A DNA stretch of 64,000 nt from Bacillota bacterium. GTDB lineage: Bacteria > Bacillota_I > Bacilli_A > RF39 > UBA660. Made by a program: the position numbers and the translations under genes. Shown here piece by piece: positions 1-64,000 of this stretch. The stretch's first letter is position 1; the number at the start of each line of letters is the position of its first letter. The stretch covers positions 1,146 to 65,145 of the forward strand of contig DOEC01000006.1 of the NCBI GenBank assembly GCA_003524085.1. Reading direction: 5' to 3'. The notes below the pieces were generated by a model. That model saw nothing but the letters and a program-made list of their open reading frames with translations. It had not been told where the DNA came from and searched no databases.

Positions 1-605
1 CAGTGACTACCCCATGAAATTATACCAAAACTTAAAAATGCAATTGCAGCTAGTCCTCCAGCAAGTCCGTCTTCTCCATCAGTTATATTAACCGCATTTG
101 ATGAGCCTACTAAAAGGAATAATATAAAGAAGCCATATGCCCATTTAAGGTCAATATCTAAGTTTAAACTTGTTACTATTAAATGAGTACTTCCACCATC
201 TTTCATATAAATATAAAAGAAAACTATTGCTATTAATATTTGTACAATTAACTTTTGTACAACAGTTAATCCATCATTATGATGCCTTTTAATCTTCTTT
301 AAATCATCTGCTAGTCCAAGTAGACTATAACTAATAAATACAAATAGTATAATTATAAGTGAAGACGATATTTCAAGTGATCCTCTTATATAAAGAAGTA
401 ACATTGCAATTATAGTAGGAATTATAAATATAAGTCCCCCTATAGTTGGAGTTCCTTCCTTTTGTAAGTGTCTTTCTGTAATCATTGTACAGATAGTTTG
501 TCTAAAATTTAATTTTTTCAATAATGGTAAAAGAATTAAGCCTGCGAATACTGATAAAAAGAAACCAAGCATTAACCCCAAAATTGATTTTGCTAGTATT
601 AACAT
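1..605 (-). CDS. mraY: phospho-N-acetylmuramoyl-pentapeptide transferase MraY, N-terminal part (gene continues beyond window start)
   Basis: Not in ORF track (runs off the window). Minus-strand translation from ATG at 605 gives MLILAKSILGLMLGFFLSVFAGLILLPLLKKLNFRQTI...HLQKEGTPTIGGLIFI, a typical MraY N-terminus. RBS AAGGAGGA sits 7 nt upstream. Lies downstream of the PBP gene as in dcw clusters. Confidence 0.8.
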   Translation of the reverse strand, partial: MLILAKSILGLMLGFFLSVFAGLILLPLLKKLNFRQTICTMITERHLQKEGTPTIGGLIFIIPTIIAMLLLYIRGSLEISSSLIIILFVFISYSLLGLADDLKKIKRHHNDGLTVVQKLIVQILIAIVFFYIYMKDGGSTHLIVTSLNLDIDLKWAYGFFILFLLVGSSNAVNITDGEDGLAGGLAAIAFLSFGIISWGSH

Positions 606-678
606 TGTGTCTTCCTCCTTACTTCTAATTATACACTACTAATCACTATTATTTCAAATGTTTTAGTATAACTAATCA

Positions 679-2589
679 TTAATTTAACATTAATTTTACA
701 ACCGACCCTTCTTTTACACGTTTCCCACTTTCAGGATTAGTCATTATTACAGTTTCACCACTTCCAGAATATTCTAGTTTAAAACCATTTAATAGTTGTT
801 TTGCTTCTTTTATAGTTTTTCCCCTTACATCTGGTACTGTGGTATACTTTGTCTCATACCAAAAGTATTCTCTTGGCATACCTTCAGTTGTTGATTCTAA
901 GTTGTGTAGGTTAATTATTCCGTTAAATACGTTTCTTGCAATCGGAGCTGAAGTAGAGCCACCATATTGTGTTGCGCCTTTTGCTCCATCTACTCCGATA
1001 TAAACAATATATTCTGGATCGTTAGCTGGCATAAAGCCTATAAATGACAAAATGTAATTTCCAATCATGTATCTTCCATCACTTCCAACTTTTTGTGCTG
1101 TTCCAGTTTTTCCGCCTATTCTATATCCTTCAATGTATGCATTATGTCCACTTCCATTTGCAACAACGCTTTCTAGTGCGTATTTGACTAAGTTGCTTGT
1201 TTCTTTTGTAATTAAATTTTCTTTTTTTAATGTAGGATATATTTCTTTTATGATTAGTCCAGTTTCTCTTTCACTAATGCTTTTCATTACATATGGTGTA
1301 TACATATTTCCGTCATTTATTATACTACTTACGGCTAAGACTTGCTGCATTGCCGTTACTGAGACACCTTGACCAAAACTAGTTGTCGCAAGTTCTAGTG
1401 GTCCTACTTTATCTAAGGGAAATATAATTCCTTTGCTTTCTCCATTTAGATCTATTCCAGTTTTCTTACCAAAACCAAATTTATCTATGTAGTTAAAAAG
1501 CACATCTTTCCCAAGTTTATTACCAAGAACTACAAAACCGGGGTTACAAGAGTTTTCTACTACTTCTAAAAACGTTTCTTCACCGTGACCTCCTGCTTTC
1601 CAACAATGTAAAGTACTACCTGCTACTTTTATTTTTCCTGTGTCATAGTACTTATCTTCAAATAAATTAACCTTTCCCTCATTTATGGATGCGGCTAGTG
1701 TTAAAATTTTGAATGTTGAACCGGGCTCAAAGCTACTCCAAATAGCTAAGTTTCTATTTATTACTTCTACACTATAACTCTGGTATTTCTCTGGTTCAAA
1801 ACTAGGACGACTAGCCATTGCAAGTATTTCTCCAGTTTTAGGTTTCATAACTATTCCAATTGCGCCTTCCATGTTGTACTTAACCTCGGCATTATCAAGT
1901 TCACTTTCTAACATTAGTTGTAAATCTAAATCAATTGTTAAATTTATATCTAAACCTGATACTGGACTTGCGTATACTTCAGGCACTGAAAGTTTTTTAC
2001 CTTTGCCATCACTATAATATTTAATACTTCCATCTGTACCTGTCAAGTATTTGTCATACATTAACTCTAGCCCACTTAAACCTTGATTATCTATTCCAAC
2101 ATAACCGATTACATGGCTAAGTGTTTTACCGTATGGATAATTTCTTTTAGTTTCTTTAAGTAAATATACTCCGTCATAGTTTAGTTCATTAATTTTTGAT
2201 GCGATTTCGTAACTTAAATCTCTTCCTTCTGGGTGTACTCTTTCTATTGATGTTTTTTTAGAAACGTGTTTATACATATCTTCATAGCTTACTCCAAGAA
2301 TTTCACTAATATTTTTTGCAACAGTTTCTTTATCTTTAATCTGTGCTGGAATTAATATAAGGCTAGAAGTTGTTACGTTTCCTGCTATTACTTTCCCGTT
2401 TCTATCAAGTATTCTACCACGGTCAGCTCCAACGGGTAAGTTTCTACTCCATAAACTATTAGCGAGTGTATTTAATTTTCTGTATTCTATAACTTGTATG
2501 TAAAAAACTTTAATAATGACTATTAAAAATATCGCTATTACTATTAGAAAAACCAATTTAATTCTACTATTTTGCGTATTTTGAAACAT
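679..2589 (-). CDS. class B penicillin-binding protein (FtsI/SpoVD-like transpeptidase) with C-terminal PASTA domain
   Basis: N-terminal TM anchor, transpeptidase motifs (STFK, SCN, KTGT) and a C-terminal PASTA-like segment. The ORF track begins at GTG 2598; ATG at 2589 with a GGTGA RBS is the more likely start. Confidence 0.85.
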   Translation of the reverse strand: MFQNTQNSRIKLVFLIVIAIFLIVIIKVFYIQVIEYRKLNTLANSLWSRNLPVGADRGRILDRNGKVIAGNVTTSSLILIPAQIKDKETVAKNISEILGVSYEDMYKHVSKKTSIERVHPEGRDLSYEIASKINELNYDGVYLLKETKRNYPYGKTLSHVIGYVGIDNQGLSGLELMYDKYLTGTDGSIKYYSDGKGKKLSVPEVYASPVSGLDINLTIDLDLQLMLESELDNAEVKYNMEGAIGIVMKPKTGEILAMASRPSFEPEKYQSYSVEVINRNLAIWSSFEPGSTFKILTLAASINEGKVNLFEDKYYDTGKIKVAGSTLHCWKAGGHGEETFLEVVENSCNPGFVVLGNKLGKDVLFNYIDKFGFGKKTGIDLNGESKGIIFPLDKVGPLELATTSFGQGVSVTAMQQVLAVSSIINDGNMYTPYVMKSISERETGLIIKEIYPTLKKENLITKETSNLVKYALESVVANGSGHNAYIEGYRIGGKTGTAQKVGSDGRYMIGNYILSFIGFMPANDPEYIVYIGVDGAKGATQYGGSTSAPIARNVFNGIINLHNLESTTEGMPREYFWYETKYTTVPDVRGKTIKEAKQLLNGFKLEYSGSGETVIMTNPESGKRVKEGSVVKLMLN

Positions 2590-2661
2590 ATAATTCACCG
2601 CTTAAGTATATGTTGCTTTTATAAATTTATAACTTTAGATAGGATAGTCTCTTTTTGATTC

Positions 2662-2747
2662 CTTAAAATCTTACGGTTAAAAGTCTTAAAATCTTACGGT
2701 TGAAAATCTTAAAATCTTACGGTTAGAATTCTTAAAAGTGTACGGTT
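2662..2747. repeat. four tandem copies of a ~23-bp direct repeat (RAAAnTCTTAAAATCTTACGGTT) in the divergent PBP/ATPase intergenic region
   Basis: Read directly: cttaaaatcttacggtt / aaaagtcttaaaatcttacggtt / gaaaatcttaaaatcttacggtt / agaattcttaaaagtgtacggtt. Confidence 0.8.
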
Positions 2748-2800
2748 ATTATTGAAAATATGCTTATTTTATGGTAAAATTAATACAGGAGATGAGATAT

Positions 2801-4072
2801 ATGACTTTAACAAAAGAAGGATATAAAGATAGATTAATTGATAAAAAAATTAATGAGTGTTTGAAAGTTTTTGGGGCTGTTTCTATAAATGGACCTAAAT
2901 GGTGTGGGAAAACTTGGACTAGTTTAAATCACGCTAAAACAGTTAAGTATATTAATACAAACGATAAAAAATTATTTAATCTAGCTCAAATGGATGTTAA
3001 TCAAATACTTGTAGGTGATTATCCAATACTAATAGATGAATGGCAATTAATTCCACAGATATGGGATAGTGTTAGAAGAAAATGTGATGAAGATAAAATT
3101 AAAGGAAAATTCATTTTAACTGGCTCAGCTGTAGAAAAAGAAAATACAGTAGACCACTCAGGTGCTGGAAGAATATGCAAGTTAAATATGAAAACAATGT
3201 CTCTTTATGAATCTGGTGACTCAGATGGTTCTGTTTCTTTAAATGATTTGTTTAAAAATGCTGAAATTAAAAATCAACCTACTAGGGAATTAACACTTCT
3301 AGAAATATCAGATTTAATATTAAAAGGTGGTTGGCCTGAAAATACTGATAAATCAGCGAAGGACTCACAATTGATAGCTAAAAGTTATATTGAAGATATT
3401 TTAGATAAAGATATTAACGAAATAGATGGCGTTCAAAGAGATAGAAATAAGATGGAAATGTTGTTAAAGTCTCTTGCTAGAAATGAGTCAACATTAGCTT
3501 CTAACGAAACTTTAATAAAAGATATTATAGAGAATGAATATGACTCAATAAATAAAGAAACTGTTGGAGAATATTTAAATGTTTTAGATAAATTATTTTT
3601 AATTGAAAACCAACAAGCTTTTAATCCAAACGTCCGTTCAAGAGATAATGTAGGAAAAACTGCAAAGAGACACTTGACTGACCCTTCTTTAGCTTGTGCT
3701 TTACTTGGCTTAAACTATAATAAATTAATTAACGATTTAAATACTTTTGGTTTCTTGTTTGAAGCTCTAGTTGAAAGAGACTTAAGGATTTATTCAGAGT
3801 ATAATGACGGGGAATTAAGACACTTTAGAAATAATGTTAGTGGTTTAGAAGTTGACGCTATTGTAATTAACGAAGATGGAGAATATGGTGCTGTTGAAAT
3901 TAAGTTAGGTGCTAACCAAATTGAGGAAGCTAAGGAAAACCTTTTAAAATTTTATGAAAAAGTTGATAAGAAACCCAAGTTTATGTGTATCATATGTGGT
4001 TTATGGGGAAATGTAGTTAAGGACCCTGTTAGTGGAATTTATATATTACCTATAACTTCATTAAGACCTTAA
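2801..4072 (+). CDS. AAA+ ATPase of the DUF4143/COG1373 family
   Basis: Walker A-like GPKWCGKTW and Walker B ILIDEW, followed by a C-terminal DUF4143-like region. Start moved to ATG 2801, which has an AGGAG RBS. Confidence 0.6.
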   Translation: MTLTKEGYKDRLIDKKINECLKVFGAVSINGPKWCGKTWTSLNHAKTVKYINTNDKKLFNLAQMDVNQILVGDYPILIDEWQLIPQIWDSVRRKCDEDKIKGKFILTGSAVEKENTVDHSGAGRICKLNMKTMSLYESGDSDGSVSLNDLFKNAEIKNQPTRELTLLEISDLILKGGWPENTDKSAKDSQLIAKSYIEDILDKDINEIDGVQRDRNKMEMLLKSLARNESTLASNETLIKDIIENEYDSINKETVGEYLNVLDKLFLIENQQAFNPNVRSRDNVGKTAKRHLTDPSLACALLGLNYNKLINDLNTFGFLFEALVERDLRIYSEYNDGELRHFRNNVSGLEVDAIVINEDGEYGAVEIKLGANQIEEAKENLLKFYEKVDKKPKFMCIICGLWGNVVKDPVSGIYILPITSLRP

Positions 4073-4124
4073 AATGTGATTAAACAAAATCGCATTTTTT
4101 TATGTCATAAAAAAAGCATTTGAA

Positions 4125-4640
4125 TTAGTTACATTCAAACACTTTATCACCAAACACATATACATTATCACTTTTTTTAGCAGTGTATTCTTTATCTTTA
4201 TACTTAAAAGTTATTTTCTTTCCTTTAATCTTACTAATTGTAACGTCTTTTTTTAGATTATCCATTAATGTATCATCTATTTGATAATCTAATATACATC
4301 CACCTGTTCCTGTAGTATAAAGTTCTGCATCTATTTCTCTATATTTTCTAGCTAAAACTTTGTTTAACTCTTCATTTAATTTTCCAGTAAATACTGAATT
4401 TATAGTATCCTCTATTTTTTCATAACTGTTATATGTACTATTAGCTGTTTTATACCAATTAACATCTTTTAATGTGACTTTTGAGTCTTCATAAACAGGT
4501 AACCCTACTCCTTCAGTAATATAAATTGACGCATAAGCTTTTTCTAATGAGTCATAAAACATTGTAGTTTTTTCTTCATCAGTTGTTCCGCATCCAGTTA
4601 ATAACACAAGTGATAAAATAACAATAATAATCTTTTTCAT
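4125..4640 (-). CDS. lipoprotein (hypothetical)
   Basis: Signal peptide with lipobox LLTGC. Confidence 0.6.
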   Translation of the reverse strand: MKKIIIVILSLVLLTGCGTTDEEKTTMFYDSLEKAYASIYITEGVGLPVYEDSKVTLKDVNWYKTANSTYNSYEKIEDTINSVFTGKLNEELNKVLARKYREIDAELYTTGTGGCILDYQIDDTLMDNLKKDVTISKIKGKKITFKYKDKEYTAKKSDNVYVFGDKVFECN

Positions 4641-4698
4641 TTCTTCATACTCTCCTTTATATTAATAATTTTATCATATTTTTTTATATTTTTATAGA

Positions 4699-6612
4699 CT
4701 ATTTTAACAATTTTTCTATTTTTTCTAATAGTAAGTCAAAATCAAATCCACTAGTTTCTAATACTTCTCTTTCTCTATTAGAATATACATAATCATTTAA
4801 AGTTATTAAATATTTATCACTATAAACAAATTTATTCCAAATATTATCACTACTCATTTCAATAGCTACCACTTTAGCGCCTACTGGAAATAACTCTTGC
4901 TTATACTCTTTTTCATTCTTTAAATATAAGTTAACGCTTGGCATTGATACTACTCTTGTAAATAAGCCTCTGTTTTCTAATTCATCACTTATTCTTAAAG
5001 ATAATTCTACTTCATTACCTGTTGAAACTATTACACCACCAAGTCTACCTTTTTCTTTCTTAATGATGTATGCTCCTTTACTTACTTCATTGATAGAAGA
5101 ATTATCTAACATTCCTTTATATTTTTTAGTTATAATTAATGCACTTGGTATTTTTTTATTTATAATATAGTCCCAAGAACCAACTAATTCATTCACATCA
5201 GCAGATCTCATTACATTTAAATTAGGAATACTTCTTAAATCGCTTAATTCATTAACTACTTCAGTATATTTATTATTACTTGTATCTATAAAAGTATCGT
5301 TAACAAAGATATAACTTACTGATTTTTTAATTATACTAGACATTTTAAGTGAAGACTTCATGTAGCTAGAATTACTTAAAGTTGTTTCTATTACTGGTTT
5401 TAAGTTTAGTAAAGACATTCCATTTGCTATCATACCACCTGATAAATATTTAGTACCTAAATATATAGTTTTATCTTTATCAAATTCTATTTTAGTTTCA
5501 TTTTTATTATATAAATCAATATTAATCATTAACGGGCACATACTAGAAATAGCATTAAGTAAATTATTATTTGTTTCTCTTAAGTCTTCTTGCATATTTT
5601 CATCAAATCCAACTTTGATATTTTTAATATTCATTTTAAAGTTATCTTCTTCTAATAAACTTATTATTTTTTTCTTTTCTTCATTCACTTCAATAATCTT
5701 ATTATATGTACTTACCCATTCATTATAGTAAGTGTTATTTTTTTCTAAGATATTTTTAAATTCATTATATGAACTTGCTGATATGTGATATGGCACTTGT
5801 GTAATACTCATTTTTTCTTTAACTAAAGCTAAATCGTTTTCACTTATTACATACTCATGACCCTTTGGACTTGCTTGCATACTTGTACCTATTGCTATCA
5901 TTGTTTTAATTTCAATTATGCTAGGTTTACCACTTTCTTTAGCTCTTGTAATAGCTTTATCTATTAAAGTATAATCTTCTGCATTAGTTACTGTTTCAAC
6001 AAAATAGCCTAGGCTTTCTAAATATTTAAGTTTGTTTGTGTAGCTAGATGTATCTTTTTTACCATCCACTGTAGTTTCAAATGAATTATATAAAATAATT
6101 AGATTATTTAAGTTTTCTTTAGCAGCTACTTCTAAAGATTCCATTGCTACAGGACTAGAGATGCACTCATCTGTTACTAATGTATAAGTGTAGAAATTAA
6201 TTAGTTCTTTACCAAGCAACTTTTGCATGTATTTACTACCAAGTGTAACTCCTACAGCCAAAGACAACCCTTCACCATTTTTTCCAGTTGTACTTTCAAT
6301 ACCAATACTAGGGTTAAGTTCAGGATACACACTTAGTTTACCACTTCCATAATTTTTAACATCTTCTAGTGTTATGTTGTAGCCTGAATATAAAAGTATA
6401 CTATATAATAAAGGTGCAGCACCTGGTGTGGACAATATAAATCTGTCTCTATTTATCCAAGTTGGATCAGTACTTACAAAATGCATGTGTTTTGTAAATA
6501 CCGTATATATTGTCGGTGCTAGAGAAAGCGTTAGTCCAGCGTCACCTAGTCCCCTATTATAAATCATGTCTACACTCAAACTTCTTAAAGAATTAATTAA
6601 CTTAGTATCCAT
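4699..6612 (-). CDS. transketolase-family protein with all catalytic/ThDP-binding residues substituted (likely non-catalytic)
   Basis: Full-length colinear similarity to transketolase (NRDRFILS, TTG..GEGLS, VVSMPS blocks). But SGHPG is GLGDA, NGHGS is TPGAA, GHPE is YPEL, GDG is TDE, and the DGPTHQ His region is NNKYTE. Confidence 0.75.
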   Translation of the reverse strand: MDTKLINSLRSLSVDMIYNRGLGDAGLTLSLAPTIYTVFTKHMHFVSTDPTWINRDRFILSTPGAAPLLYSILLYSGYNITLEDVKNYGSGKLSVYPELNPSIGIESTTGKNGEGLSLAVGVTLGSKYMQKLLGKELINFYTYTLVTDECISSPVAMESLEVAAKENLNNLIILYNSFETTVDGKKDTSSYTNKLKYLESLGYFVETVTNAEDYTLIDKAITRAKESGKPSIIEIKTMIAIGTSMQASPKGHEYVISENDLALVKEKMSITQVPYHISASSYNEFKNILEKNNTYYNEWVSTYNKIIEVNEEKKKIISLLEEDNFKMNIKNIKVGFDENMQEDLRETNNNLLNAISSMCPLMINIDLYNKNETKIEFDKDKTIYLGTKYLSGGMIANGMSLLNLKPVIETTLSNSSYMKSSLKMSSIIKKSVSYIFVNDTFIDTSNNKYTEVVNELSDLRSIPNLNVMRSADVNELVGSWDYIINKKIPSALIITKKYKGMLDNSSINEVSKGAYIIKKEKGRLGGVIVSTGNEVELSLRISDELENRGLFTRVVSMPSVNLYLKNEKEYKQELFPVGAKVVAIEMSSDNIWNKFVYSDKYLITLNDYVYSNREREVLETSGFDFDLLLEKIEKLLK

Positions 6613-6672
6613 ATTTTCACCTTCTTATTATAATTTAATTATAACACATGAGAAAATACTAAGCAACTATTT

Positions 6673-6828
6673 TTATGCGTAGTAAACTTCTACCTCTATT
6701 GGAGTTTTCACATTACTAGCATTTACATCTTCTATCTTTTTAGTAAGCATAAATGCAAGTATCGCTATAATAAAATAGAATAACAATATACCTTTCATAC
6801 TATTAAATAATTTTTCAACTTTTTCCAT
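6673..6828 (-). CDS. small single-pass membrane protein (51 aa), divergent from lexA; candidate SOS-linked small protein
   Basis: Not in ORF track. Sequence MEKVEKLFNSMKGILLFYFIIAILAFMLTKKIEDVNASNVKTPIEVEVYYA with RBS GGAGAGTGA. Divergent orientation from lexA is reminiscent of the yneA position in Bacillus. Confidence 0.3.
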   Translation of the reverse strand: MEKVEKLFNSMKGILLFYFIIAILAFMLTKKIEDVNASNVKTPIEVEVYYA

Positions 6829-6900
6829 TTCATTCACTCTCCTTATGCACCTATTTTATAACATATATTAGTTTGTGTCAATATTAAATCGCAAAAATGT

Positions 6901-6929
6901 TTGACAAATTTACATTTGTGTGTTAAACT
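6901..6929 (+). promoter_or_regulatory. putative lexA promoter (TTGACA-17-TGtTAAACT) with inverted repeat ACAAAT-N4-ATTTGT in the spacer (possible operator)
   Basis: Read directly. The palindrome spans 6904-6919. No canonical GAAC-N4-GTTC Cheo box is present. Confidence 0.4.
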
Positions 6930-6952
6930 ATTATCAGAAAGGATGTGAAACT

Positions 6953-7570
6953 ATGGAAAAATTAACTAAAAAACAAGAAGAAGTCTTGACAGTTATTAAA
7001 AAATACATAGCTGAACACGGCTATGCTCCAAGTGTAAGAGAAGTTTGTGAACTTATGAATTTAAGTTCAACTGCAACTGTATTCGTACATATGAGACATC
7101 TTATGAAGAAAGGATATTTAAAACAAACAGATAATAAATTTAGAACACTAGAAGTTTTAGTACCAAACGAATACTTAGAAAAAAATGAAGACGTTGTAAA
7201 CGTTCCACTACTTGGAAAAGTTACATGTGGTAACCCTATTGAAGCTATTGAGTTTCCTGATGAATACATAGCTTTACCAGCATTCATGATACCTAAGAAA
7301 GAAGAAATATTTACATTAAAAACTGAAGGAATGAGCATGAAGAACGTTGGAATATATGATGGAGATATAGTTATAGTAAAAAGACAAAAGAATGCAAAAA
7401 ATGGAGATTATGTTGTAGCACTTGATGAAAATGGATTTACTACATTAAAGACATTTTATAAAGAAAATGGATATTTTAGACTACAACCAGAAAACGAAAC
7501 TATGGACCCTATTATACTTGATAAAGTTGAGATACTTGGAATTGCAATAGGTCTATATAGAAAGTTTTAG
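6953..7570 (+). CDS. lexA: LexA repressor (S24 peptidase)
   Basis: N-terminal wHTH and a C-terminal S24 domain with Ser (GMSMKN) and Lys (TLKTFYKE). The cleavage-site dipeptide is Cys-Gly (VTCGNP) rather than Ala-Gly. Start placed at MEKLTKK. Confidence 0.85.
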   Translation: MEKLTKKQEEVLTVIKKYIAEHGYAPSVREVCELMNLSSTATVFVHMRHLMKKGYLKQTDNKFRTLEVLVPNEYLEKNEDVVNVPLLGKVTCGNPIEAIEFPDEYIALPAFMIPKKEEIFTLKTEGMSMKNVGIYDGDIVIVKRQKNAKNGDYVVALDENGFTTLKTFYKENGYFRLQPENETMDPIILDKVEILGIAIGLYRKF

Positions 7571-7616
7571 TAAAAAAATATAGAAGCTAACTGATAACTT
7601 CTATATTTTTTTATGT

Positions 7617-8156
7617 CTAGCATTTGCTAATTTGAACTAAATCTACTTCTACTGGTGTTTCTTGTCCAAATAAATCTATTAAAACATTTAACTTTTCGTT
7701 TTCTAAATCAATACTTTGAACTTTACCAAACATTCCATTAAATGGTCCATCAACAATTTTAACTGAATCGCCTTCTTGTAAGTCTGTTTCAATGTCAAGT
7801 CTACTAAGTCCTTCACTAGCTAGAATTTTATCTATTTCTTGTGGAGATAATGGAATTGGTTTAGCACCCTTACCACTACTACCGATAAATCCAGTAACTC
7901 CTGGAGTATTTCTAACTGCATACCAAGCTTCGTCACTCATAATCATTTCAACAAGTACATAACCTGGAAACATCTTCTTTGTTTTTTCTTTCTTAATGCC
8001 ATCTTTAATTTCAACTTCTTTAGTTTCTGGAACAATAACTCTAAAAATATTATTTCCCATACCCATTGAGTCTTTTCTCATAAGTAAGTTTTCTTTTACT
8101 TTACTTTCATGGCCTGAATAAGTATTAACAACATACCATAACTTTTGATTTTCCAT
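7617..8156 (-). CDS. nusG: transcription termination/antitermination factor NusG
   Basis: Near-colinear with Bacillus NusG (WYVVNTYSGHE, NGN and KOW domains). Confidence 0.9.
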   Translation of the reverse strand: MENQKLWYVVNTYSGHESKVKENLLMRKDSMGMGNNIFRVIVPETKEVEIKDGIKKEKTKKMFPGYVLVEMIMSDEAWYAVRNTPGVTGFIGSSGKGAKPIPLSPQEIDKILASEGLSRLDIETDLQEGDSVKIVDGPFNGMFGKVQSIDLENEKLNVLIDLFGQETPVEVDLVQISKC

Positions 8157-8159
8157 AAT

Positions 8160-8339
8160 TTATCCCACGATTCCTTTCAAGAAAGTAAATAATACATCTA
8201 GTAAGTAAAAATATCCACCAAAGAACACCATTAAAGTAAGAACCATTACTGAATACTTAAATAAATCTTTACCACTAGGCCACCTTACCATCTTTTTTTC
8301 TTTACTAACACCTTTAAAAAATGCCTTGATTTTTTTCAT
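8160..8339 (-). CDS. secE: preprotein translocase subunit SecE (59 aa)
   Basis: MKKIKAFFKGVSKEKKMVRWPSGKDL plus a TM helix. Start at 8339 with a GGAGGG RBS; the ORF-track start is further upstream. Confidence 0.85.
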   Translation of the reverse strand: MKKIKAFFKGVSKEKKMVRWPSGKDLFKYSVMVLTLMVFFGGYFYLLDVLFTFLKGIVG

Positions 8340-8418
8340 AAGTCCCTCCATAAAAAAAACACTTACGTGTTTCAGTAATTTAAATATACTACAAATTAAA
8401 GAAAAATACAAGTGTTTT

Positions 8419-9105
8419 TTAAACTTTCATTAAACTTTTTAGCCTTTTTATAGCTTTTTTTTCAATTCTTGAGATATAGCTTTGACTTATACCTAACATA
8501 TCAGCTACTTCTTTTTGAGTATATTCTTTTTGATTATATAAGCCATACCTAAGTGTTAGTATTTCTTTATCTCGTTTATTTAAGTTTTCTATTTCTTTAA
8601 TTAGAAGTTCTTTATCAACAATACTTTCATATTCCTTTTCTACTATATCATCAGGTGTTCCTAAAACATCTTCTAAATGTAGTTCGTTACCATCTTGATC
8701 TAAATTAATAGAGTCTTCAAATGAAATTTCAACTTTCCTTCTTTTATTCTTTCTTAAAAACATAAGTATTTCATTATCAATACATCTACTAGCGTATGTT
8801 GCTAGTTTTATGTTCTTGTCTAGTTTATATGTCTTAACTCCTTTGATAAGCCCGATTGTACCAATGCTAACTAAATCTTCTAAGTCATACATTGTATTAT
8901 CATACTTTTTAGCAAGAAAAACTACAAGTCTTAAGTTGTGCTCGATTAGTTTGTTTCTTGCATGCATATCTCCATTATTACTCTTAATGACTAGCTCTTC
9001 TTCCATGCTTTTTTCTAAAGGTGGTGGAAGTATATCGGTACTTCCTAAGTAAAAAACTTTTTCTTTATCCTTAAACAAACTACTTATAAAATCAAATATT
9101 TTCAT
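8419..9105 (-). CDS. sigE: sporulation sigma factor sigma-E (pro-sigma-E)
   Basis: Pro-sequence followed by ILPPPL, NLRLVV and IGTIGLIKGV, and a C-terminal QSYISRIEK. Strong match to SigE; also immediately downstream of spoIIGA. Confidence 0.85.
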   Translation of the reverse strand: MKIFDFISSLFKDKEKVFYLGSTDILPPPLEKSMEEELVIKSNNGDMHARNKLIEHNLRLVVFLAKKYDNTMYDLEDLVSIGTIGLIKGVKTYKLDKNIKLATYASRCIDNEILMFLRKNKRRKVEISFEDSINLDQDGNELHLEDVLGTPDDIVEKEYESIVDKELLIKEIENLNKRDKEILTLRYGLYNQKEYTQKEVADMLGISQSYISRIEKKAIKRLKSLMKV

Positions 9106-9106
9106 G

Positions 9107-9895
9107 TTATCCCTCCATTAATAAATAATTTAATAAAACTTCTACTTTGTTAGACTTTAACTTATCTTTTACTACACCTACTACTATATTCTTTTTTACT
9201 CCAATACCTTCTATAAATATTTTCTTAACTTTGTAACACCTCAACAATCCACCCTCATTAATACTTTGGTATGGTATATAGAAAAATGGAGTGTTTTTAA
9301 TTATACTTTCAAACTTTTTAGAATTAGTTATGATAACTGGTCTATTTGTATATGGATCTATTAAAGTGTTTCCTGTGTCCATGTAGCCTATGAGTTCTAG
9401 TTTACTTTCATTAATATAGATATCCACTTTATAATATAAACTATTAATTTCACGAATAACTTTCATTTGTTTATAATAGATATACATTATAATTGGAGTA
9501 CATATTAATATAAAGATGTAATTAATACTTATGCCTTTATGAAAAAATACCATACCAATATTCTTATAACTAAAGCTTACGTTTAAATAATATATAAACC
9601 CTCCTAAGATTATGCTTATTAAATAAAAATATACCAAGTTAGTTATAAAATACTTAAAGTCAGAATAACCAAATGTTATGAGTATTATCAAAACTGATAA
9701 AAATACCTTAAGTAAAAAGAGTGTTAAAGTAGTTAAGGGCACGAATAAAACAATGATAGTTATACTTCCTAGTAAAGAACCCAATACTATTTTTTTAATA
9801 GAAGTTCTTCTTTTAAGGACAATACTTGTAGTAAGTAAAAGTATAAAATCAAAAAAGAAGTTTAAAAATATTATTAAGTCAACATACACTTTCAT
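9107..9895 (-). CDS. spoIIGA: sigma-E processing peptidase SpoIIGA
   Basis: Polytopic membrane N-terminal half and an aspartic protease motif GYMDTGN in the C-terminal half. Adjacent to and co-oriented with sigE. Confidence 0.8.
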   Translation of the reverse strand: MKVYVDLIIFLNFFFDFILLLTTSIVLKRRTSIKKIVLGSLLGSITIIVLFVPLTTLTLFLLKVFLSVLIILITFGYSDFKYFITNLVYFYLISIILGGFIYYLNVSFSYKNIGMVFFHKGISINYIFILICTPIIMYIYYKQMKVIREINSLYYKVDIYINESKLELIGYMDTGNTLIDPYTNRPVIITNSKKFESIIKNTPFFYIPYQSINEGGLLRCYKVKKIFIEGIGVKKNIVVGVVKDKLKSNKVEVLLNYLLMEG

Positions 9896-9954
9896 GTAAC
9901 CACCAATACAAGTATAATAAAAACGACAAGCATATTTTGTCGTTTTATAGTTTT

Positions 9955-10761
9955 TTATTTTCTTTTTAATCCTTTAGAATATAATTCGTTATATGACCCA
10001 TCCATTAAAGCTATTTGCATGTCTTCATAAATAGACTTTAATTCTTCTAAAGCAATATCTTTAAACATAGTCTGTCCATATATTTCTTCATTAACAGGCT
10101 CTAAAATATTTAAGTGACTCTTTAAAGTACTAGCTATTAATCTAAAGTTAAAGTAATTAAACTTACCTTTTTCATTGATAAACTTATGATAGAAATCAAT
10201 TAATGGACTAATAGATACTAATGTAGGATCATTATATTTTAGTGAGTCTCTTAAACATCTAAGTAAATCAAACTCATCTATACTGTCTCTTGAAGATGAC
10301 ATTATTTCTTTGCTTTTAATTAAGCTTTCAATATATTTTATGTCTCTTGAGTTTTCTCTAAGAGTTTTTTCTAACATTCCTCGGTTTAACAAATCCTTGT
10401 CTTTCTTATAAAATATTGGAAGTGTTCTAACATCTTTTTTAGCACGATACATAATTACTAATTTATGATTATTTCTTAAGTCAACGTCATAGTTAGACTT
10501 TAGTTCAAAGTCATTATTAAATCTAGTAGTAAAATTATCAATTTCTTCTAGTGTTGAAGGCATGGTTACTTTTAAATATTTAGTAAATTCTGCATAGCCT
10601 TCACTATAATGAAAGACTAAATTTCCAAGAAAATACTTGTTTTTAGCATCATCATTATATTTAGCAATTAACCTTTTAATTTCAGAAGTACTATACTTTT
10701 TAAAACTTCTAGTTTCAACCCCAGCCTTAATTCCAATACTATATCTATTAACTTTACCCAT
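9955..10761 (-). CDS. hypothetical protein
   Basis: ORF with RBS; no recognisable motifs. Confidence 0.5.
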   Translation of the reverse strand: MGKVNRYSIGIKAGVETRSFKKYSTSEIKRLIAKYNDDAKNKYFLGNLVFHYSEGYAEFTKYLKVTMPSTLEEIDNFTTRFNNDFELKSNYDVDLRNNHKLVIMYRAKKDVRTLPIFYKKDKDLLNRGMLEKTLRENSRDIKYIESLIKSKEIMSSSRDSIDEFDLLRCLRDSLKYNDPTLVSISPLIDFYHKFINEKGKFNYFNFRLIASTLKSHLNILEPVNEEIYGQTMFKDIALEELKSIYEDMQIALMDGSYNELYSKGLKRK

Positions 10762-10847
10762 AAGACACCCCTTATCTAGTTAAAATTATACCATATTTTG
10801 TACAATATGTCAACTTTACACATAAAGGTACTTTATTTGAATATGAT

Positions 10848-10931
10848 TAATTTATGATAATTCTTAGCTGCTACTTTAGCATTTTCATTTATTATTTCAG
10901 TCTTTATATTACTTAAATATTTTTCTTCCAT
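10848..10931 (-). pseudogene. 5' remnant (~28 codons) of a fourth tandem DUF1016 paralog, truncated
   Basis: DNA at 10858-10931 is homologous to the first ~75 nt of the DUF1016 copies (MEEKYLSNIKTEIINENAKVAAKNY...), then reads into unrelated sequence and a stop. The same RBS junction (CCTCCT) is found between copies. Confidence 0.6.
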
Positions 10932-10943
10932 AAGCTTTTCCTC

Positions 10944-11852
10944 CTAACTAATTTGCACAGTTTTATTTATTTTAAATTCTACTATAGTTACTTGATTATC
11001 TTTTACGTAATGAGCTTCAAACTTATTTACTGACTTTGTTATAATTATTCCAATAGTACTATTTTGAGTTATATTTTTTAAGTGTTCGTCAATATAGTTC
11101 ATATACGTTTTTATTTGACCATAGTCACTTTTCTTATATTCTCTTGATTTTATCTCTACTACACAATATCTACTTTCAACCACATTATAAAATAGATAGT
11201 CTATATAATTCTTTTTGTCTCCAATGTTAAGTTTATATTCTCTTCCGACGTAAAAATATCCACCGCCTAATTGTTTCATAAAACTATCTAAGTTTTCATA
11301 AATAATTTCTTGTAATATTTTTTCAGTATAAACTTCATAACTTTTATTAGGTGTTAACACTATTGGACTGGGGACACTTTGAATTAAAGAAAGTTCTTCT
11401 TTATTTAAAAGACTTTCTTTTGCTTCAGTTGAGAGTCTACCATACTCATTACTCTTTATTCTTTCAGCTAATGCTCTTTTACTTAAATTATCTCGTTTAG
11501 TAATATGAATATAATACTTAATTTCTTTGATATCTCTTAGTGATAATAAAATCTTGTAATGACTCCACGTCAATTGTCGCTCCAGTGGAGCGACTTTTTG
11601 AATTAATAAATAAAATTGTTGTATCTTATATAAATCTTTTTCCTTATATCCACTTCCAAATTCCTTAGTTAAAATACTTGCATATTTTTTTACTATTCCT
11701 TCTCCATAGTGTTTACCTGCTTCTACTAGTTCCCTTCCTATATTATAATTCATTGTAAGTTTTACATTATTTATCTGATAATTCTTAGCTACTACTTTAG
11801 CATTTCCATTTATTATTTCAGTCTTTATATTACTTAAATATTCGTCTATCAT
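10944..11852 (-). CDS. DUF1016/YhcG-family PD-(D/E)xK nuclease-like protein, tandem copy 1
   Basis: N-terminal YhcG-like block (NYNIGRELVEAGKHYGEGIVKKYA...QLTWSHY). C-terminal PD-(D/E)xK core (IDYLFYN...CVVEIKSREYKKSDYGQ). Confidence 0.7.
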   Translation of the reverse strand: MIDEYLSNIKTEIINGNAKVVAKNYQINNVKLTMNYNIGRELVEAGKHYGEGIVKKYASILTKEFGSGYKEKDLYKIQQFYLLIQKVAPLERQLTWSHYKILLSLRDIKEIKYYIHITKRDNLSKRALAERIKSNEYGRLSTEAKESLLNKEELSLIQSVPSPIVLTPNKSYEVYTEKILQEIIYENLDSFMKQLGGGYFYVGREYKLNIGDKKNYIDYLFYNVVESRYCVVEIKSREYKKSDYGQIKTYMNYIDEHLKNITQNSTIGIIITKSVNKFEAHYVKDNQVTIVEFKINKTVQIS

Positions 11853-11864
11853 AAATTTTCCCTC

Positions 11865-12773
11865 CTAACTAATTTGCACAGTTTTGTTTATTTTAAATTC
11901 TACTATAGTTACTTGATTATCTTTTACATAATGTGCTTCAAACTTGTTTACTGATTTTGTTATAATTATTCCAATAGTATTATTTTGAGTTATATTTTTT
12001 AAGTGTTCGTCAATGTAGTTCATATACGTTTTTATTTGACCATAATCGCTTTTTCTATATTCTCTTGCTTTTATTTCAACTACACAATATCTACTGTCAA
12101 CTACATTATAAAATAGATAATCTATATAATTCTTTTTGTCTCCAATGTTAAGTTTATATTCCCTACCAATAAAAGCGTAGCCTCCACCAAGTTGATGCAT
12201 AAAATCTTCTATATTTTCAAAGATTATTTCTTGTAATATTTTTTCAGTATAAACTTTATAACTTTTATTAGATGTCAACACTATTGGACTTGGGACACTT
12301 TGAATTAAAGAAAGTTCTTCTTTATTTAAAAGACTTTCTTTTGTTCCATCTGAAAGTCTATCATACTCATCACTTCTTATTATTTCAGCTAATTTTCTAT
12401 AACTTAAATTATCTCTTATAGAAATATTAGTATAATAATTGATTTTATTGATATCTTTTAAAGGTAAAAGTAATCTTATGTGTTCCCAAGTCAATTGGTG
12501 CGGCAATGCCGCACCTTTTTCAAAAAGAACATAAAATTGACGCATTCTCTTTAAATTAGATACAGAATATCCACTTCCAAATTCCTTAGTTAAAATACTT
12601 GCATATTTTTTTACTATTCCTTCTCCATAGTGTTTACCTGCTTCTACTAGTTTCCTTCCTATATTATAATTCATTGTAAGTTTTACATTATTTATCTGAT
12701 AATTCTTAGCTGCTACTTTAGCATTTCCATTTATTATTTCAGTCTTTATATTACTTAAATATTCGTCTATCAT
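11865..12773 (-). CDS. DUF1016/YhcG-family PD-(D/E)xK nuclease-like protein, tandem copy 2
   Basis: Over 85% identical to copy 1, with 12-nt intergenic gaps; differences are concentrated in aa ~68-130. Confidence 0.7.
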   Translation of the reverse strand: MIDEYLSNIKTEIINGNAKVAAKNYQINNVKLTMNYNIGRKLVEAGKHYGEGIVKKYASILTKEFGSGYSVSNLKRMRQFYVLFEKGAALPHQLTWEHIRLLLPLKDINKINYYTNISIRDNLSYRKLAEIIRSDEYDRLSDGTKESLLNKEELSLIQSVPSPIVLTSNKSYKVYTEKILQEIIFENIEDFMHQLGGGYAFIGREYKLNIGDKKNYIDYLFYNVVDSRYCVVEIKAREYRKSDYGQIKTYMNYIDEHLKNITQNNTIGIIITKSVNKFEAHYVKDNQVTIVEFKINKTVQIS

Positions 12774-12785
12774 AAATTTTCCCTC

Positions 12786-13694
12786 CTAACTAATTTGCAC
12801 AGTTTTGTTTATTTTAAATCCTACTATAGTTACTTGATTATCTTTTACATAATGAGCTTCAAACTTATTTACTGATTTTGTTATAATTATTCCAATAGTA
12901 CTATTTTGAGTTATAGTTTTCAAGTGTTCGTCAATGTAGTTCATATACGTTTTTATTTGGCCATAATCGCTTTTCTTATACTCTCTTACTTTTATTTCAA
13001 CTACACAAAAACAGTTCATTTTGTAATTGTATAAAAGATAGTCTATATAATTCTTTTTATCTCCAATATTGAGTTTATATTCTCTACCAATAAAAGAGTA
13101 TTCTCCACCAAGTTGATGCATAAAATCTTCTATATTTTCAAATATTATTTCTTGTAATATCTTCTCATTATAAAATTCATAGCTTTTATTTGGTGTCAAT
13201 ACTATCGGACTGGGTATGCTTTGAATTATTGAAAGCTCTTCTTTGTTTAAAATACCCTCTTTCGTTTCAGTTGAAAGTCTGCCATACTCATTACTTCTTA
13301 TTCTTTCAGCCAATGCTCTTTTGCTTAAATTATCTCGTTTAGTAATACTAATATAATACTTGATTTCTTCTACATTTTTTAATGGTAAAAGTAATTTATA
13401 ATGAGACCAAGTCAAAAGTTGCCCCACTGGAGCAACTTTTTGACTTAAATCATAAAATTGCTTCATTCTTGTTAATTCTGTAAAAGTATATCCCTTACCA
13501 AATTCTACCGTTAATTCCTTTGCATATTTTTTTACTATTCCTTCTCCATAATGTTTACCAGCTTCTGCTAGTTCCTTACCAATATTATAGTTCATTGTAA
13601 GTTTTACATTGTTTATCTGATAATTTTTAGCTATTACTTTAGCATTACCATTTATTATTTCATTCTTTATATTTTCTAAATAATTGTCTATCAT
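12786..13694 (-). CDS. DUF1016/YhcG-family PD-(D/E)xK nuclease-like protein, tandem copy 3
   Basis: As copy 2. Confidence 0.7.
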   Translation of the reverse strand: MIDNYLENIKNEIINGNAKVIAKNYQINNVKLTMNYNIGKELAEAGKHYGEGIVKKYAKELTVEFGKGYTFTELTRMKQFYDLSQKVAPVGQLLTWSHYKLLLPLKNVEEIKYYISITKRDNLSKRALAERIRSNEYGRLSTETKEGILNKEELSIIQSIPSPIVLTPNKSYEFYNEKILQEIIFENIEDFMHQLGGEYSFIGREYKLNIGDKKNYIDYLLYNYKMNCFCVVEIKVREYKKSDYGQIKTYMNYIDEHLKTITQNSTIGIIITKSVNKFEAHYVKDNQVTIVGFKINKTVQIS

Positions 13695-13702
13695 AAATTT
13701 TT

Positions 13703-13777
13703 CCTCCTAATATATTTATTCGACAAAAAACGCGAAAAGTCTTTTTTTTATTTTGACTTTACGCGAAATTCGACGTG
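13703..13777. repeat. 75-bp leader/promoter block, copy A (direct repeat partner at 26208-26281)
   Basis: cctcctaatatatttattcgacaaaaaacgcgaaaagtctttttttt...acgcgaaattcgacgtg is about 90% identical to 26208-26281. Contains an imperfect inverted repeat CGCGAAAAGTC...GACTTTACGCG. Confidence 0.8.
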
Positions 13778-13864
13778 TTTTTTTACATGTTTTGTGTAAA
13801 CTAAGTTATAAAAAAAGAAAGGATAAACAACTTATAAAAGCTATTTGCTCCTTCCCCATAAAAA

Positions 13865-13900
13865 TTGATGCTTTAGCAAAAGTAAGCATCAATTATTTTT
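13865..13900 (-). terminator. rho-independent terminator downstream of the arc operon transporter gene
   Basis: 9-bp stem TTGATGCTT/AAGCATCAA, flanked by an A-run on plus (U-run on the minus transcript) and a T-run on plus, so possibly bidirectional. Confidence 0.6.
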
Positions 13901-13925
13901 TATTTTTTTTTGATTATTTGATTTT

Positions 13926-15368
13926 TTAAACAATTGAGAATAACATCAATACTAAAATGTTTACTATTGCAATTGTTATAACTACTTTTAATGCCCATTT
14001 GAACCAAGTTGAATAGTCTACTTTAGCAAGAGCAAGTCCTCCCATTATTGCTCCACAAGTTGGAGTTATTAAGTTTACTAATCCATTTGCACTTACAATA
14101 GTCATAGCCGCTACTTCAGTTGAATAACCTAAGCTTGCAGCAAGTGGTCCAGTTATTGGAGTTGAAAGTGTTGCAAGTCCACTACTTGATGGTACTAAGA
14201 ATGATAACACTATATGTAGTAAGTAGTTTAGTGGAACGAATACTAATTCTGGTAGTTTACTTAAATGTTCAGTTGCATTATAAATAATGTAATTGTCTAA
14301 GTAAGTTTGTTTCATTAATACAGAAGCTCCTCTTGCTACTGCTATTACTAAGATAACACCTATCATATCTTTTGTTCCATCAATAAATGTATCTACAAAC
14401 TCTTTTTCTTTGTAACCATTGATTAAAGATATTACTATACTCATTAAGAAGAACCAAAGTGCAGACTCGTAGAAGTACCAGTTACCTAAACTAGAGCCTG
14501 TAAGCCATCCAGTAAATCCATCAAAGAAAGTTATGTCAAATTCTCCCCATGGAATAAATCCTATAATCATTATTAAGAATGTTAAAGCAAAAACACATAA
14601 AGTTATTTTTTGTTTTGTAGTTAAAACTTCTTTTTGCTTTGATTTTTCCTCAAATTTACCAAATTCTTTTTCAGCTTCTTCTTGCTCTCTTAAAGAAAGT
14701 ATAGTTGAACCTTTATCTTTTTTAACTTTACTTGCATAAGCTAACACAAACAATGTTGATATTAGGTAAGCTAATAACCATAAGATTATGCCTATAAATA
14801 ATACAGTTCCTTGATTATATTCTACACCAGCTGCTCTTAAAGCAGATAATACAGCTCCTGTTGCAAATGGGTTAACTGTTGAACCAAGAACACCAGTACC
14901 AGCACCTAATAAAACTACTGCTGCACCTACAAGTGGGTCCATTCCTGCGGCAAACATCGTAGCTGCTAGAAGTACGTAGAAGCCAACTGTTTCTTCAAGC
15001 ATTCCATATGTTGTACCACAAATTGAGAAGATAAACATTAATATTGGTATTAACCATAATTCTTTACCTTTTAATTTTTGTACTAAAACTTTGATACCTG
15101 TTTCTAAAGCCTTAGTTTTGTCTATTATTTTAAGGAATCCTCCTAAAATAAGTACGAATATTGCAACATCTACAGCATTTTCAAATCCCAATATTGGTGC
15201 TAGTAAGATTTGGCTTAATTTAGCCCCTACTGTACCACTTCCATTTACTATTTCTTCACCAACGAATTTAGCATCTGGTAGTAAATGTGAAAGAATTCCA
15301 AGTACTACTATAACTATCATTATAATAGTATATGCTGATAACATGCTTCTATTCTTTTTCTTTGTCAT
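13926..15368 (-). CDS. YfcC/DcuC-like membrane transporter (putative arginine/ornithine antiporter of the ADI operon)
   Basis: Polytopic protein with YfcC-family signatures (NPF, YASKVKK); last gene of the arc operon. Confidence 0.55.
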   Translation of the reverse strand: MTKKKNRSMLSAYTIIMIVIVVLGILSHLLPDAKFVGEEIVNGSGTVGAKLSQILLAPILGFENAVDVAIFVLILGGFLKIIDKTKALETGIKVLVQKLKGKELWLIPILMFIFSICGTTYGMLEETVGFYVLLAATMFAAGMDPLVGAAVVLLGAGTGVLGSTVNPFATGAVLSALRAAGVEYNQGTVLFIGIILWLLAYLISTLFVLAYASKVKKDKGSTILSLREQEEAEKEFGKFEEKSKQKEVLTTKQKITLCVFALTFLIMIIGFIPWGEFDITFFDGFTGWLTGSSLGNWYFYESALWFFLMSIVISLINGYKEKEFVDTFIDGTKDMIGVILVIAVARGASVLMKQTYLDNYIIYNATEHLSKLPELVFVPLNYLLHIVLSFLVPSSSGLATLSTPITGPLAASLGYSTEVAAMTIVSANGLVNLITPTCGAIMGGLALAKVDYSTWFKWALKVVITIAIVNILVLMLFSIV

Positions 15369-15369
15369 A

Positions 15370-16305
15370 TTATTTTCCTCCTTTTATGACTGTACCATTT
15401 TTATATTCTAATGCGTCACTAGCGCATTCTAGCGATGTAATTATTGCAGTTTTATTTCTGTTTTCTACAAAATTTATACATGCTTCTATTTTAGGCAGCA
15501 TACTTCCAGGAGCAAACTGGTTATCACTTATATACTTTCTTGCTTCTTCTACTGTGATAGTATCTAACCCAGTCATATTTTCTTTATTGTAGTTTAAGTA
15601 TACTTTATCAACAGCAGTTAATATAAGTAACACATCAGCATCTACTTCTTTAGCAAGTAAACTAGCTGACTTATCTTTATCAATTACTGCATCTACTCCT
15701 TTTAGAAGATTATTTTCCATTATAACTGGAACTCCTCCACCTCCAGCACATATAACAATTACATCATCTTCAACAAGTTTTTTTATAACTTTGTCATTTA
15801 GTATTTTTTTAGGTATAGGAGATGGTACTACTCTTCTATATCCACGGCCTGCGTCTTCTTTAAAAATGTAACCTTTTTCACTTTCTATTACACTGGCTTC
15901 TTCTTTAGTGTAAAACATTCCAATAGGTTTAGTAGGATTTTTAAAACATCCATCATTTTTATCAACTAAGACCTCTGTTATTAAGGCTACTATAGATTTG
16001 TCAATGTCTCTTTTGTTTAGTTCATTCATTATTGACTGTTCTATATGGTAACCAATATAACCTTCACTCATACTACCACACTCTGCAAATGGCATTGATG
16101 GAGTAGCAGCACTTCCATTACTAGCATACTCCATTGCAAGAGAGATTTGCCCAACTTGCGGTCCATTTCCATGTGTAAGTATTACTTTGTTACCTTTTTC
16201 TATAAGGTCCACTATTACTTTAGAAACACCCTCTAGAATAGATAATTGTTCACTAGGAGTCTTCCCTAGAGCATTTCCTCCTAGAGCTATAACTATTTTA
16301 CTCAT
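15370..16305 (-). CDS. arcC: carbamate kinase
   Basis: [14 protein letters not shown]... family signature; operon context. Confidence 0.85.
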   Translation of the reverse strand: MSKIVIALGGNALGKTPSEQLSILEGVSKVIVDLIEKGNKVILTHGNGPQVGQISLAMEYASNGSAATPSMPFAECGSMSEGYIGYHIEQSIMNELNKRDIDKSIVALITEVLVDKNDGCFKNPTKPIGMFYTKEEASVIESEKGYIFKEDAGRGYRRVVPSPIPKKILNDKVIKKLVEDDVIVICAGGGGVPVIMENNLLKGVDAVIDKDKSASLLAKEVDADVLLILTAVDKVYLNYNKENMTGLDTITVEEARKYISDNQFAPGSMLPKIEACINFVENRNKTAIITSLECASDALEYKNGTVIKGGK

Positions 16306-17297
16306 TACTCTTCCCTCATTGTTAGATATATTACAGCTTTAATTGTATGTAATCTATTTTCAGCTTCATCAAATACTTTTGATTTTGGACTATTAAATAC
16401 TTCGTCAGTTACTTCCATTTCTTTTAGACCAAATTTTTCATATATCTCTTTTCCAATTGTTGTATTTAAATCATGAAATGATGGTAAGCAGTGTAAAAAT
16501 ATTGCGTTTTCGCTTGCATTTGACATAACACTCATGTTTACTTGATATGGACTAAGTAATTTAATACGACTAGCCCATACTTCATCTGCTTCTCCCATTG
16601 AAACCCATACGTCAGTATATATTACGTCAGCACTCTTAGTAGCAACATTTACGTCTTCTTCTAAAGTTATAGTACACCCATTAGTACTAGCAATTTCCTT
16701 ACAAGTATTAACTAACTCTTCTTGTGGCCATAATTCACGTGGAGCACATGCTACAAAGTTTATTCCCATTTTAGCACATACTACCATAAGTGAATTTGCA
16801 ACGTTGTTTCTAGCATCTCCCATAAATACTAACTTTAAGCCCTTTAAATATCCAAAGTTTTCTTCAATAGTCATAATATCTGCAAGCATTTGTGTTGGAT
16901 GAAATTCTGTTGTAAGTCCGTTCCATACAGGTACTCCAGCATTTTTGGCTAACTCTTCTACTATTGTTTGACTGTATCCACGATATTCTATTCCATCATA
17001 CATTCTACCTAATACTTTAGCAGTATCAGCAATACTTTCTTTTTTACCCATTTGACTAGCATTAGGATCTAAATACGTCACTCCCATACCAAGGTCAAGT
17101 GCAGCAACTTCAAAAGCACATCTTGTTCTAGTTGAAGTTTTTTCAAATAAAAGTACAATGTTTTTATTTGGTAAATATTTATGTTCAATATGTAATTTCT
17201 TTTTTTCTTTAAAATCTTTAGATATGTCTAGTAAAAACCTTATTTCTTCAGGTGTATAATCTAATAATTTTAAGAAATGTCTTCCTGTTAAATCCAT
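16305..17297 (-). CDS. arcB: ornithine carbamoyltransferase (catabolic)
   Basis: STRTRCAFE and HCLP motifs. Confidence 0.9.
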
Positions 17298-18541
17298 TAT
17301 ATATCCTCCCTAACTAGTGGCATACTCATACATCTTGGGCCACCTCTTCCACGTGATAATTCAGCACTTGGCATTTCAAGAACTTTTATTCCGTGTTCTC
17401 TTAGTATATTGTTAGTCATGTTGTTTCTATCGTATACTACTACTACACCAGGCGCTATACAAAGAGTGTTTGTTCCGTCATTCCATTGTTCTCTTTCACT
17501 AGATATTTTTTCTCCTCCAGCACATGGAATAAGTGTAATTTTCTTTCCAAGATATTTTTCTAATATTTCTTCTAAACTACCTTCTACTTTTTTAACATTT
17601 AAGTCTTCAAATGTAGTTGGATCATCTCCTTCAGTAATTTCGTAAACTTCTAGAGTGTTCATTATTCCTGGATGGTATGTAAACTTATCATAATCTATTT
17701 GTGTAAATACAGTGTCTAAATGCATAAATGCACGACTTTCTGGTATTTTGAAAGATAGTACTGTTTCTACTTCACAAGTAGGTTCTTTAAATAAGTTTTT
17801 AGCAAGTTCATCAATTGCGGCAGGCTCTGTTCTTTGTGAGATACCTACAGCAATAACTTTATTACTTATGTTTAATACGTCTCCACCTTCAATGTGGTAA
17901 GGTAGGTTTCTACTATAGTACCTTTTTACTTTACCCTTGAAGTCAGGATGATACTTGAATATAAAGTCAGCATATATAGTTTCTCTATTTCTAGTAACTG
18001 AATACATTCTATTTAGTATTGCCCCGTTACCACAGCTTGCGAATGGGTCTCTTGTAAAGTAGAGGTTTGGTATTGGGTCAGCTAAGAAGTCACTCTCATC
18101 ACTTACAAAGTCAACTAAGCTTTTTTCTACTTCTCTTTTTCTTAATGGTATTTCTTCTATTTTTATACCACTCATTGTTTTTAATACTAATTCTTTTTTA
18201 TCAGTAAAGCTATGTAAGTAGTCATATACTAGAGTTCTATATTTAGGAGTAGTTATTCCAGCTTCATAGATAAATTCTTTTAGAAATTCGTCTAGTATTT
18301 CTTCACTAATACTTAATACTTCACTAACTAGGTCTTCTAGATATACTACTTCTATACCATTTTCTTTTAGAATTCTTGCGAATTCGTCGTGTTCAGCTTG
18401 CGCGACTGGTAAGAAAGGTATATCATCAAATAAAAGTCTTCCTAATGTATCTGGAGTTAGATTAAGCAGTTCATTTCCAGGTCTATGAAGAAGTACTTTC
18501 TTAAGTGGACCTATTTCACTTTTAACATTAATTCCTTGCAT
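17297..18541 (-). CDS. arcA: arginine deiminase
   Basis: [22 protein letters not shown]..., 414 aa. Confidence 0.9.
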
Positions 18542-18908
18542 AAATCATTTCCTTTCTTTTGTAGTGTTCCTACTATAATAAGTATACCAGTAAAACTTAA
18601 GTTTTTCAACTAAAAAAACATATAAACTATTATTAATTTATATATTTTAATTTTAAATTATTTATTATATTAATGCACTCTGTAAGTTGACAAGAAGTTT
18701 TCTTTTTTCTTACAAAACGCAAGAAAGAAAGACGTCTATCTGTTAGTATTAAGATAAATGTTAACAAATAACCAAAGATTGGCGTCTAATCACTAAACGT
18801 TCCTTACGTTTATATTGTATACTATTTTTTGTTTTATGCAAGTATTTTTACTATTATGTTAATTATTTCATCTTTCATTGCATTGTAATTTAAATCATGA
18901 TGTTTATG

Positions 18909-19310
18909 TTATACTACTACATAACAATAATTATCTACTAGTCCAATAATTATATGCACTTGTTCATTAATATGATATTCATTAAATCCATTATTTAAAA
19001 GTATTGTACTTATTTTTTCAGTTATCAATTGTTCTCTACTTTTAAATATATCACTTATTTCTGGGTCTAAGTGACTCATTGCCATTAATTCTTCGTGAGC
19101 TTCTTTTTTTATATTGTGTACACTAATAAACTTTTCTATTATTTTACTTAGTAGTAAATTAATACTAGTTTTATCAATTATTACATTGTCTATTATATCT
19201 ATCATTGGAAACATTATTTTATCAGTATAATCTTTTACTCCATGAATAAATATTTCTCTTTTATCTTTAAAATACTGATATATTATTCCAGTAGAAAAAC
19301 GTGCATATTT
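18909..19310 (-). pseudogene. TetR/AcrR-family regulator lacking a start codon (5'-truncated remnant?)
   Basis: TetR HTH (VTCVDIAKYARFSTGIIYQYFKDKREIF) is in frame upstream of the ORF-track start at 19214, but the frame hits a stop at about 19311 with no ATG/GTG/TTG before the HTH. Confidence 0.4.
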
Positions 19311-19413
19311 CGCAATATCAACACATGTTACATTATGGTAAGCTTTTTAACACATTAATAAAAAACCTTTTTCAATAATTGTTTTTTTCTTTTTTATTTA
19401 AGTCTTTTTTATA

Positions 19414-19437
19414 GGTTCATGTACATTCATATGAACC
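19414..19437. promoter_or_regulatory. inverted repeat GGTTCAT-N10-ATGAACC (possible TetR-type operator; not a canonical terminator)
   Basis: Read directly; there is no U-run in either transcript orientation. Confidence 0.25.
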
Positions 19438-19440
19438 TCC

Positions 19441-20370
19441 TTATATTTTAGTATAGCATTTGGTTTTCAAAAAACTTTTAATTTCTTTTATATTTTTACT
19501 TTCATAATAATTAATTAAAAGAAGTTTAAATTCATCAGTTAATTCTGAAGGTATACTAATTATTCCTAAACCATTTTTAATAAGATAATGATTAGCAAAT
19601 ATAACTGCAGTTCTTTTGTTACCATCTACATATATTTGTTTTTTCATCGTATATAAAAGTAGTTCTATTGCTTTGTCAACTTTATTATTTTTTTTATTTA
19701 TAATTTTGTTAAGTTCGTCTTTAACATCACTTTCAATGGGTATACCAGGCATCCAAGAAGTTCCACCTATTTTAACTGGAACGCTTCTTATTTTGCCAGC
19801 TGTGCTATAAAATCCTTCTATACATAGTTTATTAATTTCACAAAGTAAATTATAGTCTGTTGGTGAAAGTAATACTCCTTCACTTAGAACAAATTCCCAT
19901 GCATGTTTTAAATCAAGAACTTTTAAAACGTCAGTAGAAGATATTCCACTTACTTCCCCACCTTCAATTATTGTTTCAGTAAGAGCAAAAGTTGTTGATA
20001 TTCCTTCTAAGACTGCTTGTTTGTAAATTGTATCAACTAAATTTCTTTTTGCAAAGTCAACATTTAATTTAACTTTATCGCTAAGAACAAAATTATCTAC
20101 ATTTTCTTCTTTTAAAATATTATTTAATCTTTTTATCTCTTTTTTTAATTCTTTAACTTTTATATTATTATTTAGTATTAGGTTATATAATTCATCACTA
20201 TATTCTCCTACATATCTACTTATTAGTTTTCCATTATCTCTATAGTGAACATAAATATATTTATTACATTCCTTATCTCTAACTTCAATTGAGCCATGTA
20301 TAATAGAAGAAACTTGAGTTTCTAATCTTTTTTTATCATCTAACATACCAATTAATTCAACATTTTTCAT
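19441..20370 (-). CDS. Fic/Doc-family-like protein with non-canonical motif (QIYVDGNKR instead of HxFxDGN(G/K)R)
   Basis: Has the Fic-fold pattern G.IR.VPV.IGG...P and then DGNKRTAVIFANHYL, but the catalytic His position is Gln. Confidence 0.45.
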   Translation of the reverse strand: MKNVELIGMLDDKKRLETQVSSIIHGSIEVRDKECNKYIYVHYRDNGKLISRYVGEYSDELYNLILNNNIKVKELKKEIKRLNNILKEENVDNFVLSDKVKLNVDFAKRNLVDTIYKQAVLEGISTTFALTETIIEGGEVSGISSTDVLKVLDLKHAWEFVLSEGVLLSPTDYNLLCEINKLCIEGFYSTAGKIRSVPVKIGGTSWMPGIPIESDVKDELNKIINKKNNKVDKAIELLLYTMKKQIYVDGNKRTAVIFANHYLIKNGLGIISIPSELTDEFKLLLINYYESKNIKEIKSFLKTKCYTKI

Positions 20371-20469
20371 ACTATATCTCCTTTATATACATTATAACAC
20401 ACCTTTAAAAAAATGTGAAACATTTTAAGTGTTTTTTCACTGATTTTGTTTCACATTTTGTTATACTAA

Positions 20470-21480
20470 TTATTTATTACTTTTTATTTCATTAACTAAG
20501 TCTTTAATTGTATATTTAATACTTCTTGTTTGATAATCTAAATCTTTTTTTGCTTTAGCATTTGTAAAGTTAGAATTAGCATTTAATGTATACAATGAAT
20601 ACCTAGTAAATAATGGTGTTGTTTTTCTAAGTCTATAATATAATTCAAATAAAAACGCAATATTTTTAACCATGTTTATTGAAATAACTTTTTTTATTGG
20701 TTTAGCTTTTCCATACTCACAAACCAAATCAGCTATTTTTTTAATAGTTACATATTCACCTGATAAAATATATCCTTCTCCTTTTTTACCTTTAGTACAA
20801 GCATTAATAACACCTCTAGCAACATCTCTTACATCAACAAAGTCATACCCACCCTCAGTTAATAAAGGAACTTTTTCATTTAAGATTTTTTTTATTAAAA
20901 CTGTCATATTAGTATTGGTAAAATCATTTACCCCTAATAAACCTGAGGGGAAAACAACACAAGCATTTAAATTATTGTTTTTAACTTCATTAAATACATA
21001 CCTAGTTGTTTCAGCTTTAGTCTTTGCATATAAACCAACAATTTTATTTGGATCAAAACTTGCATTTTCATCCATTACTTCATGATTTAATTTTTCTTCT
21101 ATTGCATGTACACTACTAACATAGATTAGTTTAGCATTTATTTCTTTGGCTTTTTTTATAATGTTTTTAGTACCTTCAACATTAACTTGATATACTCTTT
21201 CGTTATATTTACTATCAAGGTATACTATTGAAGCACAATGAATAACATAAATATTTGTTTTTTCTTTAACACTTTCATCAATATTAAATATATCCTTTAA
21301 TGTTTCTATCTTTGTTACATCACCAAGGAATTTTTCGCATTTAAGCCCTTTAAGAGCATCTATTTTATCGTTAGGCAAAACTAATGCTCTTATTTCATTT
21401 TCATTATTTTTTTCTAGTAACCTTACAATATTATTTCCAAGAAAGCCATTAGCGCCTGTTATTATATAAATATTTTTCAT
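20470..21480 (-). CDS. NAD-dependent epimerase/dehydratase (extended SDR) family protein
   Basis: N-terminal ITGANGFLG Rossmann motif. Confidence 0.65.
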   Translation of the reverse strand: MKNIYIITGANGFLGNNIVRLLEKNNENEIRALVLPNDKIDALKGLKCEKFLGDVTKIETLKDIFNIDESVKEKTNIYVIHCASIVYLDSKYNERVYQVNVEGTKNIIKKAKEINAKLIYVSSVHAIEEKLNHEVMDENASFDPNKIVGLYAKTKAETTRYVFNEVKNNNLNACVVFPSGLLGVNDFTNTNMTVLIKKILNEKVPLLTEGGYDFVDVRDVARGVINACTKGKKGEGYILSGEYVTIKKIADLVCEYGKAKPIKKVISINMVKNIAFLFELYYRLRKTTPLFTRYSLYTLNANSNFTNAKAKKDLDYQTRSIKYTIKDLVNEIKSNK

Positions 21481-21641
21481 ATATTACACCACCATTTCCT
21501 TATAAATTTTTCTAGAAATACCACCCCATCATAGTGTTCTTGTTCAAATATTAGTAATATATTTGAAATCTATTATTTAAATTCTTAGTAGACCTTTATA
21601 ACCAATTTAATATACAATATTTATTATTACACGTATTTTAT

Positions 21642-22364
21642 TTACCTTTTATGACTTTTCATAAAATCTTTTATTCTTTTATTTTTAGTTGTTTTTAATT
21701 CTTCACTTGTTCCATTAAATATAATATTACCATTTTCTAAAAACAATACTCTCGTTGATACTTCAGTTACAAATCTCATTTCATGACTTACTATAATAAG
21801 AGTCATTTTTTTATTTGCAAGTTCTTTTATTAAATCAAGTACCTCTTTTACCATTTCCGGATCAAGCGCACTAGTGGGTTCATCAAACAAGATTACTTCA
21901 GGTTTCATAATTAATGCTCTTACTATTGCTACTCTTTGTTTTTGACCACCTGAAAGTTCAGATGGATACGCATCTTTCTTATCAAGTAAACCAACACTTT
22001 CTAAAAGTTTTAATGCTTCACTAGTAGATTTTCCTTTACTCATAATTTTTAAATTTATAGGTGCTAAAGTAATGTTTTCTAATACTGTTAAATGTGGAAA
22101 CAAGTTAAAACTTTGAAATACCATACCCATTTTTTCTCTTACATGACTTACATTAATATTGTTTTTAGTTATATCCACTTTATGAAAAAGTATTGTTCCA
22201 TCATCAGGCTTTTCTAATAAATTTAAACATCTTAAAAGTGTTGATTTACCACATCCACTTGGACCAATTATACTTATAACATCTCCCTTTTTAACATCAA
22301 AAGAGACACCTTTTAGTACTTCTAAAGAACCAAAGCTTTTCTTCAAATTCTTAATTTTTAGCAT
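21642..22364 (-). CDS. polar amino-acid ABC transporter ATP-binding protein
   Basis: Walker A GPSGCGKST, ABC signature LSGGQKQRV, Walker B ILFDEPTSALD. Confidence 0.85.
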   Translation of the reverse strand: MLKIKNLKKSFGSLEVLKGVSFDVKKGDVISIIGPSGCGKSTLLRCLNLLEKPDDGTILFHKVDITKNNINVSHVREKMGMVFQSFNLFPHLTVLENITLAPINLKIMSKGKSTSEALKLLESVGLLDKKDAYPSELSGGQKQRVAIVRALIMKPEVILFDEPTSALDPEMVKEVLDLIKELANKKMTLIIVSHEMRFVTEVSTRVLFLENGNIIFNGTSEELKTTKNKRIKDFMKSHKR

Positions 22365-23031
22365 TGTTTAGTCTCCTTTCCATTAGGTTTACTAATTTAG
22401 AAAGACCTAAAGTCATTATTAAATATATTATTGCTACAATTATAAGTGGGAAAAAGTAGTCATATGTTCTAGAAGAAATTATGTCCGAAGCTTTTGTTAG
22501 TTCTAAAATTCCAATATATGCTCCTACTGATGTTTCTTTTAAAAGTGTTATAAACTCATTACCTAATGCTGGAAGTATATTTTTTATAGCTTGTGGCAAG
22601 ATTATTAACTTCATAGTCTTATGATAGTTTAATCCTAAACTTAAACCTGCTTCTAATTGTCCGTTGTCTATGCTATTAATTCCAGAACGGATTATTTCAC
22701 TTACATAAGCACCCGAATTTATTCCAAAAGCTATTATCCCAACTAATGTTATATTAATGTTTACACTTTTAAATATTACATAATAGATTATCATTAACTG
22801 AAGTATTACTGGAGTTCCCCTTATTACATTAACATAAATTTCACATATTTTATTTAATATTTTTCCTTTTTTATTTACTTCATAATTATTTCTTATTAAT
22901 GAGACTAACGTTCCAATTATTATACCTATTATAACAGCAAAAAAAGCAATTATAACTGTAGTTGTTAATCCACTCAAAATATATTTATATCTATCATCTA
23001 CAATTAATGTTTTATATAAACTATCTTTCAC
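22351..23031 (-). CDS. amino-acid ABC transporter permease
   Basis: HisM/GlnP-like TM protein with an EAA-like loop; overlaps the ATPase gene start. Confidence 0.75.
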   Translation of the reverse strand: MKDSLYKTLIVDDRYKYILSGLTTTVIIAFFAVIIGIIIGTLVSLIRNNYEVNKKGKILNKICEIYVNVIRGTPVILQLMIIYYVIFKSVNINITLVGIIAFGINSGAYVSEIIRSGINSIDNGQLEAGLSLGLNYHKTMKLIILPQAIKNILPALGNEFITLLKETSVGAYIGILELTKASDIISSRTYDYFFPLIIVAIIYLIMTLGLSKLVNLMERRLNNAKN

Positions 23032-23044
23032 TCTTTACTCCTTT

Positions 23045-23761
23045 TTATTTTGTATGATTAATTATATATTCTTCTATTTTCCCACTACTTTTTAACTCTT
23101 CTAAACACTCATTAATACTATTAAGTAATTCAGTATTTCCTTTTCTAACTATCATTCCATAAGAGTCAGTTACTAAGTAACCTGGTAATATTTTAAGTTC
23201 TGTATTTTCTTTTACAATTTCTTTAGCTGGTAACTCATCCATAACTAGTACAGTAACTTTTCCTCTTTTTAAGTCCTCTACTGCACTTAAATATTTCTTT
23301 TGTCTTACTATTTCAGTATCTTTAAAGTTTTTTGTTACATAAGAGTCAGCAATTGTACCTAGTTGTACTGCAATTTTTTCTTTTGAAATATTGTTTATAC
23401 TTTCTATATTGCTATCAGTTTTCACTAATACAACCTGTTTAGATGTAACATAATTTATGCTAAAGTCTACTTCTTCGTCTCTTTCAGGAGTATAACTAAT
23501 TCCTGCTGCAGCAAAGTCTGCCTTTTTAGTTTTCACTTCATTTATAAGTGAGTCAAAAGCCACATCCTTAATTACTAATTTCTTGTTTAATTTTTCAGCA
23601 ATATATTTAGCTATGTCAACATCTACTCCTACAATTTCCCCGTTTTCATAATATTCATAAGGAGCAAAACCTGCTTCTGTAACCATTACTAATTCATCAC
23701 TATTTTTAGTACATCCACATAGAATAAAAGTTATAACAATTAACACAAAAATTTTTTTCAT
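23045..23761 (-). CDS. amino-acid ABC transporter substrate-binding lipoprotein
   Basis: Lipobox LCGC and an SBP_bac_3-like sequence. Confidence 0.75.
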   Translation of the reverse strand: MKKIFVLIVITFILCGCTKNSDELVMVTEAGFAPYEYYENGEIVGVDVDIAKYIAEKLNKKLVIKDVAFDSLINEVKTKKADFAAAGISYTPERDEEVDFSINYVTSKQVVLVKTDSNIESINNISKEKIAVQLGTIADSYVTKNFKDTEIVRQKKYLSAVEDLKRGKVTVLVMDELPAKEIVKENTELKILPGYLVTDSYGMIVRKGNTELLNSINECLEELKSSGKIEEYIINHTK

Positions 23762-23835
23762 AATATACCTACTTTCTTAATAATAAATATACCACAAATT
23801 AGTTTCTTTTACAATAAAAAAAGTTAGACTTAACA

Positions 23836-25266
23836 CTAACTTTCTATATATTTTCCATTTAAGCTAAAACTATGAGCTTCAGTAATTATAACATCTACTA
23901 TTTGTCCGATTAAATCTTTATCACTTTCAATATTAACTAGCTTCATATTTTCAGTATATCCCATGTATTTTTTAGGATCTTTTTCGCTTGGAGAAACAAC
24001 TAGGCATTTAACAACTTTATCTACCATTTTTAAGTTACTCTCTAGGCTATATTTATTTACTAGTTCATTTAATTTGTATAGTCTACTTTCTTTTTCTTCT
24101 TTTGGAGTATCATCAGGTAGTTTCATAGCTGGTGTACCCACTCTTGGACTAAATATAAATGTGAAAGCTCCATCAAATTTGCAAGTGTTTACTACGTCAA
24201 GTGTCTCATTAAAATCACTTTCTGTTTCGCCTGGAAATCCAACTATTATATCAGTTGTTATACTTACACCTTTTACTTTAGTTCTTATTTTGTTATATAA
24301 AGTAAGATACTCTTCTTTTGTATACTTTCTTCCCATAAGTTTTAATATTCTATCGCTTCCACTTTGAATTGGTAAGTGCACGTATGGCATAACGTTATCA
24401 TATTTACTTATCACATCTATCATTTCATCAGTAAAGTCCCAAGGATGTGACGTAACAAACCTAATTCTCTCAATATTAGTTTTTGCTACATCTATAAGCA
24501 AGTTTGCTAAAGTATAGTCTTCATACAAGTCTTTTCCATAAGCGTTTACGTTTTGTCCAAGAAGAGTTACTTCTTTGTAGCCTTCACTTTTAAGTTTTTT
24601 TATTTCTTTAATGATGCTTTCCTTTTTTCTACTTCTTTGAGTACCTCTAGTGTAAGGGACTATACAGTATGTACAGAATTTATCACAACCTAATTGTATA
24701 TCTACCCATGCAGAATACTTGCTTTCTCTTTTTTCAGGTATTCCCTCACATATATTACCTTCTATACTATATACTTCTACGTTTTGTTTACCAGTTTTTA
24801 TAGAGTTATTTATTACATTAACCATATTATCTAAGTTGTGTGTTCCAAATACAAAGTCTACATATTTATATTTAGACATAATTTCATTTACTACACTTTC
24901 TTCTTGAGCCATACATCCACATATTCCAAGTAGTATATCATGATTTTCTTTTAATTTTTTAACTAGACCTAGAAAACCAAAGACTTTGTCATGGGCATTT
25001 TCTCTAATAGCACAGGTGTTTAAAATAACTATGCTTGCTTCTTCAATATTGTCAGTTTCAACCATTCCATTTTGTGATAATACTCCTTTTACTCTTTCTC
25101 CATCGTGGACGTTCATTTGACATCCATAAGTTCTTACATAGTATTTTTTCCCTATTAAACTTTCATCTAAACTTACATCTTTATATTCATAATTTATTGG
25201 TTTACTATTGTTTCTTTTTTTTGCTTCTAACATATTAGGTACTTGCATAAATTCACTTCCTTTCAA
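23836..25266 (-). CDS. miaB: tRNA-i6A37 methylthiotransferase MiaB (radical SAM + TRAM)
   Basis: YVRTYGCQMNVHDGE in the N-terminal MTTase domain, radical-SAM CxxxCxxC (CDKFCTYC), and a C-terminal TRAM domain. Confidence 0.8.
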   Translation of the reverse strand: MKGSEFMQVPNMLEAKKRNNSKPINYEYKDVSLDESLIGKKYYVRTYGCQMNVHDGERVKGVLSQNGMVETDNIEEASIVILNTCAIRENAHDKVFGFLGLVKKLKENHDILLGICGCMAQEESVVNEIMSKYKYVDFVFGTHNLDNMVNVINNSIKTGKQNVEVYSIEGNICEGIPEKRESKYSAWVDIQLGCDKFCTYCIVPYTRGTQRSRKKESIIKEIKKLKSEGYKEVTLLGQNVNAYGKDLYEDYTLANLLIDVAKTNIERIRFVTSHPWDFTDEMIDVISKYDNVMPYVHLPIQSGSDRILKLMGRKYTKEEYLTLYNKIRTKVKGVSITTDIIVGFPGETESDFNETLDVVNTCKFDGAFTFIFSPRVGTPAMKLPDDTPKEEKESRLYKLNELVNKYSLESNLKMVDKVVKCLVVSPSEKDPKKYMGYTENMKLVNIESDKDLIGQIVDVIITEAHSFSLNGKYIES

Positions 25267-25454
25267 GTAGTTACAAATATATCACTAAATGTGGTTATTG
25301 TCAATTATTTTAGGTGTTTTATAAGTTACAAAATTAAGTGAATTCATTGGAAAACCTTTAACAAAACTAAAGGCAGCTAAATCTTTGATTTCTGTCAAAA
25401 AGGTGTGACAGTTTCGCACTTTTTTGAAAACATCTTATATGAGCCATTTAAATT

Positions 25455-25480
25455 TCCAACCACTGGTTGGAATTTTTTTG
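25455..25480 (+). terminator. perfect 9-1-9 hairpin TTCCAACCA-C-TGGTTGGAA followed by TTTTTTTG (terminator-like; possible 3' end of a small plus-strand transcript)
   Basis: Read directly. It has the same CCA-N-TGG core architecture as the intragenic palindromes of the DUF1016 copies. A TTGTCA-17-TATAAG promoter-like site lies ~160 bp upstream. Confidence 0.4.
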
Positions 25481-25604
25481 AAATTTGTTAGATGGTATTA
25501 TTATAGTACTAGGTACCATTTCTTTTGCTTGAGTTTCTGTTTTTTTCTTTTAATTTGATTTCTTGTTTTCAAAGATAATTTATCGTATTCATTAATTTTT
25601 ATTT

Positions 25605-25997
25605 TTTTCTCTAAGTGCACGCTCACTTAAATTACCTCGTTTAAGTTATATTAATGTAATACTTGATTTCTCCTAAGTTTTTTAAAGGTAAAAGTAATTT
25701 ATAATGTGACCAAGTCAATTGGTCATCCAATGGATGACCTTTTTCAATAAAATTATGGAATAATCTCATGTATTTAAGATTTGTAATCCCGTAATTTGTA
25801 CCAAATTCTTTTGTTAATTCTTTTGCATACTTTTTAACTATACCTTCGCCGTAGTGTTTACCAGCTTCTGCTAATTCCTTTCCAATATTATAATTCATTG
25901 TTAGTTTTACATTGTTTATCTGATAATTCTTAACTATTAATTTAGCATTACCATTTATTATTTCACTCCTTATATTCTCTAAATAATTTTCTTCCAT
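25605..25997 (-). pseudogene. decayed DUF1016/YhcG paralog (copy 4), truncated at 118 codons with in-frame stops
   Basis: The N-terminal 118 aa are ~80% identical to copies 1-3. Where copy 3 has AAA, an in-frame TAA occurs (…KYYINIT*), more stops follow, and homology is lost near 25605. Confidence 0.7.
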
Positions 25998-26207
25998 GAT
26001 TACATCCTTTCACCATTACAATTGCGTCTGTTTTAAATCTAGTGACAAAAATATTTTGTTTTAATATTCACGTATGTTTTCAAAATTAGTTTTCTCATAT
26101 TTTAAATATGAAATATAAACTTAGATAAATTCTTAATAAGAAATCTACTAGTTATCTTAAAAAATAATCTCATAATTTACTCTCCTTTCTAGGAAAGGCT
26201 TTTTAAC

Positions 26208-26281
26208 CCTCCTAATATATTTATTCGACAAAAAACGTGAAAAGCCTTTTTTTATTTTAACTTTACGCGAAATTTAACGTG
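26208..26281. repeat. 75-bp leader/promoter block, copy B (direct repeat partner of 13703-13777)
   Basis: See copy A. Here it lies ~210 bp upstream of the decayed copy 4. Confidence 0.8.
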
Positions 26282-26371
26282 AAATTTTACACAAAAATGT
26301 AAAATTTACTAGTGTTTTTATCATTGTCACTTAGTTGTCACTTTATATGTGATAAAATGACATAAATTTAG

Positions 26372-26400
26372 TTGATAAGTAAATTGATTTTTGCTATAAT
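26372..26400 (+). promoter_or_regulatory. sigma-A-type promoter TTGATA-17-TATAAT for the dlt-like operon
   Basis: Read directly, 30 bp upstream of the RBS AAGGAAG. Confidence 0.55.
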
Positions 26401-26429
26401 ATTGATGTTTAAAAAAGGAAGTAAGAAGT

Positions 26430-27926
26430 ATGAAACAAGTATTAGAATATTTAGAAAAAAATGACAAAAATAAAACAGCAGTTATATGTGAAAATGAATC
26501 TATTACATATGAAGAGTTAATTAGTAAATCCAAACTAGTTGGGTCTAACCTTATAAATAAAGTTAAAATTAATGAACCAGTAATAGTTTTTATGGATAAA
26601 GGTATAACTACACTAGAAGTATTTTTTGGTATTTTATATAGTGGTGGGTGTTATAGTTTAGTAAATCCAGAGTTTCCTCAAAATAGAATTAAATCTATTT
26701 TAAATACTCTTGAAGCAAAATGCGTTATTACAAATATAGAAAACTATGAAAAAGCTAAAGAAGTTTTTAATGGAATAAATATAATTAAGTGTGAAGATTT
26801 AGTTAGTGGTAGTATTTTAGAAAGTGAATTAGAAAACATTAGAAGATCTAAACTAGACATAGACCCAGTATATATTAATTTTACAAGTGGTAGTACTGGG
26901 GTACCAAAAGGTGTTGTAGTAAGTAATAGAAGTATAATTGATTTTATTGATGTATTTACTAACCTATTTGATATTAAAGAAAGTGACATAATTGCAAACC
27001 AAGCACCATTTGATTTTGATGTTTCAGTAAAAGACATCTATAGCGCACTTTGTAAAGGTTCTACTTTGTTAATAGTACCAAAGAAATTATTTAGTAGTCC
27101 TGCTAATTTGCTTGATTACTTAGTTATAAACAACGCTACTACACTTATCTGGGCAGTCAGTGCATTATGTTTAATTACTACATTCCACGGCCTAGACTAC
27201 AAAGTTCCAACAAGTGTTAACAAAATAATCTATAGTGGTGAAGTAATGCCTCTTAAACACTTGAAAATATGGATGGATAAATTACCTAATGTAAGAGTAA
27301 TTAACGTATATGGTCCAACTGAAATAACTTGTAATTGTACATATCATGAAGTTGACAGAAGTAGAACTTATGTAGAAAATATTCCTATTGGTAAAAGTTT
27401 TCCTAATGAAAAAGTTTTCTTACTTGATGAAGAAAACAAACTAGTTAATACTCCTAATATTTCTGGAGAAATATGTGTAAGTGGAACTTGTCTTAGTTTA
27501 GGATACTATAATAATAAAGAAGTTACAGATAAAGTATTTATGCAAAACCCACTAAACAATAAATACATTGAACCTATTTATAAAACTGGAGACCTAGCAA
27601 TGTATGATGAAAATATGGACTTGTTTTTTAAAGGAAGAAAAGACTTTCAAATTAAATATATGGGCCACAGAATAGAGCTTGAAGAAATAGACACAGAAGT
27701 ACTTAAGTTAGATGGTGTTAAAAGATGTCTCACATTATTTGATGAAAAGAAAAGTAAACTTTGGTGTTTCTATGTAGGAGAAGTTACTAAAGAGGATATT
27801 ATATCTTTCTTAAAAGTAAATGTTCCAGAATACATGGTGCCTACTAAGTATGTTAAGTTAGAAGAGTTTACTCTTACTAAAAATGGTAAAATAGATAGAA
27901 ATGTATTAAAGGAGATGATTAAATGA
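26430..27926 (+). CDS. DltA-like amino acid--carrier protein ligase (adenylation enzyme)
   Basis: FTSGSTGVPKG, NQAPFDFDVSVKDIY, GRKDFQIKYMGHRIELEEID and TKNGKIDR blocks, colinear with DltA. Confidence 0.8.
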   Translation: MKQVLEYLEKNDKNKTAVICENESITYEELISKSKLVGSNLINKVKINEPVIVFMDKGITTLEVFFGILYSGGCYSLVNPEFPQNRIKSILNTLEAKCVITNIENYEKAKEVFNGINIIKCEDLVSGSILESELENIRRSKLDIDPVYINFTSGSTGVPKGVVVSNRSIIDFIDVFTNLFDIKESDIIANQAPFDFDVSVKDIYSALCKGSTLLIVPKKLFSSPANLLDYLVINNATTLIWAVSALCLITTFHGLDYKVPTSVNKIIYSGEVMPLKHLKIWMDKLPNVRVINVYGPTEITCNCTYHEVDRSRTYVENIPIGKSFPNEKVFLLDEENKLVNTPNISGEICVSGTCLSLGYYNNKEVTDKVFMQNPLNNKYIEPIYKTGDLAMYDENMDLFFKGRKDFQIKYMGHRIELEEIDTEVLKLDGVKRCLTLFDEKKSKLWCFYVGEVTKEDIISFLKVNVPEYMVPTKYVKLEEFTLTKNGKIDRNVLKEMIK

Positions 27927-29083
27927 ACTATGAAAATATTTTAAGTAAGTACTCTACTCCACTTTTTATCTATGACTGTGATAAGTTAGAACAAAGAGTT
28001 AATTACTTAAAAAATATGTTAGATACTGATTTATGTTATGCAATTAAAGCTAACTCATTTGTTATAAAAGAAATTGAACCATTAGTATCAAGAATTGAAA
28101 TATGTTCTTATGGAGAATACATGATATGTAAAGATAATGGTGTTAAAAATGATAAGATGGTATTAAGTGGGGTTAATAAAAACTATGATGAGTTTGAAAA
28201 AATTATAAAAGAAGAAAATAATATATTAAGATACACCATTGAAAGTATTACTCAGTTTAATATGTTAAAAGAGTTATCTAGTAAATATAAGAAGAATATT
28301 AATATACTACCTAGAATTACAAGTGGTAACCAGTTTGGAATTACAAAAGAAGAACTATATTATATAATAGAGAACTTAACAGAATTTATGACTTTAACAG
28401 GTATAGAATTCTTTAGTGGAACACAAAAACACAGTATTAAGAGAATTGTTAATGAGTTTACTCTAGTTAATGAGATATTTGATTATATAGAAAACACTTA
28501 TAAACTAACTGATTTAGAGTTAGAGTATGGTCCTGGGTTACCTGTTTACTATTTTGAAGAAGAGAGTTTTAATGAAGAAGAATTTTTAAATGAAGTTAAA
28601 AACAATATTCATACATTCTTTAAAGGTAGAAAAGTTATTCTTGAAATTGGAAGAAGTTTAGTAGCAAATTGTGGTGAATATATTACTAAAGTTGTTGATT
28701 TAAAAGAAAATAAGACTGGAAAATACGCTATTATTGATGGTGGAATTAATCATTTAGTATATTATGGTGGCACGATGGGAATGATGAGACCAAAGTTTGA
28801 AATACTAAACAAAAGTAATACCAAAGAAAATATATACAACATATTTGGGTCTCTTTGCACTATTAACGATATAATTGTTAAGAATGTAAGCTTGCCTGAG
28901 TTAGAAATAAATGATACATTTGTGTTTAAGAATACTGGAGCTTATTCAGTAACTGAAGGAATTAACCTATTTTTAAGTAGAGATATGCCTAAAGTGTTAC
29001 TGCTAAAAAATAAGAATGTGTTATTAGTAAGGGACAACATTAACACATATAAGCTAAATAGTCCTAATTATGGAGGTAAATAA
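27923..29083 (+). CDS. PLP-dependent fold-type III decarboxylase homolog (Orn/DAP/Arg decarboxylase family)
   Basis: STPLFIYDCDKL...CYAIKAN (PLP Lys), EIGRSL, IDGGINH and GSLCTIND blocks, colinear with LysA-type decarboxylases. Translationally coupled to the preceding gene (ATGA overlap). Confidence 0.65.
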   Translation: MNYENILSKYSTPLFIYDCDKLEQRVNYLKNMLDTDLCYAIKANSFVIKEIEPLVSRIEICSYGEYMICKDNGVKNDKMVLSGVNKNYDEFEKIIKEENNILRYTIESITQFNMLKELSSKYKKNINILPRITSGNQFGITKEELYYIIENLTEFMTLTGIEFFSGTQKHSIKRIVNEFTLVNEIFDYIENTYKLTDLELEYGPGLPVYYFEEESFNEEEFLNEVKNNIHTFFKGRKVILEIGRSLVANCGEYITKVVDLKENKTGKYAIIDGGINHLVYYGGTMGMMRPKFEILNKSNTKENIYNIFGSLCTINDIIVKNVSLPELEINDTFVFKNTGAYSVTEGINLFLSRDMPKVLLLKNKNVLLVRDNINTYKLNSPNYGGK

Positions 29084-29084
29084 A

Positions 29085-29315
29085 ATGGAAAAATTATTAG
29101 AAATATTAGAGGAAATCAAGCCTGGTGTAGACTATGAAAATATTGATACTTTAATTAATGACCACTACTTAGATTCACTTTCTATACTTTCTTTAATAAG
29201 TGAACTAGAAGATGAATTTGATATTGTTATACCAACAGTTGAAATAATACCAGATAACTTTAATTCAGTTAAAAGTATGATGGCTCTAATTAACAAATTA
29301 AAAGAGGAAGATTAA
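29085..29315 (+). CDS. DltC-like aminoacyl carrier protein
   Basis: LDSLSILSLISELEDEFDIVIP with the phosphopantetheine Ser in a DSL motif; 77 aa; GGAGG RBS. Confidence 0.75.
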   Translation: MEKLLEILEEIKPGVDYENIDTLINDHYLDSLSILSLISELEDEFDIVIPTVEIIPDNFNSVKSMMALINKLKEED

Positions 29316-29317
29316 TT

Positions 29318-30883
29318 ATGCAATATAGTGAGTTATCTTACTTTCTTTTTTTACCTTTAGTAATGTTACTTTACACTTTTACTCCTAAGAAATTTAGATA
29401 CATTACTTTACTAGTAGCAAGTTTATTCTTCTTTTATACATTAAGTGGAAAATTATTAATTTATGTCGTATATAGTACTCTTATAATGTACTTTGCTTCT
29501 TTATTAATTGACCACTTTAATGAGTTAGAAGATAATATAAACGAAGAAATGCCTAAAGAAGAAAAGAAAGCTTTAAAATTAAAATATAACAAATATAAAA
29601 AAATAACTTTAGTAATTAGTATACTCTTGCTTTTGTCTACACTACTACTAACTAAATATTTGAACTTCTTTATTACAGTAATAAATGATGTATTTAAAAG
29701 TGGTTTATCTTTAACACGTATTCTAGCGCCTATTGGAATTAGTTTTTATACTTTTGAAGTATTGTCTTATTTAATAGATATATATCATAAAAAATATAAA
29801 GCTAATAAAAATATTTTGAAATGTGCCTTGTATATAGTGTTCTTCCCAACTTTAATGGAAGGACCAATTGCAAGGTATGAACAAATTAAAGATAGTTTAT
29901 TTAGTGGAGAAACAATTAATTATACTAATATGTGTTTTGCTCTTCAAAGAATAGTATATGGTCTTGGTAAAAAGCTTATTATTGCAGACAGATTAAATCC
30001 TATAGTAAAAATGATATTTAATAATTATAGTAACTATAATGGTGGAGTTGTTTTATTAGGTGGAATACTTTATACCATTCAGTTATATATGGACTTTTCT
30101 GGAATTATGGACATTGTAATTGGTAGTGGGCAGATATTTAATATTAAATTACCTGAAAACTTTAAACAACCATTTTTTTCTAAAAATATAAGTGATTTTT
30201 GGTCTAGGTGGCATATCACTCTTGGAACGTTTTTTAAAGACTATATCTTCTACCCTATTTCATTATCTAGAATTTCTAGAAATATTACTAAAATCCTAAG
30301 AAAAAAACTTGGTAGTCATTTTGGACCTTTAGTAAGTGGTTCAATTGCTTTATTAGCAGTTTGGCTAAGTAATGGTTTATGGCATGGAGCAGGATACCAA
30401 TACATCTTATTTGGAATGTATCACTTTGTACTAATCTTACTTGGTAATATATGTATGCCATTAATTAATAGATTTTATGATAAGACAAAAATAAATAAAG
30501 AAAGTGTTTTTGTTAAGTGTTTTAGCATTTTAAGAACTACTATATTAGTAATATTTGGAGAAATAATATTTAGATCAAACTCTGTAAAAGATGCATTATC
30601 TATGATTAAAAGAATATTTACTAACTTTAGTTTTGATATAGTTAAACCTTTAAATAAGATAGGACTAGACATATACGATATGATTATTATTTTAGTTACT
30701 CTTATTGTTATAGTGGTTATTAGTATTTTAAAAGAAAAGAATATTAACGTTAGAGAAATTATTAGTAAAAAGCCTATCTATATTAGATGGATAATCTATT
30801 ATGCTCTTATATTATATGTTTTAATCTTTGGTGCTTATTTGGGTCCATATATTCCGGTTGACCCAATGTATGCTAATTTTTAG
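29318..30883 (+). CDS. MBOAT-family membrane O-acyltransferase (DltB/AlgI-like)
   Basis: Polytopic membrane protein carrying the MBOAT His motif WSRWHITLGTFFKDYIFYP. Confidence 0.75.
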   Translation: MQYSELSYFLFLPLVMLLYTFTPKKFRYITLLVASLFFFYTLSGKLLIYVVYSTLIMYFASLLIDHFNELEDNINEEMPKEEKKALKLKYNKYKKITLVISILLLLSTLLLTKYLNFFITVINDVFKSGLSLTRILAPIGISFYTFEVLSYLIDIYHKKYKANKNILKCALYIVFFPTLMEGPIARYEQIKDSLFSGETINYTNMCFALQRIVYGLGKKLIIADRLNPIVKMIFNNYSNYNGGVVLLGGILYTIQLYMDFSGIMDIVIGSGQIFNIKLPENFKQPFFSKNISDFWSRWHITLGTFFKDYIFYPISLSRISRNITKILRKKLGSHFGPLVSGSIALLAVWLSNGLWHGAGYQYILFGMYHFVLILLGNICMPLINRFYDKTKINKESVFVKCFSILRTTILVIFGEIIFRSNSVKDALSMIKRIFTNFSFDIVKPLNKIGLDIYDMIIILVTLIVIVVISILKEKNINVREIISKKPIYIRWIIYYALILYVLIFGAYLGPYIPVDPMYANF

Positions 30884-30894
30884 GAGGTAATGTT

Positions 30895-31818
30895 ATGAAA
30901 AATATATTAAAATCCACATTATTTTTAAGTATACTTTTAGTTATCATTATATATATGGGAAAAATCTTTACTCCTAAAGATAACACTTTAGAAAGTGGGA
31001 TGAATGAAGTAAGAGCTAATGGAATACTTGGAGAAAAAGATGATATTGATGTTATTATAATTGGAGACTCTTTAACATACAGTTCATTTATACCAATTGA
31101 GATGTATAAAGAATACGGGTTTACTTCATATGTAATGGGTACTCATGCACAAAGAAGTCATGATACTTATAAGTTACTTAAGAATGCTCTTAATTATCAA
31201 AAACCTAAAGTTGTAGTACTTGAAACTAATCTTTTATTTAGAAAATATAGTTTTAATAGAGATATGCTTAGTAAGCTTGAAACAATACTACCTTTCTTTG
31301 ATTATCATAATAGATGGAAAAATCTAAGTTTTAAAGATTTTACTAGTGAAATTAATTATACTTACACTGACCCGACTAAAGGATATATGTTAAAGAAAAG
31401 TGTTAAAAGTGGAAAGACTTATAATTATATGAAAAAAGATAGTAAAGTTACTCATATAGTTAATAGAAATTATGTTTATTTAGAGAAAATAAAAAAGTTA
31501 TGCAGTGAAAATAATATCAAGCTAATTTTGGTAAGCGCATCAAGTGAAAGGAATTATAACTTTAGTAAACATGAAAGTATTGAAAAATATGCAACCAAGA
31601 ATAAAATAGACTATATTGATTTAAACTTAGAAGATGTTAAAATTGACTGGGAAAAAGATACTACTGATAAAGGAGATCATTTGAATTATTTGGGAGCTTT
31701 AAAAGAAAGCAAGTTTTTTGGTAATATTTTAAAAGATAGGTATAATCTGGTAGATAAAAGAGGTACACTAGAAAGTTGGGATAAACTAGAAATGGTGTAC
31801 AATAAAAAAGCTAGATAG
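30895..31818 (+). CDS. membrane-anchored SGNH/DltD-like protein (putative acyl-transfer partner of the MBOAT)
   Basis: N-terminal TM anchor and a GDS-type block (VIIIGDSLTYSS); sits where dltD would be in a dlt operon. Confidence 0.45.
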   Translation: MKNILKSTLFLSILLVIIIYMGKIFTPKDNTLESGMNEVRANGILGEKDDIDVIIIGDSLTYSSFIPIEMYKEYGFTSYVMGTHAQRSHDTYKLLKNALNYQKPKVVVLETNLLFRKYSFNRDMLSKLETILPFFDYHNRWKNLSFKDFTSEINYTYTDPTKGYMLKKSVKSGKTYNYMKKDSKVTHIVNRNYVYLEKIKKLCSENNIKLILVSASSERNYNFSKHESIEKYATKNKIDYIDLNLEDVKIDWEKDTTDKGDHLNYLGALKESKFFGNILKDRYNLVDKRGTLESWDKLEMVYNKKAR

Positions 31819-32170
31819 TATAACATACTACACTAGCTACTGCATAAACTTCATCATGCGTAATTGAAAGGCTAAATTTTAGTCTTTCTTTTTTTATGTA
31901 TTCACTTAGTTTTCCATAGAAATTAAAGTAAGGCATGCCATTATTATGTAACACTTCTATATCAAGGATACTATATACGCTTAAATTTACTCCTAAGCTT
32001 TTTAAAAGAGCTTCTTTGGCAGCGAATACTCCCGCCTTTGTTTCTATGCTTTTATGACTAGCAAAATACTCTAATTCACTACTTGTAAACACACTACTTA
32101 ATTTTTTTATTTTGTTTATACTTTCAACCCTGACTATATCTATTCCATTAGTTATCATTTTTTTCCTCAA
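31811..32170 (-). CDS. acpS: holo-[acyl-carrier-protein] synthase (4'-phosphopantetheinyl transferase)
   Basis: GIDIVRVESI...FAAKEALLKSLG...SITHDEVYAVASV; 119 aa. Confidence 0.8.
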   Translation of the reverse strand: MRKKMITNGIDIVRVESINKIKKLSSVFTSSELEYFASHKSIETKAGVFAAKEALLKSLGVNLSVYSILDIEVLHNNGMPYFNFYGKLSEYIKKERLKFSLSITHDEVYAVASVVCYTI

Positions 32171-34127
32171 GAGTACTTTCTTTTTGCGCTACTTTTTTAA
32201 AGTAGTCTGTTTTTAATGTTAAATCATTCTTCTTTATTAATTCACTTATATAGTGGTTCATGTTTTCTAAGTCAGTTATATTTATCCATTTACCATTAGT
32301 TACTTCTCCACCCTCAACATAAACTTTTCCGTTATACCAAGAGTAATCACTAAAGAATACGTATCCATTATAATTTTTAGATAGAGCATTAGTACCTATA
32401 TAATTATTAGAATTATAGTCTATCCCATATAAATTAAGTATTGTTGGAAGTATATTTAACTGACTTGTTACATCAGTAACTGTCTTTTTACTCTTACCAT
32501 CATATATAAAGAATGGTGTATGATTTATCAAGTTATTTGATGTTTCCTTGTATTTATCTAGTATAGTTTGGTCACTTAATGTATATAAGTAATGATCAGT
32601 AAATACGACTATTGCTGTGTTAGACATAAGATTTTTTTCTTCAAGTTTATTTAGAAGAAGTTCTACCATATAGTCTGTTTCTTTTGCTTGTCTTAAAGCA
32701 CATTCTTCTTCTGTTAATGTAGGTAATTTATAGTCTTTTGGAAGTTTGTCAACATTCAAGTTTTCTAAAGCATCTAATTCTACTAATCTTTTACATACAC
32801 CTTTTTCAGTACTAAATGGTAAGTGACTACTATAAGTAATGATATAGTCTACAAATTTTTTTTCACTAAACATTCTATTACTAAAGTCCTCATTTAAAAT
32901 TAGTTCTCTATCTAACTCATATTCTTTATTTTTATACTCATACATATCAACTAGACCATAATAGTTATCATATCCCCAGTTTTTATAGTTAACTCCCCTA
33001 CTATAGAATTCGCTTGTATTCATGTGAAATGCATTAACCGAATAGCCTAAGTTCTTAAATAGTTTTGACAAAGTATAAGGAAATGTGTTTTTACTAAATG
33101 AATAAGCGTTTTGTGTATAACTTAGTGGTGTTATAAAACCAGTATTAACAGCAAATTCACTATTAAAAGTACTTCCTCCACCATTATAATATGAGTAATG
33201 ATTTTTAAAGTTTATTCCTTTATTCATTAGTTTATATAAAGTTGGAGTGTTTTCTTTAGTTAACATCCACGAGTCTACACCTTCTAATTGAAGTATTATT
33301 AAGTTTTTGTCTTTTAATAAACCAGTGTACCTATCTGTAGTTTTTTCATCTTCCATGTTATAAATACCATCTAAAAATGACATTTCTTCTTCGCTAGTTG
33401 TTTTTTTAGGTTTTAAGAATGTTACATAAAAATTTCTTACATTGTATTCATAAAATCCACTTATTCTCATACTTTTATTGTTATCATTAAAGCTTATGTA
33501 AATGTTTCTAGGATTACGCCAGGTTGACCAAGTAAGTTCTTTGTCAGATTTTCCGTACACTAGTGGTGTAAGAGTGTGTCCTACTAAGAAGATTACTAAA
33601 ATTACTGCTAGTTTTTTATATCTATTTTTTTCTACTTTTGGATAAAATTTAAATAAGTATATAGTTAAAGATAATATTAAAAGCATAAGTATGTAAACCC
33701 ATATGTTACAGTTAATAATCGCATCCATGAAGTAGCCTGAGCCTTCTCCTGCAAGTAATACTAGAGAAAAATCAAAGAATGTATCTGTCATACTATAGTA
33801 GACATTGTTTACTGTAAACAAGGCAAAACTAAGGATAAAAAATACTACGTATATAGATTTACCTATTTTTCCCTTAAATGAAGTACTAAGTCCAATTATT
33901 AGAGTTACCCATAATAAAGTAAATAAATTTGGGGCTAATCTATATATGCCATAAAAGTTTATTTTATATCCTAAAATTCTTGTAAACAAGTCCATCAATA
34001 TAAATGGAATACTTATTAATATTATACTTTTATTTCTTATAAAAAAGGCGATTATCTTTTTAAATATGTTATCTTTTTCTTTTATATTTTTCTTTTTTTC
34101 TTTCACATCTTTTTTCATTTTAATCAC
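32148..34127 (-). CDS. LtaS-family sulfatase-domain membrane protein (lipoteichoic acid synthase-like)
   Basis: Five N-terminal TM helices followed by an extracellular sulfatase/phosphoglycerol-transferase domain. Confidence 0.7.
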   Translation of the reverse strand: MIKMKKDVKEKKKNIKEKDNIFKKIIAFFIRNKSIILISIPFILMDLFTRILGYKINFYGIYRLAPNLFTLLWVTLIIGLSTSFKGKIGKSIYVVFFILSFALFTVNNVYYSMTDTFFDFSLVLLAGEGSGYFMDAIINCNIWVYILMLLILSLTIYLFKFYPKVEKNRYKKLAVILVIFLVGHTLTPLVYGKSDKELTWSTWRNPRNIYISFNDNNKSMRISGFYEYNVRNFYVTFLKPKKTTSEEEMSFLDGIYNMEDEKTTDRYTGLLKDKNLIILQLEGVDSWMLTKENTPTLYKLMNKGINFKNHYSYYNGGGSTFNSEFAVNTGFITPLSYTQNAYSFSKNTFPYTLSKLFKNLGYSVNAFHMNTSEFYSRGVNYKNWGYDNYYGLVDMYEYKNKEYELDRELILNEDFSNRMFSEKKFVDYIITYSSHLPFSTEKGVCKRLVELDALENLNVDKLPKDYKLPTLTEEECALRQAKETDYMVELLLNKLEEKNLMSNTAIVVFTDHYLYTLSDQTILDKYKETSNNLINHTPFFIYDGKSKKTVTDVTSQLNILPTILNLYGIDYNSNNYIGTNALSKNYNGYVFFSDYSWYNGKVYVEGGEVTNGKWINITDLENMNHYISELIKKNDLTLKTDYFKKVAQKESTLEEKNDN

Positions 34128-34252
34128 GTATATATTGTACCAAATATCTTACTGTTTGTCTAGATGGTCTTAACATATTTAAATATAACTAGTATTATTT
34201 TTTTCTAAATAAAAAGAAAAAACTTTAGTTAATTTTTATTTACTTTTAATAA

Positions 34253-34570
34253 TTATTTGACTAACTTTATATCAATTATATCTTTAATGTCTATTACTTC
34301 GTTGTTTATTGTTAATAATTTAGTTTTATCCCTAGCTATTAAAGTGCAAGATTTGTCTCCATTTTTTGTGGTTACACACACATTTACTTTATATATAAAG
34401 TTGTTACTTGAAAATATATCGTTAATCTTTTTTCTTATTAGTATTTCTTTCATGTTATCATCTATTATTTTTGTTTCATTTAAATTATCTTTTCCATAGT
34501 AAAATTCTTCATTGTTTTTTATTATTCCAGTATTTTTATTTACAAATATATTAGGTAGTTTTTTATTCAT
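34253..34570 (-). CDS. hypothetical small protein
   Basis: ORF with a strong AGGGGG RBS. Confidence 0.45.
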   Translation of the reverse strand: MNKKLPNIFVNKNTGIIKNNEEFYYGKDNLNETKIIDDNMKEILIRKKINDIFSSNNFIYKVNVCVTTKNGDKSCTLIARDKTKLLTINNEVIDIKDIIDIKLVK

Positions 34571-34685
34571 AGTTTCCCCCTAGTAAAGTGTATGATTATT
34601 TTTTTATTTAATTCCATAATTTAGCAGTTGACTATACAAACAAAGACGTGTTATACTTAATGCGAACAAAGGATGGTGTTTGTCA

Positions 34686-35929
34686 TGGAAGAAAGAAATA
34701 TTTTATGTATTGATTTAAAGAGTTTTTTTGCTTCAGTTGAATGTATTGAAAGAAATTTAGACCCGTTTACTACTCCCTTAATTGTTGCTGATCCATCTAG
34801 AAAAGGTGGGGCGATTACTCTTGCAGTTACTCCATATATGAAAACTCTTGGTGTACCTTCTCGTGGAAGAGTTTTTGAGATACCTAAAGGAATTAAATAT
34901 ATTACAGCTACTCCTAGAATGAGTTTGTATGTTAAGAAAAGTAAAGAAGTTATTAATTGTTTTTTAGATTTTGTAAGTAAAGAAGATATGCATGTGTACT
35001 CTATAGACGAAGCGTTTTTAGATGTTACTGATTATTTAAAGTTATATAAGATGGATGATGTTACTTTAGCTAAAAACATAATGGCTAGAATTAAAGAGAA
35101 GACAGGACTTACTAGTACGTGTGGAATTGGGCCCAACTTACTTCTTGCTAAGGTTGCACTTGATATTGAGAGTAAACATAGTCCTGACTTTATCGCTAAG
35201 TGGACTTATGAAGATGTGAAGACTAAGTTATGGAATATAACACCATTAGACGAGATGTGGGGAATTGGATCTAAAACTATGAAAAAACTAAATGATCTAG
35301 GAATATATAAGGTTGGAGATATTAATAAGTATGGTAAAGAGTTTTATAAGAAAAGATTTGGTGTGTTAGGCGAAGAGTTGTATTTGCACGCGAATGGGAT
35401 AGATTATAGTAATATTAAAAATGATAGATATGAAGTTAAAAATAAAAGTTATGGACTTAGTCAGATATTATATAAAGATTATACTCCTAGTGAAGTTATT
35501 TTAATTGTTAAAGAGATGTGTGAGACCGCTACTAAAAGACTTAGAAGTAATAAAAAAGCATGCGAAGTAGTTGGTTTTGGTATTGGATACTCTAGAAGTG
35601 TTGGTGGTGGGTTTTATCATTCTAAGAAGTTATCTTCTCCTACTGATAAAGATAGCGTTATTTATGAAGTGTGCAAAAGTATACTTGATGCGTATATTGA
35701 AGAACTTCCTATTAGAAAGGTAAGTATTTCTCTTGGTAAATTAAGTGATAATAATTATGTACAGTTAAATTTATTTGATACAAACGAAGAAAGTTATGAT
35801 GAGACTATGAAAACAATTGACGAGATAACTAAGAGATTTGGGGATAATGCTATTTTAAAAGCGTCTAGTTTACTTGATTATAGTACAATTAAAATGCGTA
35901 ATAAGAAGATGGGTGGACATAATAAGTAA
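34686..35929 (+). CDS. Y-family (translesion) DNA polymerase, UmuC/UvrX/YqjW-like
   Basis: ILCIDLKSFFASVEC...LIVADPSRKGGAITLAVTPYMK; start at MEERN with an AAAGGA RBS. Confidence 0.8.
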
Positions 35930-35939
35930 TGGTGATATT

Positions 35940-36245
35940 ATGTATAGAAAAATGATTAAATGGAAACCATTTAATACCTTACTTAAGTATAAAGATATTT
36001 TAGAAATTGATAAAAATAGACAGTTAGTTGATAAGCCTGTTATTATGGAAGACAGGATATATGAAATTAATGATGTGTTAAAGAGTGTGAATTCTTCTAC
36101 TTTAGTTAGAGTAAAATATTTTAATAAAGGAATGCTATTATATAAAGAAGGATATGTTAGTAAAATTGATACAATAGAAAAATATATTCTAATAGATAGA
36201 TTTAGAATATATTTTAGGGAACTTATTAAAATTGAAGTTATTTAG
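35940..36245 (+). CDS. YolD-like protein (accessory partner of Y-family polymerases)
   Basis: About 100 aa, immediately downstream of the polymerase gene, as the yolD/yqjX genes are in Bacillus. Confidence 0.55.
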   Translation: MYRKMIKWKPFNTLLKYKDILEIDKNRQLVDKPVIMEDRIYEINDVLKSVNSSTLVRVKYFNKGMLLYKEGYVSKIDTIEKYILIDRFRIYFRELIKIEVI

Positions 36246-36759
36246 TTAATGAATGTACGACCATGTTGTCTTGATATTCTACTAAGTCTGGATATATTTT
36301 AAATAGAGTGTCTAAATCTTTCTTCTCTACTACTCTGTGTCCTAGAGTGTTAAAGTGAGTGGGATTTCCCATTACTGCTAGTGAAGTATCTATTACTACT
36401 TTCTTGTTATTAAGTACTGTTTCTACTACCCAGTGGCCGCCGAAAGAGCTACCCTCCGTACCTTTGAAGTGTGGGTTTACTACGTACACGGCTTCACTAT
36501 ATATTCCAAGTTTATCTAGTAAAAGAACAAGTTCATATGAACAGGTTTTGCATCTTCCACCAGTTAAGCCTAGTCTAAAAAGGTCAATAAATGCAAGAGG
36601 GCCATACCCAGTTATTCTAATTGGTGTTTTGTCTTTTGAAATTATATCCCATAAAAGCTCGTCAAACTCAGTTAGTTTGTTTTTACTATAAAGTTCATTA
36701 AATACTTTTTTAAATTCTTTATTGTTTCTTAATAACTCTTCTCTAAATACATTTTTCAT
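36238..36759 (-). CDS. transglutaminase-like cysteine peptidase superfamily protein
   Basis: GGRCKTCSYELVLLLDKLGI...GGHWVVE...VIDTS matches the Cys-His-Asp core pattern. Confidence 0.45.
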   Translation of the reverse strand: MKNVFREELLRNNKEFKKVFNELYSKNKLTEFDELLWDIISKDKTPIRITGYGPLAFIDLFRLGLTGGRCKTCSYELVLLLDKLGIYSEAVYVVNPHFKGTEGSSFGGHWVVETVLNNKKVVIDTSLAVMGNPTHFNTLGHRVVEKKDLDTLFKIYPDLVEYQDNMVVHSLTK

Positions 36760-36793
36760 TTGTTTTCTCCTAGAAATATTGTATCAATAAATT

Positions 36794-37102
36794 CTATAGT
36801 TTTAAAGTCTTTTCTTTACCTTTAATGATAATGTTGTTATTTTGTGTAAATGACATGTCATATTCCTTAAAGTTTATCTTATCTAAAATTTGTTTTGGAA
36901 TTTTTATTTTGTTACCTACTTTTTCAACACTATAAGTATTTGCTAGTATTATTCTATAAACTTTTCTATTTTGACTAGTCATACTTAAATTTATGTTTTG
37001 TTTTAAGTTTGAAAGGATAAGAGTGTTTTCGTCTATCAAAGTAATGGATGTGAAATTTAAGTTTTCTGGTATTATCAAAAAATTATTTTTTATTTCAAAC
37101 AT
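36794..37102 (-). CDS. hypothetical protein
   Basis: ORF only. Confidence 0.4.
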   Translation of the reverse strand: MFEIKNNFLIIPENLNFTSITLIDENTLILSNLKQNINLSMTSQNRKVYRIILANTYSVEKVGNKIKIPKQILDKINFKEYDMSFTQNNNIIIKGKEKTLKL

Positions 37103-37220
37103 AATGTAGCCCCCTTAATTACTATAATTATACCATATTTGGTACTGTTTTGTCAAAAATTTGTGCTTTTATTTTTTAGGGTTAATTGATATAATTATAA
37201 TAGGTAAAGGTAGGGATTAT

Positions 37221-39230
37221 ATGGACAACGTTTTAAGTGAACTAGTGAAAAAACTAGAAAAAGGAGAAAGTGTAAGTAATTTAGTCAGTGAATTTAAAAT
37301 CAGTGAGTTTGAGCTTTTTGGTTATGTAAGAAAGTTAAAGGAAACTGGTATTAATGTTATTAGGACTGAAAAGAATAATGAAGTTAGACTAATAATTAAT
37401 CACCATCCTGATTATACAAAAGAAAATGTATATAATATTAATGTGGACGTAAACTTGAATACTAAGTTTGCTGTTATAAGTGATACTAGATTTGGTTCAA
37501 CAAACGAGCAAATTGCTATTTTAAATGACTTATATAAAAAGTTTTTAGAGTGTGGTGTTACATATGTAATTGTAGCAGGAAATTTACTTGAAGGCGAATA
37601 TAAAAACAACGATGTTTATGAATATGGTAAAAGTTTAATTAGTAATACTAGTATTGGGCAAGCTAATCATTTATTAGAGTTTTATCCTAAGGTAACTGGT
37701 ATTACTACTCTTTTTATTACAGGAAAAACTGACCATACTTGGAGTAAAGAGTTAAATGTTGGAGAATATATTAGTAGTAACAGAGATGATTTAATTTATT
37801 TAGGGCCTAAAAGTGCAACTATTAATTTTAATAAAGTTATGTTTAGGGTTGAGAATTTGAAAAAGCAAGGAGAAAGCTATACTATCGCATATCCACCACA
37901 GAAGTATTCTAGAAGTATGCCTAGTTATGAAGATTATGACGCGATATTTTTAGGTGGCACATTGACTGCACAGGAGTTTCCCACAATTAGAGATACTAAG
38001 ATGTTTGCAATACCTTCTGTAGTTGCTAGAACTCCAAAGATGAGAAATTTAAGTCAACAAAATACTATAGGTGCGTATGTTTTTGATATTAGTTATACTA
38101 AAAATGGAAAATTAAAGAGTATGAAGTCTACACTTATTCCCTACTACGTTCCTAGTAAAGAAAACTATATTACAATAAAGCCTCTTATAATAAGTGATAG
38201 TAAAGATAATGTTAAAGTTAAGCCTGTTAAAGATAATATGACTAGTATGTTAGATAGAATATATAGAAATATTAAGAAGGAAGAGAGTTTTAGTGATTTG
38301 ATGAATAGACTTTCAATTAATGAAAATGAACTTTATGGCGTGATTGACCTACTTCAAGAAAGAGGAAGAGATATTGGTATTAGTGAAATTGATGGGGTTC
38401 TTGTCGTTAGAAAAAATGTTAAAAAAATTAGAAAGACTGAGATAAAGCTACCTAAAGAAGAATTACATAAAAAGGTGTTTCTAGTTGTAAGTGATACGCA
38501 TTACGGAAGTATTTATAGTCAGCCTTCTATGGTAAATACATCTGTTTATGAAGCTTATAACCGTGGAATTACTGATATATTTCATGTTGGAGATATTACT
38601 GATGGAGATTATAGTAGAATTAGGCCAATACATAATTATGAAGTGTTTTTATATGGTGCGACTGGACAGCTTGAGTACACCTTAAATACTTTGCCTAAGT
38701 TTCCTGGAATGAAGTGGCACATTATTACTGGAAGTCATGATCAAACTCACCTATTTAATTATGGAGTCGATATTGGAAAAGAATTAGAAAAAAGAAGAGA
38801 CGATATTGAGTTTCTTGGGCAAGACAGAGGCTTTTATTATTTTGACAACTGCAAGATGGAGCTATTTCATCCAGGTGGTGGGACAAGCAGAATACTTTCT
38901 ACAAAGCCACAGAACGGAATTGATCAGATACCAAGTCATACTAAACCTAAAATCAGTTTAAGAGGACATTACCACAAGTCTTATTATATGTTTTATAGAA
39001 ATGTTCACACTTTCTTGTGTCCATGTAATGTTGATACATCTTCATTTATGATGAAAAATGAGATACCTAATTTGATGGGAAATTATTTCATTACTATTTG
39101 GTATGACGATAATGGAGATATTGAATATTTAGAAACTGAACCTATGATTTTTACTAATGAAGATGTGACTTACAGAGATTTTGAAAATCCTAAAAAGTTT
39201 ATAAAAAGCAAAATTAATAAAAAAATTTAA
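37221..39230 (+). CDS. internally duplicated [winged-HTH + calcineurin-like metallophosphoesterase] protein; N-terminal phosphoesterase copy degenerate
   Basis: C-terminal half has complete MPP motifs (VVSDTHYG, HVGDITDGDY, ITGSHDQ, GHYHKS). N-terminal half has the same blocks mutated (VISDTRFG, VAGNLLEGEY, ITGKTDHT). Each half is preceded by a BirA-like wHTH segment. Start at MDNVLSEL (RBS AAAGGTAGGG). Confidence 0.6.
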   Translation: MDNVLSELVKKLEKGESVSNLVSEFKISEFELFGYVRKLKETGINVIRTEKNNEVRLIINHHPDYTKENVYNINVDVNLNTKFAVISDTRFGSTNEQIAILNDLYKKFLECGVTYVIVAGNLLEGEYKNNDVYEYGKSLISNTSIGQANHLLEFYPKVTGITTLFITGKTDHTWSKELNVGEYISSNRDDLIYLGPKSATINFNKVMFRVENLKKQGESYTIAYPPQKYSRSMPSYEDYDAIFLGGTLTAQEFPTIRDTKMFAIPSVVARTPKMRNLSQQNTIGAYVFDISYTKNGKLKSMKSTLIPYYVPSKENYITIKPLIISDSKDNVKVKPVKDNMTSMLDRIYRNIKKEESFSDLMNRLSINENELYGVIDLLQERGRDIGISEIDGVLVVRKNVKKIRKTEIKLPKEELHKKVFLVVSDTHYGSIYSQPSMVNTSVYEAYNRGITDIFHVGDITDGDYSRIRPIHNYEVFLYGATGQLEYTLNTLPKFPGMKWHIITGSHDQTHLFNYGVDIGKELEKRRDDIEFLGQDRGFYYFDNCKMELFHPGGGTSRILSTKPQNGIDQIPSHTKPKISLRGHYHKSYYMFYRNVHTFLCPCNVDTSSFMMKNEIPNLMGNYFITIWYDDNGDIEYLETEPMIFTNEDVTYRDFENPKKFIKSKINKKI

Positions 39231-39248
39231 AAAATATTATAAAAAGTA

Positions 39249-39278
39249 TTGACATAGGCACTAATTTTATGGTACACT
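39249..39278 (+). promoter_or_regulatory. putative tRNA-Ala promoter TTGACA-18-TACACT (shares an ATGGTACACTT block with the tRNA-array promoter)
   Basis: Read directly. Confidence 0.45.
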
Positions 39279-39310
39279 TTTAATGCTTGATTTAATCAAG
39301 TGCCTACCGT

Positions 39311-39387
39311 GGGGAATTAGCTCAGTTGGCTAGAGCACCTGCCTTGCACGCAGGGGGTCGCGGGTTCAAGTCCCACATTCTCCACCA
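39311..39387 (+). tRNA. tRNA-Ala (anticodon UGC), CCA encoded
   Basis: Cloverleaf readable by eye with G3:U70 and anticodon loop CTTGCAC; one C:A mismatch in the T-stem. Confidence 0.8.
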
Positions 39388-39401
39388 AATATATCTATAG
39401 A

Positions 39402-39428
39402 AGTCCTTTTTTCTAAGGACTTTTTTTG
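39402..39428 (+). terminator. rho-independent terminator after tRNA-Ala
   Basis: AGTCCTT-TTTTCT-AAGGACT followed by TTTTTTTG. Confidence 0.7.
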
Positions 39429-39519
39429 TTATACTACTAGTGAAGTGTTAATTAATTTAGTTAAAGATACAAAAGACGTTAAAGTAAAAACTATGAGACT
39501 TTGATGTCTTTTTTTAAAG

Positions 39520-39542
39520 AAAAAAAAGAACTATTTGGTTCT
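39520..39542 (-). terminator. rho-independent terminator downstream of yvcK
   Basis: AGAAC-TATTTG-GTTCT preceded on plus by A7 (U-run on the minus transcript). Confidence 0.55.
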
Positions 39543-39544
39543 TC

Positions 39545-40489
39545 TTAGTATTTAAAGACTTCTACAAATATGTTAAAAGCTACTTTAAGAGCGTCATGTC
39601 TTACCATGCCATTATCTATTATAAAATAGTTGTCTTCTATTACAGTGATGTCTTTTAAGTTTTCTTTATCTAGTAAGACTTGGTCTTTTTGTTCACTAGT
39701 TTGATATTTTTCTAATATATTTTTATCTATCTTTTTATTGTTTGCAAGTACTACGTCTACTTTTCTTTTGCCTAAGTATGAGTTTAATAAATTTACGTGG
39801 TCGCTTACTTTAAAGTTATCTGTTTCGCCTGGTTGAGTAACCATGTTTGATACGTATATTATTTTGGCATTTGACTCGTCTATTGCGTCTATGATTTCTT
39901 TGTTTATTAAATTTGGTATGATACTTGTAAATATGCTACCCATGCTTAGTATGATGGCGTCTGCATTTTTAATTACTTTTATTGCTTCAGGTGTTATTAC
40001 TGGTGCTTCCTTATAGAAAACTTTTTTTATTTTCTTTGGACTTAGAGATATTTCTTTTTCGCCTTCAACAATTGTTTTATCTTTCATCTCTGCCATTAAT
40101 GTAACGTTATCTTCTGTTAATGGAACAACTTTTCCTTTCAAGTTAAATACTTTTGATAAAGCTTCTATTCCATCACTTAAATTGCCAGTTATTTCTTTTG
40201 CAGCTGTTAATATTAAATTCCCTACTGCGTGACCATTTAAATCGCTATATGTGCTGAACCTGTAATTAAATAGTTTTTCTACGAGTGGCTCAGTTTCACT
40301 TAGTGAAATTAATACTCTTCTAATGTCGCCTACTGCTGGCGTTTTAAATTCTTCTCTTAATTTACCAGTTGAAGAACCATTATCGCATACACTTACTATT
40401 GCAGTTATGTCTAACGGAAATTTTTTAAGGCCCTGTAAAAGTACAGAAAGGCCTGTTCCTCCACCTAGTACTACTACTTTTTTATTCAT
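39545..40489 (-). CDS. yvcK: gluconeogenesis factor YvcK (UPF0052/CofD-like)
   Basis: VVVLGGGTGLSVLLQGLK...SVCDNGSSTGKLRE. Confidence 0.8.
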   Translation of the reverse strand: MNKKVVVLGGGTGLSVLLQGLKKFPLDITAIVSVCDNGSSTGKLREEFKTPAVGDIRRVLISLSETEPLVEKLFNYRFSTYSDLNGHAVGNLILTAAKEITGNLSDGIEALSKVFNLKGKVVPLTEDNVTLMAEMKDKTIVEGEKEISLSPKKIKKVFYKEAPVITPEAIKVIKNADAIILSMGSIFTSIIPNLINKEIIDAIDESNAKIIYVSNMVTQPGETDNFKVSDHVNLLNSYLGKRKVDVVLANNKKIDKNILEKYQTSEQKDQVLLDKENLKDITVIEDNYFIIDNGMVRHDALKVAFNIFVEVFKY

Positions 40490-41443
40490 TTATCCCCCAT
40501 AATTAATATAATATTCATAATATTCATCAAATGTTATATTCTCATTATGTATAATTCTTGCAGCATTTGAGCCAACATATCTTAGTCTCCATGCATCATA
40601 TGAGAATCCTGTTATGTTTTCTTTATCCTTTGGATATCTTAAAATAAAGCCATATTTGTAAGCATTTTCCAAAATCCATGTGTGTTCTGGACTGTTTTCC
40701 ATGTCTGAGCCTTCTGTATAAAGTGGCTTTACTACAACACTTAGACCAGTTTGATATTCTGAGTGACCAGGACGTGCTGCAACTTTATCGGCATAGTCTA
40801 CACCACTACTTGCTTCAATATCATTATATGCTTCTTCTTGATCAGCATAACTTCTATATCCTTGACTTACTACTAAATTATATCCACTTTCTTTAGCAGC
40901 GTCTAGCATATTTGTAAGACTATCATACATCATTTTACTTACTTGTTTTCCTTCATATGCATAGCTTAAACTAACGTCTACTAAATCACTTGGCACGTAG
41001 GTTTCTGATAGCTTGTAAAATTTATTTACTAACATCAATTCTCCTTTTGAAGTGTCTGTATCTGCTATACTTTTGTACCAGCCTAAAGATGCTTTTGTGT
41101 TTACTTTAGCTACTATATCAGTTAAATTACCATTATTTTCATTTATATAATCCAAGTATTTATCTAAGTTTGCAAATATAAACTTTTTTTCTTTCATTAG
41201 TTTTGTTATGTTTACATTGTATTTATGATTTAGTAATGTGTTAATCTCGTCTTCTTTTAAAGTCTTAATGTATTCTATTTCATTATCAGAATAGCCTACT
41301 TCGCCCAGTTTGTATTCTATGGTTTTTCTCAAATTGCTTTCATCTATTAAAGATTTAATACCTATTATAACTACTACCAAAATTACTACAACAATACCTA
41401 CAAATACTCCTAATTTTTTAACATTTAATTTTTTCTTTGTCAA
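40490..41443 (-). CDS. M15B D-alanyl-D-alanine carboxypeptidase (VanY-like), membrane anchored
   Basis: N-terminal TM; ARPGHSEYQTGLSV and DAWRLRYVG zinc-peptidase blocks. Confidence 0.7.
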   Translation of the reverse strand: MTKKKLNVKKLGVFVGIVVVILVVVIIGIKSLIDESNLRKTIEYKLGEVGYSDNEIEYIKTLKEDEINTLLNHKYNVNITKLMKEKKFIFANLDKYLDYINENNGNLTDIVAKVNTKASLGWYKSIADTDTSKGELMLVNKFYKLSETYVPSDLVDVSLSYAYEGKQVSKMMYDSLTNMLDAAKESGYNLVVSQGYRSYADQEEAYNDIEASSGVDYADKVAARPGHSEYQTGLSVVVKPLYTEGSDMENSPEHTWILENAYKYGFILRYPKDKENITGFSYDAWRLRYVGSNAARIIHNENITFDEYYEYYINYGG

Positions 41444-41513
41444 ATCTTATCACCTTAAGTATATTATACAAAAAAACTTCAAATTTCTCAATATTAAAAG
41501 AAGACTTTTTAAA

Positions 41514-42242
41514 CTAAGTTGTTAAAATTAGGTCTTTTAATTTTTTTAGTTTATCTTTGTCTTCTTTTGATACTCTAAATGAGTCATTCACTTTGCTTGT
41601 TGCTTTTCTTACAATAAAATCCGGTAATTTAGTGTTTTTTATAAATTCGTAAGTGTCACTTGTAAACTTTACGTATAGTTCACAAAGTAGCCACGATATT
41701 GCCATGTCTACGTAATAAGCATGTGTTGTCTCTTTTTTTATTAAATCAAATATGACGCTTAAATTTTCTTTTTTTAAATAATGGTCTAATATTATAACGT
41801 AGCCAAATCTTTTTGTAAATTCATGAGAACTTTTTAGAAAATTGAATGAATATTCAATAGTTGTGTTATCTAATATTTTTGAAGAATTGCTAATCATGTC
41901 AGTAAAGCTCCACGAGTCCATTTTCTTTGTATAATTCTTTATGTATTTGGTATACTCTTTTAAATCTGACATGTTTGAAATCACTAATCCTGACAAAATT
42001 TGTACTTCATATATATTAGAACTATTTGCAAAAGTTATGAAATCCAAGTAATTAGTTTTCATTATTTCCTTTGAAATTTTTTTCAAAACTGGAATACGCA
42101 AACCTAGAGTTTTGTAACTGGTATTAATTATTTTATCGTTAAAGTTTTTGTATTTTTCATCACTCAATGTTTGTAAATAATTGGTTAACTCAAGAAAGGT
42201 TTGTTCCTTCCATTCATTACACATTAATATTGTATTCCCCAT
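41514..42242 (-). CDS. DNA alkylation repair enzyme family (AlkD-like HEAT-repeat protein)
   Basis: Typical N-terminus of the family; 242 aa. Confidence 0.6.
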   Translation of the reverse strand: MGNTILMCNEWKEQTFLELTNYLQTLSDEKYKNFNDKIINTSYKTLGLRIPVLKKISKEIMKTNYLDFITFANSSNIYEVQILSGLVISNMSDLKEYTKYIKNYTKKMDSWSFTDMISNSSKILDNTTIEYSFNFLKSSHEFTKRFGYVIILDHYLKKENLSVIFDLIKKETTHAYYVDMAISWLLCELYVKFTSDTYEFIKNTKLPDFIVRKATSKVNDSFRVSKEDKDKLKKLKDLILTT

Positions 42243-43645
42243 ACCACTACTTCTTTAGCTGGTCTACCACATATTGCACATTTTCCTGTTATTTTTTCTT
42301 CATTTTCAAGTATGCATCTAGATTTTATGCCTGTTTTGTCCTTTAGTTTAATTTCACATTCAGTATTTCCACACCAGTCTGCTTTTATAAACCCCGGATG
42401 TTGTTTAATAATTGATGACATTTCATCCATATTTGTAGCAGTGTATGTTAGTGTATTCATTCTTTCTAGAGCTTTTTTGTATAAGTTATTTTGAATGTCT
42501 TCTAATAAAAATTCTATTTTGTTTAAAAGTTCTTCTATTTTTACTGTTATTTTTTCTCTACTATCTCTTCTTACTAATGTGACTTCGTTATTTTCTAGAT
42601 CTCTTGTACCCATTTCTATTCTAATAGGTGTGCCATTAACTTCACTTTCGGCAAATTTGAAACCTGGTGATTTTTCTGAGTCATCCACTCTAAATGTTAT
42701 GTTATTTTCTTTTAATTTAGTTTTTATTATTTCTAGAGCACTACTTACAGAAATGTCACTGCCAATCGGAATTATATCAACTTTTATTGGAGCTACTTTT
42801 GGTGGAAGAACAAGTCCATAATCATCTCCGTGTACCATAATAACTGCACCTATCATTCTATTTGATGAACCCCAAGAAGTTTGATATGCATATTCATAGT
42901 TGTTGTCTTTATTTAAGAATTTTATGTCGTAAGCTTTGCTAAATTTTTGTCCAAAATAATGTGACGTTCCACTTTGAAGGCATATTCCATTATACATTAA
43001 CGCTTCAATTGTTAAAGTGTATTCTGCACCTGCAAATTTTTCTTTTTCTGTTTTTCTTCCTGACATAACTGGTACTGCTAGATAGTCAGTAAAGAACTTT
43101 TTATAGATATTTAGCATATCGTGTGTTTCTTTTTCAGCTTCTATTTGTGTTGCATGTACTGTGTGACCTTCTTGCCAAAAAAATTCTCTACTTCTTAAAA
43201 ATGGCCTTGTTTCCTTTTCCCATCTTACTACACTGCACCATTGATTGTATTTAAGTGGTAAATCTCTATATGATTTTACTACATCGTGGTAGTAATCGCT
43301 AAATAACGTCTCACTTGTTGGGCGAACAGCTAATTTTTCTTCAAGTGGTTTCGAACCACCTATTGTTACCCAGGCTACTTCTGGTGCAAAACCTTCTACT
43401 AACTCGCCTTCCTTTTTTAGTAAGTTTTCTGGTATAAACATTGGCATCATGACATTTTTATGTCCAGTTTCTTTAAACATTTTATCCATGTTTTCTTTAA
43501 TACTTTCCCATAAAGCACATCCATTTGGTTCAAAAATTGTGCAACCTTTCACATTTGAATATCTTGCTAAATGAGCTGCGTTAACTACATCTGTGTACCA
43601 AGCTGCAAAGTCAACATCTCTACTTGTTATTTTGTTATTTTTCAT
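42224..43645 (-). CDS. proS: prolyl-tRNA synthetase (archaeal/eukaryotic-type class II)
   Basis: Length about 474 aa, class II motifs, C-terminal zinc-binding-like CxxC. Start at MKNNKIT with an AGGAGG RBS; the ORF-track start lies inside the leader. Confidence 0.85.
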   Translation of the reverse strand: MKNNKITSRDVDFAAWYTDVVNAAHLARYSNVKGCTIFEPNGCALWESIKENMDKMFKETGHKNVMMPMFIPENLLKKEGELVEGFAPEVAWVTIGGSKPLEEKLAVRPTSETLFSDYYHDVVKSYRDLPLKYNQWCSVVRWEKETRPFLRSREFFWQEGHTVHATQIEAEKETHDMLNIYKKFFTDYLAVPVMSGRKTEKEKFAGAEYTLTIEALMYNGICLQSGTSHYFGQKFSKAYDIKFLNKDNNYEYAYQTSWGSSNRMIGAVIMVHGDDYGLVLPPKVAPIKVDIIPIGSDISVSSALEIIKTKLKENNITFRVDDSEKSPGFKFAESEVNGTPIRIEMGTRDLENNEVTLVRRDSREKITVKIEELLNKIEFLLEDIQNNLYKKALERMNTLTYTATNMDEMSSIIKQHPGFIKADWCGNTECEIKLKDKTGIKSRCILENEEKITGKCAICGRPAKEVVVWGIQY

Positions 43646-43649
43646 AAAA

Positions 43650-43875
43650 TCTTTCCTCCTAAAATAAAAAGGACAGCATAAGGAGTGCAAAAGTGCACGG
43701 TGCCATCCCTTGTTTTTCTTTATTATTTATAACGGTTTTTAGCCGGGAATACTTTTATATTCCACTTTAGAAAGTAGGAAAATTTATTCTTATTATTAGT
43801 TTTCACCAAACACTAACTCTCTATAAATAAAAAGATAAATTCATTCTTTCATCACAAGTTTTACATTGTTATTTT
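43650..43875 (-). promoter_or_regulatory. T-box leader (tRNA-Pro responsive) upstream of proS
   Basis: On the minus strand there is an AGAGAG stem-I element, a loop with a candidate CCU specifier (…AAAUUUUCCUACU…), a T-box-like AACAAGGGAUGGCACCGUG block, and a terminator hairpin with a U-run before the RBS. Confidence 0.65.
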
Positions 43876-43876
43876 A

Positions 43877-44641
43877 TCATTTTTTTCTTAAAGTTGCAAC
43901 ATAATTGTATGAGTTTGTGTCCTGAACAGCGTCAACTTTATCAATAATATAGCCGTTTTCTTTAAAACCAGTGAAAAAGTCACTGTATTCATGCCACACA
44001 TAGTTTGCCTGAACTTCGCCAGTTTCGTTTAAATGTGTAAAAACATTCTTCATAATTTCGTTGTACTTCGTCACATCTATTCCTAAAAATGAATAAATAT
44101 TTGACAATAAGATTAAATCATAGTCATTAGTTATTTCATTTAATATATTTGGAAATACTCCTATAATGAAGTTTGGAAGTGGCTTGATGTGCAATAGTTC
44201 TTTTAACTCATTGTAGTTATTTTTATCTAAATAAGGTATTACTCTTCCAGACATAGTGTTTACTTTATTGTTAAATCCGATTACAATATATGTTAGTTTG
44301 TTAAGTCCACGCTTGTAAGCAAAATCAAAGAAAGTTTTTACATCTTTTGGTAAATGTTTTCTTAGTTTTTGATATATAGCTTTGTTTTTCATATTTGATT
44401 TAATAAAAAATTCTACAAATTCTTCATATGTCAAAACTTTAATTGCAATGTATTTAAAAATTAAATAGTACTTTGAAGGAGCGAACATATCAAAACAGGT
44501 AACTTCTTCTGCTCCATATAAAATGCTTGAAAAATACTGATCTCCACTGCCTATTACACTCAAGACTTTCTTGTTTTTGAAATCGTATAAATCTTGATAA
44601 CTCGTTAAGTTTTCGTTACTAAATCTATATAATTTATTCAT
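43877..44641 (-). CDS. class I SAM-dependent methyltransferase-like protein (hypothetical)
   Basis: Motif I-like VLSVIGSGDQ...VTCFDMF. Confidence 0.35.
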   Translation of the reverse strand: MNKLYRFSNENLTSYQDLYDFKNKKVLSVIGSGDQYFSSILYGAEEVTCFDMFAPSKYYLIFKYIAIKVLTYEEFVEFFIKSNMKNKAIYQKLRKHLPKDVKTFFDFAYKRGLNKLTYIVIGFNNKVNTMSGRVIPYLDKNNYNELKELLHIKPLPNFIIGVFPNILNEITNDYDLILLSNIYSFLGIDVTKYNEIMKNVFTHLNETGEVQANYVWHEYSDFFTGFKENGYIIDKVDAVQDTNSYNYVATLRKK

Positions 44642-44656
44642 ACCAAGACCCCATTT

Positions 44657-45145
44657 TTATTTTCTGACTGCATTTTTTTGAAATTCAGGAAATTTGTCAT
44701 AGTCTAATTTGTTTATTATTTCTATTGTTGGCTTTTTATTAGAATATGAACTAAACCTTGTATAGTTACCATCCTCATATGAAAAACTTATAATTTCGCC
44801 TAATTCTGTTGTGGTTGTAATGTTGTTGTACCTCGTTATATTAAACAATAATATCACTTCACCATTTTTAAATTTTATAGTTCCAGTGATATCTCTATTT
44901 TCTATGATTTCTCCATCTGTTACATAATATATGCCACTTATATACCCATATTCTTTTCCTTCAGGTGTAACTTGTAAACCCATTAGCACACTTTTGACAG
45001 GTTTACTACTAATTTTTAATTCAGTGTCTGTAAACTCTTTACTGTTTAAAATAACGCGTATTATATTGTTCAAATCAAGTCCACTATTTATGTTGTCTTT
45101 GCTAAAGCAAAAGAAATTTTCAAACAAAATATTATATTCATTCAT
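44657..45145 (-). CDS. hypothetical protein
   Basis: ORF only. Confidence 0.4.
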   Translation of the reverse strand: MNEYNILFENFFCFSKDNINSGLDLNNIIRVILNSKEFTDTELKISSKPVKSVLMGLQVTPEGKEYGYISGIYYVTDGEIIENRDITGTIKFKNGEVILLFNITRYNNITTTTELGEIISFSYEDGNYTRFSSYSNKKPTIEIINKLDYDKFPEFQKNAVRK

Positions 45146-45278
45146 TTTAACTCCCCCTCAATCAAAATAATTATACCATATTTGGTACAAAAAAGTCAAA
45201 TTTTAAATTAAATTATTAATAAGTAAAAACATTTTAACTATTGGTTATTTAAATAAAAGTCTTATTTATAAACATTCA

Positions 45279-46043
45279 CTAATGAGTTTTTTTGGTTTTC
45301 TGCTTTTCTTTAAAGCCTTTAATATCATTTTCTGGAGATACCCATTTGACACATACTTCATATCTGTCTTTTGTCTTATTTTCAGTTGTTAAACATCTCT
45401 TTTTAGGGCCAATTGTTAAACAAGAAATATGAGGAGTTTTATAATTCAAACATTTTTTATCTAAAAATAAATCATATAAATCATATTTGTTAATCCAAAC
45501 ATATTTGTCAGGTGTTCCACAAATTAAAGCATCAATATCGTATTTTGAATTTCTTCCTCTTATAACAAATCTATCAACCATTTCTATTATTATTTTCGTC
45601 TTATTAATATATTTGTTAAATATATCTACTTCGTCTTGATATAATAGGCGATAATCTTCAGAACTTAATTTTTTACTGTAATCACGAGTTCCATCACTAT
45701 TTCTTCTATAGCCATAATGAAAACTTAAATAATAATCTATCACTTTGTATGGGATATTTAAATTAATCAAAAACCTTTCAAACTCTTTAACTGGTTCTTG
45801 ACTAACTGAATTATAATGTCCTGATTTTATGCTAATACCTTTAGTATATTTTTTAAATTGAATAAATATATCAGCTTTCTGAAGTTTTTTGTTTTTATAG
45901 CAAATTATTGGTTCACTATTATCAATGGTGCCATCAAATATATTGGTTAAGAATTCTTGAGTGTTAGAATCAAATTCATATAAATATTTTTTATTAAAAA
46001 AATTTACAAAATCTCTTTCGTTTTTAAAACCATTATTGCGCAT
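45279..46043 (-). CDS. hypothetical protein (adjacent to the tRNA array end)
   Basis: ORF only; no recognisable motifs. Confidence 0.4.
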   Translation of the reverse strand: MRNNGFKNERDFVNFFNKKYLYEFDSNTQEFLTNIFDGTIDNSEPIICYKNKKLQKADIFIQFKKYTKGISIKSGHYNSVSQEPVKEFERFLINLNIPYKVIDYYLSFHYGYRRNSDGTRDYSKKLSSEDYRLLYQDEVDIFNKYINKTKIIIEMVDRFVIRGRNSKYDIDALICGTPDKYVWINKYDLYDLFLDKKCLNYKTPHISCLTIGPKKRCLTTENKTKDRYEVCVKWVSPENDIKGFKEKQKTKKTH

Positions 46044-46130
46044 TCAACACCTCCTTTATAAATTGAAAATCAATACCTAAATAGAACCTAAAAAAATAAA
46101 ACCCCGTAAACATGGAGTTAAATTACTAAA

Positions 46131-46207
46131 TGGTCGGGAAGACAGGATTTGAACCTGCAACCACTCGGTCCCAAACCGAGTGCTCTACCAAGTTGAGCCA
46201 CTTCCCG
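46131..46207 (-). tRNA. tRNA-Pro (UGG)
   Basis: Cloverleaf by eye: CGGGAAG acceptor, anticodon loop UUUGGGA, CCA encoded. Confidence 0.85.
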
Positions 46208-46212
46208 ATAAA

Positions 46213-46289
46213 TGGCGTCCCCAAGAGGAGTCGAACCCCTAACCTTTTGATCCGTAGTCAAACGCTCTATCCAGTTGAGCTATGAGGAC
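46213..46289 (-). tRNA. tRNA-Arg (ACG)
   Basis: GTCCTCATAGCTCAACTGGATAGAGC..., anticodon loop CUACGGA. Confidence 0.85.
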
Positions 46290-46332
46290 AGCCTGTCCAA
46301 AATATATATAAGCTCCGGCTGGCTTTTAAAAA

Positions 46333-46408
46333 TGGTGGCTTCAGTTGGAATCGAACCAACGACACCAAGATTTTCAGTCTTGTGCTCTGCCAACTGAGCT
46401 ATGAAGCC
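46333..46408 (-). tRNA. tRNA-Phe (GAA)
   Basis: GGCTTCATAGCTCAGTTGG..., anticodon loop CUGAAAA. Confidence 0.85.
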
Positions 46409-46412
46409 ACAA

Positions 46413-46488
46413 TGGCGGTTCCGACGGGAATTGAACCCGCGATCCCTCGCGTGACAGGCGAGTGTGATAACCGCTACACCACGGAACC
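46413..46488 (-). tRNA. tRNA-Asp (GUC)
   Basis: GGTTCCGTGGTGTAGCGG..., anticodon loop CUGUCAC. Confidence 0.85.
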
Positions 46489-46495
46489 TTATTTT

Positions 46496-46572
<77 letters not shown>

Positions 46573-46590
46573 ATGTTAGTTTTTTAATTT

Positions 46591-46683
46591 TGGCGGAGGA
46601 AAAGGGATTTGAACCCCTGCGCCGCTTTCACGACCTCCTGGTTTTCAAGACCAGTCCCTTCAGCCAGACTTGGGTATTCCTCC
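46591..46683 (-). tRNA. tRNA-Ser (UGA), long variable arm
   Basis: GGAGGAATACCCAAGTCTGG..., anticodon loop CUUGAAA, 93 nt. Confidence 0.85.
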
Positions 46684-46690
46684 AACAAGA

Positions 46691-46779
46691 TGGTGCCTCG
46701 GGCCGGACTTGAACCGGCACGGTATTTAACTACCGAGGGATTTTAAGTCCCTTGCGTCTACCAATTTCGCCACCGAGGC
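46691..46779 (-). tRNA. tRNA-Leu (UAA), long variable arm
   Basis: GCCTCGGTGGCGAAATTGGTAGACGC..., anticodon loop CUUAAAA, 89 nt. Confidence 0.85.
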
Positions 46780-46803
46780 GTGTCACAATTTTTTATTAAA
46801 AAA

Positions 46804-46879
46804 TGGTGACCCGCTGGAGATTCGAACTCCAGACCCCTTGATTAAAAGTCAAGTGCTCTACCGGCTGAGCTAGCGGGTC
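46804..46879 (-). tRNA. tRNA-Lys (UUU)
   Basis: GACCCGCTAGCTCAGCCGG..., anticodon loop CUUUUAA. Confidence 0.85.
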
Positions 46880-46891
46880 AATATTATAAAT

Positions 46892-46967
46892 TGGTTGCCT
46901 CGGCGGGATTCGAACCAGCGAAATGCACGAGTCAAAGTCGTGTGCCTTACCACTTGGCTACGAGGCA
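46892..46967 (-). tRNA. tRNA-Gln (UUG)
   Basis: TGCCTCGTAGCCAAGTGGTAAGGC..., anticodon loop CUUUGAC; one U:C mismatch in the T-stem. Confidence 0.75.
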
Positions 46968-46974
46968 ATCTAAG

Positions 46975-47058
46975 TGGTGGAGAGACATGGATTCGAACCA
47001 TGGAACCCGAAGGAACAGATTTACAGTCTGCCGCGTTTAGCCTCTTCGCTATCTCTCC
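46975..47058 (-). tRNA. tRNA-Tyr (GUA), long variable arm
   Basis: GGAGAGATAGCGAAG..., anticodon loop CUGUAAA, 84 nt. Confidence 0.85.
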
Positions 47059-47065
47059 AAAAAAA

Positions 47066-47141
<76 letters not shown>

Positions 47142-47147
47142 AAATTA

Positions 47148-47224
47148 TGGTGGGCGACGAGAGACTCGAACTCCCGACCTCCTGCTTGTAAGGCAGATGC
47201 TCTAACCAACTGAGCTAGTCGCCC
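47148..47224 (-). tRNA. tRNA-Val (UAC)
   Basis: GGGCGACTAGCTCAGTTGG..., anticodon loop CUUACAA. Confidence 0.85.
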
Positions 47225-47245
47225 ATGTCACTGCTGACATGATTA

Positions 47246-47274
47246 AGTGTACCATTTTATTTTTAATATGTCAA
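47246..47274 (-). promoter_or_regulatory. promoter of the 12-tRNA array: TTGACA-17-(TGG)TACACT
   Basis: On the minus strand TTGACATATTAAAAATAAAATGGTACACTT. The -10 lies about 20 bp before the 5' end of tRNA-Val. Confidence 0.55.
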
Positions 47275-47284
47275 CATTTTTTCG

Positions 47285-47647
47285 TTAATTTTCTTTGTTT
47301 TTTTTTATTTCTTTTATTTTTTGGTTTGTCCAGTTCTTCAAATTAGCATGCAACAGTCCAAAACCACTGCCAGATTCCGGTATCATTGACAATTGTTGCT
47401 CAACTTTGTAGTCTATTTTCTTTATAGAAAGTTTGACTTCTCTTTTATCCTCATTAATATCTAAAACCTTAACATTTATTATATCTCCAATGCTAAACAA
47501 ATCGTTAAGATTTTTAACAAATTGGTTTGAAACCTCAGAAATATGAACTAACCCACTATAATCATCTTCCAAGCTCACAAAAACACCATAAGGGGTTATA
47601 CCTGTTACCTGACCTTTCACAATATTGTTAAGTTTAATACTATTCAT
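47285..47647 (-). CDS. S1 RNA-binding domain protein (YabR/GSP13-like)
   Basis: KGQVTGITPYGVFVSLEDDYSGLVHISEV... Confidence 0.75.
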   Translation of the reverse strand: MNSIKLNNIVKGQVTGITPYGVFVSLEDDYSGLVHISEVSNQFVKNLNDLFSIGDIINVKVLDINEDKREVKLSIKKIDYKVEQQLSMIPESGSGFGLLHANLKNWTNQKIKEIKKNKEN

Positions 47648-47689
47648 ACGACATCACATGTACATTATACCAAATTTTTGTTATTTAGT

Positions 47690-48592
47690 CTACATATTTT
47701 CTAACCATTCTACTTTGGGTATGTTATATTTTTTGTTAATCATATTAAACACATCAAATAATAGTATTTCATAATCCCTAGACTTACTTATAAACTTCAT
47801 AAGCGTTTTCTCATCAACTTCTTCTTCTAAAATTAATTTAACCTGGTCGAAATAATATACCGGATACAGTAATCTAGAAAACAATAATCTTAAATTTACA
47901 CGATTAAATTTTTTTAACGTTTCAACAACTTCCTCTAAATCCAATGTCCCATCAAAAAATTTTGTTTCAATATAAAGCGCTGTATCTCTTATTTCATAGT
48001 CAAATGTAAAGTTAATCGCGTTGTTAATTAAACCACTTAAAACATATTTGTTTAGTCTCTTATGGCCTAATGAAACCTTAGCGTCGTTCATATTTTCAGT
48101 TTCTTTTATATCAACATAGTAACTAATTGCGTTTTCAGCTAGGCCTACATAATAATCAAATGATTCTTGAATAAGTGGATAGTCTATGTTAAGGTCTGCC
48201 ATTTCACTTTCAAACACATCTATTTTCTTGCCCCATAGAACATCATAAGGTACGACATTATTGTTTTTTAGTATTAATAAATTATTAAAGTATATTAAAT
48301 CTTTTAACGAATATTTATCATTTTCTAGTGAATTTACCCTTAATAATACATATATCTTATCATTTAGTGCTACATAGAAAGTCTTGTTTTTATTAATTAT
48401 AAATGTGTCCACGAATATATTTCTTTTATATAACGAATTTGTTACTTTTACTAAAAATTCTATTTCTTCTATAGATTTTGACGTTTCTACAAAGTAATAT
48501 TTAAAGTCATTAAAATAAAAGTAGCAACCATTGTTAATTTCTACTATTTTACTAGGATAAATATTGTAATAATAGTTTATTGTTTCTTTCAT
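47690..48592 (-). CDS. CotS/YutH-like spore-coat-associated (kinase-fold) protein, putative
   Basis: N-terminal pattern typical of the YutH/CotS family; weak. Confidence 0.3.
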   Translation of the reverse strand: MKETINYYYNIYPSKIVEINNGCYFYFNDFKYYFVETSKSIEEIEFLVKVTNSLYKRNIFVDTFIINKNKTFYVALNDKIYVLLRVNSLENDKYSLKDLIYFNNLLILKNNNVVPYDVLWGKKIDVFESEMADLNIDYPLIQESFDYYVGLAENAISYYVDIKETENMNDAKVSLGHKRLNKYVLSGLINNAINFTFDYEIRDTALYIETKFFDGTLDLEEVVETLKKFNRVNLRLLFSRLLYPVYYFDQVKLILEEEVDEKTLMKFISKSRDYEILLFDVFNMINKKYNIPKVEWLENM

Positions 48593-48628
48593 AGTATCAC
48601 TAGTAAATTATATACAAAAAAACTGCAA

Positions 48629-49621
48629 TTATGCAGCTTGTTTATATGATAATGTTTGGTCAGGCATTGATTTTTGGTAATTCATGTTCTGTGCACTTTC
48701 CAACTTTTTTATTTTAGCTTGAAGTTCAGCTATTATTTCGTCTTTTTTCATTAGCTCTGCTCTTATTCTCTCAAAGCATATTTCTACGGCGTCTTTTTGT
48801 TTTTCTGTCTTTTCTTCTTGTTTGTATAATTCTTGTGGTGTAACAAGTTTTTCACTGCTTACTTCAGGCATATCAAATGCAGGCTCAGACACTGGTCCTG
48901 ATGTGACATCAACTACTGGTTCATTAGCAGATTCAGGTATAGGTGTTGATGTTTCTGTAGAAGGTACATCTACAACTGGTTCAGAAATAGCTGGCATTGC
49001 TGAAACTTCTGGGGTTACAGGTACAACTGGTTCTGCTGGACTAGCAGCTGCGATTTGGTCAAATATATTAGTACTTTCTAATGCAGGTTCAGCTTCTGCT
49101 GGTTTTACTTCTTCTTTTGCTTCTGACACTACTGGAGTTGGTTCTTGTACTGGTGCTGGTTCAGCAGGTGTTTGTACTATTGTTTCAGGGGTAACAGCAG
49201 GTTCTGGTGTTACACTCACTTCTGGTGTTTCAGAAGGAGTTTCAATTGTAAATGAGCTTTCCAAAGAAATACTTGCAAATTTTTCTTTATCAGTATCTTT
49301 TATTCCAATTACTCTTGAACCTAATAATTCTACAACACCACTTATATTCTTTGAACTATCCATTTTATTTCCTTGAATAATTGATTTCATAGCTGCTTTT
49401 ACATTATCCCATACGCTTTCATCAGTTATAGCAACAAATTTAAATAACCCTGGAGTTTCTTCAGTTACTTCAGAAATATAAACTTTACTCATTCCTTCTT
49501 TTAATCTCTCATTTTTTGATATTATAGCAAATGTCTTATTTAAATCTTTTATATCAAAATAATATACTATTTCTACATTTTCATTTGTTCCATCTAAATT
49601 TTTAACAGTGATTGTTTTCAT
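48629..49621 (-). CDS. hypothetical protein with a Pro/Thr/Glu/Val-rich low-complexity linker and a C-terminal coiled coil
   Basis: TPETIVQTPAEPAPVQEPTPVV... repeats. Confidence 0.45.
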   Translation of the reverse strand: MKTITVKNLDGTNENVEIVYYFDIKDLNKTFAIISKNERLKEGMSKVYISEVTEETPGLFKFVAITDESVWDNVKAAMKSIIQGNKMDSSKNISGVVELLGSRVIGIKDTDKEKFASISLESSFTIETPSETPEVSVTPEPAVTPETIVQTPAEPAPVQEPTPVVSEAKEEVKPAEAEPALESTNIFDQIAAASPAEPVVPVTPEVSAMPAISEPVVDVPSTETSTPIPESANEPVVDVTSGPVSEPAFDMPEVSSEKLVTPQELYKQEEKTEKQKDAVEICFERIRAELMKKDEIIAELQAKIKKLESAQNMNYQKSMPDQTLSYKQAA

Positions 49622-49693
49622 TATCTCACTCTCCTACTATTAACATCATACCATAAAAAAACATTTTTTACAAATGTTTTTTGAATTTTTTAG

Positions 49694-49963
49694 CTATTTT
49701 TTTTCTAAAATGAAGTATTTACAACCATAAGCACAATTTTCTTCTATATATTTATCTATTTTTTGATAGTCATTTATGCTATTATTAATCTTGTTTTCTT
49801 TTTTTGTAAATCCTTTTAGTCTTAATTTTGAATAAGCATAATCTCCCACAATATAATCGTAATCTTTAAAGTAATCAGTTACCAATTGTGTTACTTCTTC
49901 AATATCAAAACATTCACCTTTATCTTTTATTAATTTATATTCTTGCTCTAATAAGGTCATCAT
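49694..49963 (-). CDS. small hypothetical protein (about 90 aa)
   Basis: ORF; start probably at MMTLLEQ. Confidence 0.4.
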   Translation of the reverse strand: MMTLLEQEYKLIKDKGECFDIEEVTQLVTDYFKDYDYIVGDYAYSKLRLKGFTKKENKINNSINDYQKIDKYIEENCAYGCKYFILEKK

Positions 49964-49997
49964 TTTCCTCCTAATAAAATTATACAACAAATTTATA

Positions 49998-50726
49998 CTA
50001 ATTGCTACTAGTAATTGGACTAGTTACTGCATAAGACCCACCGTACACGTTTGGAATTTTACCCTGTATTATTTTTACCACTAACGGAATACTATTATTT
50101 ACTAATACGTCTTTTGAAATAAGTGGTAACATAAATCTCATATTTACTGTCACGTCAATGTAAACTTTTAGTAAAGAGTTGTTTATTCCATATGATGACA
50201 CTTCTGTTTTAATATTGCTTACTATACTACCTATTACTTTAGCTTTTAGTGGAACTTTTGGGCCAATATTTGAAAGTGTATAGTTTCCTGTAATATATCC
50301 CAATGGTATTTTGTATATTAAGTCCTCTGTTTCAATCTCGGTATCTTCAAGTTTATATCTTCCGTTTTCAAATGATTTTAAATCTTTGTATACTGCTTTA
50401 TTTAATTTCACTAGGCTTTTATTTATTTTAGCTGTGTTAAAGTCTACGCTTATTACTTCATCATTCTTATTTGTAAGTGTATTAAAAAAAGACATTGTTT
50501 CTTCTTCAGAAAATGAAATACTTTCTACAGCGTCACTTATTATTAATGAACTTATCTTTTTTACTTCGTTTTCGGCATACACTTCTAATGGTGGCACAAT
50601 TTTCGTATTTATGTATTTAAAGGTTAAACTGACTATTAGTAAAACTAGAAATGTCACAATTAAAATGGTATCTTTTTTTGTTAGTTTTATTAACAAATTT
50701 CGTTTTAATCTCATTTTCTTTTTCAT
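49998..50726 (-). CDS. yunB: sporulation protein YunB
   Basis: N-terminal TM, then the conserved YunB core (…ISSLIISDAV...KIPLGYITGN...VYIDVTVNMRF…); 242 aa. Confidence 0.65.
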   Translation of the reverse strand: MKKKMRLKRNLLIKLTKKDTILIVTFLVLLIVSLTFKYINTKIVPPLEVYAENEVKKISSLIISDAVESISFSEEETMSFFNTLTNKNDEVISVDFNTAKINKSLVKLNKAVYKDLKSFENGRYKLEDTEIETEDLIYKIPLGYITGNYTLSNIGPKVPLKAKVIGSIVSNIKTEVSSYGINNSLLKVYIDVTVNMRFMLPLISKDVLVNNSIPLVVKIIQGKIPNVYGGSYAVTSPITSSN

Positions 50727-50760
50727 ATTAAATTATATAATAAAAATAAAAGAACTATTA

Positions 50761-51672
50761 CTAAAATAGTTCCAAATCAAACACGTAGTTACCTATTATT
50801 ATTAGTGAAGCCACTATTGATAAAATAAGTATTATTATCAAGAATGTTTTTATAAATGAAGACTTTTTCACACTTTTTTCTAATTCATCAAAACCTTCAA
50901 AATCATCTTTACTAAATGTCATTGAGTTTGTGTAAAAGCTCTTGTCTAAGTCACTCATTTTTTCTTTTAGGTTAACTAATTCTTCAGTTTTTTGTTCTTG
51001 TAAACTTTCAGTTTCTTTAGTCTCAAGCTTTTTAGCGTCAATGTACTCGCTTATTTCATTTGTTAAGTCTTTTTTACTTTGTTCTTCTTCAATTGGTCCA
51101 GTTGTATCTCCGCCTGCCATTAATTCTTCTAGTAAGTTTACGTCTCCTTTATGTATTGTTACAGTGTTTATTAAATCCACTATTGTTCTTTCGTCTGTAT
51201 TCAAAGTTGCTGTTGGCTCATCAACGTCATCGTTGTCTATCTCTTTATACATCTTTATTTTGTCAAGAATATCATATTCACTACTTCTTACTTGTTTATA
51301 TCTTTCTTCACTATATTCAATACTTCTATTTTCTCTTGCTTTTTCTAAAACGGAATTAATGTCATAAACTTTTTTAACTTCAGTTTTTGGTAGCGAAGTT
51401 GGTTCTTCTTCAGGTAAGGAAATCATTTTTCTTCTAACTTTATTTTTTTCGTTATTTTCATTAATGTATTTTTTAATTTTTTCTAGGTCAATTGTTTTAC
51501 CAGTTTGCTCAATTATTTTAACATTTGAATTATTGTTTACACGTGAAAGCTCACACTCTTTTACTTCGTCATATAAAGCAATATTTTTGCTTACTCTACT
51601 TTGAGTGTTTTCTACTTGCTCATTATTTAAATAATTATATTTTTCCATTCTAGAACTCATATTTTTCACCAT
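50761..51672 (-). CDS. acidic coiled-coil protein with a C-terminal TM anchor (hypothetical)
   Basis: ORF; C-terminal hydrophobic helix. Confidence 0.45.
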   Translation of the reverse strand: MVKNMSSRMEKYNYLNNEQVENTQSRVSKNIALYDEVKECELSRVNNNSNVKIIEQTGKTIDLEKIKKYINENNEKNKVRRKMISLPEEEPTSLPKTEVKKVYDINSVLEKARENRSIEYSEERYKQVRSSEYDILDKIKMYKEIDNDDVDEPTATLNTDERTIVDLINTVTIHKGDVNLLEELMAGGDTTGPIEEEQSKKDLTNEISEYIDAKKLETKETESLQEQKTEELVNLKEKMSDLDKSFYTNSMTFSKDDFEGFDELEKSVKKSSFIKTFLIIILILSIVASLIIIGNYVFDLELF

Positions 51673-51757
51673 ACTAATTTTATCATATTTTTTGCGAAAA
51701 TAGAAGTATATTAATTGATTTTCTTTAAATTTAATTATATAATATTTTTAGGAGGAA

Positions 51758-51961
51758 ATGAAAATGGAAAAGATAGAAATTAATAAGGATGCGTGTATCG
51801 GATGTGGAATGTGTGTGCATGACCACCCAAATTATCTAATTTTTGATGAAAACGGGCAAGCTGAGCCTGTTGGAAAGGAAGTTAAACCAGAGGACAAGAA
51901 AAGCTTTTTAGATACAATTGAAAGCTGCCCTACAGAAGCTATTTCAATAGTTCAAGAATAG
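51758..51961 (+). CDS. 4Fe-4S single-cluster ferredoxin
   Basis: CIGCGMC...C motif. Confidence 0.7.
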   Translation: MKMEKIEINKDACIGCGMCVHDHPNYLIFDENGQAEPVGKEVKPEDKKSFLDTIESCPTEAISIVQE

Positions 51962-51991
51962 AAATAAAGTCTTACATAATGTAAGGCTCTT

Positions 51992-52702
51992 TTATTTTAG
52001 ACTGTATAATTTTTTTACTTCTTTTAAAGATAACTCTCTATATTCTCCACTTTTTAATCCACTTAAATCTAAAAATGCGTACTTTTCTCTTTTTAATTTT
52101 TCTACGTCATAATTTAAAGCGTTAAACATATCTTTTACTTGATGGTTTCTACCTTCAGTTATTACAACTTTAACATAACTTACGTCTGTTTTTTTGTCGT
52201 ACCTATCTAATTTAAAGATAGCTTTCTTTGTTTTTTTACCATTTAAAAGTATTCCACTACTTAAAGTAAGAGCGTCTTCTTTTTTAAAGAAACCTTTAAC
52301 TTTTGCGTAGTACTCTTTTGTAACATCATGTTTTGGATGAGTTAAAATATTAGATAGTTCTCCATCATTTGTAAGTAAGATTATGCCTGTTGTATCATAG
52401 TCAAGTCTGCCAACTGAAAACACTCTTTTTTCACTTTTTACTAAATCGCAAACTGTTTTTCTTCCCTTATCATCTGTTACTGAACTTATTACGCTGCGTG
52501 GTTTATAAAGAAGAAAATATGAGTGATCCTGTTTTCTTAAAATTTGATTATCTATTTCTATTAAATCTGCGTCAGTTACTTTAGTACCAAGCTCTTTTAC
52601 AACACTTCCATTTACTTTTACTTTTCCTTTTAAAATTAATTCTTCAGCTTTTCTTCTGCTAGTATAGCCGCATTCACTTATATATTTTTGTAATCTTTCC
52701 AT
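51992..52702 (-). CDS. rluB: rRNA pseudouridine synthase (RluB/RsuA family) with an S4 domain
   Basis: RLQKYISECGYTSRRKAEELI (S4) and the RLDYDTTGIILLTNDGE catalytic Asp block. Confidence 0.8.
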   Translation of the reverse strand: MERLQKYISECGYTSRRKAEELILKGKVKVNGSVVKELGTKVTDADLIEIDNQILRKQDHSYFLLYKPRSVISSVTDDKGRKTVCDLVKSEKRVFSVGRLDYDTTGIILLTNDGELSNILTHPKHDVTKEYYAKVKGFFKKEDALTLSSGILLNGKKTKKAIFKLDRYDKKTDVSYVKVVITEGRNHQVKDMFNALNYDVEKLKREKYAFLDLSGLKSGEYRELSLKEVKKLYSLK

Positions 52703-52726
52703 AAATAACACCACTTACATTATAAA

Positions 52727-53782
52727 TTATTTTTTCCAAAAAAACAACTTACTTTTTAGTGAATGTTCTTTTTGATGTTTAGAAATTATAAATATATTAG
52801 CTTCTGTTACATATTTATTGTCAACATAAACTATGGCTTTTCCTATTACTTCTTTATCTTTTACTTTCTTCTTTTTTATAATATCTATATCTATTTTGAT
52901 CTTGTCTCTTTCATCTTTTTTTAGCATTACTTCCACGTCTTCATTGATATATAAATGGTAACTCTTATAATATTCACTTTTTACATTAAATGTTTTTTTA
53001 TTCAATATTTTATAACTATCATACTCTTTAAAATATTCTTCATATAACTTTTTGTGAGTATTAAATCTATCTTTTTCTTTCATTGTTACTACAATTAAGT
53101 TTTCTCCTGCTTTAGTTGCACTTGAAACAAACATATACCCTGCTTTTTCTGTATAGCCAATTTTTCCACCTGTTAAAAATTTATAACTTCTTAATAGTTC
53201 GTTTTTGTTATACCAAATGTGAGCTTCTATGTTCGAAGTAAGCATATACTTTTTTAATTTTGTAATTTCCATAAATGTCTTATTTGTAGTTGCATATCTC
53301 ATTAGAAGAGCTAAATCATGGGCAGTGCTTATATTTTCTGTTTCATTATCTAGTCCATGCGGATTTTTAAAATTGGTAGATGTCATTCCTAGCTTATTTG
53401 CAAGGATATTCATTTCTTTTATAAAGTTATCATACCCAATAGTCTCTGTAGCTATTACCATTGCCGCGTCATTACCACTTCGTAAGTTGAGTCCAACCAG
53501 TAAATCATATAAAGTCATGCATTCTCCAATATCTAAATAAATCATTGAACCGTAGACACTTAGTACTTCTTTTCCAGCACAAAGTACGTCAGTAGTGCTT
53601 GCGTTTTCTAAAGCCACCAAAGACGTCATTATTTTTGTAGTACTTGCAATTAACATCTTTTCGTCCATGTTTTTTGAAGACAAAATTCTAGAACTTTTAG
53701 TGTCCATTACAACGTAACTTTCTAGTGCATCAATTTTTAAAATTGGAATTAATAAAATAACAAATAATATAATCTTTTTCAT
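52727..53782 (-). CDS. D-alanyl-D-alanine carboxypeptidase (S11, PBP5/DacF-like)
   Basis: Signal peptide; SxxK (ASTTK), SGN and KTG-like motifs. Confidence 0.75.
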   Translation of the reverse strand: MKKIILFVILLIPILKIDALESYVVMDTKSSRILSSKNMDEKMLIASTTKIMTSLVALENASTTDVLCAGKEVLSVYGSMIYLDIGECMTLYDLLVGLNLRSGNDAAMVIATETIGYDNFIKEMNILANKLGMTSTNFKNPHGLDNETENISTAHDLALLMRYATTNKTFMEITKLKKYMLTSNIEAHIWYNKNELLRSYKFLTGGKIGYTEKAGYMFVSSATKAGENLIVVTMKEKDRFNTHKKLYEEYFKEYDSYKILNKKTFNVKSEYYKSYHLYINEDVEVMLKKDERDKIKIDIDIIKKKKVKDKEVIGKAIVYVDNKYVTEANIFIISKHQKEHSLKSKLFFWKK

Positions 53783-53817
53783 AGCAAATTTTATGTTTTA
53801 AATAAAGAAAAAAGAAC

Positions 53818-54363
53818 TTATTCTTGTTCATAATTATAAGTTCCATGTATTTTTTCTAATGTGGTTTTGTCAAGTGGCGACACTTTCCAACTACCATCTT
53901 CTTTAGTTAAATTTATTTCTATTGTGTATTCTACTCGGTCAGTAGTGTTTTGCATAGATTTAAGTTTGTAATCCATAAATTTGTCGTTATCGTATGAGTC
54001 ATTTGTTAAAAATTCACTTTCATGAGTACTCTTATAACTTTCAGCATCTTTTTGTGCTTTATAGAAATCGTACACAGTAATTTTAGCTTTAACCGTTGCA
54101 TCGTCACCATTTACTGTTTCGTCTTCTATAGTATACTTTAAGTCTGAGTACTGCATTTTCATAATATTAGTGTATGTAGTTTTTTGATAATCAGTTGTTA
54201 ATGTTGTTCCTTCTACAACTAATTCTAAATCGTCTAAAACTGCATTATCTAGATTTTGATATTTTTTAAATAACTCTTCTACTTTCTTTGTTGGAGTATT
54301 TTTATTTAGACTACACCCTACTAATAAGAACACACTTAAACATATAACTAAAATTTTCTTCAT
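53818..54363 (-). CDS. lipoprotein (hypothetical)
   Basis: Lipobox LLVGCS. Confidence 0.55.
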   Translation of the reverse strand: MKKILVICLSVFLLVGCSLNKNTPTKKVEELFKKYQNLDNAVLDDLELVVEGTTLTTDYQKTTYTNIMKMQYSDLKYTIEDETVNGDDATVKAKITVYDFYKAQKDAESYKSTHESEFLTNDSYDNDKFMDYKLKSMQNTTDRVEYTIEINLTKEDGSWKVSPLDKTTLEKIHGTYNYEQE

Positions 54364-54408
54364 TATTCCACCTCTAGTTATAGATTAACCAAAAATTTCT
54401 AATATATA

Positions 54409-55041
54409 CTATTTTTTTACAGTTAACATATTTAATAGAGAATAGAATTCACGATGTTTATCTGTATAATCTTTTTTTATAGATTTTACTAGCAAAGTGT
54501 AGGCATTTATTGCTGCTTCTTTATTAAACCATTCATAATATAAATAATTAATTTTTTCTTCATCTAATTTTATAATTTCTAATTCTTCTAGTATTTTGTC
54601 GACTAAACTGTTTTCGTCTCTTAGCATTTTGTTTTTAGTGATATTATTATTAATTACATTATATGCTAAAGCAGTCATTCTCATTGTTTTAGACATATTA
54701 GATATTTCTACTTCTTCATTAATTAAAAACTTACTTTTCTTAATAACTAAACCCTTTTTATCAACTAGCACCATAAGGCTATTTATTCCATCAGTTACTA
54801 TAAATGAATACTCTAGTGTTTCTACATTTTTGGATGTAAAGACCTGGGTTTTATCTTTTACTACACTTAGAAACTCTTTATCTATTCTTACTTTTTTGTA
54901 TGTCAAATCTCCTAAAATATTAGTTTTCACCTTAAATAATGGGCACCTTCTTACGTGATAAAAATCGTCTGTTGTTTTCCAGTCATAAAAATCATAAAGC
55001 ATATCATTAAAATTTACTAATATATCGTACACATATACCAT
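54409..55041 (-). CDS. hypothetical protein
   Basis: ORF; start probably at MVYVYDIL. Confidence 0.4.
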   Translation of the reverse strand: MVYVYDILVNFNDMLYDFYDWKTTDDFYHVRRCPLFKVKTNILGDLTYKKVRIDKEFLSVVKDKTQVFTSKNVETLEYSFIVTDGINSLMVLVDKKGLVIKKSKFLINEEVEISNMSKTMRMTALAYNVINNNITKNKMLRDENSLVDKILEELEIIKLDEEKINYLYYEWFNKEAAINAYTLLVKSIKKDYTDKHREFYSLLNMLTVKK

Positions 55042-55313
55042 TGTTATTTTCCTTTCCTTAAAGCATAAATTATTAAAAGTACTCCAGGAATTATAAGTAA
55101 GCATTCCCACCTTCTAGATATATAGTTTACATAATTTATAAAAGTATACCCGATGCTTAATAAATTTATGTATATTATAATGAATGTTAAACTAAATCCA
55201 GTTAGAAGTATTCCTATAATTAAAGTTAAAAATTTGAATAACATATTTACACTCCCTACTTAAATAGTATTTATTTATCACAAGTTTTAGTATATAATTA
55301 TATTGGTGATATT

Positions 55314-56117
55314 ATGAAAGAAATATTAATTTATGTATTTTTGGGAATTGTGCAAGGTTTAACCGAGCCATTACCAATTAGTTCAAGTGGACACGTTTTT
55401 GTTTTGAAGAAACTTCTTGGAATTACCGCAAGTGACTTAAACTTTGAAATTGTTGTTAATTTTGGTAGTTTACTTGCAATTTTGCTTATTTATAAAGACG
55501 ATTTGATTAGACTTATTAAGAATTTCTTTATGTATTTTAAGGTAAAGAATGAAGAAACTAAAAGAGATTTTAAGTATTGCTGGTTAATTGTACTTGGTAG
55601 TATTCCAGTTGGTATAATGGGATTATTATTTAAAGACATGATAGAAGAAAAACTTAATAATATGACAATTGTAGGAATTGCATTTTTAGTTACAAGTTTA
55701 TTTTTACTTTTAGTTAGTAACATCAGAGGTAAAAGAAAAGAAAGTGATATGAACATAATGGACTCAGTTGTTATTGGACTTACTCAAGTTGTAGCTTTAA
55801 TTCCTGGAATTAGTAGAAGCGGTTCTACACTAATTGGTGGCTTATTTAGAAAACTTGATAGAGAAACAGCATTAAAATACTCATTTATGCTTTATATTCC
55901 AGTCAGTGTTGGTACTACACTACTTGGTTTCAAAGACTTATTAGAAACATCTAACTTACACGACATCGTACTTCCTTATGGACTTGGATTTATTGCTTCA
56001 ATGGTAGTGTCATACTTTACTTTAAGATGGTTTATAGGCGTGGTTAAAAAAGGTAATTTAAAATATTTCAGTTTATACACTTTAATACTTGGAATTTTAA
56101 TTCTAATATTTATGTAA
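55314..56117 (+). CDS. uppP: undecaprenyl-diphosphatase
   Basis: LTEPLPISSSGH plus eight TM segments. Confidence 0.85.
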   Translation: MKEILIYVFLGIVQGLTEPLPISSSGHVFVLKKLLGITASDLNFEIVVNFGSLLAILLIYKDDLIRLIKNFFMYFKVKNEETKRDFKYCWLIVLGSIPVGIMGLLFKDMIEEKLNNMTIVGIAFLVTSLFLLLVSNIRGKRKESDMNIMDSVVIGLTQVVALIPGISRSGSTLIGGLFRKLDRETALKYSFMLYIPVSVGTTLLGFKDLLETSNLHDIVLPYGLGFIASMVVSYFTLRWFIGVVKKGNLKYFSLYTLILGILILIFM

Positions 56118-56179
56118 GCAAAAGAAAACTCTAGAATAATATCTAGAGTTTTTTAATAAAAAAAGCCTTATTTAGGCTC

Positions 56180-57715
56180 TTATTCAAAATAATCAATATC
56201 TTCTAGAAAGTCGTCGTCAGTATTTTCTTCTTTGGTTTCTTGTTCTTCACTACTATTTACTTTTTTCTCAGTTGTATTTTCAATTTCTACAGGCTCTTCA
56301 CTAGATGTTTCTTGAGTCTCTACAGAACTACTTTCTTTAGTTTCTTCTTCGTCTTCATCATACATTGAAGTTTTAACTAATTCTTCTTTTATTTTAGGAG
56401 CTTTATTTGTTTGTGTGTCGTCTCCTCTAGACCAAATACTTTCTATTTCTTCTTTTATAACATCAACGTTAACATATAAGTATTGTTGTTCATTATATAA
56501 ACTATTTATTCTGTTAGTGTATTCAAGTTGTTTAATCTTGTCTTCAAATTTACTTAAAGTATCTACTCCATCATTTTGAATTCTATCGTTAAGTATCTCT
56601 AGACTTCTTTCTTCTTTAATTATTTCGTTATGTAAGTTATTGTAGTTTATATCCAAGTTTCTTAACTCTTCATTAAAGTTTTCTATATCTAGTTCATACT
56701 TATTTTCTAAGAATTTATCACTATTTATTTCGTCGTTTAATAAATTTATGATACTAGCATATTCGCTTTCTAAGTTGTTTAAATTTGACTCATTAAATAA
56801 TAATTCTTCAAGAGTTTTAAGCTTTTCTTCTTTTTTAAGTCTTTCAATTCTAGTACTAAGGAAAAGATTTTTTGACTCGTCAATAAGAGTATTTAACTCT
56901 TCTTTTCTTTTTTCTATTCCAGTAATAGTACTTTTAAATGTTTCAATTCTTTTGTTATGATATTTAGTTTTCTCAAATAAACTTTCTTTGATTTCGTCAC
57001 TTGAGTAATTATTTTTTTCTAAAACGTTAGTTATATCATTTTTCTTGTTGTTGTATAGATCAATTAATTCAAAGATATTGCTACCTTTTATTTCATCTAA
57101 AGTACGTTCGTAATTATTTTTAGCACGTTCTGTTAAAGTATCAAGTAAGTCTTTTACTTCCACTAAAGATCTATTGTTTTTAAAAGCACTAAGTAGTTCA
57201 GTTCCAATTAATATAGAATTCTTTTCTTTGTTATCAAGTGCTTCATTTACTAAAGATAATTCTCTTTCTAAAGTGTTAAGATAAACTTCATCCTTACTTT
57301 TGTCTGAATCATCAGTATAACTTAAATTATCAAGTTTGTAGTTTACTACTTCTATTAGTTCTTCAACACTATTAAGTTCTTTAGTAATAACTTCAATGTC
57401 GCCAGTAGTTTTTGCTTTAACTTTGCATTTTAAAGTTTTATCATTTAGCTTAAGTTCTAATTCACTCTTCTGATTTTTTAAATTGTTTAATGTTTCTGTT
57501 AAGTATTTTTTTTCTTCTTCGTCTTTAATCTTCTTATCTTTGTCAATATAGTCGTGAGTGTCTAGCTTACTTTTAATACTATCTATTTCTTCAGTTAAGT
57601 AGTTCTTTCTTGACTCTAGATAGTCAGTATCTTCTAGTACTCTTAAGTCAGTTATTTTGTAACCACTCTTTTTGACAAGTATACCAATTAAGTCTTCTAA
57701 TGCACGATAGTTCAT
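56180..57715 (-). CDS. large acidic coiled-coil protein (hypothetical), paralog of the next gene
   Basis: N-terminus LVKKSGYKI resembles LVKKAGFDI of the 57720 gene; very acidic EE-rich C-terminus. Confidence 0.5.
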   Translation of the reverse strand: MNYRALEDLIGILVKKSGYKITDLRVLEDTDYLESRKNYLTEEIDSIKSKLDTHDYIDKDKKIKDEEEKKYLTETLNNLKNQKSELELKLNDKTLKCKVKAKTTGDIEVITKELNSVEELIEVVNYKLDNLSYTDDSDKSKDEVYLNTLERELSLVNEALDNKEKNSILIGTELLSAFKNNRSLVEVKDLLDTLTERAKNNYERTLDEIKGSNIFELIDLYNNKKNDITNVLEKNNYSSDEIKESLFEKTKYHNKRIETFKSTITGIEKRKEELNTLIDESKNLFLSTRIERLKKEEKLKTLEELLFNESNLNNLESEYASIINLLNDEINSDKFLENKYELDIENFNEELRNLDINYNNLHNEIIKEERSLEILNDRIQNDGVDTLSKFEDKIKQLEYTNRINSLYNEQQYLYVNVDVIKEEIESIWSRGDDTQTNKAPKIKEELVKTSMYDEDEEETKESSSVETQETSSEEPVEIENTTEKKVNSSEEQETKEENTDDDFLEDIDYFE

Positions 57716-57719
57716 ATTA

Positions 57720-59045
57720 TCACCAATCCAATTCTATTCTTTTATTTTTCTTTTCTTCTGCTTTTACTTCTTCTTTAATAACTTCTTTAGTTTCTTCTTT
57801 TACAGGTTTTTCTTCTAAAGCTAGTTCTTCTTTTCCTAAAATTTCTTCTAAACTTTTAACAGGTTCAGCTTTAATAACTTCTGGGACTATTTGTTTAGTC
57901 TCTTCTATTACTTCACTAGGTATTTCTTCTTCACTGCTAATAACTACTTCTTTATCAACATTTTTTTCTGTAAAAGTATCACTTTCTTTAAAATCATTGT
58001 TAACAACTTCTTGTTTATCCACATTTATTTTTGTGTTTGACCATTCTTTTATAAGTTCTTCTTTAACTTTACTAGCGTCAACATAGATTACATCTTTTTT
58101 ATTTTTTAAATAATCTATTTCAAGTCTAATCTTTTCTTTCTCATTGATGTCTATTATTCTTTCCGTCGTGTTAACGTAATTATCTTCTTTTAGTTTGTTA
58201 GATACATTATTCATTTTTGTAGTACATTTATCAAGCTCGTCTAGTAAAATTTCTTTTTTATTATTATTGTTAGTTCTGTTATTTCTAACATTTTCTAACA
58301 TCTTTTCTGCTTTTTCTAATGTATCTTTATTTCTTTCTTGTTTGCTTTCTAAATCATTTTTTGCATTTTCTAGTCTTTCGTATACTTCAAATGAGATGTC
58401 TGTATTTACTCCTTCATTAAGAACTCTGTCTATTCTTGTAAGGTCTTTATCTAACTTATCAATGTAATCTTTTATCTTATTAACAATGTTTACATCTTTT
58501 AACTCTACTTCTCTTAATTCGTCTAATTCCTTATTAACTGTTTTTAATTCAGCATTAAGTGAGTCTATTTTGTTGTCAAGATAAGCTTTGTATTTCTCGT
58601 CCATTTCTCTTTCTTCAGTATTCTTGTATTCGTAAGTATTAATTTTATCATTTAGTTCATTATACTTACTTTCAAGTTCATTAAGTCTTGTGTAAAGATT
58701 ACCAGCACTTAAGTTTTCTGTTCCTTTACTTGCAAGATTACCAAGAAGTTCTATTCTAGCTTTAACACTTGTATACTCTTTCCCTTCTTTATATGCATTA
58801 AGTAAGCTTTTACCAACTATTTCAGCGTTGTTTTCCCAATTTGCTTGTCTTAGTTTTAATGCATCTATTATTTTACTAAGAGTTTTTTGATTATTGCTAC
58901 CTTCTTTTTCACTTTGTAATTTCTTTATACTTTCTTTTGTCTTAGCAAGTTCTTCTTCACTATAGTTACTGTTAATGTCAAATCCAGCTTTCTTTACAAG
59001 TAAACTTACTAAACTTTTTATTGCTTCAAAATTATTGTTCATCAC
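57720..59045 (-). CDS. large acidic coiled-coil protein (hypothetical), paralog of the previous gene
   Basis: As above. Confidence 0.5.
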   Translation of the reverse strand: MMNNNFEAIKSLVSLLVKKAGFDINSNYSEEELAKTKESIKKLQSEKEGSNNQKTLSKIIDALKLRQANWENNAEIVGKSLLNAYKEGKEYTSVKARIELLGNLASKGTENLSAGNLYTRLNELESKYNELNDKINTYEYKNTEEREMDEKYKAYLDNKIDSLNAELKTVNKELDELREVELKDVNIVNKIKDYIDKLDKDLTRIDRVLNEGVNTDISFEVYERLENAKNDLESKQERNKDTLEKAEKMLENVRNNRTNNNNKKEILLDELDKCTTKMNNVSNKLKEDNYVNTTERIIDINEKEKIRLEIDYLKNKKDVIYVDASKVKEELIKEWSNTKINVDKQEVVNNDFKESDTFTEKNVDKEVVISSEEEIPSEVIEETKQIVPEVIKAEPVKSLEEILGKEELALEEKPVKEETKEVIKEEVKAEEKKNKRIELDW

Positions 59046-59178
59046 TAACCACCTTATTTTCCTATTAATATGATATCATAATTATTTGTCAATTACAATT
59101 TTCATTTTTTAGACAATGAGTTTACAAAAAAAGCTAGACAAAGTGTCTAGTTAAAATGTCTTATTTTTGTAAATTATA

Positions 59179-60177
59179 CTATAATGTTTTCGTTTCATTA
59201 TTAAGTTCAGTTTTGTATGAAGTGATAGCTTCTTTTAAATCACTTTCTATTTTATATATTCCTAATGCTTTAGAAAAACTTTGTAAGTCAGTCCTGTAAG
59301 GTATGGAGAATGCTTGGTAAATGTTGTTTATATATGCTTTATCACTCTTTAATTTATCATACATATAATAACCATACACACATCCGAAAATATAATATAA
59401 ACTTCTTTGTGGGTGTAAGTCTTCTATTTCACTAGCAAAATAATCTTTTATTTTTGATAACTCTCTGTTATAGCTTTCTTCAGTCATTTTCCCGTATAGT
59501 TTTTTATAACTATCATACTCGAAGTCTCCAAAAGTAAAGTAAACATTAATGAATGCCATAATACGTATTAAATAACTTTTATTTAAAGTGTTCTTAAACC
59601 TTAGTTTTCTAACATACTTCATTTCTTCATTGTATCCCATACTGGATAACTCGTCTTCCATCAAGAATTCAGTAAATATTGCTAGGCTTTCACTCACCAT
59701 ATGGTCAGTTGTATTTTCAGGTATTCCAACAGTGTAATGAGCTAGTTCATGGGCAAATATTACTGCGTCAGTTATGTATCCTGAGTTTGGTATAGAGATA
59801 AATCTAAAATCGTCTTTTATTCCTGCACATCCAGCAACTATACCTTCATGTATACTTGGTAAATAGTCTTTATCATACTCATATTCTCTAAAATCAATTG
59901 TACCATCAGATAATATTTTATCAATTGTTTCATTACTTATTGGATAGTTATACTTTTTAAAAATTTTTTTAACTAAATCTATTTTTGTAAGTAAATCAAG
60001 TCTTTTATAATTTTCTAAGTCAACTTTGCTAAACTTTACATCAGCTAATTCTTCTTTTAGGTCTAAATATAATTCACTTATTTTAATAATTAAATTCAAG
60101 TTAGCTAATGTAATACCACTTAGTTTATTTTTAGATAAAAATTCATCTAACTTTATCTTTAATTCTTCGTTAGTCAT
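59179..60177 (-). CDS. HExxH-motif protein (putative zinc metallopeptidase), paralog A
   Basis: ITDAVIFAHELAHYTVGIPE; about 35% identical to 60958..61959. Confidence 0.5.
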   Translation of the reverse strand: MTNEELKIKLDEFLSKNKLSGITLANLNLIIKISELYLDLKEELADVKFSKVDLENYKRLDLLTKIDLVKKIFKKYNYPISNETIDKILSDGTIDFREYEYDKDYLPSIHEGIVAGCAGIKDDFRFISIPNSGYITDAVIFAHELAHYTVGIPENTTDHMVSESLAIFTEFLMEDELSSMGYNEEMKYVRKLRFKNTLNKSYLIRIMAFINVYFTFGDFEYDSYKKLYGKMTEESYNRELSKIKDYFASEIEDLHPQRSLYYIFGCVYGYYMYDKLKSDKAYINNIYQAFSIPYRTDLQSFSKALGIYKIESDLKEAITSYKTELNNETKTL

Positions 60178-60922
60178 TCTTTTTAGTCAATCCTTCTATT
60201 GCTTTTAATACTTCAATAGGAAGTGCAAATATTACTGTGTTACTTTGATCACTACTTAAATCGTTTAGAGTTTCAAGAGTTCTTAAATGTAAAGCACCAG
60301 GCGCCATGCTTAAGTTTTCTGCTGCCTTTTTAAGGTTCTCACTTGCTTCTACTTCACCGTGGGCTTTTGTGATAACTGCTAGTTTTTCTCTTTCAGCTTC
60401 TGCAACACGAGCAATTACTCTTTTCATTTCTTCAGGTAAACTGATATCTTTTAATTCTACGTTTTCAACTTTTATTCCCCATGGGTCAGTTGCCTCGTCT
60501 ACTATTTTACATATTTCAGTACTTATTTTATCTCTTTCACTTAATAATTCGTCTAGGCTTACACTACCAACTGCATTTCTCATTGTTGTCTGCGCTAGTT
60601 GACTTACTGCATAATTAAAGTTTTCAACTGCAAGTATTGCTTTAGATGCATCAAATATCTTATAGTATAATACTGCATTAATTTTAATTGATACGTTATC
60701 TTTTGTAATTGCTTCTTGTTCTGGTACGTCCACTGCTTTTGTTCTTATGTCAACTTTTTTAAATGAGTCAATAACCGGTAAGATTAAATTCCAACCTGGG
60801 TTCATTATCTTTTTAAACTTACCAAATCTAAATTTTATTCCCCTTTCATATTCGTTAATTTGTCTTATAGAACTAAATATTACAATTAGTACTATAACTG
60901 CTACAGGTATTAACAATTCCAT
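60170..60922 (-). CDS. SPFH/band-7 (stomatin/prohibitin-like) membrane protein
   Basis: N-terminal TM and an SPFH core, with a C-terminal coiled coil (EAEREKLAVITKAHGE). Confidence 0.8.
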   Translation of the reverse strand: MELLIPVAVIVLIVIFSSIRQINEYERGIKFRFGKFKKIMNPGWNLILPVIDSFKKVDIRTKAVDVPEQEAITKDNVSIKINAVLYYKIFDASKAILAVENFNYAVSQLAQTTMRNAVGSVSLDELLSERDKISTEICKIVDEATDPWGIKVENVELKDISLPEEMKRVIARVAEAEREKLAVITKAHGEVEASENLKKAAENLSMAPGALHLRTLETLNDLSSDQSNTVIFALPIEVLKAIEGLTKKND

Positions 60923-60957
60923 ATTCTTCTCCTCCTTTATTTTAACGGTACTATTTT

Positions 60958-61959
60958 TTACCTTATTTTTTCATGTCTATTTAATTCATCTATTGTGTCA
61001 GCAACCTCTTTTTTTAAATCAAACAACGTTACTTCTATTGCTTTTAAAAACTCAATTAGATCGTATTCACTATACTTATAAGACTTTTTAATTACATTAA
61101 TATACGACTTATCACTTATAAATCTTTTTGCAATATTTCTACCTACTAGACATCCAATTAAGTATCTCATTTTAATTGTAATGTTAGTTCTTCTATCATA
61201 TGCATCTTCTGTTTCATTTTCTCTCTTTTCTAGAAAATACTTTACATCATTTATTATATAATCATATTCTTCAAAAGATAACCCAGGAAACAATCTAGAC
61301 ATTCTTTCTTTTGAAATATCTTTAAAAGCCATATATGTTTCTAAAACGTATAATGTGTTATAGATTTCTTTAGTGCAGCTATATGCATTAGCAACTCTTA
61401 TTTTTGTAAATAAACGTGTATCTTTTTGATAGCCCATTTTATCAAGATTTTCAAGCATTAAACTTTCTACAAAAATTGCATATATTTCTGACTTAAATGT
61501 GTCGTTATAAGATTCTGGACAACCATAAATGTAATGTGCTAGCTCATGTGAAAGCATTACTGCATCTGTAACTTTGCCATTGTTTGTTATAGTTACTTTG
61601 GGAGTTTCATTCCAAACCACACTAGTAGAACCAATAATTTTATCATAGTCACTTCTACTATTTGATGGGTCATTAAATACAATTACACCATTATTAATTA
61701 GCTTATCTATATCAATATTTTCAAGCTGCACACAATATTTAGAAAACAATTCTTTAGTTAACTTAATTGAACTACTAATATCCATGTCACTTATTTGTCT
61801 CATATTAATATCTTTATATTTAAAATCTATTAAATATGGTCCTAATTTAATATACTTTTTGGCTATTTGTATAAATGCGCCTAAATCATTTAATAATTCT
61901 TCGTCGTCTATTTTATCAACTAGTTCTTTTACTTTTTCTTTTAGCTCATCATCACTCAT
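60958..61959 (-). CDS. HExxH-motif protein (putative zinc metallopeptidase), paralog B
   Basis: VTDAVMLSHELAHYIYGCPE. Confidence 0.5.
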   Translation of the reverse strand: MSDDELKEKVKELVDKIDDEELLNDLGAFIQIAKKYIKLGPYLIDFKYKDINMRQISDMDISSSIKLTKELFSKYCVQLENIDIDKLINNGVIVFNDPSNSRSDYDKIIGSTSVVWNETPKVTITNNGKVTDAVMLSHELAHYIYGCPESYNDTFKSEIYAIFVESLMLENLDKMGYQKDTRLFTKIRVANAYSCTKEIYNTLYVLETYMAFKDISKERMSRLFPGLSFEEYDYIINDVKYFLEKRENETEDAYDRRTNITIKMRYLIGCLVGRNIAKRFISDKSYINVIKKSYKYSEYDLIEFLKAIEVTLFDLKKEVADTIDELNRHEKIR

Positions 61960-61963
61960 TTAT

Positions 61964-63034
61964 TCACTCCCCTATTTCTTTATTTTTCTCTATATTAACA
62001 CTACTAATCTCGTCAAATCTTTTGCTTATTTTATCAGTAGTAATATGGATATCTCTAACATCTTTGTTAACTGTCTCCATGTGTTGACTAAGTTTATCCC
62101 ACCTTTCTTTATAACGCATAAATTCTTCTCCTAGTTTATTTAATTCAGTGTGAATAATACTTGTATATTTATCTCTTTCCATACCCATTAAAATTGCTTG
62201 AACAAGTGTAAGTAAACTCATTAATGTAGTAGGACTTGCAATATAAACGTGCCTTGAATAGGCGTAGTTGATAAGGTTTGGATGGTATGCATTTATTTCA
62301 GCAAATATAGCTTCAGCTGGTAAAAACATTATTGCTTCATCTGATGTTTCTCCACTTATTATGTACTTACTTCCAATTGCATCAATATGTTTTTTCACAT
62401 CACTTTCAAACATCTTTTCTCTTCTTATTCTTTCTTCATCTGTTATTCCTTTTTCTAGCATATATCTATAGTTCTCCAATGGAAACTTTGAGTCAATACA
62501 AATTCTACCTAATGGAGATGGTGCAAAAACTATCGCGTCAGCAATAACGCCCGTACTTAAAGAATATTGTAAACTATAAACTTTATCATTCTTATCTCCG
62601 AAAACACTAGATAATATTTGATGCAAATTAACTTCTCCAAAAATACCACGACTTTTCTTATCCGTTAACACTGACTGTAAACTCACTATATCATTAGATA
62701 GCCCATCTATTTTCTTTTGTGCCTCGTCTATTTTAGCAAGACGCTCTAAAACTGACGCAAAAGTCTTGTTAGTCTTTTCAAAATTCACATCAAGTCTTTC
62801 ATTAACTTTATCATTAATCATATTAAGTTTGTGCTCTATTCTATCATTTAGTTTATCAAAGTCACTAGTTAAATCTCTAGAAAAATTTAACTTAAAATCT
62901 CCAATTTCCCTTATAATATCTCCTTCTACCTTACTTAAAGAAATATCATTTTCCTTATTCTTTTTAATATTTAATAACACTATAATTAACAATATTACTA
63001 CTAATACAACTAAACCTAATATTACATACTCCAT
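61964..63034 (-). CDS. rmuC: DNA recombination protein RmuC
   Basis: N-terminal TM, coiled coil and the RmuC core (ADAIVFAPSPLGRICIDSKFPLENY). Start at MEYVIL with a GAGGAG RBS; the promoter TTGACA-17-TAAAAT lies just upstream. Confidence 0.75.
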   Translation of the reverse strand: MEYVILGLVVLVVILLIIVLLNIKKNKENDISLSKVEGDIIREIGDFKLNFSRDLTSDFDKLNDRIEHKLNMINDKVNERLDVNFEKTNKTFASVLERLAKIDEAQKKIDGLSNDIVSLQSVLTDKKSRGIFGEVNLHQILSSVFGDKNDKVYSLQYSLSTGVIADAIVFAPSPLGRICIDSKFPLENYRYMLEKGITDEERIRREKMFESDVKKHIDAIGSKYIISGETSDEAIMFLPAEAIFAEINAYHPNLINYAYSRHVYIASPTTLMSLLTLVQAILMGMERDKYTSIIHTELNKLGEEFMRYKERWDKLSQHMETVNKDVRDIHITTDKISKRFDEISSVNIEKNKEIGE

Positions 63035-63159
63035 ACTATCACTCCTCATAATTCAATTTTAACATAAGCCAATTACATTGTCAACCTTTTGTTCGCTAAT
63101 TTTGTAATAAAAAAATTCTACTACAAACATCTTTCACTTCTCATATTTAAATAACAAAT

Positions 63160-63187
63160 ATAAAACAGTAGAGTTTTAGTTCTACTG
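63160..63187 (-). terminator. hairpin CAGTAGA-GTTTTAG-TTCTACTG with a downstream U-run on the minus transcript
   Basis: Read directly. Confidence 0.4.
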
Positions 63188-63314
63188 CTTTATATTGGTA
63201 AATACCTAGATCCGTTATTTACTCTGTTTCGGGTTTCCTACTAAAGAGTAAGGACTGACATTTACTGTATTCAAGTTATTTCTAACTTAGGAAATAAACT
63301 TGTTTCTCTACATC

Positions 63315-63533
63315 TTAGTCTACTATAACATTTGTTATGACTTTTCTTTTAAATTTAAACTCATTAACGAAATAATTTTTACAATATATTTCAAGCTTAA
63401 CTCTAGAGAAGTTGGCGGGACGCACGGCGTTAGTGTTGTCCACGTTGTTGTTGTTCAAATTCGCATTGTCGGAATTCCAGTTCCACACGTTCGCGTTCCC
63501 ATTGTTCCAATTGTTAGGAGACAAGGACCACAC
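63315..63533 (-). pseudogene. degenerate C-terminal fragment of a DUF1566/Lcl-like domain (Asn-rich); GC-rich core
   Basis: WSLSPNNWNNGNANVWNWNSDNANLNNNNVDNTNAVRPA matches the YWSST...W.V.F..G......VRCVR end of DUF1566-type domains. It has no proper start, and stops lie upstream in frame. Confidence 0.4.
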
Positions 63534-63740
63534 GAGTAAGGCAAGCTGAAGCCACGCGTACTTTATAGCTTATTCCTATATCAAAAGTGTTTTCACACTT
63601 GATACCAAAATTAAATTTTCACAACTGGCACTCACGCGCCAGAAAGTATTAGTCTTTCTAGCACAGGTTAGTCAGTATTCATTTTTTTGCTTACCACCAA
63701 CTTACGTCGGTGGAGCCGTCCGGATTACAAGAGTCTCAGT

Positions 63741-64000
63741 TTAGCATCCACTTGAAGTTTCCACTATTTCATATGGTGTCTCATATGTCCCATCTCCTGT
63801 ACTATATTTGATACAAGATTTGAGAGAAATGGCGGGACGCACGGCGCTTGCGGGGCGGACGCGGCGGTAGTCCAAGTACACATTGCCGGAAGCCCAGTAC
63901 CACACGTACGCGCTAGACCCATACCATTGAATAGGCGACAAGGACCACCAATATGTTGATACTTGAGAACCAGTACTATTACTAATAAACCATGCATATG
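63741..64000 (-). CDS. C-terminal part of a DUF1566/Lcl-like domain protein (gene continues beyond window end)
   Basis: The frame is open to the window edge: ...FISNSTGSQVSTYWWSLSPIQWYGSSAYVWYWASGNVYLDYRRVRPASAVRPAISLK... Contains a 55-60% GC patch in a <30% GC genome. Confidence 0.5.
   Translation of the reverse strand, partial: YAWFISNSTGSQVSTYWWSLSPIQWYGSSAYVWYWASGNVYLDYRRVRPASAVRPAISLKSCIKYSTGDGTYETPYEIVETSSGC

Follow-up and report, generated by a model that had tools for sequence, protein, structure and literature searches.

Two similar blocks of sequence, facing the same way, bracket 12.5 kb of chromosome that carries the arginine deiminase (ADI) operon in a 64-kb stretch of DNA (64,000 nucleotides; here called the window) from an uncultured, spore-forming human-gut Bacillota lineage. 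The lineage has a GC content of 27%, is very prevalent, and occurs in thousands of gut metagenome assemblies. The question raised by this layout is whether the ADI segment arrived, or can leave, as a unit. We consider it probable that the repeats are instead the upstream leaders of two separate, strain-variable arrays of DUF1016/YhcG genes and that the 12.5 kb between them is resident chromosome and not an inserted or excisable island.

The leaders and the arrays that they head

The first-pass annotation had reported repeats of about 90% identity in the same orientation, and alignment bore this out: positions 13703 to 13787 and 26208 to 26291 are same-strand direct repeats with 76 of 85 nt identical (89%), one gap, and a pairwise E value of 3e-23. 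Their longest uninterrupted match runs for 30 nt (CGTTTTTTGTCGAATAAATATATTAGGAGG, read in gene sense). A covariance model made from 12 leader variants gave exactly two matches in the window, both on the minus strand, at 13703 to 13803 (E value, 1e-19) and at 26208 to 26306 (E value, 4e-18); the repeat thus measures ~85 bp by alignment and ~100 nt by the sequence/structure model. Each copy heads a DUF1016 array, as the association with DUF1016 genes drawn earlier would have it.

Leader 1 (13703 to 13803, minus strand) is a ~100-nt conserved block directly 5′ of the DUF1016 gene that opens array 1. Read in the sense of that gene, it contains a palindrome, TTTACA-N7-TGTAAA (13782 to 13800); a hairpin (13731 to 13765) composed of CGCGTAAAGTC, a 13-nt A-rich loop, and GACTTTTCGCG, then TTTTTT; the invariant block TGTCGAATAAATATATT, which lies 3′ of the hairpin and the TTTTTT run; and AGGAGG (13703 to 13708), 8 nt 5′ of the ATG. 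The hairpin arises from the inverted repeat CGCGAAAAGTC (13731 to 13741)/GACTTTACGCG (13755 to 13765), in which 10 of the 11 stem positions are paired (−10.9 kcal/mol), with four basal G-C pairs and UUUUUU directly after the stem; the z score of the whole leader is −2.8. Leader 2 (26208 to 26306, minus strand) is the same block at the head of array 2. Upstream, its palindrome matches the leader 1 version in reverse complement, give or take 1 nt, and in the source strain no start codon follows its AGGAGG. The imperfect inverted repeat, put forward on first reading as something that may be an operator and still only a candidate for one, is sound in copy 1, but in copy 2 of the source strain it is degraded, with an altered 3′ arm (GGCTTTTCACG) and a weaker hairpin (−4.1 kcal/mol). 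Across strains, leader 2 hairpins have their weakest energies (−4.1 and −1.4 kcal/mol) where the locus 2 gene is dead and reach −6.8 or −8.9 kcal/mol in other strains, mostly those with an intact locus 2 gene, a pattern that hints that the hairpin matters.

Locus 1 (10.8 to 13.8 kb) holds three intact 302-amino-acid (aa) DUF1016/YhcG copies and a stub, all on the minus strand, and its leader adjoins the ATG. Copy 1 (12786 to 13694) matches PF17761 (7.8e-25), PF06250 (5.5e-31), and PDC-S02 (2e-54); copy 2 (11865 to 12773) is separated from it by a 12-nt spacer; and copy 3 (10944 to 11852) is followed by a stub of a fourth copy that closes the array (10833 to 10931; 32 codons). The stub, unmentioned in the first-pass annotation, is called as a 32-aa gene in all strains, and repeat family D1 reaches position 10855, inside it. 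Because the genes lie head to tail with a period of exactly 921 bp and 12-nt spacers, the arrays look operon-like.

Locus 2 (25.5 to 26.3 kb) is dead in the source strain; conspecific strains retain an intact gene. The remnant (25480 to 25997, minus strand) includes a 118-aa open reading frame (ORF; 25641 to 25997) in which the 5′ third of the gene is joined to the tail of a truncated copy lying downstream and whose Pfam match is to PF17761 only. Compared with conspecific contig L029, the window is 100% identical to the intact gene upstream of the junction and 100% identical to the downstream remnant beyond it. Since the perfect match switches from gene to remnant across a 26-nt stretch that the two share in L029 (25645 to 25670, minus strand), we attribute the fragment to a deletion, with the crossover within 25645 to 25655 (a shared stretch of 11 to 26 nt) and a loss of ~705 bp that killed the sole intact gene of array 2. 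Leader 2 is separated from the gene by a locus 2-specific spacer of ~200 bp (25998 to 26207, minus strand), which was absent from the earlier description and is present in all conspecific locus 2 variants; a small hairpin lies in it, as does a 23-codon ORF that has a good ribosome-binding site, and over its final ~35 nt it looks like an array copy at the 3′ end and junction. Homology between the loci also runs on into the coding sequence (389 of 525 nt, or 74%, for copy 1 and the locus 2 remnant), a point overlooked on first pass.

The segment between the arrays

Between the arrays (13926 to 25266, minus strand) lie genes for a YfcC/DcuC-type carrier, arcC, arcB, and arcA, a TetR pseudogene interrupted by an in-frame stop upstream of the helix-turn-helix, a Fic protein lacking the HxFx(D/E)GNGR motif, an SDR epimerase, the ATPase, permease, and binding protein of a three-gene amino acid ABC transporter, and a MiaB-family radical-SAM enzyme. 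The gene inventory drawn up earlier, including the DUF1016 fragment, was correct; the history proposed for it was not supported. In that proposal, a 12.5-kb insertion of the ADI operon and accessory genes split one long DUF1016 array, and the repeats mark its halves. In its favor, the two DUF1016 loci do share an orientation and have similar leaders, and the GC content of the arc genes (0.31 to 0.33) is somewhat above that of their neighbors. However, a split array would carry a single leader, on its upstream piece, and in this case a leader and a truncated terminal copy are found with each of the two pieces. The composition of the segment is likewise native: GC3 (0.10 to 0.18) and codon usage distance (0.13 to 0.26) fall among the values of the other 40 genes of the window, there is no break in GC skew, and the segment includes backbone genes such as those for the MiaB-family enzyme and the ABC transporter. 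Pfam searches of all ORFs from 13.9 to 25.3 kb and in the flanks returned no integrase, recombinase, or transposase. In the sister species, two arrays are arranged in the same way, with intact genes at locus 2, and the segment is not one unit; the same blocks are present, but homology breaks inside the segment, between the ABC ATPase gene and sdr, and extra genes lie within it. We therefore regard a split array as extremely improbable.

A second possibility is that the leaders serve as recombination sites, so that the ADI/miaB segment would be excised or amplified within the population by RecA-dependent deletion or duplication. The material for such events exists: the leaders are 89% identical over 85 nt, 30 of them in an unbroken match, a further ~180 nt at the 5′ ends of the coding sequences are 87% identical, and this organism deletes across stretches as short as 11 to 26 nt. 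To set against this, we had ~40 conspecific human-gut metagenome contigs, from many samples, that cross at least one leader junction, including one of 1.2 Mb and at least three that span both leaders. The segment was present, with identical gene order, in every informative conspecific contig, and none of the ~40 carried a recombinant junction indicative of a 12.5-kb deletion or duplication, a result that applies to consensus assemblies, which are blind to rare subpopulation deletions of this size. Nor did either leader show hybrid sequence among the closest strains, and a deletion would take with it the arc operon, the ABC transporter, and the MiaB-family gene. An excisable or amplifiable segment is, on this evidence, very unlikely. 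The first reading had itself named a lack of repeat-mediated variants in related genomes as grounds for doubt, and by that standard the insertion/deletion scenario has lost support. The earlier view of the repeats as a recombination substrate holds for short-range events inside the arrays (copy number changes, mosaic alleles, and the 705-bp deletion) but not for deletion or duplication of the 12.5-kb segment.

In its outline, the locus resembles an att-type genomic island, with same-orientation direct repeats around a multigene segment that has accessory-looking members (the motif-less Fic gene and the TetR pseudogene). It differs in having no integrase or recombinase, no presence/absence polymorphism, and native composition; moreover, the repeats are gene leaders and not tRNA or att fragments, and the backbone genes between them are interrupted differently in the sister species. 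The ADI region is thus stable backbone, and these repeats should not be made the basis of an island, excision, or amplification story.

Array turnover and the encoded proteins

We propose that the window samples a lineage-specific, multilocus family of DUF1016/YhcG PD-(D/E)XK genes, arranged in short arrays with one leader at the head and a truncated last copy. Duplication or dispersal of leader and gene as a unit would account for the two direct repeats; we infer such joint spread because the sister species has leader-headed DUF1016 loci at no fewer than three sites. Unequal crossing-over would then explain why strains differ in copy number. Locus 1 has three copies in L001, L002, L004, L005, L008 to L010, and L049, two in L003, L006, L007, L048, and L051, and one in L031, and the flanks are 98 to 100% identical among strains with one, two, or three copies. 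At locus 2, genes are intact, frameshifted, or deleted depending on the strain; the commonest conspecific arrangement is an intact 302- or 308-aa gene plus a 175-aa truncated copy, and the two allele classes are ~64% identical within flanks that are 97 to 99% identical. In a sister metagenome-assembled genome (MAG), locus 2 comprises at least two intact copies and a decayed one, directly upstream of miaB. One contig (L032; coverage, 6×) that joins a window-type leader to a downstream flank of the CAG:628 type was left out because it is probably an assembly chimera, or else a recombinant that defies interpretation. Loss of the only intact gene of array 2 in the source strain represents a further route of change, deletion across short homology.

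Tandem gene arrays in general expand and contract by unequal crossing-over. The exact 921-bp period, the range of one to three copies, the truncated terminal copies, and the deletion between members all fit that mechanism. Here, however, the copies are only 80 to 93% identical, with a deeply diverged central segment, so they are not the product of a simple amplification in the recent past.

The paralogues differ chiefly in a stretch of ~55 residues in the N-terminal domain. Between copies 2 and 3, dS is 0 over codons 1 to 64 and 0.83 over codons 65 to 120. In the variable stretch, dN/dS is 0.48, compared with 0.15 to 0.26 elsewhere; diversifying selection was considered and rejected, as this ratio is below 1 and dS is raised too. 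The indication is of an old divergence that was sheltered from conversion, and not of demonstrable positive selection. The locus 2 allele of L029 is copy 1-like at its 5′ end and copy 3-like at its 3′ end, and the 302-aa alleles fall into more than 120 distinct clusters at 90% identity. Judged by their sequences, such mosaic alleles fit gene conversion acting between copies and between loci, which would be a further component of the proposed mechanism.

All three 302-aa ORFs score well above the Pfam cutoffs of ~33 bits (88 to 96 bits for PF17761, DUF1016_N, and 101 to 108 bits for PF06250, YhcG_C), and the HMM of the PADLOC phage defense candidate PDC-S02 matches them over nearly their full length (E values of 2e-54 to 4e-56). 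D218 (in NYIDYL) and E233-I-K235 (in VVEIK) are invariant in 20 aligned alleles and, by analogy with the PD-(D/E)XK superfamily, would be catalytic. With full-length PF17761, PF06250, and PDC-S02 matches and the D…E-x-K core (IDYL…VEIK) in all copies, the proteins resemble the PDC-S02 group of this family, and they are probably DNA-targeting nucleases with a predicted defense-type role. The literature searched reports no antiphage activity for PDC-S02, and a sequence search of the PDB with the DUF1016 protein gave no match. Structure prediction for copy 1 from a 20-sequence alignment reached a mean pLDDT of 52.5 and a pTM of 0.33, values too low to carry a search by fold. The closest reference to the query gene is annotated as “uncultured Bacilli bacterium” (81% protein identity), and another relative, from “Clostridium sp. 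CAG:628,” is 79% identical. DUF1016 genes are reported to be enriched both beside programmed-inversion targets and within type I restriction-modification (R-M) loci (PMC9881135). There they are single genes in R-M or defense islands, whereas here they form leader-headed tandem arrays among housekeeping genes, in no recognizable defense island. The DUF1016/YhcG (PDC-S02) family is a widespread candidate defense nuclease of predicted function, and this locus, which offers a natural series of close alleles that vary mainly within ~55 residues, variants with one, two, or three copies, a natural knockout (locus 2), and a conserved leader, is a convenient starting set for work on its specificity determinants and regulation.

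The leader as a possible regulatory element

Conserved upstream blocks over diverged coding regions are familiar from the “upstream homology box” of Borrelia erp/mlp-type genes and from the leaders of Neisseria opa genes. The present family is similar in having a ~100-nt 5′ block that is more conserved than the genes, several chromosomal sites, and mosaic alleles. It differs in that the products are cytoplasmic and nuclease type, not surface antigens, the arrays are tandem and operon-like, and no phase variation repeat or invertase was seen.

The leader appears to supply the ribosome-binding site and is probably a core promoter or 5′ untranslated region; assigning promoter and terminator roles to its parts is guesswork. 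A sigma-70 promoter scan found nothing convincing inside the conserved block. The hairpin and U run may serve as an attenuator or block read-through from genes that lie upstream in the same orientation; a terminator scan did not call the hairpin because its loop is 13 nt long. In a covariation test of the two hairpins, 0 of 16 pairs showed a compensatory change, the sequences being too similar to decide the matter, and such one-sided changes as occur all preserve G-U pairing in gene sense. Rfam 15 in gathering mode found only tRNAs in the window and nothing for the leader, and in E-value mode the best leader matches (E values of 0.4 to 3.7) were far under the gathering scores. Neither plasmids nor viral contigs contained the leader, viral contigs likewise lacked a match to the DUF1016 protein, and a covariance model search for further diverged leaders yielded only chance-level matches at sites resembling ribosome-binding sites.

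The same leader (90 to 98% identical) heads DUF1016 genes in a sister MAG, beside yfcC and between topA and cotE, and in another MAG. It is not strictly part of the DUF1016 gene, however, because a near-identical ~100-nt block (~92 to 95%) also lies 5′ of a gene for a 677-aa C39-peptidase ABC exporter, up to its ATG, on five gut contigs; a sixth exporter contig has the leader in a 5′-truncated form. This raises the possibility that the leader behaves autonomously, as a portable cis-regulatory cassette (terminator, promoter, ribosome-binding site, or small intergenic repeat) that was spread or recruited independently of DUF1016, placing unrelated genes under common control. The 28-nt leader core, invariant in 14 of 14 variants while the coding sequence is only 80 to 90% identical, is in keeping with such a cassette, although this invariance is partly circular, the variants having been gathered with a 22-nt pattern from the same core. 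So is TGTCGAA, the consensus heptamer of the Spo0A box (0A box), whose only exact occurrences in the window are within the cores of the two leaders; even so, it is not enriched window-wide (2 found versus 2.9 expected). Further points weigh against a cassette. Only two copies are present in 64 kb, and ~180 kb of related loci added none; neither terminal repeats nor target duplications were observed; every occurrence other than the exporter heads DUF1016 genes; and the leader is unrecognizable 5′ of the 79 to 83%-identical CAG:628 genes. The species of the exporter contigs, moreover, is not linkable to the source genome: a second protein search gave no tie to the present species, and the gene was found only on short contigs. 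We judge independent spread unlikely and favor leaders that travel with their DUF1016 genes. By eye, the sigma-H consensus RNAGGAWWW-N11-12-RNNGAAT fits the block with GTCGAAT and a −35 element with one or two mismatches; this reading was not adopted, as the more distant DUF1016 leaders (L022 and L026) do not keep it. Speculatively, and with a low probability in our estimation, the leader could be a shared cis-regulatory module that places polymorphic arrays of specificity-diversified DUF1016 nucleases and a C39-peptidase peptide exporter in one control circuit, possibly tied to stationary phase or the onset of sporulation through the TGTCGAA/GTCGAAT core. The arrays would then be a cassette store, with conversion from locus to locus and from strain to strain maintaining a wide choice of target specificities for this candidate defense nuclease in circulation.

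Two leader-headed DUF1016 arrays

The two direct repeats each head a gene array, and the feature as a whole is a family of tandem paralogues, dispersed and sharing a conserved leader, made of a candidate defence nuclease (PADLOC class PDC-S02, a candidate class). The two repeat blocks reported in the first-pass annotation were recovered: with both regions in gene sense (minus strand), BLAST aligned them at 76/85 identities with 1 gap (E 3e-23), and a repeat search of the window returned the same pair. A covariance model built on 12 leader variants found exactly two leader copies in the window (leader 1, 13703-13803; leader 2, 26208-26306). Leader 1 heads array 1, in which three minus-strand genes of 302 aa with DUF1016_N and YhcG_C domains by Pfam (copy 1, 12786-13694; copy 2, 11865-12773; copy 3, 10944-11852) recur with a period of 921 bp and 12-nt spacers; on the same strand, the array closes with a fourth copy reduced to a stub of 32 codons. 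The AGGAGG of leader 1 ends 8 nt upstream of the ATG of the first gene. Behind leader 2, locus 2 consists of 525 nt of coding homology (74%) that is frameshifted and includes a 118-aa open reading frame (ORF). Leader 2 is oriented away from the AMP-binding gene, which has its own near-consensus promoter (26372-26400), and is separated from the locus-2 homology by a locus-specific spacer of ~200 bp found in every conspecific variant. This spacer (25998-26207, minus strand) contains a 23-codon ORF (MRLFFKITSRFLIKNLSKFIFHI) with a strong ribosome binding site (RBS), 98-100% conserved in all conspecific strains, which may encode a small peptide or simply reflect AT-rich noise.

Read in gene sense, the leader comprises a TTTACA-N7-TGTAAA palindrome, a hairpin (CGCGTAAAGTC, an A-rich loop, and GACTTTTCGCG) followed by UUUUUU, the element TGTCGAATAAATATATT, and AGGAGG. 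Its terminal 28 nt were invariant in 14/14 recovered variants, which is partly a sampling effect (the variants were collected by a 22-nt pattern from the same block). The inverted repeat noticed earlier is intact in leader 1 (arms at 13731-13741 and 13755-13765, with 10/11 positions paired) but is weakened by three changes in leader 2 of the window strain. Leader 1 folded better than shuffled sequences (z = -2.8), and leader 2 of the window did not. No covariation supporting an RNA structure was found in the leader variant alignment, a promoter scan revealed no evident sigma-70 promoter in the block, and there was no Rfam match for the leader. The weakest leader-2 hairpins occurred in strains with dead genes; because just one or two lineages are involved, the co-occurrence is only a hint of a link between hairpin and gene state. 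We tentatively read the block, at slightly less than even odds, as an RBS plus a core promoter or 5′ untranslated region, with the hairpin insulating or attenuating transcription. The two leaders carry their 5′-edge palindrome in opposite orientations (13782-13800 versus 26288-26305), such that the reverse complement of the leader-1 palindrome equals the leader-2 palindrome save for one base. At other loci, the loop was found in either one orientation or the other, and the inversion looks like a hairpin “flip” or template-switch mutation.

A leader ~92 to 95% identical to leader 1, up to the ATG, also heads a gene for a 677-aa C39-peptidase ABC exporter in five metagenome contigs (L030, L036, L039, L040, and L041; exemplar, L036:1358-3498), and in a sixth (L038) the exporter-type leader is cut at its 5′ end. 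Thus, the block possibly serves more generally as a regulatory module. The exporter gene is preceded by a gene for an ATP-grasp protein and followed by genes for FemAB and two Big_2 proteins and by dnaG and sigA. The locus, placed under the shared leader, may serve to export a peptide (RiPP/bacteriocin). A protein search established no link between the exporter contigs and the window genome.

Gene order in conspecific strains and a sister species

For comparison, human-gut metagenome contigs were gathered by exact-protein look-ups and a leader-pattern scan and were considered conspecific when flanking proteins were 98 to 100% identical to those of the window. One marker protein was indexed in 3977 blocks of the metagenome collection, and one contig (ERZ28757677:contig_6994) was 1.2 Mb long; thus, the species is very prevalent. 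Every informative conspecific contig showed the same order: the dlt-like operon, leader 2, DUF1016 locus 2, a miaB-family gene, and an ABC transporter, continuing through sdr, fic, (the TetR pseudogene), arcABC, and yfcC to leader 1, DUF1016 array 1, a 268-aa ORF, spoIIGA, and sigE. At least three contigs spanned both leaders (L004/L011, L035/L048, and L044/L046). In no conspecific contig was the AMP-binding side fused straight to array 1, or yfcC to the locus-2 spacer. The large-scale deletion or duplication predicted to follow from recombination between the repeats was not seen for the 12.5-kb segment between the leaders (arc/yfcC to miaB).

Recombination instead works at the scale of genes, within and between the arrays. 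Locus 1 carried 3, 2, or 1 intact copies among strains, with the first copy frameshifted in one contig (L050). Locus 2 usually consisted of an intact 302/308-aa gene and a 175-aa truncated copy; its other states were frameshifted versions, a 134-aa form, and the 118-aa form of the window. A contig with flanks 99% identical to the window (L029) has at locus 2 an intact gene followed by a remnant, and the first 118 residues of that gene are 99% identical to the window fragment. Identity of the window to the intact gene is complete as far as ...GAAATCAAGTATTACATTAATATAAC, beyond which its identity to the downstream remnant is likewise complete. The decayed copy is the product of a deletion of ~705 bp with its crossover inside an 11- to 26-nt shared stretch (window 25645-25670); repeat-mediated deletion is thus real at this locus, though confined to an array. 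In a separate case (L032; ERZ779851 NODE_5252), a yfcC end of the window type, together with leader 1 (93%), is joined to a DUF1016 gene and downstream flank 97.6% identical to those of Clostridium sp. CAG:628; this contig is either an assembly chimera at a shared gene or an interspecies recombinant.

Hadza-derived assemblies (MAG CAKOIS01 and a 702-kb contig; flanking proteins 94 to 99% identical) represent a sister species. Here, two or more intact copies form an array upstream of miaB, a single leader-headed DUF1016 gene lies downstream of yfcC, and a third leader-headed gene lies between topA and cotE. Extra genes flank array 1 upstream (two ORFs of 119 and 332 aa in L052 or one of 501 aa in L023) and downstream (TetR-MMPL-857 aa), and homology to the window is interrupted where the ABC ATPase gene adjoins sdr. 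It follows that the 12.5-kb segment is not inherited as one unit. The earlier interpretation is supported in part; the idea that an insertion had split a single array received no support from anything tested.

Allele diversity of the DUF1016 family

Public data contain >120 distinct allele clusters at 80 to 98% identity. Variation is centred on residues ~65 to 120, in the N-terminal domain, where mean pairwise identity is 0.55 to 0.69 versus 0.8 to 0.98 elsewhere; the nuclease core is invariant. The dN/dS ratio was 0.26 for codons 1 to 64, 0.48 for codons 65 to 120 (where dS was raised too), and 0.15 for codons 121 to 302. In codons 1 to 64, copies 2 and 3 show no synonymous differences, but their dS is 0.83 over the variable residues. 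At locus 2, the L029 allele is copy 1-like at its 5′ end and copy 3-like at its 3′ end and is only 64% identical to the common locus-2 allele. This pattern suggests gene conversion that homogenises the ends of the family while the central segment stays diverse, and that segment is probably specificity determining. DUF1016 genes are reported to adjoin or sit inside restriction-modification loci (PMC9881135).

Neighboring genes and other features of the window

Pfam confirmed the gene inventory listed earlier for the region between the leaders. In the “TetR remnant,” a stop codon precedes the helix-turn-helix of a TetR gene, and the degenerate Fic gene lacks the HxFx(D/E)GNGR motif, with YVDGNKRT in its place. 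The Fic gene of the sister species is split into pieces of 83 and 103 aa (L052:2012-2942), and the gene seems headed for loss. The motif-less Fic and SDR genes (19441-21480) have the lowest GC3 of the window (0.10 to 0.11). The dlt-like operon (26430-31818, plus strand) encodes an AMP-binding enzyme, an Orn/DAP-type PLP decarboxylase, a 76- to 81-aa carrier protein, an MBOAT acyltransferase, and a 307-aa protein; the decarboxylase is an unusual member and takes the place expected for small DltX/DltB-type partners.

At 63380-64000 (minus strand), a candidate repeat pair probably represents the template and variable repeats of a diversity-generating retroelement. With its A-rich sequence (AAC AAC AAC AAC), copy A (63413-63495) resembles a template; copy B (63830-63912) is part of an ORF that continues past the window end (...WYWASGNVYLDYRRVRPA...). 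Over 147 nt, 27 of the 47 mismatches fall at A positions of copy A, and the copies share an identical terminus, GCCGTGCGTCCCGCCA. The 1.4 kb adjoining the copies showed no reverse transcriptase gene. Around the copies, GC content is 40 to 50% versus 27% for the genome. Twelve tRNA genes are clustered at 46134-47224 (minus strand), with a single one at 39311-39384 (plus strand) and a local GC peak of 0.47. Finally, an intergenic 23-bp tandem repeat (CTTAAAATCTTACGGTT plus a 6-nt spacer) is present in at least 3.7 copies at 2662-2747.

Follow-up and report, generated by a model that had tools for sequence, protein, structure and literature searches.

Organisation of the locus

The window, i.e. 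the whole stretch of 64,000 nt that was analysed, harbours five genes between 26430 and 31818, all read in one direction and nearly abutting each other. They encode, in this order, an adenylating ligase, a fold-type III PLP decarboxylase, a carrier protein, an MBOAT protein and a membrane-anchored protein with SGNH fold. The open reading frames claimed by the first-pass annotation are all in their places. The translational coupling it proposed for the first two genes can be read directly in the sequence, as the ligase stop codon and the decarboxylase start codon overlap (ATGA) with AAGGAG upstream. An overview is given in Table 1.

Table 1. Genes and sequence elements of the cassette and its direct neighbours (coordinates of the window)
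Feature	Position	Strand	Size	Remarks
Sigma-70-type promoter candidate	26372..26400	+		TTGATA, 17 nt spacer, TG-extended TATAAT; ~30 nt 5' of the ligase start
Amino-acid adenylating ligase, stand-alone, NRPS A-domain type	26430..27926	+	498 aa	PF00501 (AMP-binding), E 3e-59
Fold-type III PLP decarboxylase, BtrK-like	27923..29083	+	386 aa	Pfam Orn_DAP_Arg_deC and Orn_Arg_deC_N
Carrier protein, stand-alone	29085..29315	+	76 aa (most likely start)	PF00550 (PP-binding); phosphopantetheine serine in LDSL motif
MBOAT protein	29318..30883	+	521 aa	PF03062; DltB-like core (residues 2-419) and C-terminal extension with two TM helices
Acyl-shuttle hexapeptide P-M-Y-A-N-F, C-terminus of MBOAT	30863..30880	+		predicted acyl-tyrosine Y518
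Membrane-anchored SGNH-fold protein	30895..31818	+	307 aa	N-terminal TM helix; predicted extracytoplasmic acyltransferase
AcpS-type 4'-phosphopantetheinyl transferase	31811..32170	-		PF01648; TIGR00556 (59 bits, cut-off 45)
Terminator-like hairpin followed by T-run	31866..31888	+		consensus scan, pattern match only; 48 nt 3' of the SGNH gene stop
LtaS-like protein	32148..34127	-		five TM segments and sulfatase-type domain (PF00884)

The consensus promoter postulated upstream of the operon is the top-scoring site in a scan of positions 25500-34700, where it matches the consensus at 11 of 12 positions and has the extending TG. Taken as a class, however, such sites occur no more often here than after shuffling of the sequence (68 sites against 65.9 expected). 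Hence the site stands as the best candidate, and its role as promoter is counted as plausible only. The terminator-like hairpin falls within the coding region of the convergent acpS gene.

The mechanical reading frame of the carrier protein begins at 29070. ATG 29085 is the most likely start, since GGAGG is found 7 nt upstream and all family members keep this Met. The serine S36 (numbered from the mechanical frame) does not vary among 65 sequences. The acpS gene overlaps the 3' end of the SGNH gene by 8 nt; its true start is likely ATG 32158, with family conservation beginning at residue 5. It is co-transcribed with the LtaS-like gene. In the PDB the LtaS-like protein matches only LTA synthases or primases, at best with E 1.7e-17, and the NCBIfam model for LtaS yields 95 bits at a cut-off of 970.

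Conservation of the five-gene unit

The neighbourhoods of 88 fetched related loci were surveyed for the same five-gene unit. The decarboxylases are 42-100% identical across these loci and the flanking contexts are unrelated. At every locus of sufficient length the order ligase-decarboxylase-ACP-MBOAT-SGNH is identical. Of 61 distinct junctions between ligase and decarboxylase, 40 show overlapping genes and 56 a distance of no more than 20 nt. This arrangement is far beyond chance. The five genes are an integral, self-contained unit, tightly conserved in gut Firmicutes, and the cassette is widespread and unannotated. The earlier proposal of an MBOAT pathway that resembles Dlt, depends on a carrier protein and includes the decarboxylase as an integral part is supported.

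Of the 58 loci with enough downstream sequence, 36 (62%) have a convergent acpS gene next to the cassette, which strengthens the suspected functional link to the cassette. The LtaS-like gene is found beside the cassette in 11 loci only, all of the closest clade, where decarboxylase identity is 66% or more. As a neighbour specific to this lineage it stands outside the conserved unit, and its assignment as supplier of the acceptor polymer is not carried by this distribution. In 9 of 55 loci the cassette is directly preceded by an orthologous two-component system of the OmpR type; such systems are common next to envelope-charge operons. The host has a peptidoglycan wall, as a PBP with PASTA domain was found.

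The ligase does not carry the DltA specificity code

Among NCBIfam models TIGR01733 gives 311 bits with the ligase, and the DltA models reach 286-300 bits at cut-offs of 476-560. In the PDB the ligase matches NRPS A domains best, and DltA follows at ~E-53 or weaker. The specificity code was read off against the verified sequences of GrsA (1amu) and DltA (3e7w). It is D-V-K-I-I-S-V-C-(N/C)-K, with D-V-K-x-x-S-x-C-x-K as the form of the family. D235 is retained to hold the amine, and all 68 family members have Lys239. Six of the ten positions appear to resemble the serine code (D-V-x-x-L-S-L), which counts against the pathway proposed below.

The code differs from that of DltA at 236, 239, 301, 322 and 330, and also at 331 if YGPTE is aligned gap-free. 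Met239 of DltA is replaced by Lys and the D-Ala-selecting Cys at 301 by Ser, so the exact D-Ala residues are not present. The code as read is thus not that of DltA and points to an acidic substrate. With all Dlt equivalog models far below their cut-offs, plain D-alanine is very unlikely as the transferred group, in agreement with the initial assumption.

Val236 and Ser301 sit where VinN has the bulkier F231 and S299 for a beta-amino acid, whereby S299 binds the alpha-carboxylate. VinN moreover has a shortened beta13-beta14 loop and K330/R331. In the cassette ligase this loop is as long as in DltA and no Lys/Arg is present at 330/331, Lys239 being used instead. Hence activation of the side-chain carboxyl is not demonstrated by the sequence, and Asp or Glu loaded via the alpha-carboxyl would fit Lys239 too.

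The decarboxylase is distinct from LysA

The decarboxylase has the fold of LysA, with a TM of 0.85 to the H. pylori enzyme, as well as its residues for PLP binding and catalysis and a similar length. K42, E241, R244, C312 and Y341 are invariant in the family and H170 nearly so. The lysA model TIGR01048 is the top NCBIfam match, yet with 175 bits it stays far below the cut-off of 298. In TmDAPDC the far end of DAP with its L-centre is bound by R285 and E315, and the exchange E315T alone removes most of the DAP activity (PMC8277567). Both distal residues are replaced in the family, namely by invariant Y280 and T313. Moreover, the gene is always located between those for ligase and carrier.

When the family profile was searched against the PDB, BtrK came first (E 1.4e-41). 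BtrK is an L-glutamyl-[ACP] decarboxylase and has the C-T and DGG(I/M)xH motifs in common with the family. With a single sequence instead of the profile, true DAP decarboxylases slightly outscore BtrK, and a structure comparison does not separate the two (TM 0.84 for BtrK, 0.85 for DAP decarboxylase).

These single-sequence matches, the top rank of lysA and the indistinguishable fold with all PLP catalytic residues would suit an enzyme that supplies a free amino acid before loading (meso-DAP to L-lysine, or of D-ornithine type), so that the polymer would be lysylated or similarly modified. We regard this as unlikely. The distal DAP site is lost, and the invariant Lys239 in the ligase pocket, with no acidic residue beyond D235, makes it poor for cationic Lys or Orn. 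In addition, lysine is abundant, so a dedicated, colinear and coupled supply enzyme is hard to rationalise. The chemistry put forward by the first-pass annotation, in which the substrate is edited by decarboxylation of a diamino-dicarboxylate such as DAP, is therefore not supported. Its second suggestion, recruitment as a racemase- or epimerase-like enzyme, has as sole basis a sub-threshold Ala_racemase_N match (23.1 vs 24.1 bits), which is expected from the shared fold.

An ordinary alanyl ester could still arise if alpha-loaded Asp were beta-decarboxylated and/or racemised on the carrier, or if the PLP enzyme were a racemase feeding a DltA-like ligase. The fold common with alanine racemase, the near-threshold match and the DltA-like length of the beta13-beta14 loop are compatible with this idea, and alpha-loaded Asp agrees equally well with Lys239, which would then bind the beta-carboxylate. 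However, no fold-type III enzyme is known to catalyse beta-decarboxylation. A C-terminal domain of the decarboxylase type and the loop with the catalytic Cys are retained in the family, the profile places it closest, among characterised enzymes, to an alpha-decarboxylase whose substrate is tethered to a carrier, and the ligase lacks both the D-Ala-selecting Cys and Met239 of DltA. An alanyl ester of this origin thus appears quite improbable.

MBOAT and SGNH protein

The alignment of the MBOAT protein with TIGR04091 (DltB) spans the core only and scores 154 bits at a cut-off of 375. R297-W298-H299 and H356 are invariant in the family, and the catalytic His is conserved. The hydrophobic helices of the extension are located at 452-470 and 491-509. 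The extension ends in DP[I/M]YAxF, which is kept in nearly all of 71 family MBOATs with Y518 and F521 invariant. Acylation of an FXYXXF shuttle motif has been demonstrated for PatA and DltX, and the C-terminal end of NgPatA reads FIYANF (PMC12148441). The first residue of the motif is Pro in the cassette instead of the published Phe. A DltX microprotein is not found in the cassette, the shuttle motif being fused to the MBOAT instead. Judged from these features, the MBOAT appears to join a PatA/AlgI-like fused shuttle tyrosine with DltB-like feeding by a carrier protein.

The last gene product has an SGNH fold in which the GDS serine and His262 are invariant. Its structural neighbours include PatB, OatA and DltD, and no sequence match to the DltD family was obtained. 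The protein is predicted to take the acyl group from the MBOAT tyrosine.

Comparison with known systems

The cassette follows the logic of Dlt. A small stand-alone carrier, primed by an AcpS-type PPTase, receives its load from an ATP-dependent adenylating ligase and feeds an MBOAT, and a membrane-anchored SGNH protein is the final transferase, with the tyrosine of an xxYxxF motif expected in the relay. It differs by the PLP decarboxylase gene between the genes for ligase and carrier, by the ligase code and by the shuttle fused on two extra TM helices.

The gene logic of dltABCD and the fact that three of the proteins have DltA, DltB and DltC as their nearest named NCBIfam families could be taken for an ordinary dlt variant that D-alanylates teichoic acid, with the decarboxylase as housekeeping passenger. 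We consider this very improbable. The Dlt equivalog models stay far below cut-off also for the carrier protein (DltC, 28 vs 68 and 16 vs 52 bits), and the DltA specificity residues as well as DltX are missing. A passenger role of the decarboxylase is ruled out since its gene is colinear in all 88 loci and mostly overlaps the ligase gene. That an unrelated housekeeping lysA merely sits in a standard D-alanylation operon, which the first-pass annotation had named as the case against novelty, is likewise excluded by colinearity, by the lysA score and by the loss of both distal residues.

PatA/PatB and AlgI-type O-acetyltransferases take acetyl from acetyl-CoA without ligase or carrier protein (PMC12148441). 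In the cassette the donor comes from a dedicated ligase, carrier and decarboxylase, and therefore the transferred group should be aminoacyl, not acetyl.

In the thiotemplated modules VinN/VinL/VinO, FlvN/FlvL/FlvO, BolO/BolC/BolN, BtrJ/BtrI/BtrK and CtaD/CtaE/CtaF, a loading enzyme, a stand-alone carrier and a decarboxylase of the Orn/DAP/Arg family are co-encoded as in the cassette. The loading enzyme of Vin, Flv and Bol is an AMP-forming adenylation enzyme, as here, whereas BtrJ and CtaD are ATP-grasp enzymes. BtrK, CtaF, VinO, FlvO and BolN are type III PLP decarboxylases active only on carrier-tethered Asp or Glu; free Asp is no substrate of CtaF. The basic residue and Ser301 in the ligase pocket of the cassette fit recognition of a free alpha-carboxylate. 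In contrast to these modules, which feed PKS, NRPS or aminoglycoside pathways, the cassette feeds an MBOAT-SGNH exporter. A comparable module with its own acpS was found in a Bacillus plasmid biosynthetic cluster.

The exosortase A-associated pair TIGR03098/TIGR03099 ('hypothetical equivalog', function unknown) is matched by cassette ligase and decarboxylase with 170 and 159 bits, far below the cut-offs of 592 and 478 bits, and is hence a distant parallel from model scores alone. These matches suggest that the pairing of ligase and type III decarboxylase recurs in exopolysaccharide-linked loci elsewhere.

All characterised trios of ligase, carrier and type III decarboxylase belong to secondary metabolism, and the Bacillus plasmid cluster adds to this picture. 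The beta-aminoacyl thioester made by the cassette might accordingly go into a diffusible natural product or serve to aminoacylate a membrane lipid, with MBOAT and SGNH protein acting on a lipid or glycolipid head group. We hold this for quite unlikely, too. Neither the window nor the sampled loci contain PKS, NRPS, transacylase, thioesterase or tailoring genes beside the cassette, and a shuttle-tyrosine MBOAT with an anchored SGNH protein is the documented architecture of extracytoplasmic polymer acylation. Were the acceptor a glycolipid or an LTA anchor, this would agree with esterification of a surface polymer and not really compete with it.

Proposed pathway

In our best model, to which we give about an even chance, carrier-tethered Asp or Glu is decarboxylated and then esterified to a surface polymer via MBOAT and SGNH protein. 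AcpS would turn the 76-aa carrier into its holo form. The ligase would activate L-aspartate (most likely) or L-glutamate at the side-chain carboxyl and bind it to the carrier as a thioester, both steps by analogy to the Vin, Flv, Btr and Cta modules. The BtrK-like decarboxylase would strip the free alpha-carboxyl from the tethered substrate, yielding beta-alanyl-S-carrier or, in the case of Glu, gamma-aminobutyryl-S-carrier. Such a decarboxylation on the carrier, with the acidic amino acid attached by its side chain as for BtrK, VinO, FlvO and CtaF, had not been considered in the first-pass annotation and is better supported than the chemistry suggested there. Via its conserved histidine, the MBOAT would then take the aminoacyl group off the phosphopantetheine arm of the carrier and hand it, by way of its pore, to Tyr518 of PMYANF at the outer face, as assumed by analogy to DltB/DltX/DltD and PatA/PatB. 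The SGNH protein would receive it on Ser59 and form an ester with a hydroxyl of the surface polymer, which the neighbouring LtaS-like enzyme may produce in this lineage.

No account of teichoic acids or related polymers esterified with beta-alanine or GABA was found in the searchable literature. The cassette would join dlt-type surface esterification to the enzyme trio of antibiotic pathways, and the resulting modification is without description in that literature. Taken together, our data suggest that the envelope is probably decorated with a decarboxylated amino acid, e.g. beta-alanine or GABA. If true, this would be a cationic omega-aminoacyl decoration which renders the surface charge less negative, as is the case with D-alanylation.

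Organization and conservation of the cassette

The cassette consists of five co-directional open reading frames coding for a ligase, a PLP-dependent decarboxylase, a carrier protein, an MBOAT and an SGNH-fold protein (gene 5). Next to it, on the minus strand, lie acpS in convergent orientation and an LtaS-like gene. Open reading frames and profile searches confirm this arrangement as described in the first-pass annotation. In a window with a G+C content of ~27%, the intergenic gaps of the cassette do not exceed 14 nt. An ATGA is common to the ligase stop and the decarboxylase start, with AAGGAG located upstream, in agreement with the proposed translational coupling of both genes. The consensus promoter suggested ahead of the operon is indeed the best match in the region (11/12 plus an extended -10). 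However, promoter-like sites are no more common here than expected by chance in DNA so AT-rich (68 observed vs 65.9 expected), and the site is listed as a candidate. A 5’ riboswitch ahead of the cassette is unlikely, as the Rfam search of the window returned tRNAs only and the putative leader has a length of ~30 nt.

Features of the window, with positions in nt of the whole stretch.
Feature	Position	Strand	Remark
Class B PBP with PASTA domain	679-2598		
Three tandem 302-aa YhcG/DUF1016 PDDEXK nuclease paralogues	10944-13694	-	Pfam scan of one of the three
DcuC-type anaerobic C4-dicarboxylate carrier	13926-15368	-	
Arginine deiminase gene	17297-18541	-	then two unannotated ORFs
Truncated 118-aa YhcG/DUF1016 copy	25641-25997	-	DUF1016_N only; directly upstream of the cassette promoter region
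Promoter candidate	26372-26400		
Five-gene cassette	26430-31818	+	
acpS	31811-32170	-	convergent
LtaS-like gene	32148-34127	-	
Y-family (ImpB/UmuC-type) DNA polymerase gene overlapping YolD-like gene	34673-36245	+	just past the LtaS-like gene
Further tRNA gene	39311-39384	+	
12 tRNA genes	46134-47224	-	
Two adjacent large ORFs (511 and 441 aa)	56180-59045	-	no Pfam match at E ≤ 1e-4

We compared 88 loci, made up of 2 genome contigs, 6 contigs obtained via decarboxylase homologues and 80 metagenome contigs. The decarboxylases of these loci are 42-100% identical to the window enzyme. The order ligase, decarboxylase, carrier, MBOAT, SGNH is the same in every locus of sufficient length, and the flanks are unrelated; the five-gene unit singled out at first reading is thus a recurring one. 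Of 61 distinct ligase-decarboxylase junctions, 40 show an overlap of the two genes, and the distance is ≤ 20 nt in 56. The fixed gene order across the 88-locus set rules out the decarboxylase as a passenger gene, and an ordinary dlt operon with such a passenger is contradicted by the comparative data.

The neighbours are less constant. Of the 58 loci with sufficient downstream sequence, 36 have a neighbouring acpS in convergent orientation. The LtaS-like neighbour, which encodes a sulfatase-fold protein with five N-terminal TM segments and with lipoteichoic acid synthases or primases as its sole PDB relatives, is confined to 11 loci of the closest clade. Based on this distribution we rejected it as a part of the cassette, and its suggested role as supplier of the acceptor polymer is not borne out. 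In 9 of 55 loci an OmpR-type two-component system, encoded by an orthologous gene pair, is found directly upstream of the ligase on the same strand (L006, L007, L017, L052, L077, L079-L081 and L085), and it is divergent in L083 and L084. The OmpR-type regulators are 56-64% identical between loci; in the window no such pair is present upstream. This pair probably serves some lineages as an envelope-stress regulator devoted to the cassette.

Specificity of the ligase

The ligase is an AMP-binding adenylating enzyme (PF00501, E 3e-59), and one member of its family carries the NCBI pipeline name 'amino acid adenylation domain-containing protein'. Its scores against the DltA models are 286 bits (TIGR01734, cut-off 560) and 300 bits (NF003417, cut-off 476). 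In the PDB search, NRPS A domains were matched at E-113 and DltA chains at about E-53 or weaker.

The ten Stachelhaus positions were read against GrsA-PheA (1amu) and B. subtilis DltA (3e7w), with both sequences verified in the PDB. The code of the family, based on 68 members, is D-V-K-[I/T/V]-[I/L/M]-S-[V/L/I]-C-(N/C)-K, whereas that of B. subtilis DltA is D-L-M-T-M-C-T-V-(V/A)-K. Throughout the 68 members, positions 236, 239, 301, 322 and 330 differ from DltA, as does 331 if the alignment is left ungapped. Thereby the Cys which selects D-Ala in DltA (301) is replaced by Ser, and Met239 of DltA by Lys. The first-pass annotation had regarded exact D-Ala residues in the ligase as something that would reduce the novelty; these residues are absent.

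Lys239 is invariant in 68 sequences. Nor is there any variation in the pocket segments NQAPFDFDVSVKDI, WAVSALCL and YGPTEITCNCT, implying a single fixed substrate. Glu-activating domains typically have a basic residue at 239, as do the microcystin synthetase domains for iso-linked MeAsp and Glu. As far as the pocket sequence allows such a reading, Lys239 would fit an acidic substrate whichever way it is oriented.

According to reviews, the amine is held by D230 in VinN (corresponding to GrsA D235), the bulkier residues F231 and S299 occupy positions 236 and 301, and the alpha-carboxylate is bound via S299 and R331. The VinN signature comprises a bulky 236, Ser301, a basic 330/331 and a shortened beta13-beta14 loop. 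The cassette ligase exhibits D235, Val236 and Ser301, but its basic residue is located at 239, there is none at 330/331, and the beta13-beta14 loop is not shortened. Hence the ligase is analogous to VinN but outside its subfamily.

A decarboxylase that resembles BtrK

The second gene encodes an Orn/DAP/Arg-family PLP enzyme (PF00278 and PF02784) which scores 175 bits against the lysA equivalog model (cut-off 298). In diaminopimelate decarboxylase (DAPDC) of T. maritima R285 and E315 bind the carboxylate and the amine, respectively, of the far (L-centre) end of DAP, and the E315T variant has lost most of its DAP activity (PMC8277567). The corresponding positions are invariant Tyr280 and Thr313 in the cassette family. 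The respective sequence contexts are DGGINHLVYYG vs DAGMNDLIRP and LCTIND vs ICE(S/T)GD, the cassette family being named first.

These replacements and the Lys in the ligase pocket argue against decarboxylation of a DAP-type diamino-dicarboxylate, which had been offered as an example of the reaction at first reading. They likewise disfavour a supply of free substrate, whereby the decarboxylase would produce Lys from DAP for use by the ligase. The caveat that the enzyme might be a housekeeping lysA within a standard D-alanylation operon does not hold either, given the score below the cut-off, the lost DAP-binding residues and the fixed order across loci.

A profile of 18 family decarboxylases retrieved BtrK as the top match in the PDB (E 1.4e-41), followed by SbnH and then by DAPDCs. 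BtrK is an L-glutamyl-[BtrI carrier protein] decarboxylase. The motifs C-T and DGG(I/M)xH are common to BtrK and the cassette decarboxylases. In a search with the single sequence, true DAPDCs score marginally above BtrK. The predicted fold supports neither of the two, since the TM values are 0.85 to DAPDC and 0.84 to BtrK. On sequence grounds, the enzyme is distinct from LysA and similar to BtrK. It should be active, given that the residues for PLP binding and catalysis (K42, H170, E241, R244, C312 and Y341) are conserved.

The Arg-bearing substrate loop of DAPDC is replaced by a YYGG/TMGM loop in the cassette enzyme. With residues 281-284, this loop is the only internal stretch of the structural model with a pLDDT < 50. 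It may represent a mobile active-site lid touching the carrier protein.

Carrier protein, MBOAT and SGNH-fold partner

Profile searches assign the carrier as a PP-binding protein and acpS as an ACPS-type phosphopantetheinyl transferase. The phosphopantetheine serine of the carrier (S36) is invariant. Its start codon is most likely the ATG at 29085, because GGAGG is located 7 nt upstream and the Met is invariant in the family. Scores against the DltC models are 28 bits (NF003464, cut-off 68) and 16 bits (TIGR01688, cut-off 52).

In bacterial MBOAT-SGNH pathways the acyl group passes via the tyrosine of a C-terminal FXYXXF 'acyl shuttle' (PMC12148441). The motif resides on the separate microprotein DltX in Dlt; in PatA/AlgI-type acetyl-CoA systems, which have no carrier protein, the MBOAT itself bears it on two additional TM helices (PMC12148441). 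The cassette MBOAT (PF03062) reaches 154 bits against the DltB model TIGR04091 (cut-off 375). Its DltB-like core spans residues 2-419, with hydrophobic TM helices at 452-470 and 491-509 beyond it. Each of 71 sequences retains R297-W298-H299 and H356. The C-terminus reads PMYANF, compared to FIYANF in NgPatA, and the family consensus is DP[I/M]YAxF with Tyr518 and Phe521 invariant in 71 members.

Like PatA/PatB, the cassette combines an MBOAT carrying the catalytic His and a C-terminal shuttle on two added TM helices with an anchored SGNH partner (gene 5) carrying catalytic Ser/His. Two differences are apparent. The motif begins with Pro rather than with the Phe of the FXYXXF in PatA/PatB, and, whereas PatA/PatB use an acyl-CoA donor, every locus has genes for a ligase and a PP-binding carrier directly upstream of the MBOAT. 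Taking these genes and the MBOAT-borne motif together, the cassette is a hybrid which is carrier-fed like Dlt and has a self-contained shuttle like PatA. We also looked for a DltX-like microprotein, but no small ORF with an FXYXXF C-terminus was found upstream of or inside the operon. An ordinary Dlt D-alanylation operon was thus rejected: matches to the DltA, DltB and DltC models are all far below the cut-offs, DltX is missing and the DltA code is absent.

Searches of Pfam, NCBIfam and, by family profile, the PDB with gene 5 gave only noise (HRas, E ~0.1) and sub-threshold GDSL matches. Its fold was assigned through structure prediction. Gene 5 is the predicted SGNH-fold partner of the MBOAT, with catalytic Ser/His and one N-terminal TM anchor. 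Variants of this gene were observed. In one contig (L006/L025, 11029-12857) it is present as a tandem duplicate whose copies share 43% and 49% identity with the protein of the window, which hints at two acceptors or a subfunctionalised final transfer. Moreover, in a family otherwise of ~315 aa, the gene-5 profile matched in two stretches a protein of 924 aa (representative P0257), which may have arisen by fusion or by internal duplication.

Precedents and proposed pathway

An ATP-dependent loader, a stand-alone carrier and a type III PLP decarboxylase occur together in the Btr, Vin, Flv and Cta modules, as they do in the cassette. BtrJ/BtrI/BtrK converts Glu to GABA on the carrier. Asp is converted to beta-Ala on the carrier by FlvN/FlvL/FlvO and by CtaD/CtaE/CtaF, free Asp being no substrate for the latter. 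VinN/VinL/VinO acts on carrier-bound 3-methyl-Asp, and BolO/BolC/BolN is another module whose type III PLP decarboxylase acts on a carrier-tethered acidic amino acid. VinN and FlvN are AMP-forming adenylation enzymes of the same type as the cassette ligase. The cassette ligase and decarboxylase also matched the HMMs of an exosortase A-associated ligase/decarboxylase pair (TIGR03098 and TIGR03099), at scores far below the cut-offs. No assembly-line genes were found near the cassette. The host is walled, as indicated by a class B PBP with PASTA domain in the window.

The most likely overall route is on-carrier decarboxylation followed by MBOAT-SGNH export to a polymer. AcpS would prime the carrier, and the ligase would load Asp (or Glu) onto it by the side-chain carboxyl. 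Decarboxylation on the carrier would then yield a beta-alanyl (or GABA) thioester. The MBOAT would move the aminoacyl group by means of His299 to Tyr518 at the outer face, from where the SGNH protein would accept it on Ser59 and esterify a surface polymer. Priming and both transfers at the membrane are suggested by the conserved motifs and the mechanisms of Dlt and PatAB. Side-chain loading and on-carrier decarboxylation we infer from the analogous modules and the active-site residues. Asp and beta-alanine are favoured over Glu and GABA, since all characterised adenylation-type loaders of such logic use Asp or MeAsp.

Two other products were considered. Formation of an alanyl group by the PLP enzyme, via beta-decarboxylation or racemisation, is improbable, as no precedent for it is known in this fold. 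A lipid or small molecule instead of a polymer ester is disfavoured by the polymer-type architecture of the MBOAT-SGNH pair and the absence of tailoring genes. We retain the beta-alanyl or gamma-aminobutyryl ester of a surface polymer as the preferred product.

Other genes in the window

The cluster of 12 tRNA genes accounts for a local rise in G+C to ~0.40. A Y-family polymerase paired with YolD, as seen past the LtaS-like gene, is characteristic of mutagenesis modules of the SOS response or of mobile elements. The DcuC-type carrier could in principle import aspartate-related dicarboxylates, any link to the cassette being hypothetical.

Distribution

The window organism belongs to a human-gut MAG lineage, with near-identical contigs recorded as 'uncultured Bacilli bacterium' from human gut metagenomes. 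A search of genome contigs with the single decarboxylase sequence returned two near-identical MAG contigs only. Homologues stem from Mycoplasma sp. CAG:776, Traorella sp. and Clostridia bacteria, whereby the host taxonomy is based on two record titles and a few source names. In metagenomes, at least 445 relatives were confirmed among 600 stretches examined. At E ≤ 1e-30, the gene-5 profile matched 3,090 cluster representatives (clustering at 50% identity), a count that refers to the gene-5 family and not necessarily to decarboxylase-containing cassettes. The cassette pathway thus appears to be common, with hundreds of colinear loci in human-gut and other metagenomes and more than 3,000 gene-5 clusters (50% identity).

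The plasmid search found only decarboxylase homologues of ~28% identity, located on Bacillus plasmids in a different, Btr-like context. One of these (L089, Bacillus mycoides plasmid NZ_CP150649.1, 12021-27160) is annotated as 'lysA' and 28% identical to the cassette enzyme. Its neighbours encode an ATP-grasp protein, an acyl-CoA dehydrogenase, a phosphopantetheine-binding protein, AcpS and an AMP-binding protein. Judged by this gene content the locus looks like a Btr/Cta-like thiotemplated cluster, and its decarboxylase is probably mis-annotated as lysA. The locus suggests that such decarboxylases are routinely mis-annotated and that the modules travel with their own PPTase.

Discussion

The adjustment of surface charge in Gram-positive bacteria is classically exemplified by Dlt D-alanylation, on which resistance against cationic antimicrobial peptides, the control of autolysins and immune signalling in the host depend. 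The cassette described here recombines the export logic of Dlt and PatAB with the on-carrier decarboxylation logic of Btr and Vin. Current annotation hides it: the decarboxylase is at risk of a lysA label, the name of the ligase refers to adenylation in general terms and no family exists for the SGNH partner. In the full-text literature, with the MBOAT survey of Schultz et al. 2023 outside the coverage, we found neither a carrier-fed MBOAT-SGNH pathway besides Dlt, nor a dlt-like operon with a decarboxylase, nor beta-alanyl or GABA esters on teichoic acids.

We tentatively propose, as a reading that falls somewhat short of an even chance, that many gut Firmicutes (Erysipelotrichales-like Bacilli and Clostridia) add an unrecognised cationic ester, beta-alanyl or gamma-aminobutyryl, to a surface polymer by on-carrier decarboxylation and a subsequent carrier-fed MBOAT with its own C-terminal shuttle tyrosine. 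If so, the mass of the carrier would rise by 115 Da on loading and thereafter fall by 44 Da, and beta-alanine or GABA would be set free from cell walls under mild alkali.

The cassette would then be the first MBOAT-SGNH system found with a carrier-protein donor and a self-contained shuttle tyrosine, bridging the Dlt and PatA/AlgI paradigms, as well as the first case of thiotemplated decarboxylation outside secondary metabolism. It would provide a second, chemically distinct counterpart to D-alanylation. A beta-alanyl or GABA ester may better resist hydrolysis, because the amine is further away from the ester bond. Such a modification could influence the resistance of gut commensals to cationic antimicrobial peptides and their sensing by the host.

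Follow-up and report, generated by a model that had tools for sequence, protein, structure and literature searches.

The gene at positions 37221-39230 on the forward strand of the window, the whole 64,000-nucleotide stretch of DNA analysed here, encodes a 669-aa protein that, with high confidence, is built as an active/dead pair of DP1-like phosphoesterases. The duplication, the fold, the status of the catalytic motifs, the relationship to the DP1 subunit of archaeal DNA polymerase D (PolD), the equivalence of split and fused forms, and conservation at the level of housekeeping genes are all established. For the function, we assign a probability of about 45% to the best explanation as a whole, nucleic-acid substrate included, namely that the active and the dead module form an obligate pseudo-heterodimeric phosphodiesterase, which is probably a nuclease of nucleic-acid ends. 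The gene and its parts are the following:

37187-37216, forward strand: probable own promoter and ribosome-binding site, read by eye
37221-39230, forward strand: complete CDS (669 aa and stop codon), a fusion of an N-like (dead) and a C-like (active) wHTH-phosphoesterase module
37221-37400, forward strand: winged helix 1 (aa 1-60), from the secondary structure of the model and weak BirA/HTH_11 matches
37461-38180, forward strand: degenerate phosphoesterase domain (aa 81-320), from its alignment to the C-module, the motif table and DNA_pol_E_B matches
38232-38414, forward strand: winged helix 2 (aa 338-398), from the secondary structure of the model and its alignment with winged helix 1
38466-39170, forward strand: intact phosphoesterase domain (aa 416-650), with D425-x-H427, G457-D458, S505-H506-D507, H550 and G582-H583-x-H585

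The ATG at 37221 is preceded in the window by the ribosome-binding site GGTAGGGA (37209-37216, by eye), and the same methionine is the start in the orthologue alignment; thus the product is 669 aa long. The sequence-only reading had placed the gene correctly, but its length of 689 aa is that of a mechanical ORF opening at the TTG at 37161, and the same interval translates into 669 aa. An extended -10 element, TGaTATAAT, was read by eye at 37187-37195; since a consensus scan gave no two-hexamer promoter on the strand of the gene, this element is a putative one. The GC content at the gene is normal and does not indicate recent transfer.

The two halves are homologous over their whole length, far beyond chance as judged from sequence comparison. 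Residues 1-334 and 335-669 align by BLASTP over 311 residues with 24% identity (E 1e-21), profile-profile comparison of the N-like and C-like modules aligns 325 columns, winged helix included, with a probability of 100% (E 2e-86), and a trace of the duplication persists at the DNA level with a spacing of 1011 nt. A lack of homology between the halves had been set in advance as a possible refutation of the two-module architecture, which the full-length alignment upholds. Each half consists of a winged helix of three helices and a hairpin, followed by a calcineurin-type phosphoesterase domain. The AF2 model of the 669-aa protein has a pLDDT of 78.5 and a pTM of 0.75, the latter being in agreement with a compact body formed by the two modules.

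We tabulated the status of the motifs over 33 fused, 50 C-like and 25 N-like sequences. The C-terminal module (C-module) has the four-layer beta-sandwich phosphoesterase fold and carries all five calcineurin-like motifs (DxH, GD, GNH(D/E), H and GHxH) as D425-T-H427, G457-D458..D461, G504-S-H-D507, H550 and G582-H-Y-H585, which match the strings noted earlier and are invariant in 33/33 orthologues. The sole departure is in motif III, where Ser replaces the metal-binding Asn in every one of the 33 orthologues; among the C-like relatives this position is N in 44/50 and S in 5/50 sequences. We count this substitution against the best explanation. The N-terminal module (N-module) had been described as keeping the fold blocks and losing the metal ligands, and both parts of this description were borne out. 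Its motifs are D88-T-R90, G120-N121..E124 and G168-K-T-D-H172, and of the eight residues that canonically bind the metals or take part in catalysis, seven are gone (H to R90, D to N121, N to D/K/E169, H to T/N170, H to N/Q/S212 and H/H to T247/T249), so that in the alignment to the C-module and among the orthologues T/N, N/Q/S and T/T stand in place of the His of motifs III, IV and V, respectively, and D88 is the sole ligand kept. The fold of the N-module is retained, as its homology to the C-module (E 2e-86) implies.

Profile searches relate the phosphoesterase domain specifically to the PolD DP1/polymerase B-subunit family. In a search of the C-like profile (A2) against the PDB, DP1 chains were the only significant matches (E 3.6e-8 to 5e-6); the match runs through motifs I-III, GHxH and the subsequent QxQTxF segment, and covers only the phosphoesterase part of DP1 (chain residues 206-309 and 406-449). 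The same search gave nothing real with the narrow orthologue profile A1 and no match with the N-like profile A3. The NCBIfam DP1 model is the top match of 10/10 single-module relatives (best 3e-11), as well as of P0123 and P0130, its best score in the relatives being 42.9 bits against a cut-off of 445; the 669-aa protein itself has no NCBIfam DP1 match. In 11/33 orthologues, the N-module shows weak recurrent matches to DNA_pol_E_B, far below Pfam's cut-off. [quoted passage not shown] The proposal of an Mre11-like end-processing factor failed in our searches: the family profile matched no Mre11 or SbcD chain at E <= 1, and there is no Rad50-, SbcC- or SMC-like neighbour in about 50 cellular loci, fused or split. 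The 669-aa protein scores 22.4 against Metallophos_2 (cut-off 27), the only source names in protein clusters are 'predicted phosphodiesterase' and 'biotin operon repressor', and the searchable literature holds no description or biochemistry of any family member. The family is a new variant within a known superfamily, with no curated family of its own.

The full-length orthologues share 56-99% identity with the 669-aa protein. The protein evolves slowly, at 77.3% identity versus 80.5% for RNase HII and 79.2% for GlyRS in the same genome pairs, a calibration made among the orthologue loci, with which the window shares no housekeeping orthologue. Core identity reaches 77% in the C-module phosphoesterase and 71% (70.6% mean pairwise) in that of the N-module. 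Selection on the N-module is therefore almost as tight despite the loss of its ligands, which argues that it is most likely an obligate non-catalytic partner. We propose that the gene product joins two ancient paralogues into an intramolecular 'heterodimer', in which each partner has a winged helix ahead of a binuclear-metal phosphoesterase domain of the PolD-DP1/B-subunit/Mre11 branch. With its metal site complete and Ser for the usual Asn of motif III, the C-module would be the enzyme, probably an exo- or endonuclease of the DP1/Mre11 type that hydrolyses phosphodiester bonds at the ends of nucleic acids. The N-module may serve as a scaffold, a substrate clamp or a partner-binding face, a role comparable by analogy to that of the inactivated B-subunits of eukaryotic polymerases, and the winged helices probably anchor the pair, either to nucleic acid or to a further protein.

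Elsewhere in the Firmicutes, two adjacent genes encode the halves, the dead one followed by the active one (6/6 split-gene families looked up, 9 loci), and one split-gene locus (L094, with genes of 330 and 334 aa) is syntenic with three fused-gene loci (L011, L013 and L028); the split pair and the fused gene are thus equivalent. Among viral protein families, a PHROG 'DNA repair exonuclease' family gave the sole match. In searches that included a viral scan with alignment A4, single active modules proved common in tailed phages and also occur in one halovirus; the phage relatives, whose auto-assigned name is 'DNA polymerase II small subunit', are surrounded by replication, packaging and lysis genes.

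The genomic neighbourhood of the gene is not conserved, and no neighbour is constant across the family. Two features of the window had been put forward as its neighbours:

34673-36245: IMS Y-family polymerase and YolD
39311-39387: tRNA-Ala, the sole match of an Rfam scan

Both are present, but the polymerase-YolD pair is not next to the gene, since two minus-strand ORFs lie between them. A Y-family polymerase occurs near the gene in 7/38 loci, so we rejected a functional link as not conserved; the pair and the tRNA are incidental neighbours and carry no functional weight. Other DNA-metabolism neighbours are rnhB (10/38 loci) and PcrA (three fused-gene loci and one split-gene locus). Genes of translation and RNA metabolism recur as well, including glyQS in about 10 loci, mnmA in five, the CCA-adding enzyme, an RluD-like protein and Gmk in L044, L33/EF-P/YceD/L32/SpoU in L041, Der in L040, RsmD in L045 and HisRS in L096, and the window itself has ProRS besides tRNA-Ala. 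In L041/L042, the split pair is preceded by a 994-aa ORF, which was considered as a DP2- or Rad50-like partner and rejected, as it is absent from the other loci and from the window; neither the 38 fused loci nor the split ones showed a DP2-like partner or a conserved large neighbour.

Since genes of translation or RNA metabolism are so frequent among the neighbours (glyQS, mnmA, the CCA-adding enzyme, RluD-like, L32/L33, EF-P), the data fit an RNA or nucleotide substrate equally well. The corresponding alternative, which we consider rather unlikely, is an RNA-end or nucleotide phosphodiesterase for translation or RNA metabolism with the winged helices as RNA-binding modules; removal of 2',3'-cyclic or 3'-phosphate ends, tRNA/rRNA end processing, and Ap4A or nanoRNA turnover are examples of such activities. 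Binuclear phosphoesterases do heal RNA ends, as does the phosphatase module of Clostridium thermocellum Pnkp, and S25e-like winged-helix matches among the relatives point in the same direction as the recurrent RNA genes. Against this, none of these neighbours is constant across the family, the sole specific affinity in both sequence and fold is to DP1, a DNA exonuclease, and the phage relatives lie within DNA-metabolism or packaging regions.

The winged helices bear on a second alternative, a BirA/NadR-like bifunctional regulator of transcription, in which they would bind a two-half-site operator and the phosphoesterases would sense or destroy a small-molecule effector, for instance a second messenger of the cyclic or dinucleotide type. 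Their assignment as BirA-like wHTH segments stands by structure (H-H-H-beta-beta at 2-59 and 339-398), but is weak by sequence in this protein. In the AF2 model, winged helix 1 comprises H2-14, H18-25, H29-41, E46-51 and E54-59 (pLDDT about 80-89), and winged helix 2 comprises H339-350, H357-364, H368-380, E385-390 and E393-398, followed by a conserved basic linker at aa 399-415 (K398, K402, R403, K409 and K412). The 669-aa protein matches the BirA model at E 0.14 and no other wHTH model. HTH_11 matches occur in 9/33 orthologues, all below the cut-off (best 1.3e-4), but the distant homologue P0139 reaches 37.8 bits, over the 25-bit cut-off, and birA_repr_reg matches distant family members at E 2e-9. 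Likeness to HTH_11/BirA repressor domains favours a regulator, as do the partly symmetrical repeat at 37112-37135/37187-37210 across the divergent promoter region just upstream of the gene and the good structural matches to the small-molecule phosphodiesterases MJ0936/YfcE and SapH. A precedent exists in PafBC, a wHTH-WYL regulator whose two wHTH subunits are paralogues and in some cases occur as a fusion (PMC5656591). However, conservation within the protein is lowest in the winged helices (45% and 60% versus 71% and 77% for the cores), the opposite of what is usual for DNA-binding regulators. By residue count the winged helices are approximately charge-neutral with acidic or hydrophobic third helices, which open with the conserved acidic/hydrophobic residues E-x-E-L-F/Y-G. 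It would also be unusual for a regulator to be as conserved across an order as GlyRS and RNase HII are, no target gene is conserved next to the gene, and the setting of the phage relatives amid replication, packaging and lysis genes speaks against regulation too. We therefore regard a regulator as unlikely.

A more specific version of the nuclease reading, in our view improbable, holds that the family branches in bacteria and phages as a sister of the archaeal PolD DP1/eukaryotic B-subunit clade and acts as a stand-alone replication-associated exonuclease with an inactivated paralogue that would be an essential replisome or repair accessory in genome-reduced gut Bacilli. The roles envisaged for it are trans-acting proofreading, removal of primers or flaps, and end processing. 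If true, it would represent an independent bacterial re-run of the active-to-dead transition that separates DP1 from the eukaryotic B-subunits. That the gene is a domesticated or resident mobile-element gene, such as a prophage remnant conserved through the spread of the element alone and lacking a host function, is very improbable: single-module relatives are indeed common in tailed phages and occur in a halovirus, but the window gene has normal GC content and is surrounded by chromosomal housekeeping genes, no phage gene being adjacent to it, each of 38 species-level genomes yielded one full-length gene, in varied chromosomal contexts (a count that is not a genome-wide copy number), the protein evolves slowly, as GlyRS and RNase HII do, and the PADLOC anti-phage defence models match neither the 669-aa protein nor the split forms, while the matches of distant fused forms to CARF/Csa3/CasR models reflect generic winged-helix similarity only.

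RF39-type Bacilli abound in the gut and are uncultured. In them, this 669-aa protein evolves at the pace of an aminoacyl-tRNA synthetase, and it has neither a name nor a curated family nor, by sequence, a solved relative. Its analysis extends DP1-like phosphoesterases, hitherto discussed as components of archaeal and eukaryotic replication, into bacteria and phages, and the enzyme/pseudoenzyme pair is seen here in three states, as a single gene, as two adjacent genes and as a fusion. If the protein is a replication or repair nuclease, it would be a missing component of DNA metabolism in RF39-type Bacilli, and the catalytic prediction is open to a direct test with recombinant protein.

Among known systems, Mre11/SbcD differ from the window protein by their capping domain, which was not recognised in the latter, and MJ0936/YfcE (Pfam Metallophos_2) are single-domain proteins of about 165 aa that act on small phosphodiester substrates and have neither a winged helix nor a pseudo-paralogue. 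Bxb1 gp47, a recombination directionality factor with a DP1/Mre11-like phosphoesterase and weak 3' exonuclease activity, is needed for phage DNA replication (PMC11795197). As a phage DP1/Mre11-like phosphoesterase encoded in a replication gene region, it resembles the phage relatives described here as a functional analogue; it was rejected as a relative (hhalign against A1, probability 0.5%, E 0.12) and lacks both the winged helix and the dead paralogue. PolD DP1, the archaeal 3'-5' proofreading exonuclease (PDB 5IHE, 6KNB and 8PPT), has an OB-fold domain, whereas in the model of the window protein the winged helix (2-59) leads to the first phosphoesterase strand (81-87) and the five-stranded barrel is absent; furthermore, DP1 is archaeal, and the window family is bacterial and phage-borne and has undergone a duplication that left one copy active and the other dead. 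That the OB domain, which defines DP1, and a DP2-like partner are both missing counts against the best explanation. The B-subunits of eukaryotic polymerases alpha, delta and epsilon are inactivated DP1 homologues (Pfam DNA_pol_E_B) that retain the OB domain absent here and have the polymerase catalytic subunit as their partner, whereas the partner of the dead copy in the window protein would be its own active paralogue.

A single long plus-strand open reading frame (ORF) ends at 39230 and, with a mechanical start at TTG 37161, spans 689 aa. Since a GGTAGGGA ribosome-binding site precedes the ATG at 37221 and all close orthologues share this starting Met, we assign the gene to 37221-39230, with a product of 669 aa; thus the coordinates of the sequence-only reading stand, while its length of 689 aa is that of the TTG ORF. 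GC content of the gene matches its surroundings. The features around it are as follows:

34673-36245, plus strand: Y-family polymerase (IMS, IMS_HHH, IMS_C) and YolD-like genes, a confirmed tight pair
36238-36759, minus strand: 173-aa ORF, between YolD and the gene
36794-37102, minus strand: 102-aa ORF, between YolD and the gene
39311-39387: tRNA-Ala, downstream of the gene, with its own promoter-like site and terminator
46131-47224, minus strand: cluster of 12 tRNA genes (Pro, Arg, Phe, Asp, Met, Ser, Leu, Lys, Gln, Tyr, Thr, Val)

A consensus scan detected no two-hexamer promoter on the gene's strand; a putative extended -10 element read by eye (TGaTATAAT, 37187-37195) is apparently the gene's own promoter. 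The divergent intergenic region (118 bp) also contains, at 37112-37210, a perfect minus-strand sigma-70 promoter serving the 102-aa ORF (TTGACA-18-TATAAT, 37156-37127), an 18-nt direct repeat (37115-37132/37182-37199), and a 24-nt imperfect inverted repeat that covers both -10 regions (37112-37135/37187-37210). These repeats could be an operator or merely two similar AT-rich promoters.

The product comprises two tandem winged helix-phosphoesterase modules, the N-module and the C-module, and the proposed tandem duplication proved real: residues 1-334 and 335-669 match by BLASTP (E 1e-21, 24% identity over 311 residues), and N-like and C-like profiles from other organisms can be aligned across 325 columns that take in the winged helix (probability 100%, E 2e-86). 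A faint DNA repeat is still present at motif I, with a spacing of 1011 nt. The AlphaFold2 model, built with 33 orthologues (mean pLDDT 78.5, pTM 0.75), shows a helix-helix-helix-hairpin twice, at 2-59 and 339-398, and behind each copy a phosphoesterase core of alternating strands and helices. This upholds the winged-helix calls, for which sequence support is weak here (BirA model E 0.14; sub-threshold HTH_11 matches in 9/33 orthologues) and clear in distant family members (HTH_11 37.8 bits, cut-off 25; birA_repr_reg E 2e-9). The C-module matches Metallophos_2 in 31 of 33 orthologues, with the window protein at 22.4 bits, below the cut-off of 27; the only Pfam matches of the N-module are recurrent weak ones to DNA_pol_E_B (11/33). 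The window protein falls outside every curated family of Pfam and NCBIfam.

Metal-binding motifs of the C-module, with residues that hold in 33/33 orthologues, and the N-module equivalents by alignment:
Motif I Asp: D425; N-module D88 (kept)
Motif I His: H427; N-module R90
Motif II Asp: D458; N-module N121
Motif III Asn: S505; N-module D/K/E169
Motif III His: H506; N-module T/N170
Motif III Asp: D507; N-module D171 (kept, 30/33)
Motif IV His: H550; N-module N/Q/S212
Motif V His 1: H583; N-module T247
Motif V His 2: H585; N-module T249

Across the 33 orthologues, the first phosphoesterase is therefore inactivated and the second retains its metal-binding motifs, as had been read from the window; the sole deviation of the latter from the canonical motifs is Ser in place of the motif III Asn. 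N-like proteins of other lineages are more mildly decayed, with GD and the motif IV His each present in 12 of 25 and D-x-R near-universal (21/25). The dead domain is not drifting: in pairwise comparison the orthologues are on average 70.6% identical over it, compared with 77.1% over the active domain and 45% and 60% over winged helices 1 and 2.

Uncultured gut Bacilli carry full-length orthologues (56-99% identity) in 38 species-level genomes, among them 'Clostridium sp. CAG:628', 'Mycoplasma sp. CAG:472' and 'Clostridium sp. CAG:1000', which we take to belong to the RF39 group; further orthologues come from hundreds of metagenome clusters. Five records (L010, L011, L027, L028, L033) bear the title 'Bacteroides helcogenes' or 'uncultured Muribaculaceae' despite a low-GC Bacilli gene, probably through mis-binning or mislabelled MAG taxonomy. 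When 1.84 billion representative proteins were searched, 2276 matched at E <=1e-3 and 240 at <=1e-30; besides fused forms, the matches included ~330-aa proteins that correspond to the N-half or the C-half alone. In 6/6 split-gene families looked up (9 loci), the C-like gene directly follows the N-like gene, overlapping it or lying <= ~10 nt away. The split locus L094 (ABC, ABC, MarR, patatin, DUF3419, N-like, C-like, 355-aa ORF, PcrA, LRR-domain ORF, VanY) is syntenic with fused-gene loci L011, L013 and L028 (ABC, ABC, patatin, X, PcrA, VanY), which makes gene pair and fused gene orthologous states. More distant fused forms keep the dead-then-active order among housekeeping genes (in L044, those for CCA-adding enzyme, pseudouridine synthase and guanylate kinase). 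An ancient duplication gave rise to active and dead paralogues that are always co-encoded, as neighbours or fused, with strong selection on both.

No conserved operon partner was found among the loci compared. The polymerase-YolD pair and the tRNA gene noted earlier are both present in the window, but polymerase/YolD accompany the gene in just 7/38 loci, and two opposite-strand ORFs, which lack Pfam matches and whose conservation does not extend beyond the four closest genomes (L001-L004), stand between. Y-family polymerases near the gene in distant loci L026, L029 and L030 share just 28-32% identity, so their proximity is probably coincidental. Other recurring neighbours are rnhB (10 loci), glyQS (about 10), mnmA (5) and PcrA (3 fused-gene loci and 1 split-gene locus). 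Nine loci combine the gene with both rnhB and glyQS, and among them pairwise identity averages 80.5% for rnhB, 77.3% for the gene and 79.2% for glyQS; the gene is thus constrained like a core housekeeping enzyme.

A 994-aa K/N/E-rich ORF without Pfam match lies directly 5' of a split N-like/C-like pair in an apparent operon (L041 4013-6997, L042 1566-4550) and is missing from the window and all other loci. A 199-aa HTH_11/WYL-domain protein is encoded immediately 3' of another split pair (9062-9661 in both L096 and L097); WYL regulators are often tied to DNA-damage responses. A second, unrelated metallophosphoesterase (~280 aa; DxH, GD, GNHD, GHxH by eye), seen in one RF39 sub-clade, lies directly 3' of the gene in L026, L027, L029 and L033, with an Obg GTPase gene two ORFs beyond in 3/4 loci; L033 stops inside the Obg gene.

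Where a single active module bears an extra N-terminal domain, it is encoded by a phage gene; cases are the top BFVD structural matches (E 1e-21), 42 IMG/VR loci, ORF43 of Halorubrum virus BLv36, element L049 and the siphovirus contigs L047/L048. The phage gene often lies 3' of lysis, tail, replication, SSB or ERCC4 genes and 5' of a small ORF, large terminase and portal genes (L047 9001-10721, L053, L067, L069, L071, L075 and others), a position taken in cos phages by HNH endonucleases. In L047 the gene that comes next is sigma-70-like.

Comparison with known structures (scores):
PolD DP1 (5ihe_A, 221 residues aligned), small exonuclease subunit of archaeal DNA polymerase D: 18.8
MJ0936: 16.6
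Pol epsilon B-subunit: 15.0
Mre11: 15.0
Pol delta and alpha B-subunits: about 14.5

Foldseek is consistent with this ranking headed by DP1. In the PDB sequence search, DP1 chains were the sole matches of the C-like profile (E 3.6e-8 to 5e-6), over motifs I-III and then over GHxH with the QxQTxF segment after it, and Mre11/SbcD gave none. DP1 is the top-scoring NCBIfam model for 10/10 single-module relatives, at values down to 3e-11, and also for P0123 and P0130, which are closer relatives; every match lies far below the model cut-off. The enzyme core is DP1-like. Bxb1 gp47, a phage phosphoesterase described as DP1/Mre11-like, with weak exonuclease activity and needed for phage replication (PMC11795197), showed no profile similarity to the family.

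We propose that the two modules act as an obligate heterodimer, here in a single chain, in which the C-module would cut phosphodiester bonds and the N-module would supply structure or bind substrate and partner. Nucleic-acid ends are the most likely substrate given the DP1/Mre11 affinity and the phage relatives, and we put the probability of a nucleic-acid (DNA) nuclease at about 0.45. An RNA or nucleotide phosphodiesterase, acting on RNA ends or nucleotides, would fit the many translation genes among the neighbours and a fold common to small-molecule phosphodiesterases, and stays in play as a less likely alternative. A regulator ranks slightly lower, and other readings take the remainder. Conservation of the winged helices falls short of that of the cores, and they are not conspicuously basic, so tethering is likelier than a classical transcription-factor role.

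The literature searched holds no description of the family, and source names read just 'predicted phosphodiesterase' or 'biotin operon repressor', with phage relatives auto-named 'DNA polymerase II small subunit'. The superfamily is already known; the novelty is the architecture and the enzyme/pseudoenzyme pairing. DP1 has an OB domain, whereas the window protein's family has none, and no DP2-like or Rad50-like neighbour occurs at the family loci examined; thus, rather than belonging to the DP1 family, it forms a sister group within the superfamily.

Follow-up and report, generated by a model that had tools for sequence, protein, structure and literature searches.

Stomatin-type SPFH genes are usually paired with NfeD (PMC2636767). 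In the DNA analysed here, a stretch of 64,000 nucleotides referred to as the window, such a gene lies instead between two genes for HExxH proteins, which raises the question of whether these proteins occupy the position of the usual partner. An earlier interpretation of this locus, made from the sequence only and called here the sequence-only reading, had suggested that they do, and also that the surrounding block of genes resembles a defence module.

Gene order and predicted transcription units

The six-gene minus-strand block described by the sequence-only reading was recovered in full: all six ORFs were present in the window, and their coordinates agreed. The order of transcription is rmuC, HEx2, SPFH, HEx1, cc441, cc511, and all the coordinates that follow for these genes refer to the minus strand. 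The product of rmuC (61964..63049), the first gene of operon 1, has a hydrophobic segment at its N-terminus, together with a coiled coil and an RmuC domain; the match to PF02646 (2.8e-56) extended over model positions 2–290 of 291, which bears out the assignment as RmuC. In relatives this gene begins with the Met at 63034, where the sequence-only reading had also ended the block, and 63034 is likely to be the true start. HEx2 (60958..61959; 333 aa; family HMM match 1e-68) begins 4 nt past the rmuC stop, and is followed by the stomatin-type SPFH gene (60170..60922; 250 aa) and by HEx1 (59179..60177; 332 aa), a half-size gluzincin of predicted M3B/PepF-like type. The last two genes encode acidic coiled-coil proteins, cc441 (57720..59045; 441 aa) and cc511 (56180..57715; 511 aa), the latter starting 4 nt past the former. 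A DGR-diversified surface protein is encoded immediately upstream of the block.

Promoters and terminators were identified throughout as consensus predictions. A terminator-like hairpin (63157–63196) is predicted to close the unit upstream of the block, and a promoter-like site (63056..63084, minus strand) with the form TTGACA-17-TGnTAAAAT and 11/12 matches lies just upstream of rmuC; the equivalent predicted site in one related locus, L017, had 12/12. Directly 3' of HEx1 there is a predicted terminator-like hairpin (59134..59150, minus strand), consisting of CTAGACACTTTGTCTAG and then a T-run, which probably ends operon 1. This hairpin was kept in L017, where it stands behind a non-orthologous allele. 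Another promoter-like site (59070..59098, minus strand; TTGTAA-17-TGnTATCAT) is predicted upstream of cc441, and two terminator-like hairpins (56125..56181, minus strand) are predicted to close the cc441-cc511 unit, beyond which lies a convergent gene, bacA/uppP. No Rfam elements were found in 55800–64000. Because the junction of HEx1 with cc441 contains both a hairpin and a promoter-like site, the former of them shared with L017, the block probably consists of two units, rmuC-(HEx2)-stomatin-HEx1 and cc441-cc511. The six genes do adjoin on one strand, as the description of the block as one module implied, but these predicted signals would split it between HEx1 and cc441.

Zinc site and predicted fold of the HExxH proteins

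HEx1 and HEx2 share the motif HELAHY, and their full-length alignment shows 30% identity (E = 4e-41), far beyond chance; the suggestion that they are paralogs was correct. Neither protein produced a match in Pfam or NCBIfam at E<=0.1, Peptidase_M3 (PF01432) and M3_N (PF08439) included; sequence and profile searches against PDB were empty, no family match was seen in PADLOC or PHROGs, and the M3 models matched 0/66 family members. M48, M78/ImmA and DUF955, which had been proposed for these proteins, were absent from every search, while the fold was M3-like. The AF2 model of HEx1 (pLDDT 92, pTM 0.91) had Pz-peptidase A as its top Foldseek match and resembled gluzincins of M3B, M32, M2 and M3A. 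When aligned with a true M3B protein using hhalign, the motif HExxH...GETAS..NE lined up with its counterpart (HETGH...GETAS in M3B).

Among 66 diverse family members with about 25% overall identity, residues H143, E144, H147 and E163 were invariant; no TM segments were predicted in the HExxH proteins. The family to which HEx1 and HEx2 belong is new, previously undescribed and without a Pfam model. Its members are cytosolic, approximately 330 aa long and possess an invariant HExxH...E zinc site; as modelled, they fold like the catalytic core of M3B oligoendopeptidase F and are about half as large as that enzyme. The family is rare, sparse and patchy, being mostly confined to uncultured small-genome gut Bacilli. 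Related loci were recovered with tight subfamily alignments; wide alignments held no stretch that was conserved enough. The invariant residues, together with the gluzincin fold, substantiate the original description of zinc-peptidase-type proteins, and the peptidase nature of both is supported by sequence and model. Judged from motif and fold, HEx1 and HEx2 would be active zinc oligopeptidases. Since in four family representatives two complete domains, each with HExxH, are fused in tandem, the proteins probably work as dimers.

Alternatively, the gluzincin fold might have been reused for some other function, metal-dependent or in binding, or the genes might be decaying. The lack of any matching sequence family and the disrupted copies seen in two strains would suit such an explanation, as would the fact that, at half the size of M3, one chain cannot form the PepF substrate channel. 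It is nonetheless very improbable, given that the four zinc and catalytic residues have not varied at this level of overall identity, that dN/dS of approximately 0.2 denotes purifying selection, and that the active-site region alone is conserved as DNA between the swapped alleles described below.

The stomatin gene and its coupling to HEx1

The SPFH protein contained a Band_7 domain (PF01145, 2e-42) and its best matches were human stomatin (1e-58) and PH1511 (2e-56), then QmcA (4e-40), HflK (9e-14) and prohibitin (8e-6). Residues 1–19 are hydrophobic and TM-like, and are interpreted as an N-terminal membrane anchor. This combination identifies the gene as a true stomatin type, as its original label of stomatin-like had indicated. 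It has its own strong Shine-Dalgarno sequence, and its stop is overlapped by the start of HEx1 for 8 nt (ATGACTAA).

The conservation of the HExxH-SPFH pairing, for which a survey of the neighbourhood had been advised, was evaluated, and the pairing was present across every relative in the clade. The order rmuC–stomatin–HExxH, followed by ccA–ccB, recurred in about 45 loci, which represent at least six lineages at species level, and the 8-nt overlap was kept in every one of these relatives; relatives of the host clade include 'Clostridium sp. CAG:628', with contigs of up to approximately 1.2 Mb. In all of them the core genes were set within conserved core synteny (bacA, dacB-like PBP5, rluB) and not within an island. 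HEx2 occurred only in the species group of the window and was absent from L014–L017 and L045–L064; hence the arrangement of an SPFH gene with HExxH proteins on both sides is true of the window, but is limited to one species group. In other strains the slot between rmuC and stomatin contained a full-length KilA-N gene matching PDC-S22. NfeD was absent from the six proteins, from the tested small ORFs of the window and from the gene calls of the ~45 related loci.

Elsewhere, family members were mostly lone genes with no SPFH nearby. None of 17 loci of the HELSHYRN subfamily had an SPFH gene in the vicinity (0/17), nor was there one near the HExxH gene in L005–L008 or L011; the neighbourhoods observed were rimM-trmD-rplS-HExxH-lepB, pyrG-HExxH and trx-HExxH, and some members adjoined SpoU where SPFH was absent. 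L009 and L010 possessed a stomatin of 76% identity, with the HExxH gene two genes downstream. In L009, a HAD/NT5C-like gene sits between the two; its 160-aa product was considered as a substitute for NfeD and rejected on account of its HAD/NT5C-like character and DxDGV motif. In L003 and L012, an accessory full-length M3 peptidase adjoins the block.

The proposal that HExxH proteins act as protease partners of SPFH is therefore upheld insofar as the pairing is conserved and NfeD was not found at the locus, but it applies to this clade and is not family-wide. A partnership between stomatin and HEx1, as suggested by their adjacency and translational coupling, is plausible but clade-restricted. 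In this clade, HEx1 would be made together with a membrane-anchored, cytoplasm-facing stomatin oligomer, and may act at or under the stomatin scaffold, filling the protease-partner position that NfeD/STOPP has in classical stomatin operons. It could cleave short peptides or tails exposed by proteins close to the membrane, of which the C-terminus of stomatin itself may be one.

It is conceivable, although we are rather doubtful of it, that adjacency does not reflect partnership, that the HExxH proteins serve as general oligopeptidases of the cytosol, standing in for PepF in streamlined form during peptide turnover in gut Bacilli with reduced genomes, and that historical accident alone has led to their co-transcription with stomatin and rmuC in this clade. 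The members that reside alone in housekeeping neighbourhoods, or beside SpoU without SPFH, point in this direction, as does the absence of co-variation between stomatin and the HExxH allele; the accessory M3 peptidase in L003 and L012 would fit interchangeable peptidase capacity. Against this, the 8-nt overlap has been kept in ~45 loci and has outlasted two independent replacements of the allele, the second lineage (L009/L010) keeps stomatin and HExxH close together, and a housekeeping enzyme is not expected to swap to alleles with 29–36% identity amid flanks that are 98% identical. If the partnership were spurious, what would be left is a new family of peptidases and a hot spot for recombination.

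Replacement of HExxH alleles

Two replacements were evident among the relatives. The HExxH gene of L017 was 29% identical, compared with 73–95% for neighbouring genes; between L014 and L016, the flanks were 98% identical and the HExxH alleles 36%, with gene-precise borders. The stomatin-HExxH arrangement, overlap included, survived both events, and the active-site region was the sole island of conserved DNA between swapped alleles. Stomatin was 97–100% identical at the DNA level across the swap, which makes a tight, allele-specific interface with the HExxH protein less likely. The dN/dS of HExxH genes was approximately 0.2, as opposed to 0.04–0.08 for stomatin and 0.02–0.07 for RmuC, which was 87–99% identical in relatives; the latter two are under strong purifying selection. 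Comparison of L014 and L055 revealed N-terminal mosaicism in HExxH, with pN/pS of approximately 1 in codons 1–30, while within-species diversity was ordinary (pi 0.8–1.7%). In the strains L061 and L062 the HExxH gene appeared to be disrupted, and it is therefore dispensable. Gene-wide positive selection on HExxH was rejected, given dN/dS of ~0.2. Mutagenesis by the DGR was likewise rejected as the source of HExxH divergence, which spans the whole ORF and is not adenine-specific; no reverse-transcriptase motif was found in the window, which also counts against that cause.

Taken as a whole, the explanation favoured here has roughly even chances of being correct. It holds that the block represents conserved core-genome transcription units in a clade of uncultured, small-genome, low-GC gut Bacilli; that one of two core units couples stomatin to an exchangeable mini-M3 peptidase in place of NfeD; that this peptidase is the fast-evolving part of its operon, having been replaced, duplicated (as HEx2) and, in some strains, disrupted; and that the coiled-coil pair forms a unit of its own, specific to the clade and without co-variation with the peptidase allele.

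The exchange of alleles also bears on a role in conflict, in which a membrane-tethered protease would sense or cleave fast-evolving foreign targets from phage or competitors, with the RmuC nuclease, the coiled-coil proteins or both as effectors or scaffolds. In its strongest form, stomatin would tether an allelically diversified mini-M3 peptidase against foreign peptides or proteins (of phages, bacteriocins or competitors), constituting a new membrane-associated system of immunity or surveillance with cassette slots for HEx2 and PDC-S22; were this so, the swapping of HExxH alleles would represent an arms race. Discrete and deeply diverged alleles exchanged gene-precisely between near-identical backgrounds are what such a system might produce, and the N-terminal mosaicism, the candidate KilA-N gene in the HEx2 slot, the DGR-diversified neighbour and the patchiness of the family are all compatible with it. 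Yet PADLOC-DB 2.0 returned no match for HEx1, HEx2, SPFH, cc511, P0124, P0126, P0132 or P0174, and generic coiled-coil or RmuC-domain matches only for cc441 and RmuC; HEx1 homologs were not found in phages or plasmids, nor were viral structural relatives. When the locus was tested as an island, the core genes proved to be always present and in core synteny, whereas the rmuC/stomatin junction takes either HEx2 or PDC-S22 and the HExxH slot exchanges alleles. Gene-wide dN/dS did not exceed 1, diversity was ordinary, family members occur mostly in housekeeping contexts, and PDC-S22 is itself merely a candidate. Both forms of this explanation are unlikely, and the case for a defence or abortive-infection module, as first suggested, is weak.

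Comparison with known systems

Like oligoendopeptidase F and Pz-peptidase (MEROPS M3B; PDB 2h1j, 3ce2, 2qr4, 3ahm), the HEx proteins combine a gluzincin HExxH with a downstream Glu in an E-x-x-A/S-x-x-x-E helix, and are cytosolic without a signal peptide. They differ in size (~330 aa, versus ~565–600 aa for M3B), with 10–12% identity, and in the spacing of the zinc motif (HExxH-x15-E). The relatives with tandem fusions suggest that a dimer builds the chamber that a single M3 chain forms alone; the unannotated family would then be a half-size zinc peptidase of M3/neurolysin fold that rebuilds the M3 substrate chamber through dimerization.

The stomatin-NfeD operons (PH1511/PH1510 STOPP of Pyrococcus; QmcA-YbbJ of E. 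coli; SPFH1-NfeD1, Hinderhofer et al. 2009) likewise couple a stomatin-type SPFH gene tightly to a protease-like partner gene. In those operons the partner is NfeD, a membrane protein with an OB-fold or a ClpP-like serine protease domain, whereas here it is a soluble zinc metallopeptidase of M3-like fold; furthermore, the partner gene here comes after the stomatin gene and overlaps it by 8 nt, the operon begins with rmuC, and the partner is allelically exchangeable. HflK/C-FtsH, which joins an SPFH scaffold to a zinc (HExxH) protease, provides by analogy an earlier example of a metalloprotease organised by an SPFH cage, but the SPFH here is of stomatin type and matches HflK far less well, HEx has neither AAA+ module nor TM segment, and its link with the scaffold is a putative one. 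PDC-S22 (KilA-N, PADLOC) shares with HEx2 the same intergenic slot; its sequence has no relation to those of the HExxH proteins, and it is absent from the window and a bioinformatic defence candidate only. The locus provides a testable case of a stomatin operon with a non-NfeD protease partner, which bears on what prokaryotic stomatin cages organise, and the precise replacement of one gene inside a 98% identical operon amounts to a natural experiment on where in an SPFH module the pressure to change lies.

The coiled-coil pair

The coiled-coil proteins yielded no family match in Pfam, NCBIfam, PADLOC (beyond the generic matches of cc441), PHROGs or PDB. Their paralogy, asserted by the sequence-only reading, is probable at best, and would be distant. 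Pairwise BLASTP was limited to a single 20-residue N-terminal motif (E = 1e-3), and the comparison of ortholog profiles by hhalign gave E = 1.3e-4 across 112 columns, with a probability of 54%; the shared short motifs do favour the claim, and matching motifs precede the acidic tails (YVDA.KVKEELI.EW versus YVNVDVIKEEIESIW). The predicted structure of cc441 was poor outside the central helical hairpin (pLDDT 58). In this protein, a conserved motif at the N-terminus precedes a long helical hairpin, and the disordered acidic tail has IELDW as its last residues; the tail of cc511 ends in DIDYFE.

Gene content and predicted transcription

Six consecutive minus-strand genes had been claimed, and the ORFs were found as described; in order of transcription these were rmuC (61964–63049, 361 aa; start at 63034 in relatives), HEx2 (60958–61959, 333 aa), SPFH (60170–60922, 250 aa), HEx1 (59179–60177, 332 aa), cc441 (57720–59045, 441 aa) and cc511 (56180–57715, 511 aa). 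Pfam agreed with the SPFH/band-7 (Band_7, 2e-42) and RmuC (3e-56) identities given in the sequence-only reading, while HEx1, HEx2, cc441 and cc511 matched no Pfam family, with NCBIfam, PADLOC and PHROGs concurring. HEx1 and HEx2, which carry the HExxH motif, were paralogous as proposed (30% identical along their whole length, E = 4e-41). The same proposal for the acidic coiled-coil proteins, cc441 and cc511, stood only in part: BLASTP found nothing in common beyond a 20-residue N-terminal motif, but ortholog profiles could be aligned collinearly, if weakly (hhalign E = 1.3e-4, probability 54%), and the two are probably distant paralogs. No coiled-coil homologs occurred beyond the window's clade among the matches listed. 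The AlphaFold2 (AF2) coiled-coil model was confident only for an antiparallel helical hairpin of ~200 residues; the last ~100 residues formed a disordered, acidic tail.

The rmuC stop lay 4 nt from the HEx2 start, and the stomatin stop overlapped the HEx1 start by 8 nt (ATGACTAA). Two transcription units, rmuC-(HEx2)-stomatin-HEx1 and cc441-cc511, are predicted because of a strong promoter-like site upstream of rmuC, a hairpin with T-run 3' of the HEx1 stop, a promoter-like site 5' of cc441 and two hairpins terminating cc511, all themselves predictions; the coiled-coil pair was treated as a unit apart from the stomatin operon. In the related locus L017 the rmuC promoter-like site matched the consensus at 12/12 positions, and a hairpin as in the window sat after a non-orthologous HExxH allele.

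A stomatin operon lacking NfeD

The SPFH protein best fitted the stomatin type (human stomatin, 1e-58; PH1511, 2e-56; QmcA, 4e-40; HflK, only 9e-14). Its N-terminus comprised a hydrophobic anchor and then a Lys/Arg-rich stretch, so the SPFH domain probably faces the cytoplasm. Stomatin-type SPFH1 genes are normally found in operons with NfeD (PMC2636767), whereas here an HExxH gene was coupled to stomatin, and NfeD was absent from the operon, from the window ORFs tested and from related loci. A stomatin operon with a putative non-NfeD protease partner is new; no literature tying RmuC or oligoendopeptidase F to SPFH or stomatin was found.

The HExxH family

A profile of HEx1 and HEx2, searched against 1.84 billion representative proteins, recovered only 134 relatives, mostly of 310–360 aa. 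In an alignment of 66 members (~25% mean identity to HEx1) the only invariant positions were H143, E144, H147 and E163, the predicted gluzincin HExxH...E site. None of the 66 matched a peptidase Pfam model, and PDB sequence searches were empty. The AlphaFold2 model from this alignment was confident (pLDDT 92.1, pTM 0.91); Foldseek ranked Pz-peptidase A, of the M3B group of zinc peptidases, first, and returned no viral structural relative. When aligned by hhalign with a true M3B protein of a related strain, HETGH...GETASLVNE paired exactly with HELxH...sE.lA..eE. The earlier 'zinc-peptidase-type' description holds because site, fold and M3B alignment agree, activity being predicted; M48 and M78, suggested as families, gave way to an M3-like assignment. 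The family is M3-like by fold, yet the sequence test for M3 membership failed, and on the model it would add a compact new branch to the M3-like gluzincin fold. TM segments were not predicted. Tandem fusions of 675–712 aa (P0132, encoded at L004, P0137, P0160 and P0249) contained two complete mini-M3 domains with HExxH intact in each, suggesting that the family works as dimers; two chains together might restore the closed chamber for which one M3 chain of ~600 aa suffices.

Conservation of the locus

All six genes were present in 13 strains of the window's species, where diversity was ordinary (pi 0.8–1.7%). Among genome and metagenome relatives, the order rmuC-stomatin-HExxH-ccA-ccB (ccA and ccB being the coiled-coil genes) and the 8-nt overlap were retained, with HEx2 missing, in L014 (Clostridium sp. 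CAG:628), L015, L016, L017 and 20 strains belonging to another two species. HEx2 was retained in L012 and L013, both members of the window's species group, and outside its own cluster nothing exceeded 34% identity to it; its absence from other relatives points to an addition specific to one lineage. Exactly this slot, the rmuC/stomatin junction, was occupied in L014 (2849–3646), L045 and L060 by a polymorphic insertion, a 265-aa KilA-N gene whose product matched the PADLOC candidate defence protein PDC-S22 over its full length (E = 5e-126) and also phrog_2657, a transcriptional regulator (3e-59). Beside the insertion in L060, rmuC was in fragments.

In a more distant lineage (L009/L010), with stomatin 76% identical to the window's, the order was stomatin, a HAD/NT5C-like gene and the HExxH gene. 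Solitary HExxH genes adjoined SpoU (L005–L008) or followed a DUF6273 protein (L011). For the HELSHYRN subfamily, another branch, SPFH, RmuC and coiled-coil genes were absent within 6 kb in 17/17 loci, and the neighbouring genes were of housekeeping type, among them rplS/lepB, pyrG, trx and RNase J. The proposed HExxH-SPFH pairing is kept across the window's close relatives, but is not general to the family. The main rival, that co-transcription arose by accident in this clade and that the enzyme is a general cytosolic oligopeptidase, is a possibility to which we give less weight. The reading placed first, with about an even chance of being correct, is that this is a stomatin operon of the core genome whose soluble mini-M3 zinc oligopeptidase, co-translated with stomatin, would act on the cytoplasmic side of the scaffold that stomatin forms, in the protease-partner position usually held by NfeD.

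In one HELSHYRN lineage (L027:3854–7008) the HExxH gene overlapped the end of two tandem paralogs (342 and 357 aa; N-termini ...IYSNINYNTSE... and ...IYGNISYNTNE...) of unassigned function, downstream of uvrA.

Allele replacement

Replacement of the HExxH allele had not been expected. L017 resembled the window in RmuC (90%), stomatin (95%), cc441 (78%), cc511 (73%) and BacA (84%), but its HExxH protein was only 29% identical to HEx1; for L016, the values were 93% (stomatin), 72% (cc441), 65% (cc511) and 36% (HExxH). DNA similarity between the window and L017 was lost ~15 codons into HEx1 (60130) and returned at 59176, just beyond the stop. L014 and L016 were 97.7–98.0% identical over 7 kb of flanks, yet their HExxH alleles only 36%. 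When profiled in 60-nt steps, their DNA identity was 97–100% across stomatin and as far as ~35 nt into the HExxH gene, 43–60% within the ORF (up to 73% at the active site), and 90–98% directly after the stop. Such divergent alleles between near-identical flanks argue for at least four discrete types (HEx1-type, P0124-type, P0126-type and HEx2), the commonest being HEx1-type (72–74% identical in 20 strains). The L014 and L055 HExxH proteins were the same from codon ~61 on, with 19/60 leading residues differing and pN/pS ~1 in codons 1–30; these mosaic alleles indicate either recombination within the gene or an N-terminal module that varies. Stomatin did not co-vary with the HExxH allele, and nor did the coiled-coil genes.

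Among close relatives, dN/dS was 0.17–0.23 for HEx1 and HEx2, which gave no sign of gene-wide positive selection, 0.02–0.08 for RmuC and stomatin, and 0.07–0.11 for the coiled-coil genes; the peptidase genes are under selection that is purifying, though relaxed. The stomatin-coupled gene was apparently split in L061 (3366–4365; 69 + 273 aa) and truncated in L062 (3367–4248; 293 aa), these copies being either real pseudogenes or assembly errors. It is very improbable that the HExxH proteins are non-peptidases or their genes decaying. In L062, an IS (rve) was inserted after cc511.

A role in conflict or defence would fit the swapping of alleles, the cassette slot taken by PDC-S22 or HEx2, and a neighbouring diversity-generating retroelement (DGR); such a role is nonetheless unlikely given core synteny, the lack of any defence-model match or mobile-element relative, and the housekeeping contexts of HExxH genes elsewhere. 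Under the stomatin-partner reading, the peptidase would be an exchangeable, fast-evolving member of the operon.

Neighbouring features

The DGR-type VR/TR pair lay upstream of rmuC (63395–63955, minus strand). The VR was the 3' end of an ORF leaving the window, encoding ...WWSLSPIQWYGSSAYVWYWASGNVYLDYRRVRPASAVRPAISLKSC..., and aligned to an A-rich (AAC) repeat ~420 nt downstream, with mismatches mostly at TR adenines; both ended in GCCGTGCGTCCCGCC. No reverse-transcriptase motif occurred in the whole 64-kb window. In relatives the gene upstream of rmuC encoded 335 to 768 aa, with DUF6273. The target gene stopped early (...SSFW*) in L001 (5448–6779) and L002 (5325–6647), and in L001 its frame continued straight into TR-like sequence, which suggests either that VR was collapsed onto TR during assembly or that a VR-TR deletion is real.

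An accessory cassette between cc511 and bacA, not in the window, was carried by some strains of its species group (L003:14079–16222; L012:9286–11426); its products were a DUF7736 protein of 121 aa and, at 584 aa, a full-length protein resembling M3 oligoendopeptidase F (PF01432, 1e-40), and it had no PADLOC match. Elsewhere in the window, three consecutive minus-strand ORFs of exactly 302 aa each (10944–11852, 11865–12773 and 12786–13694) formed an apparent tandem triplication.
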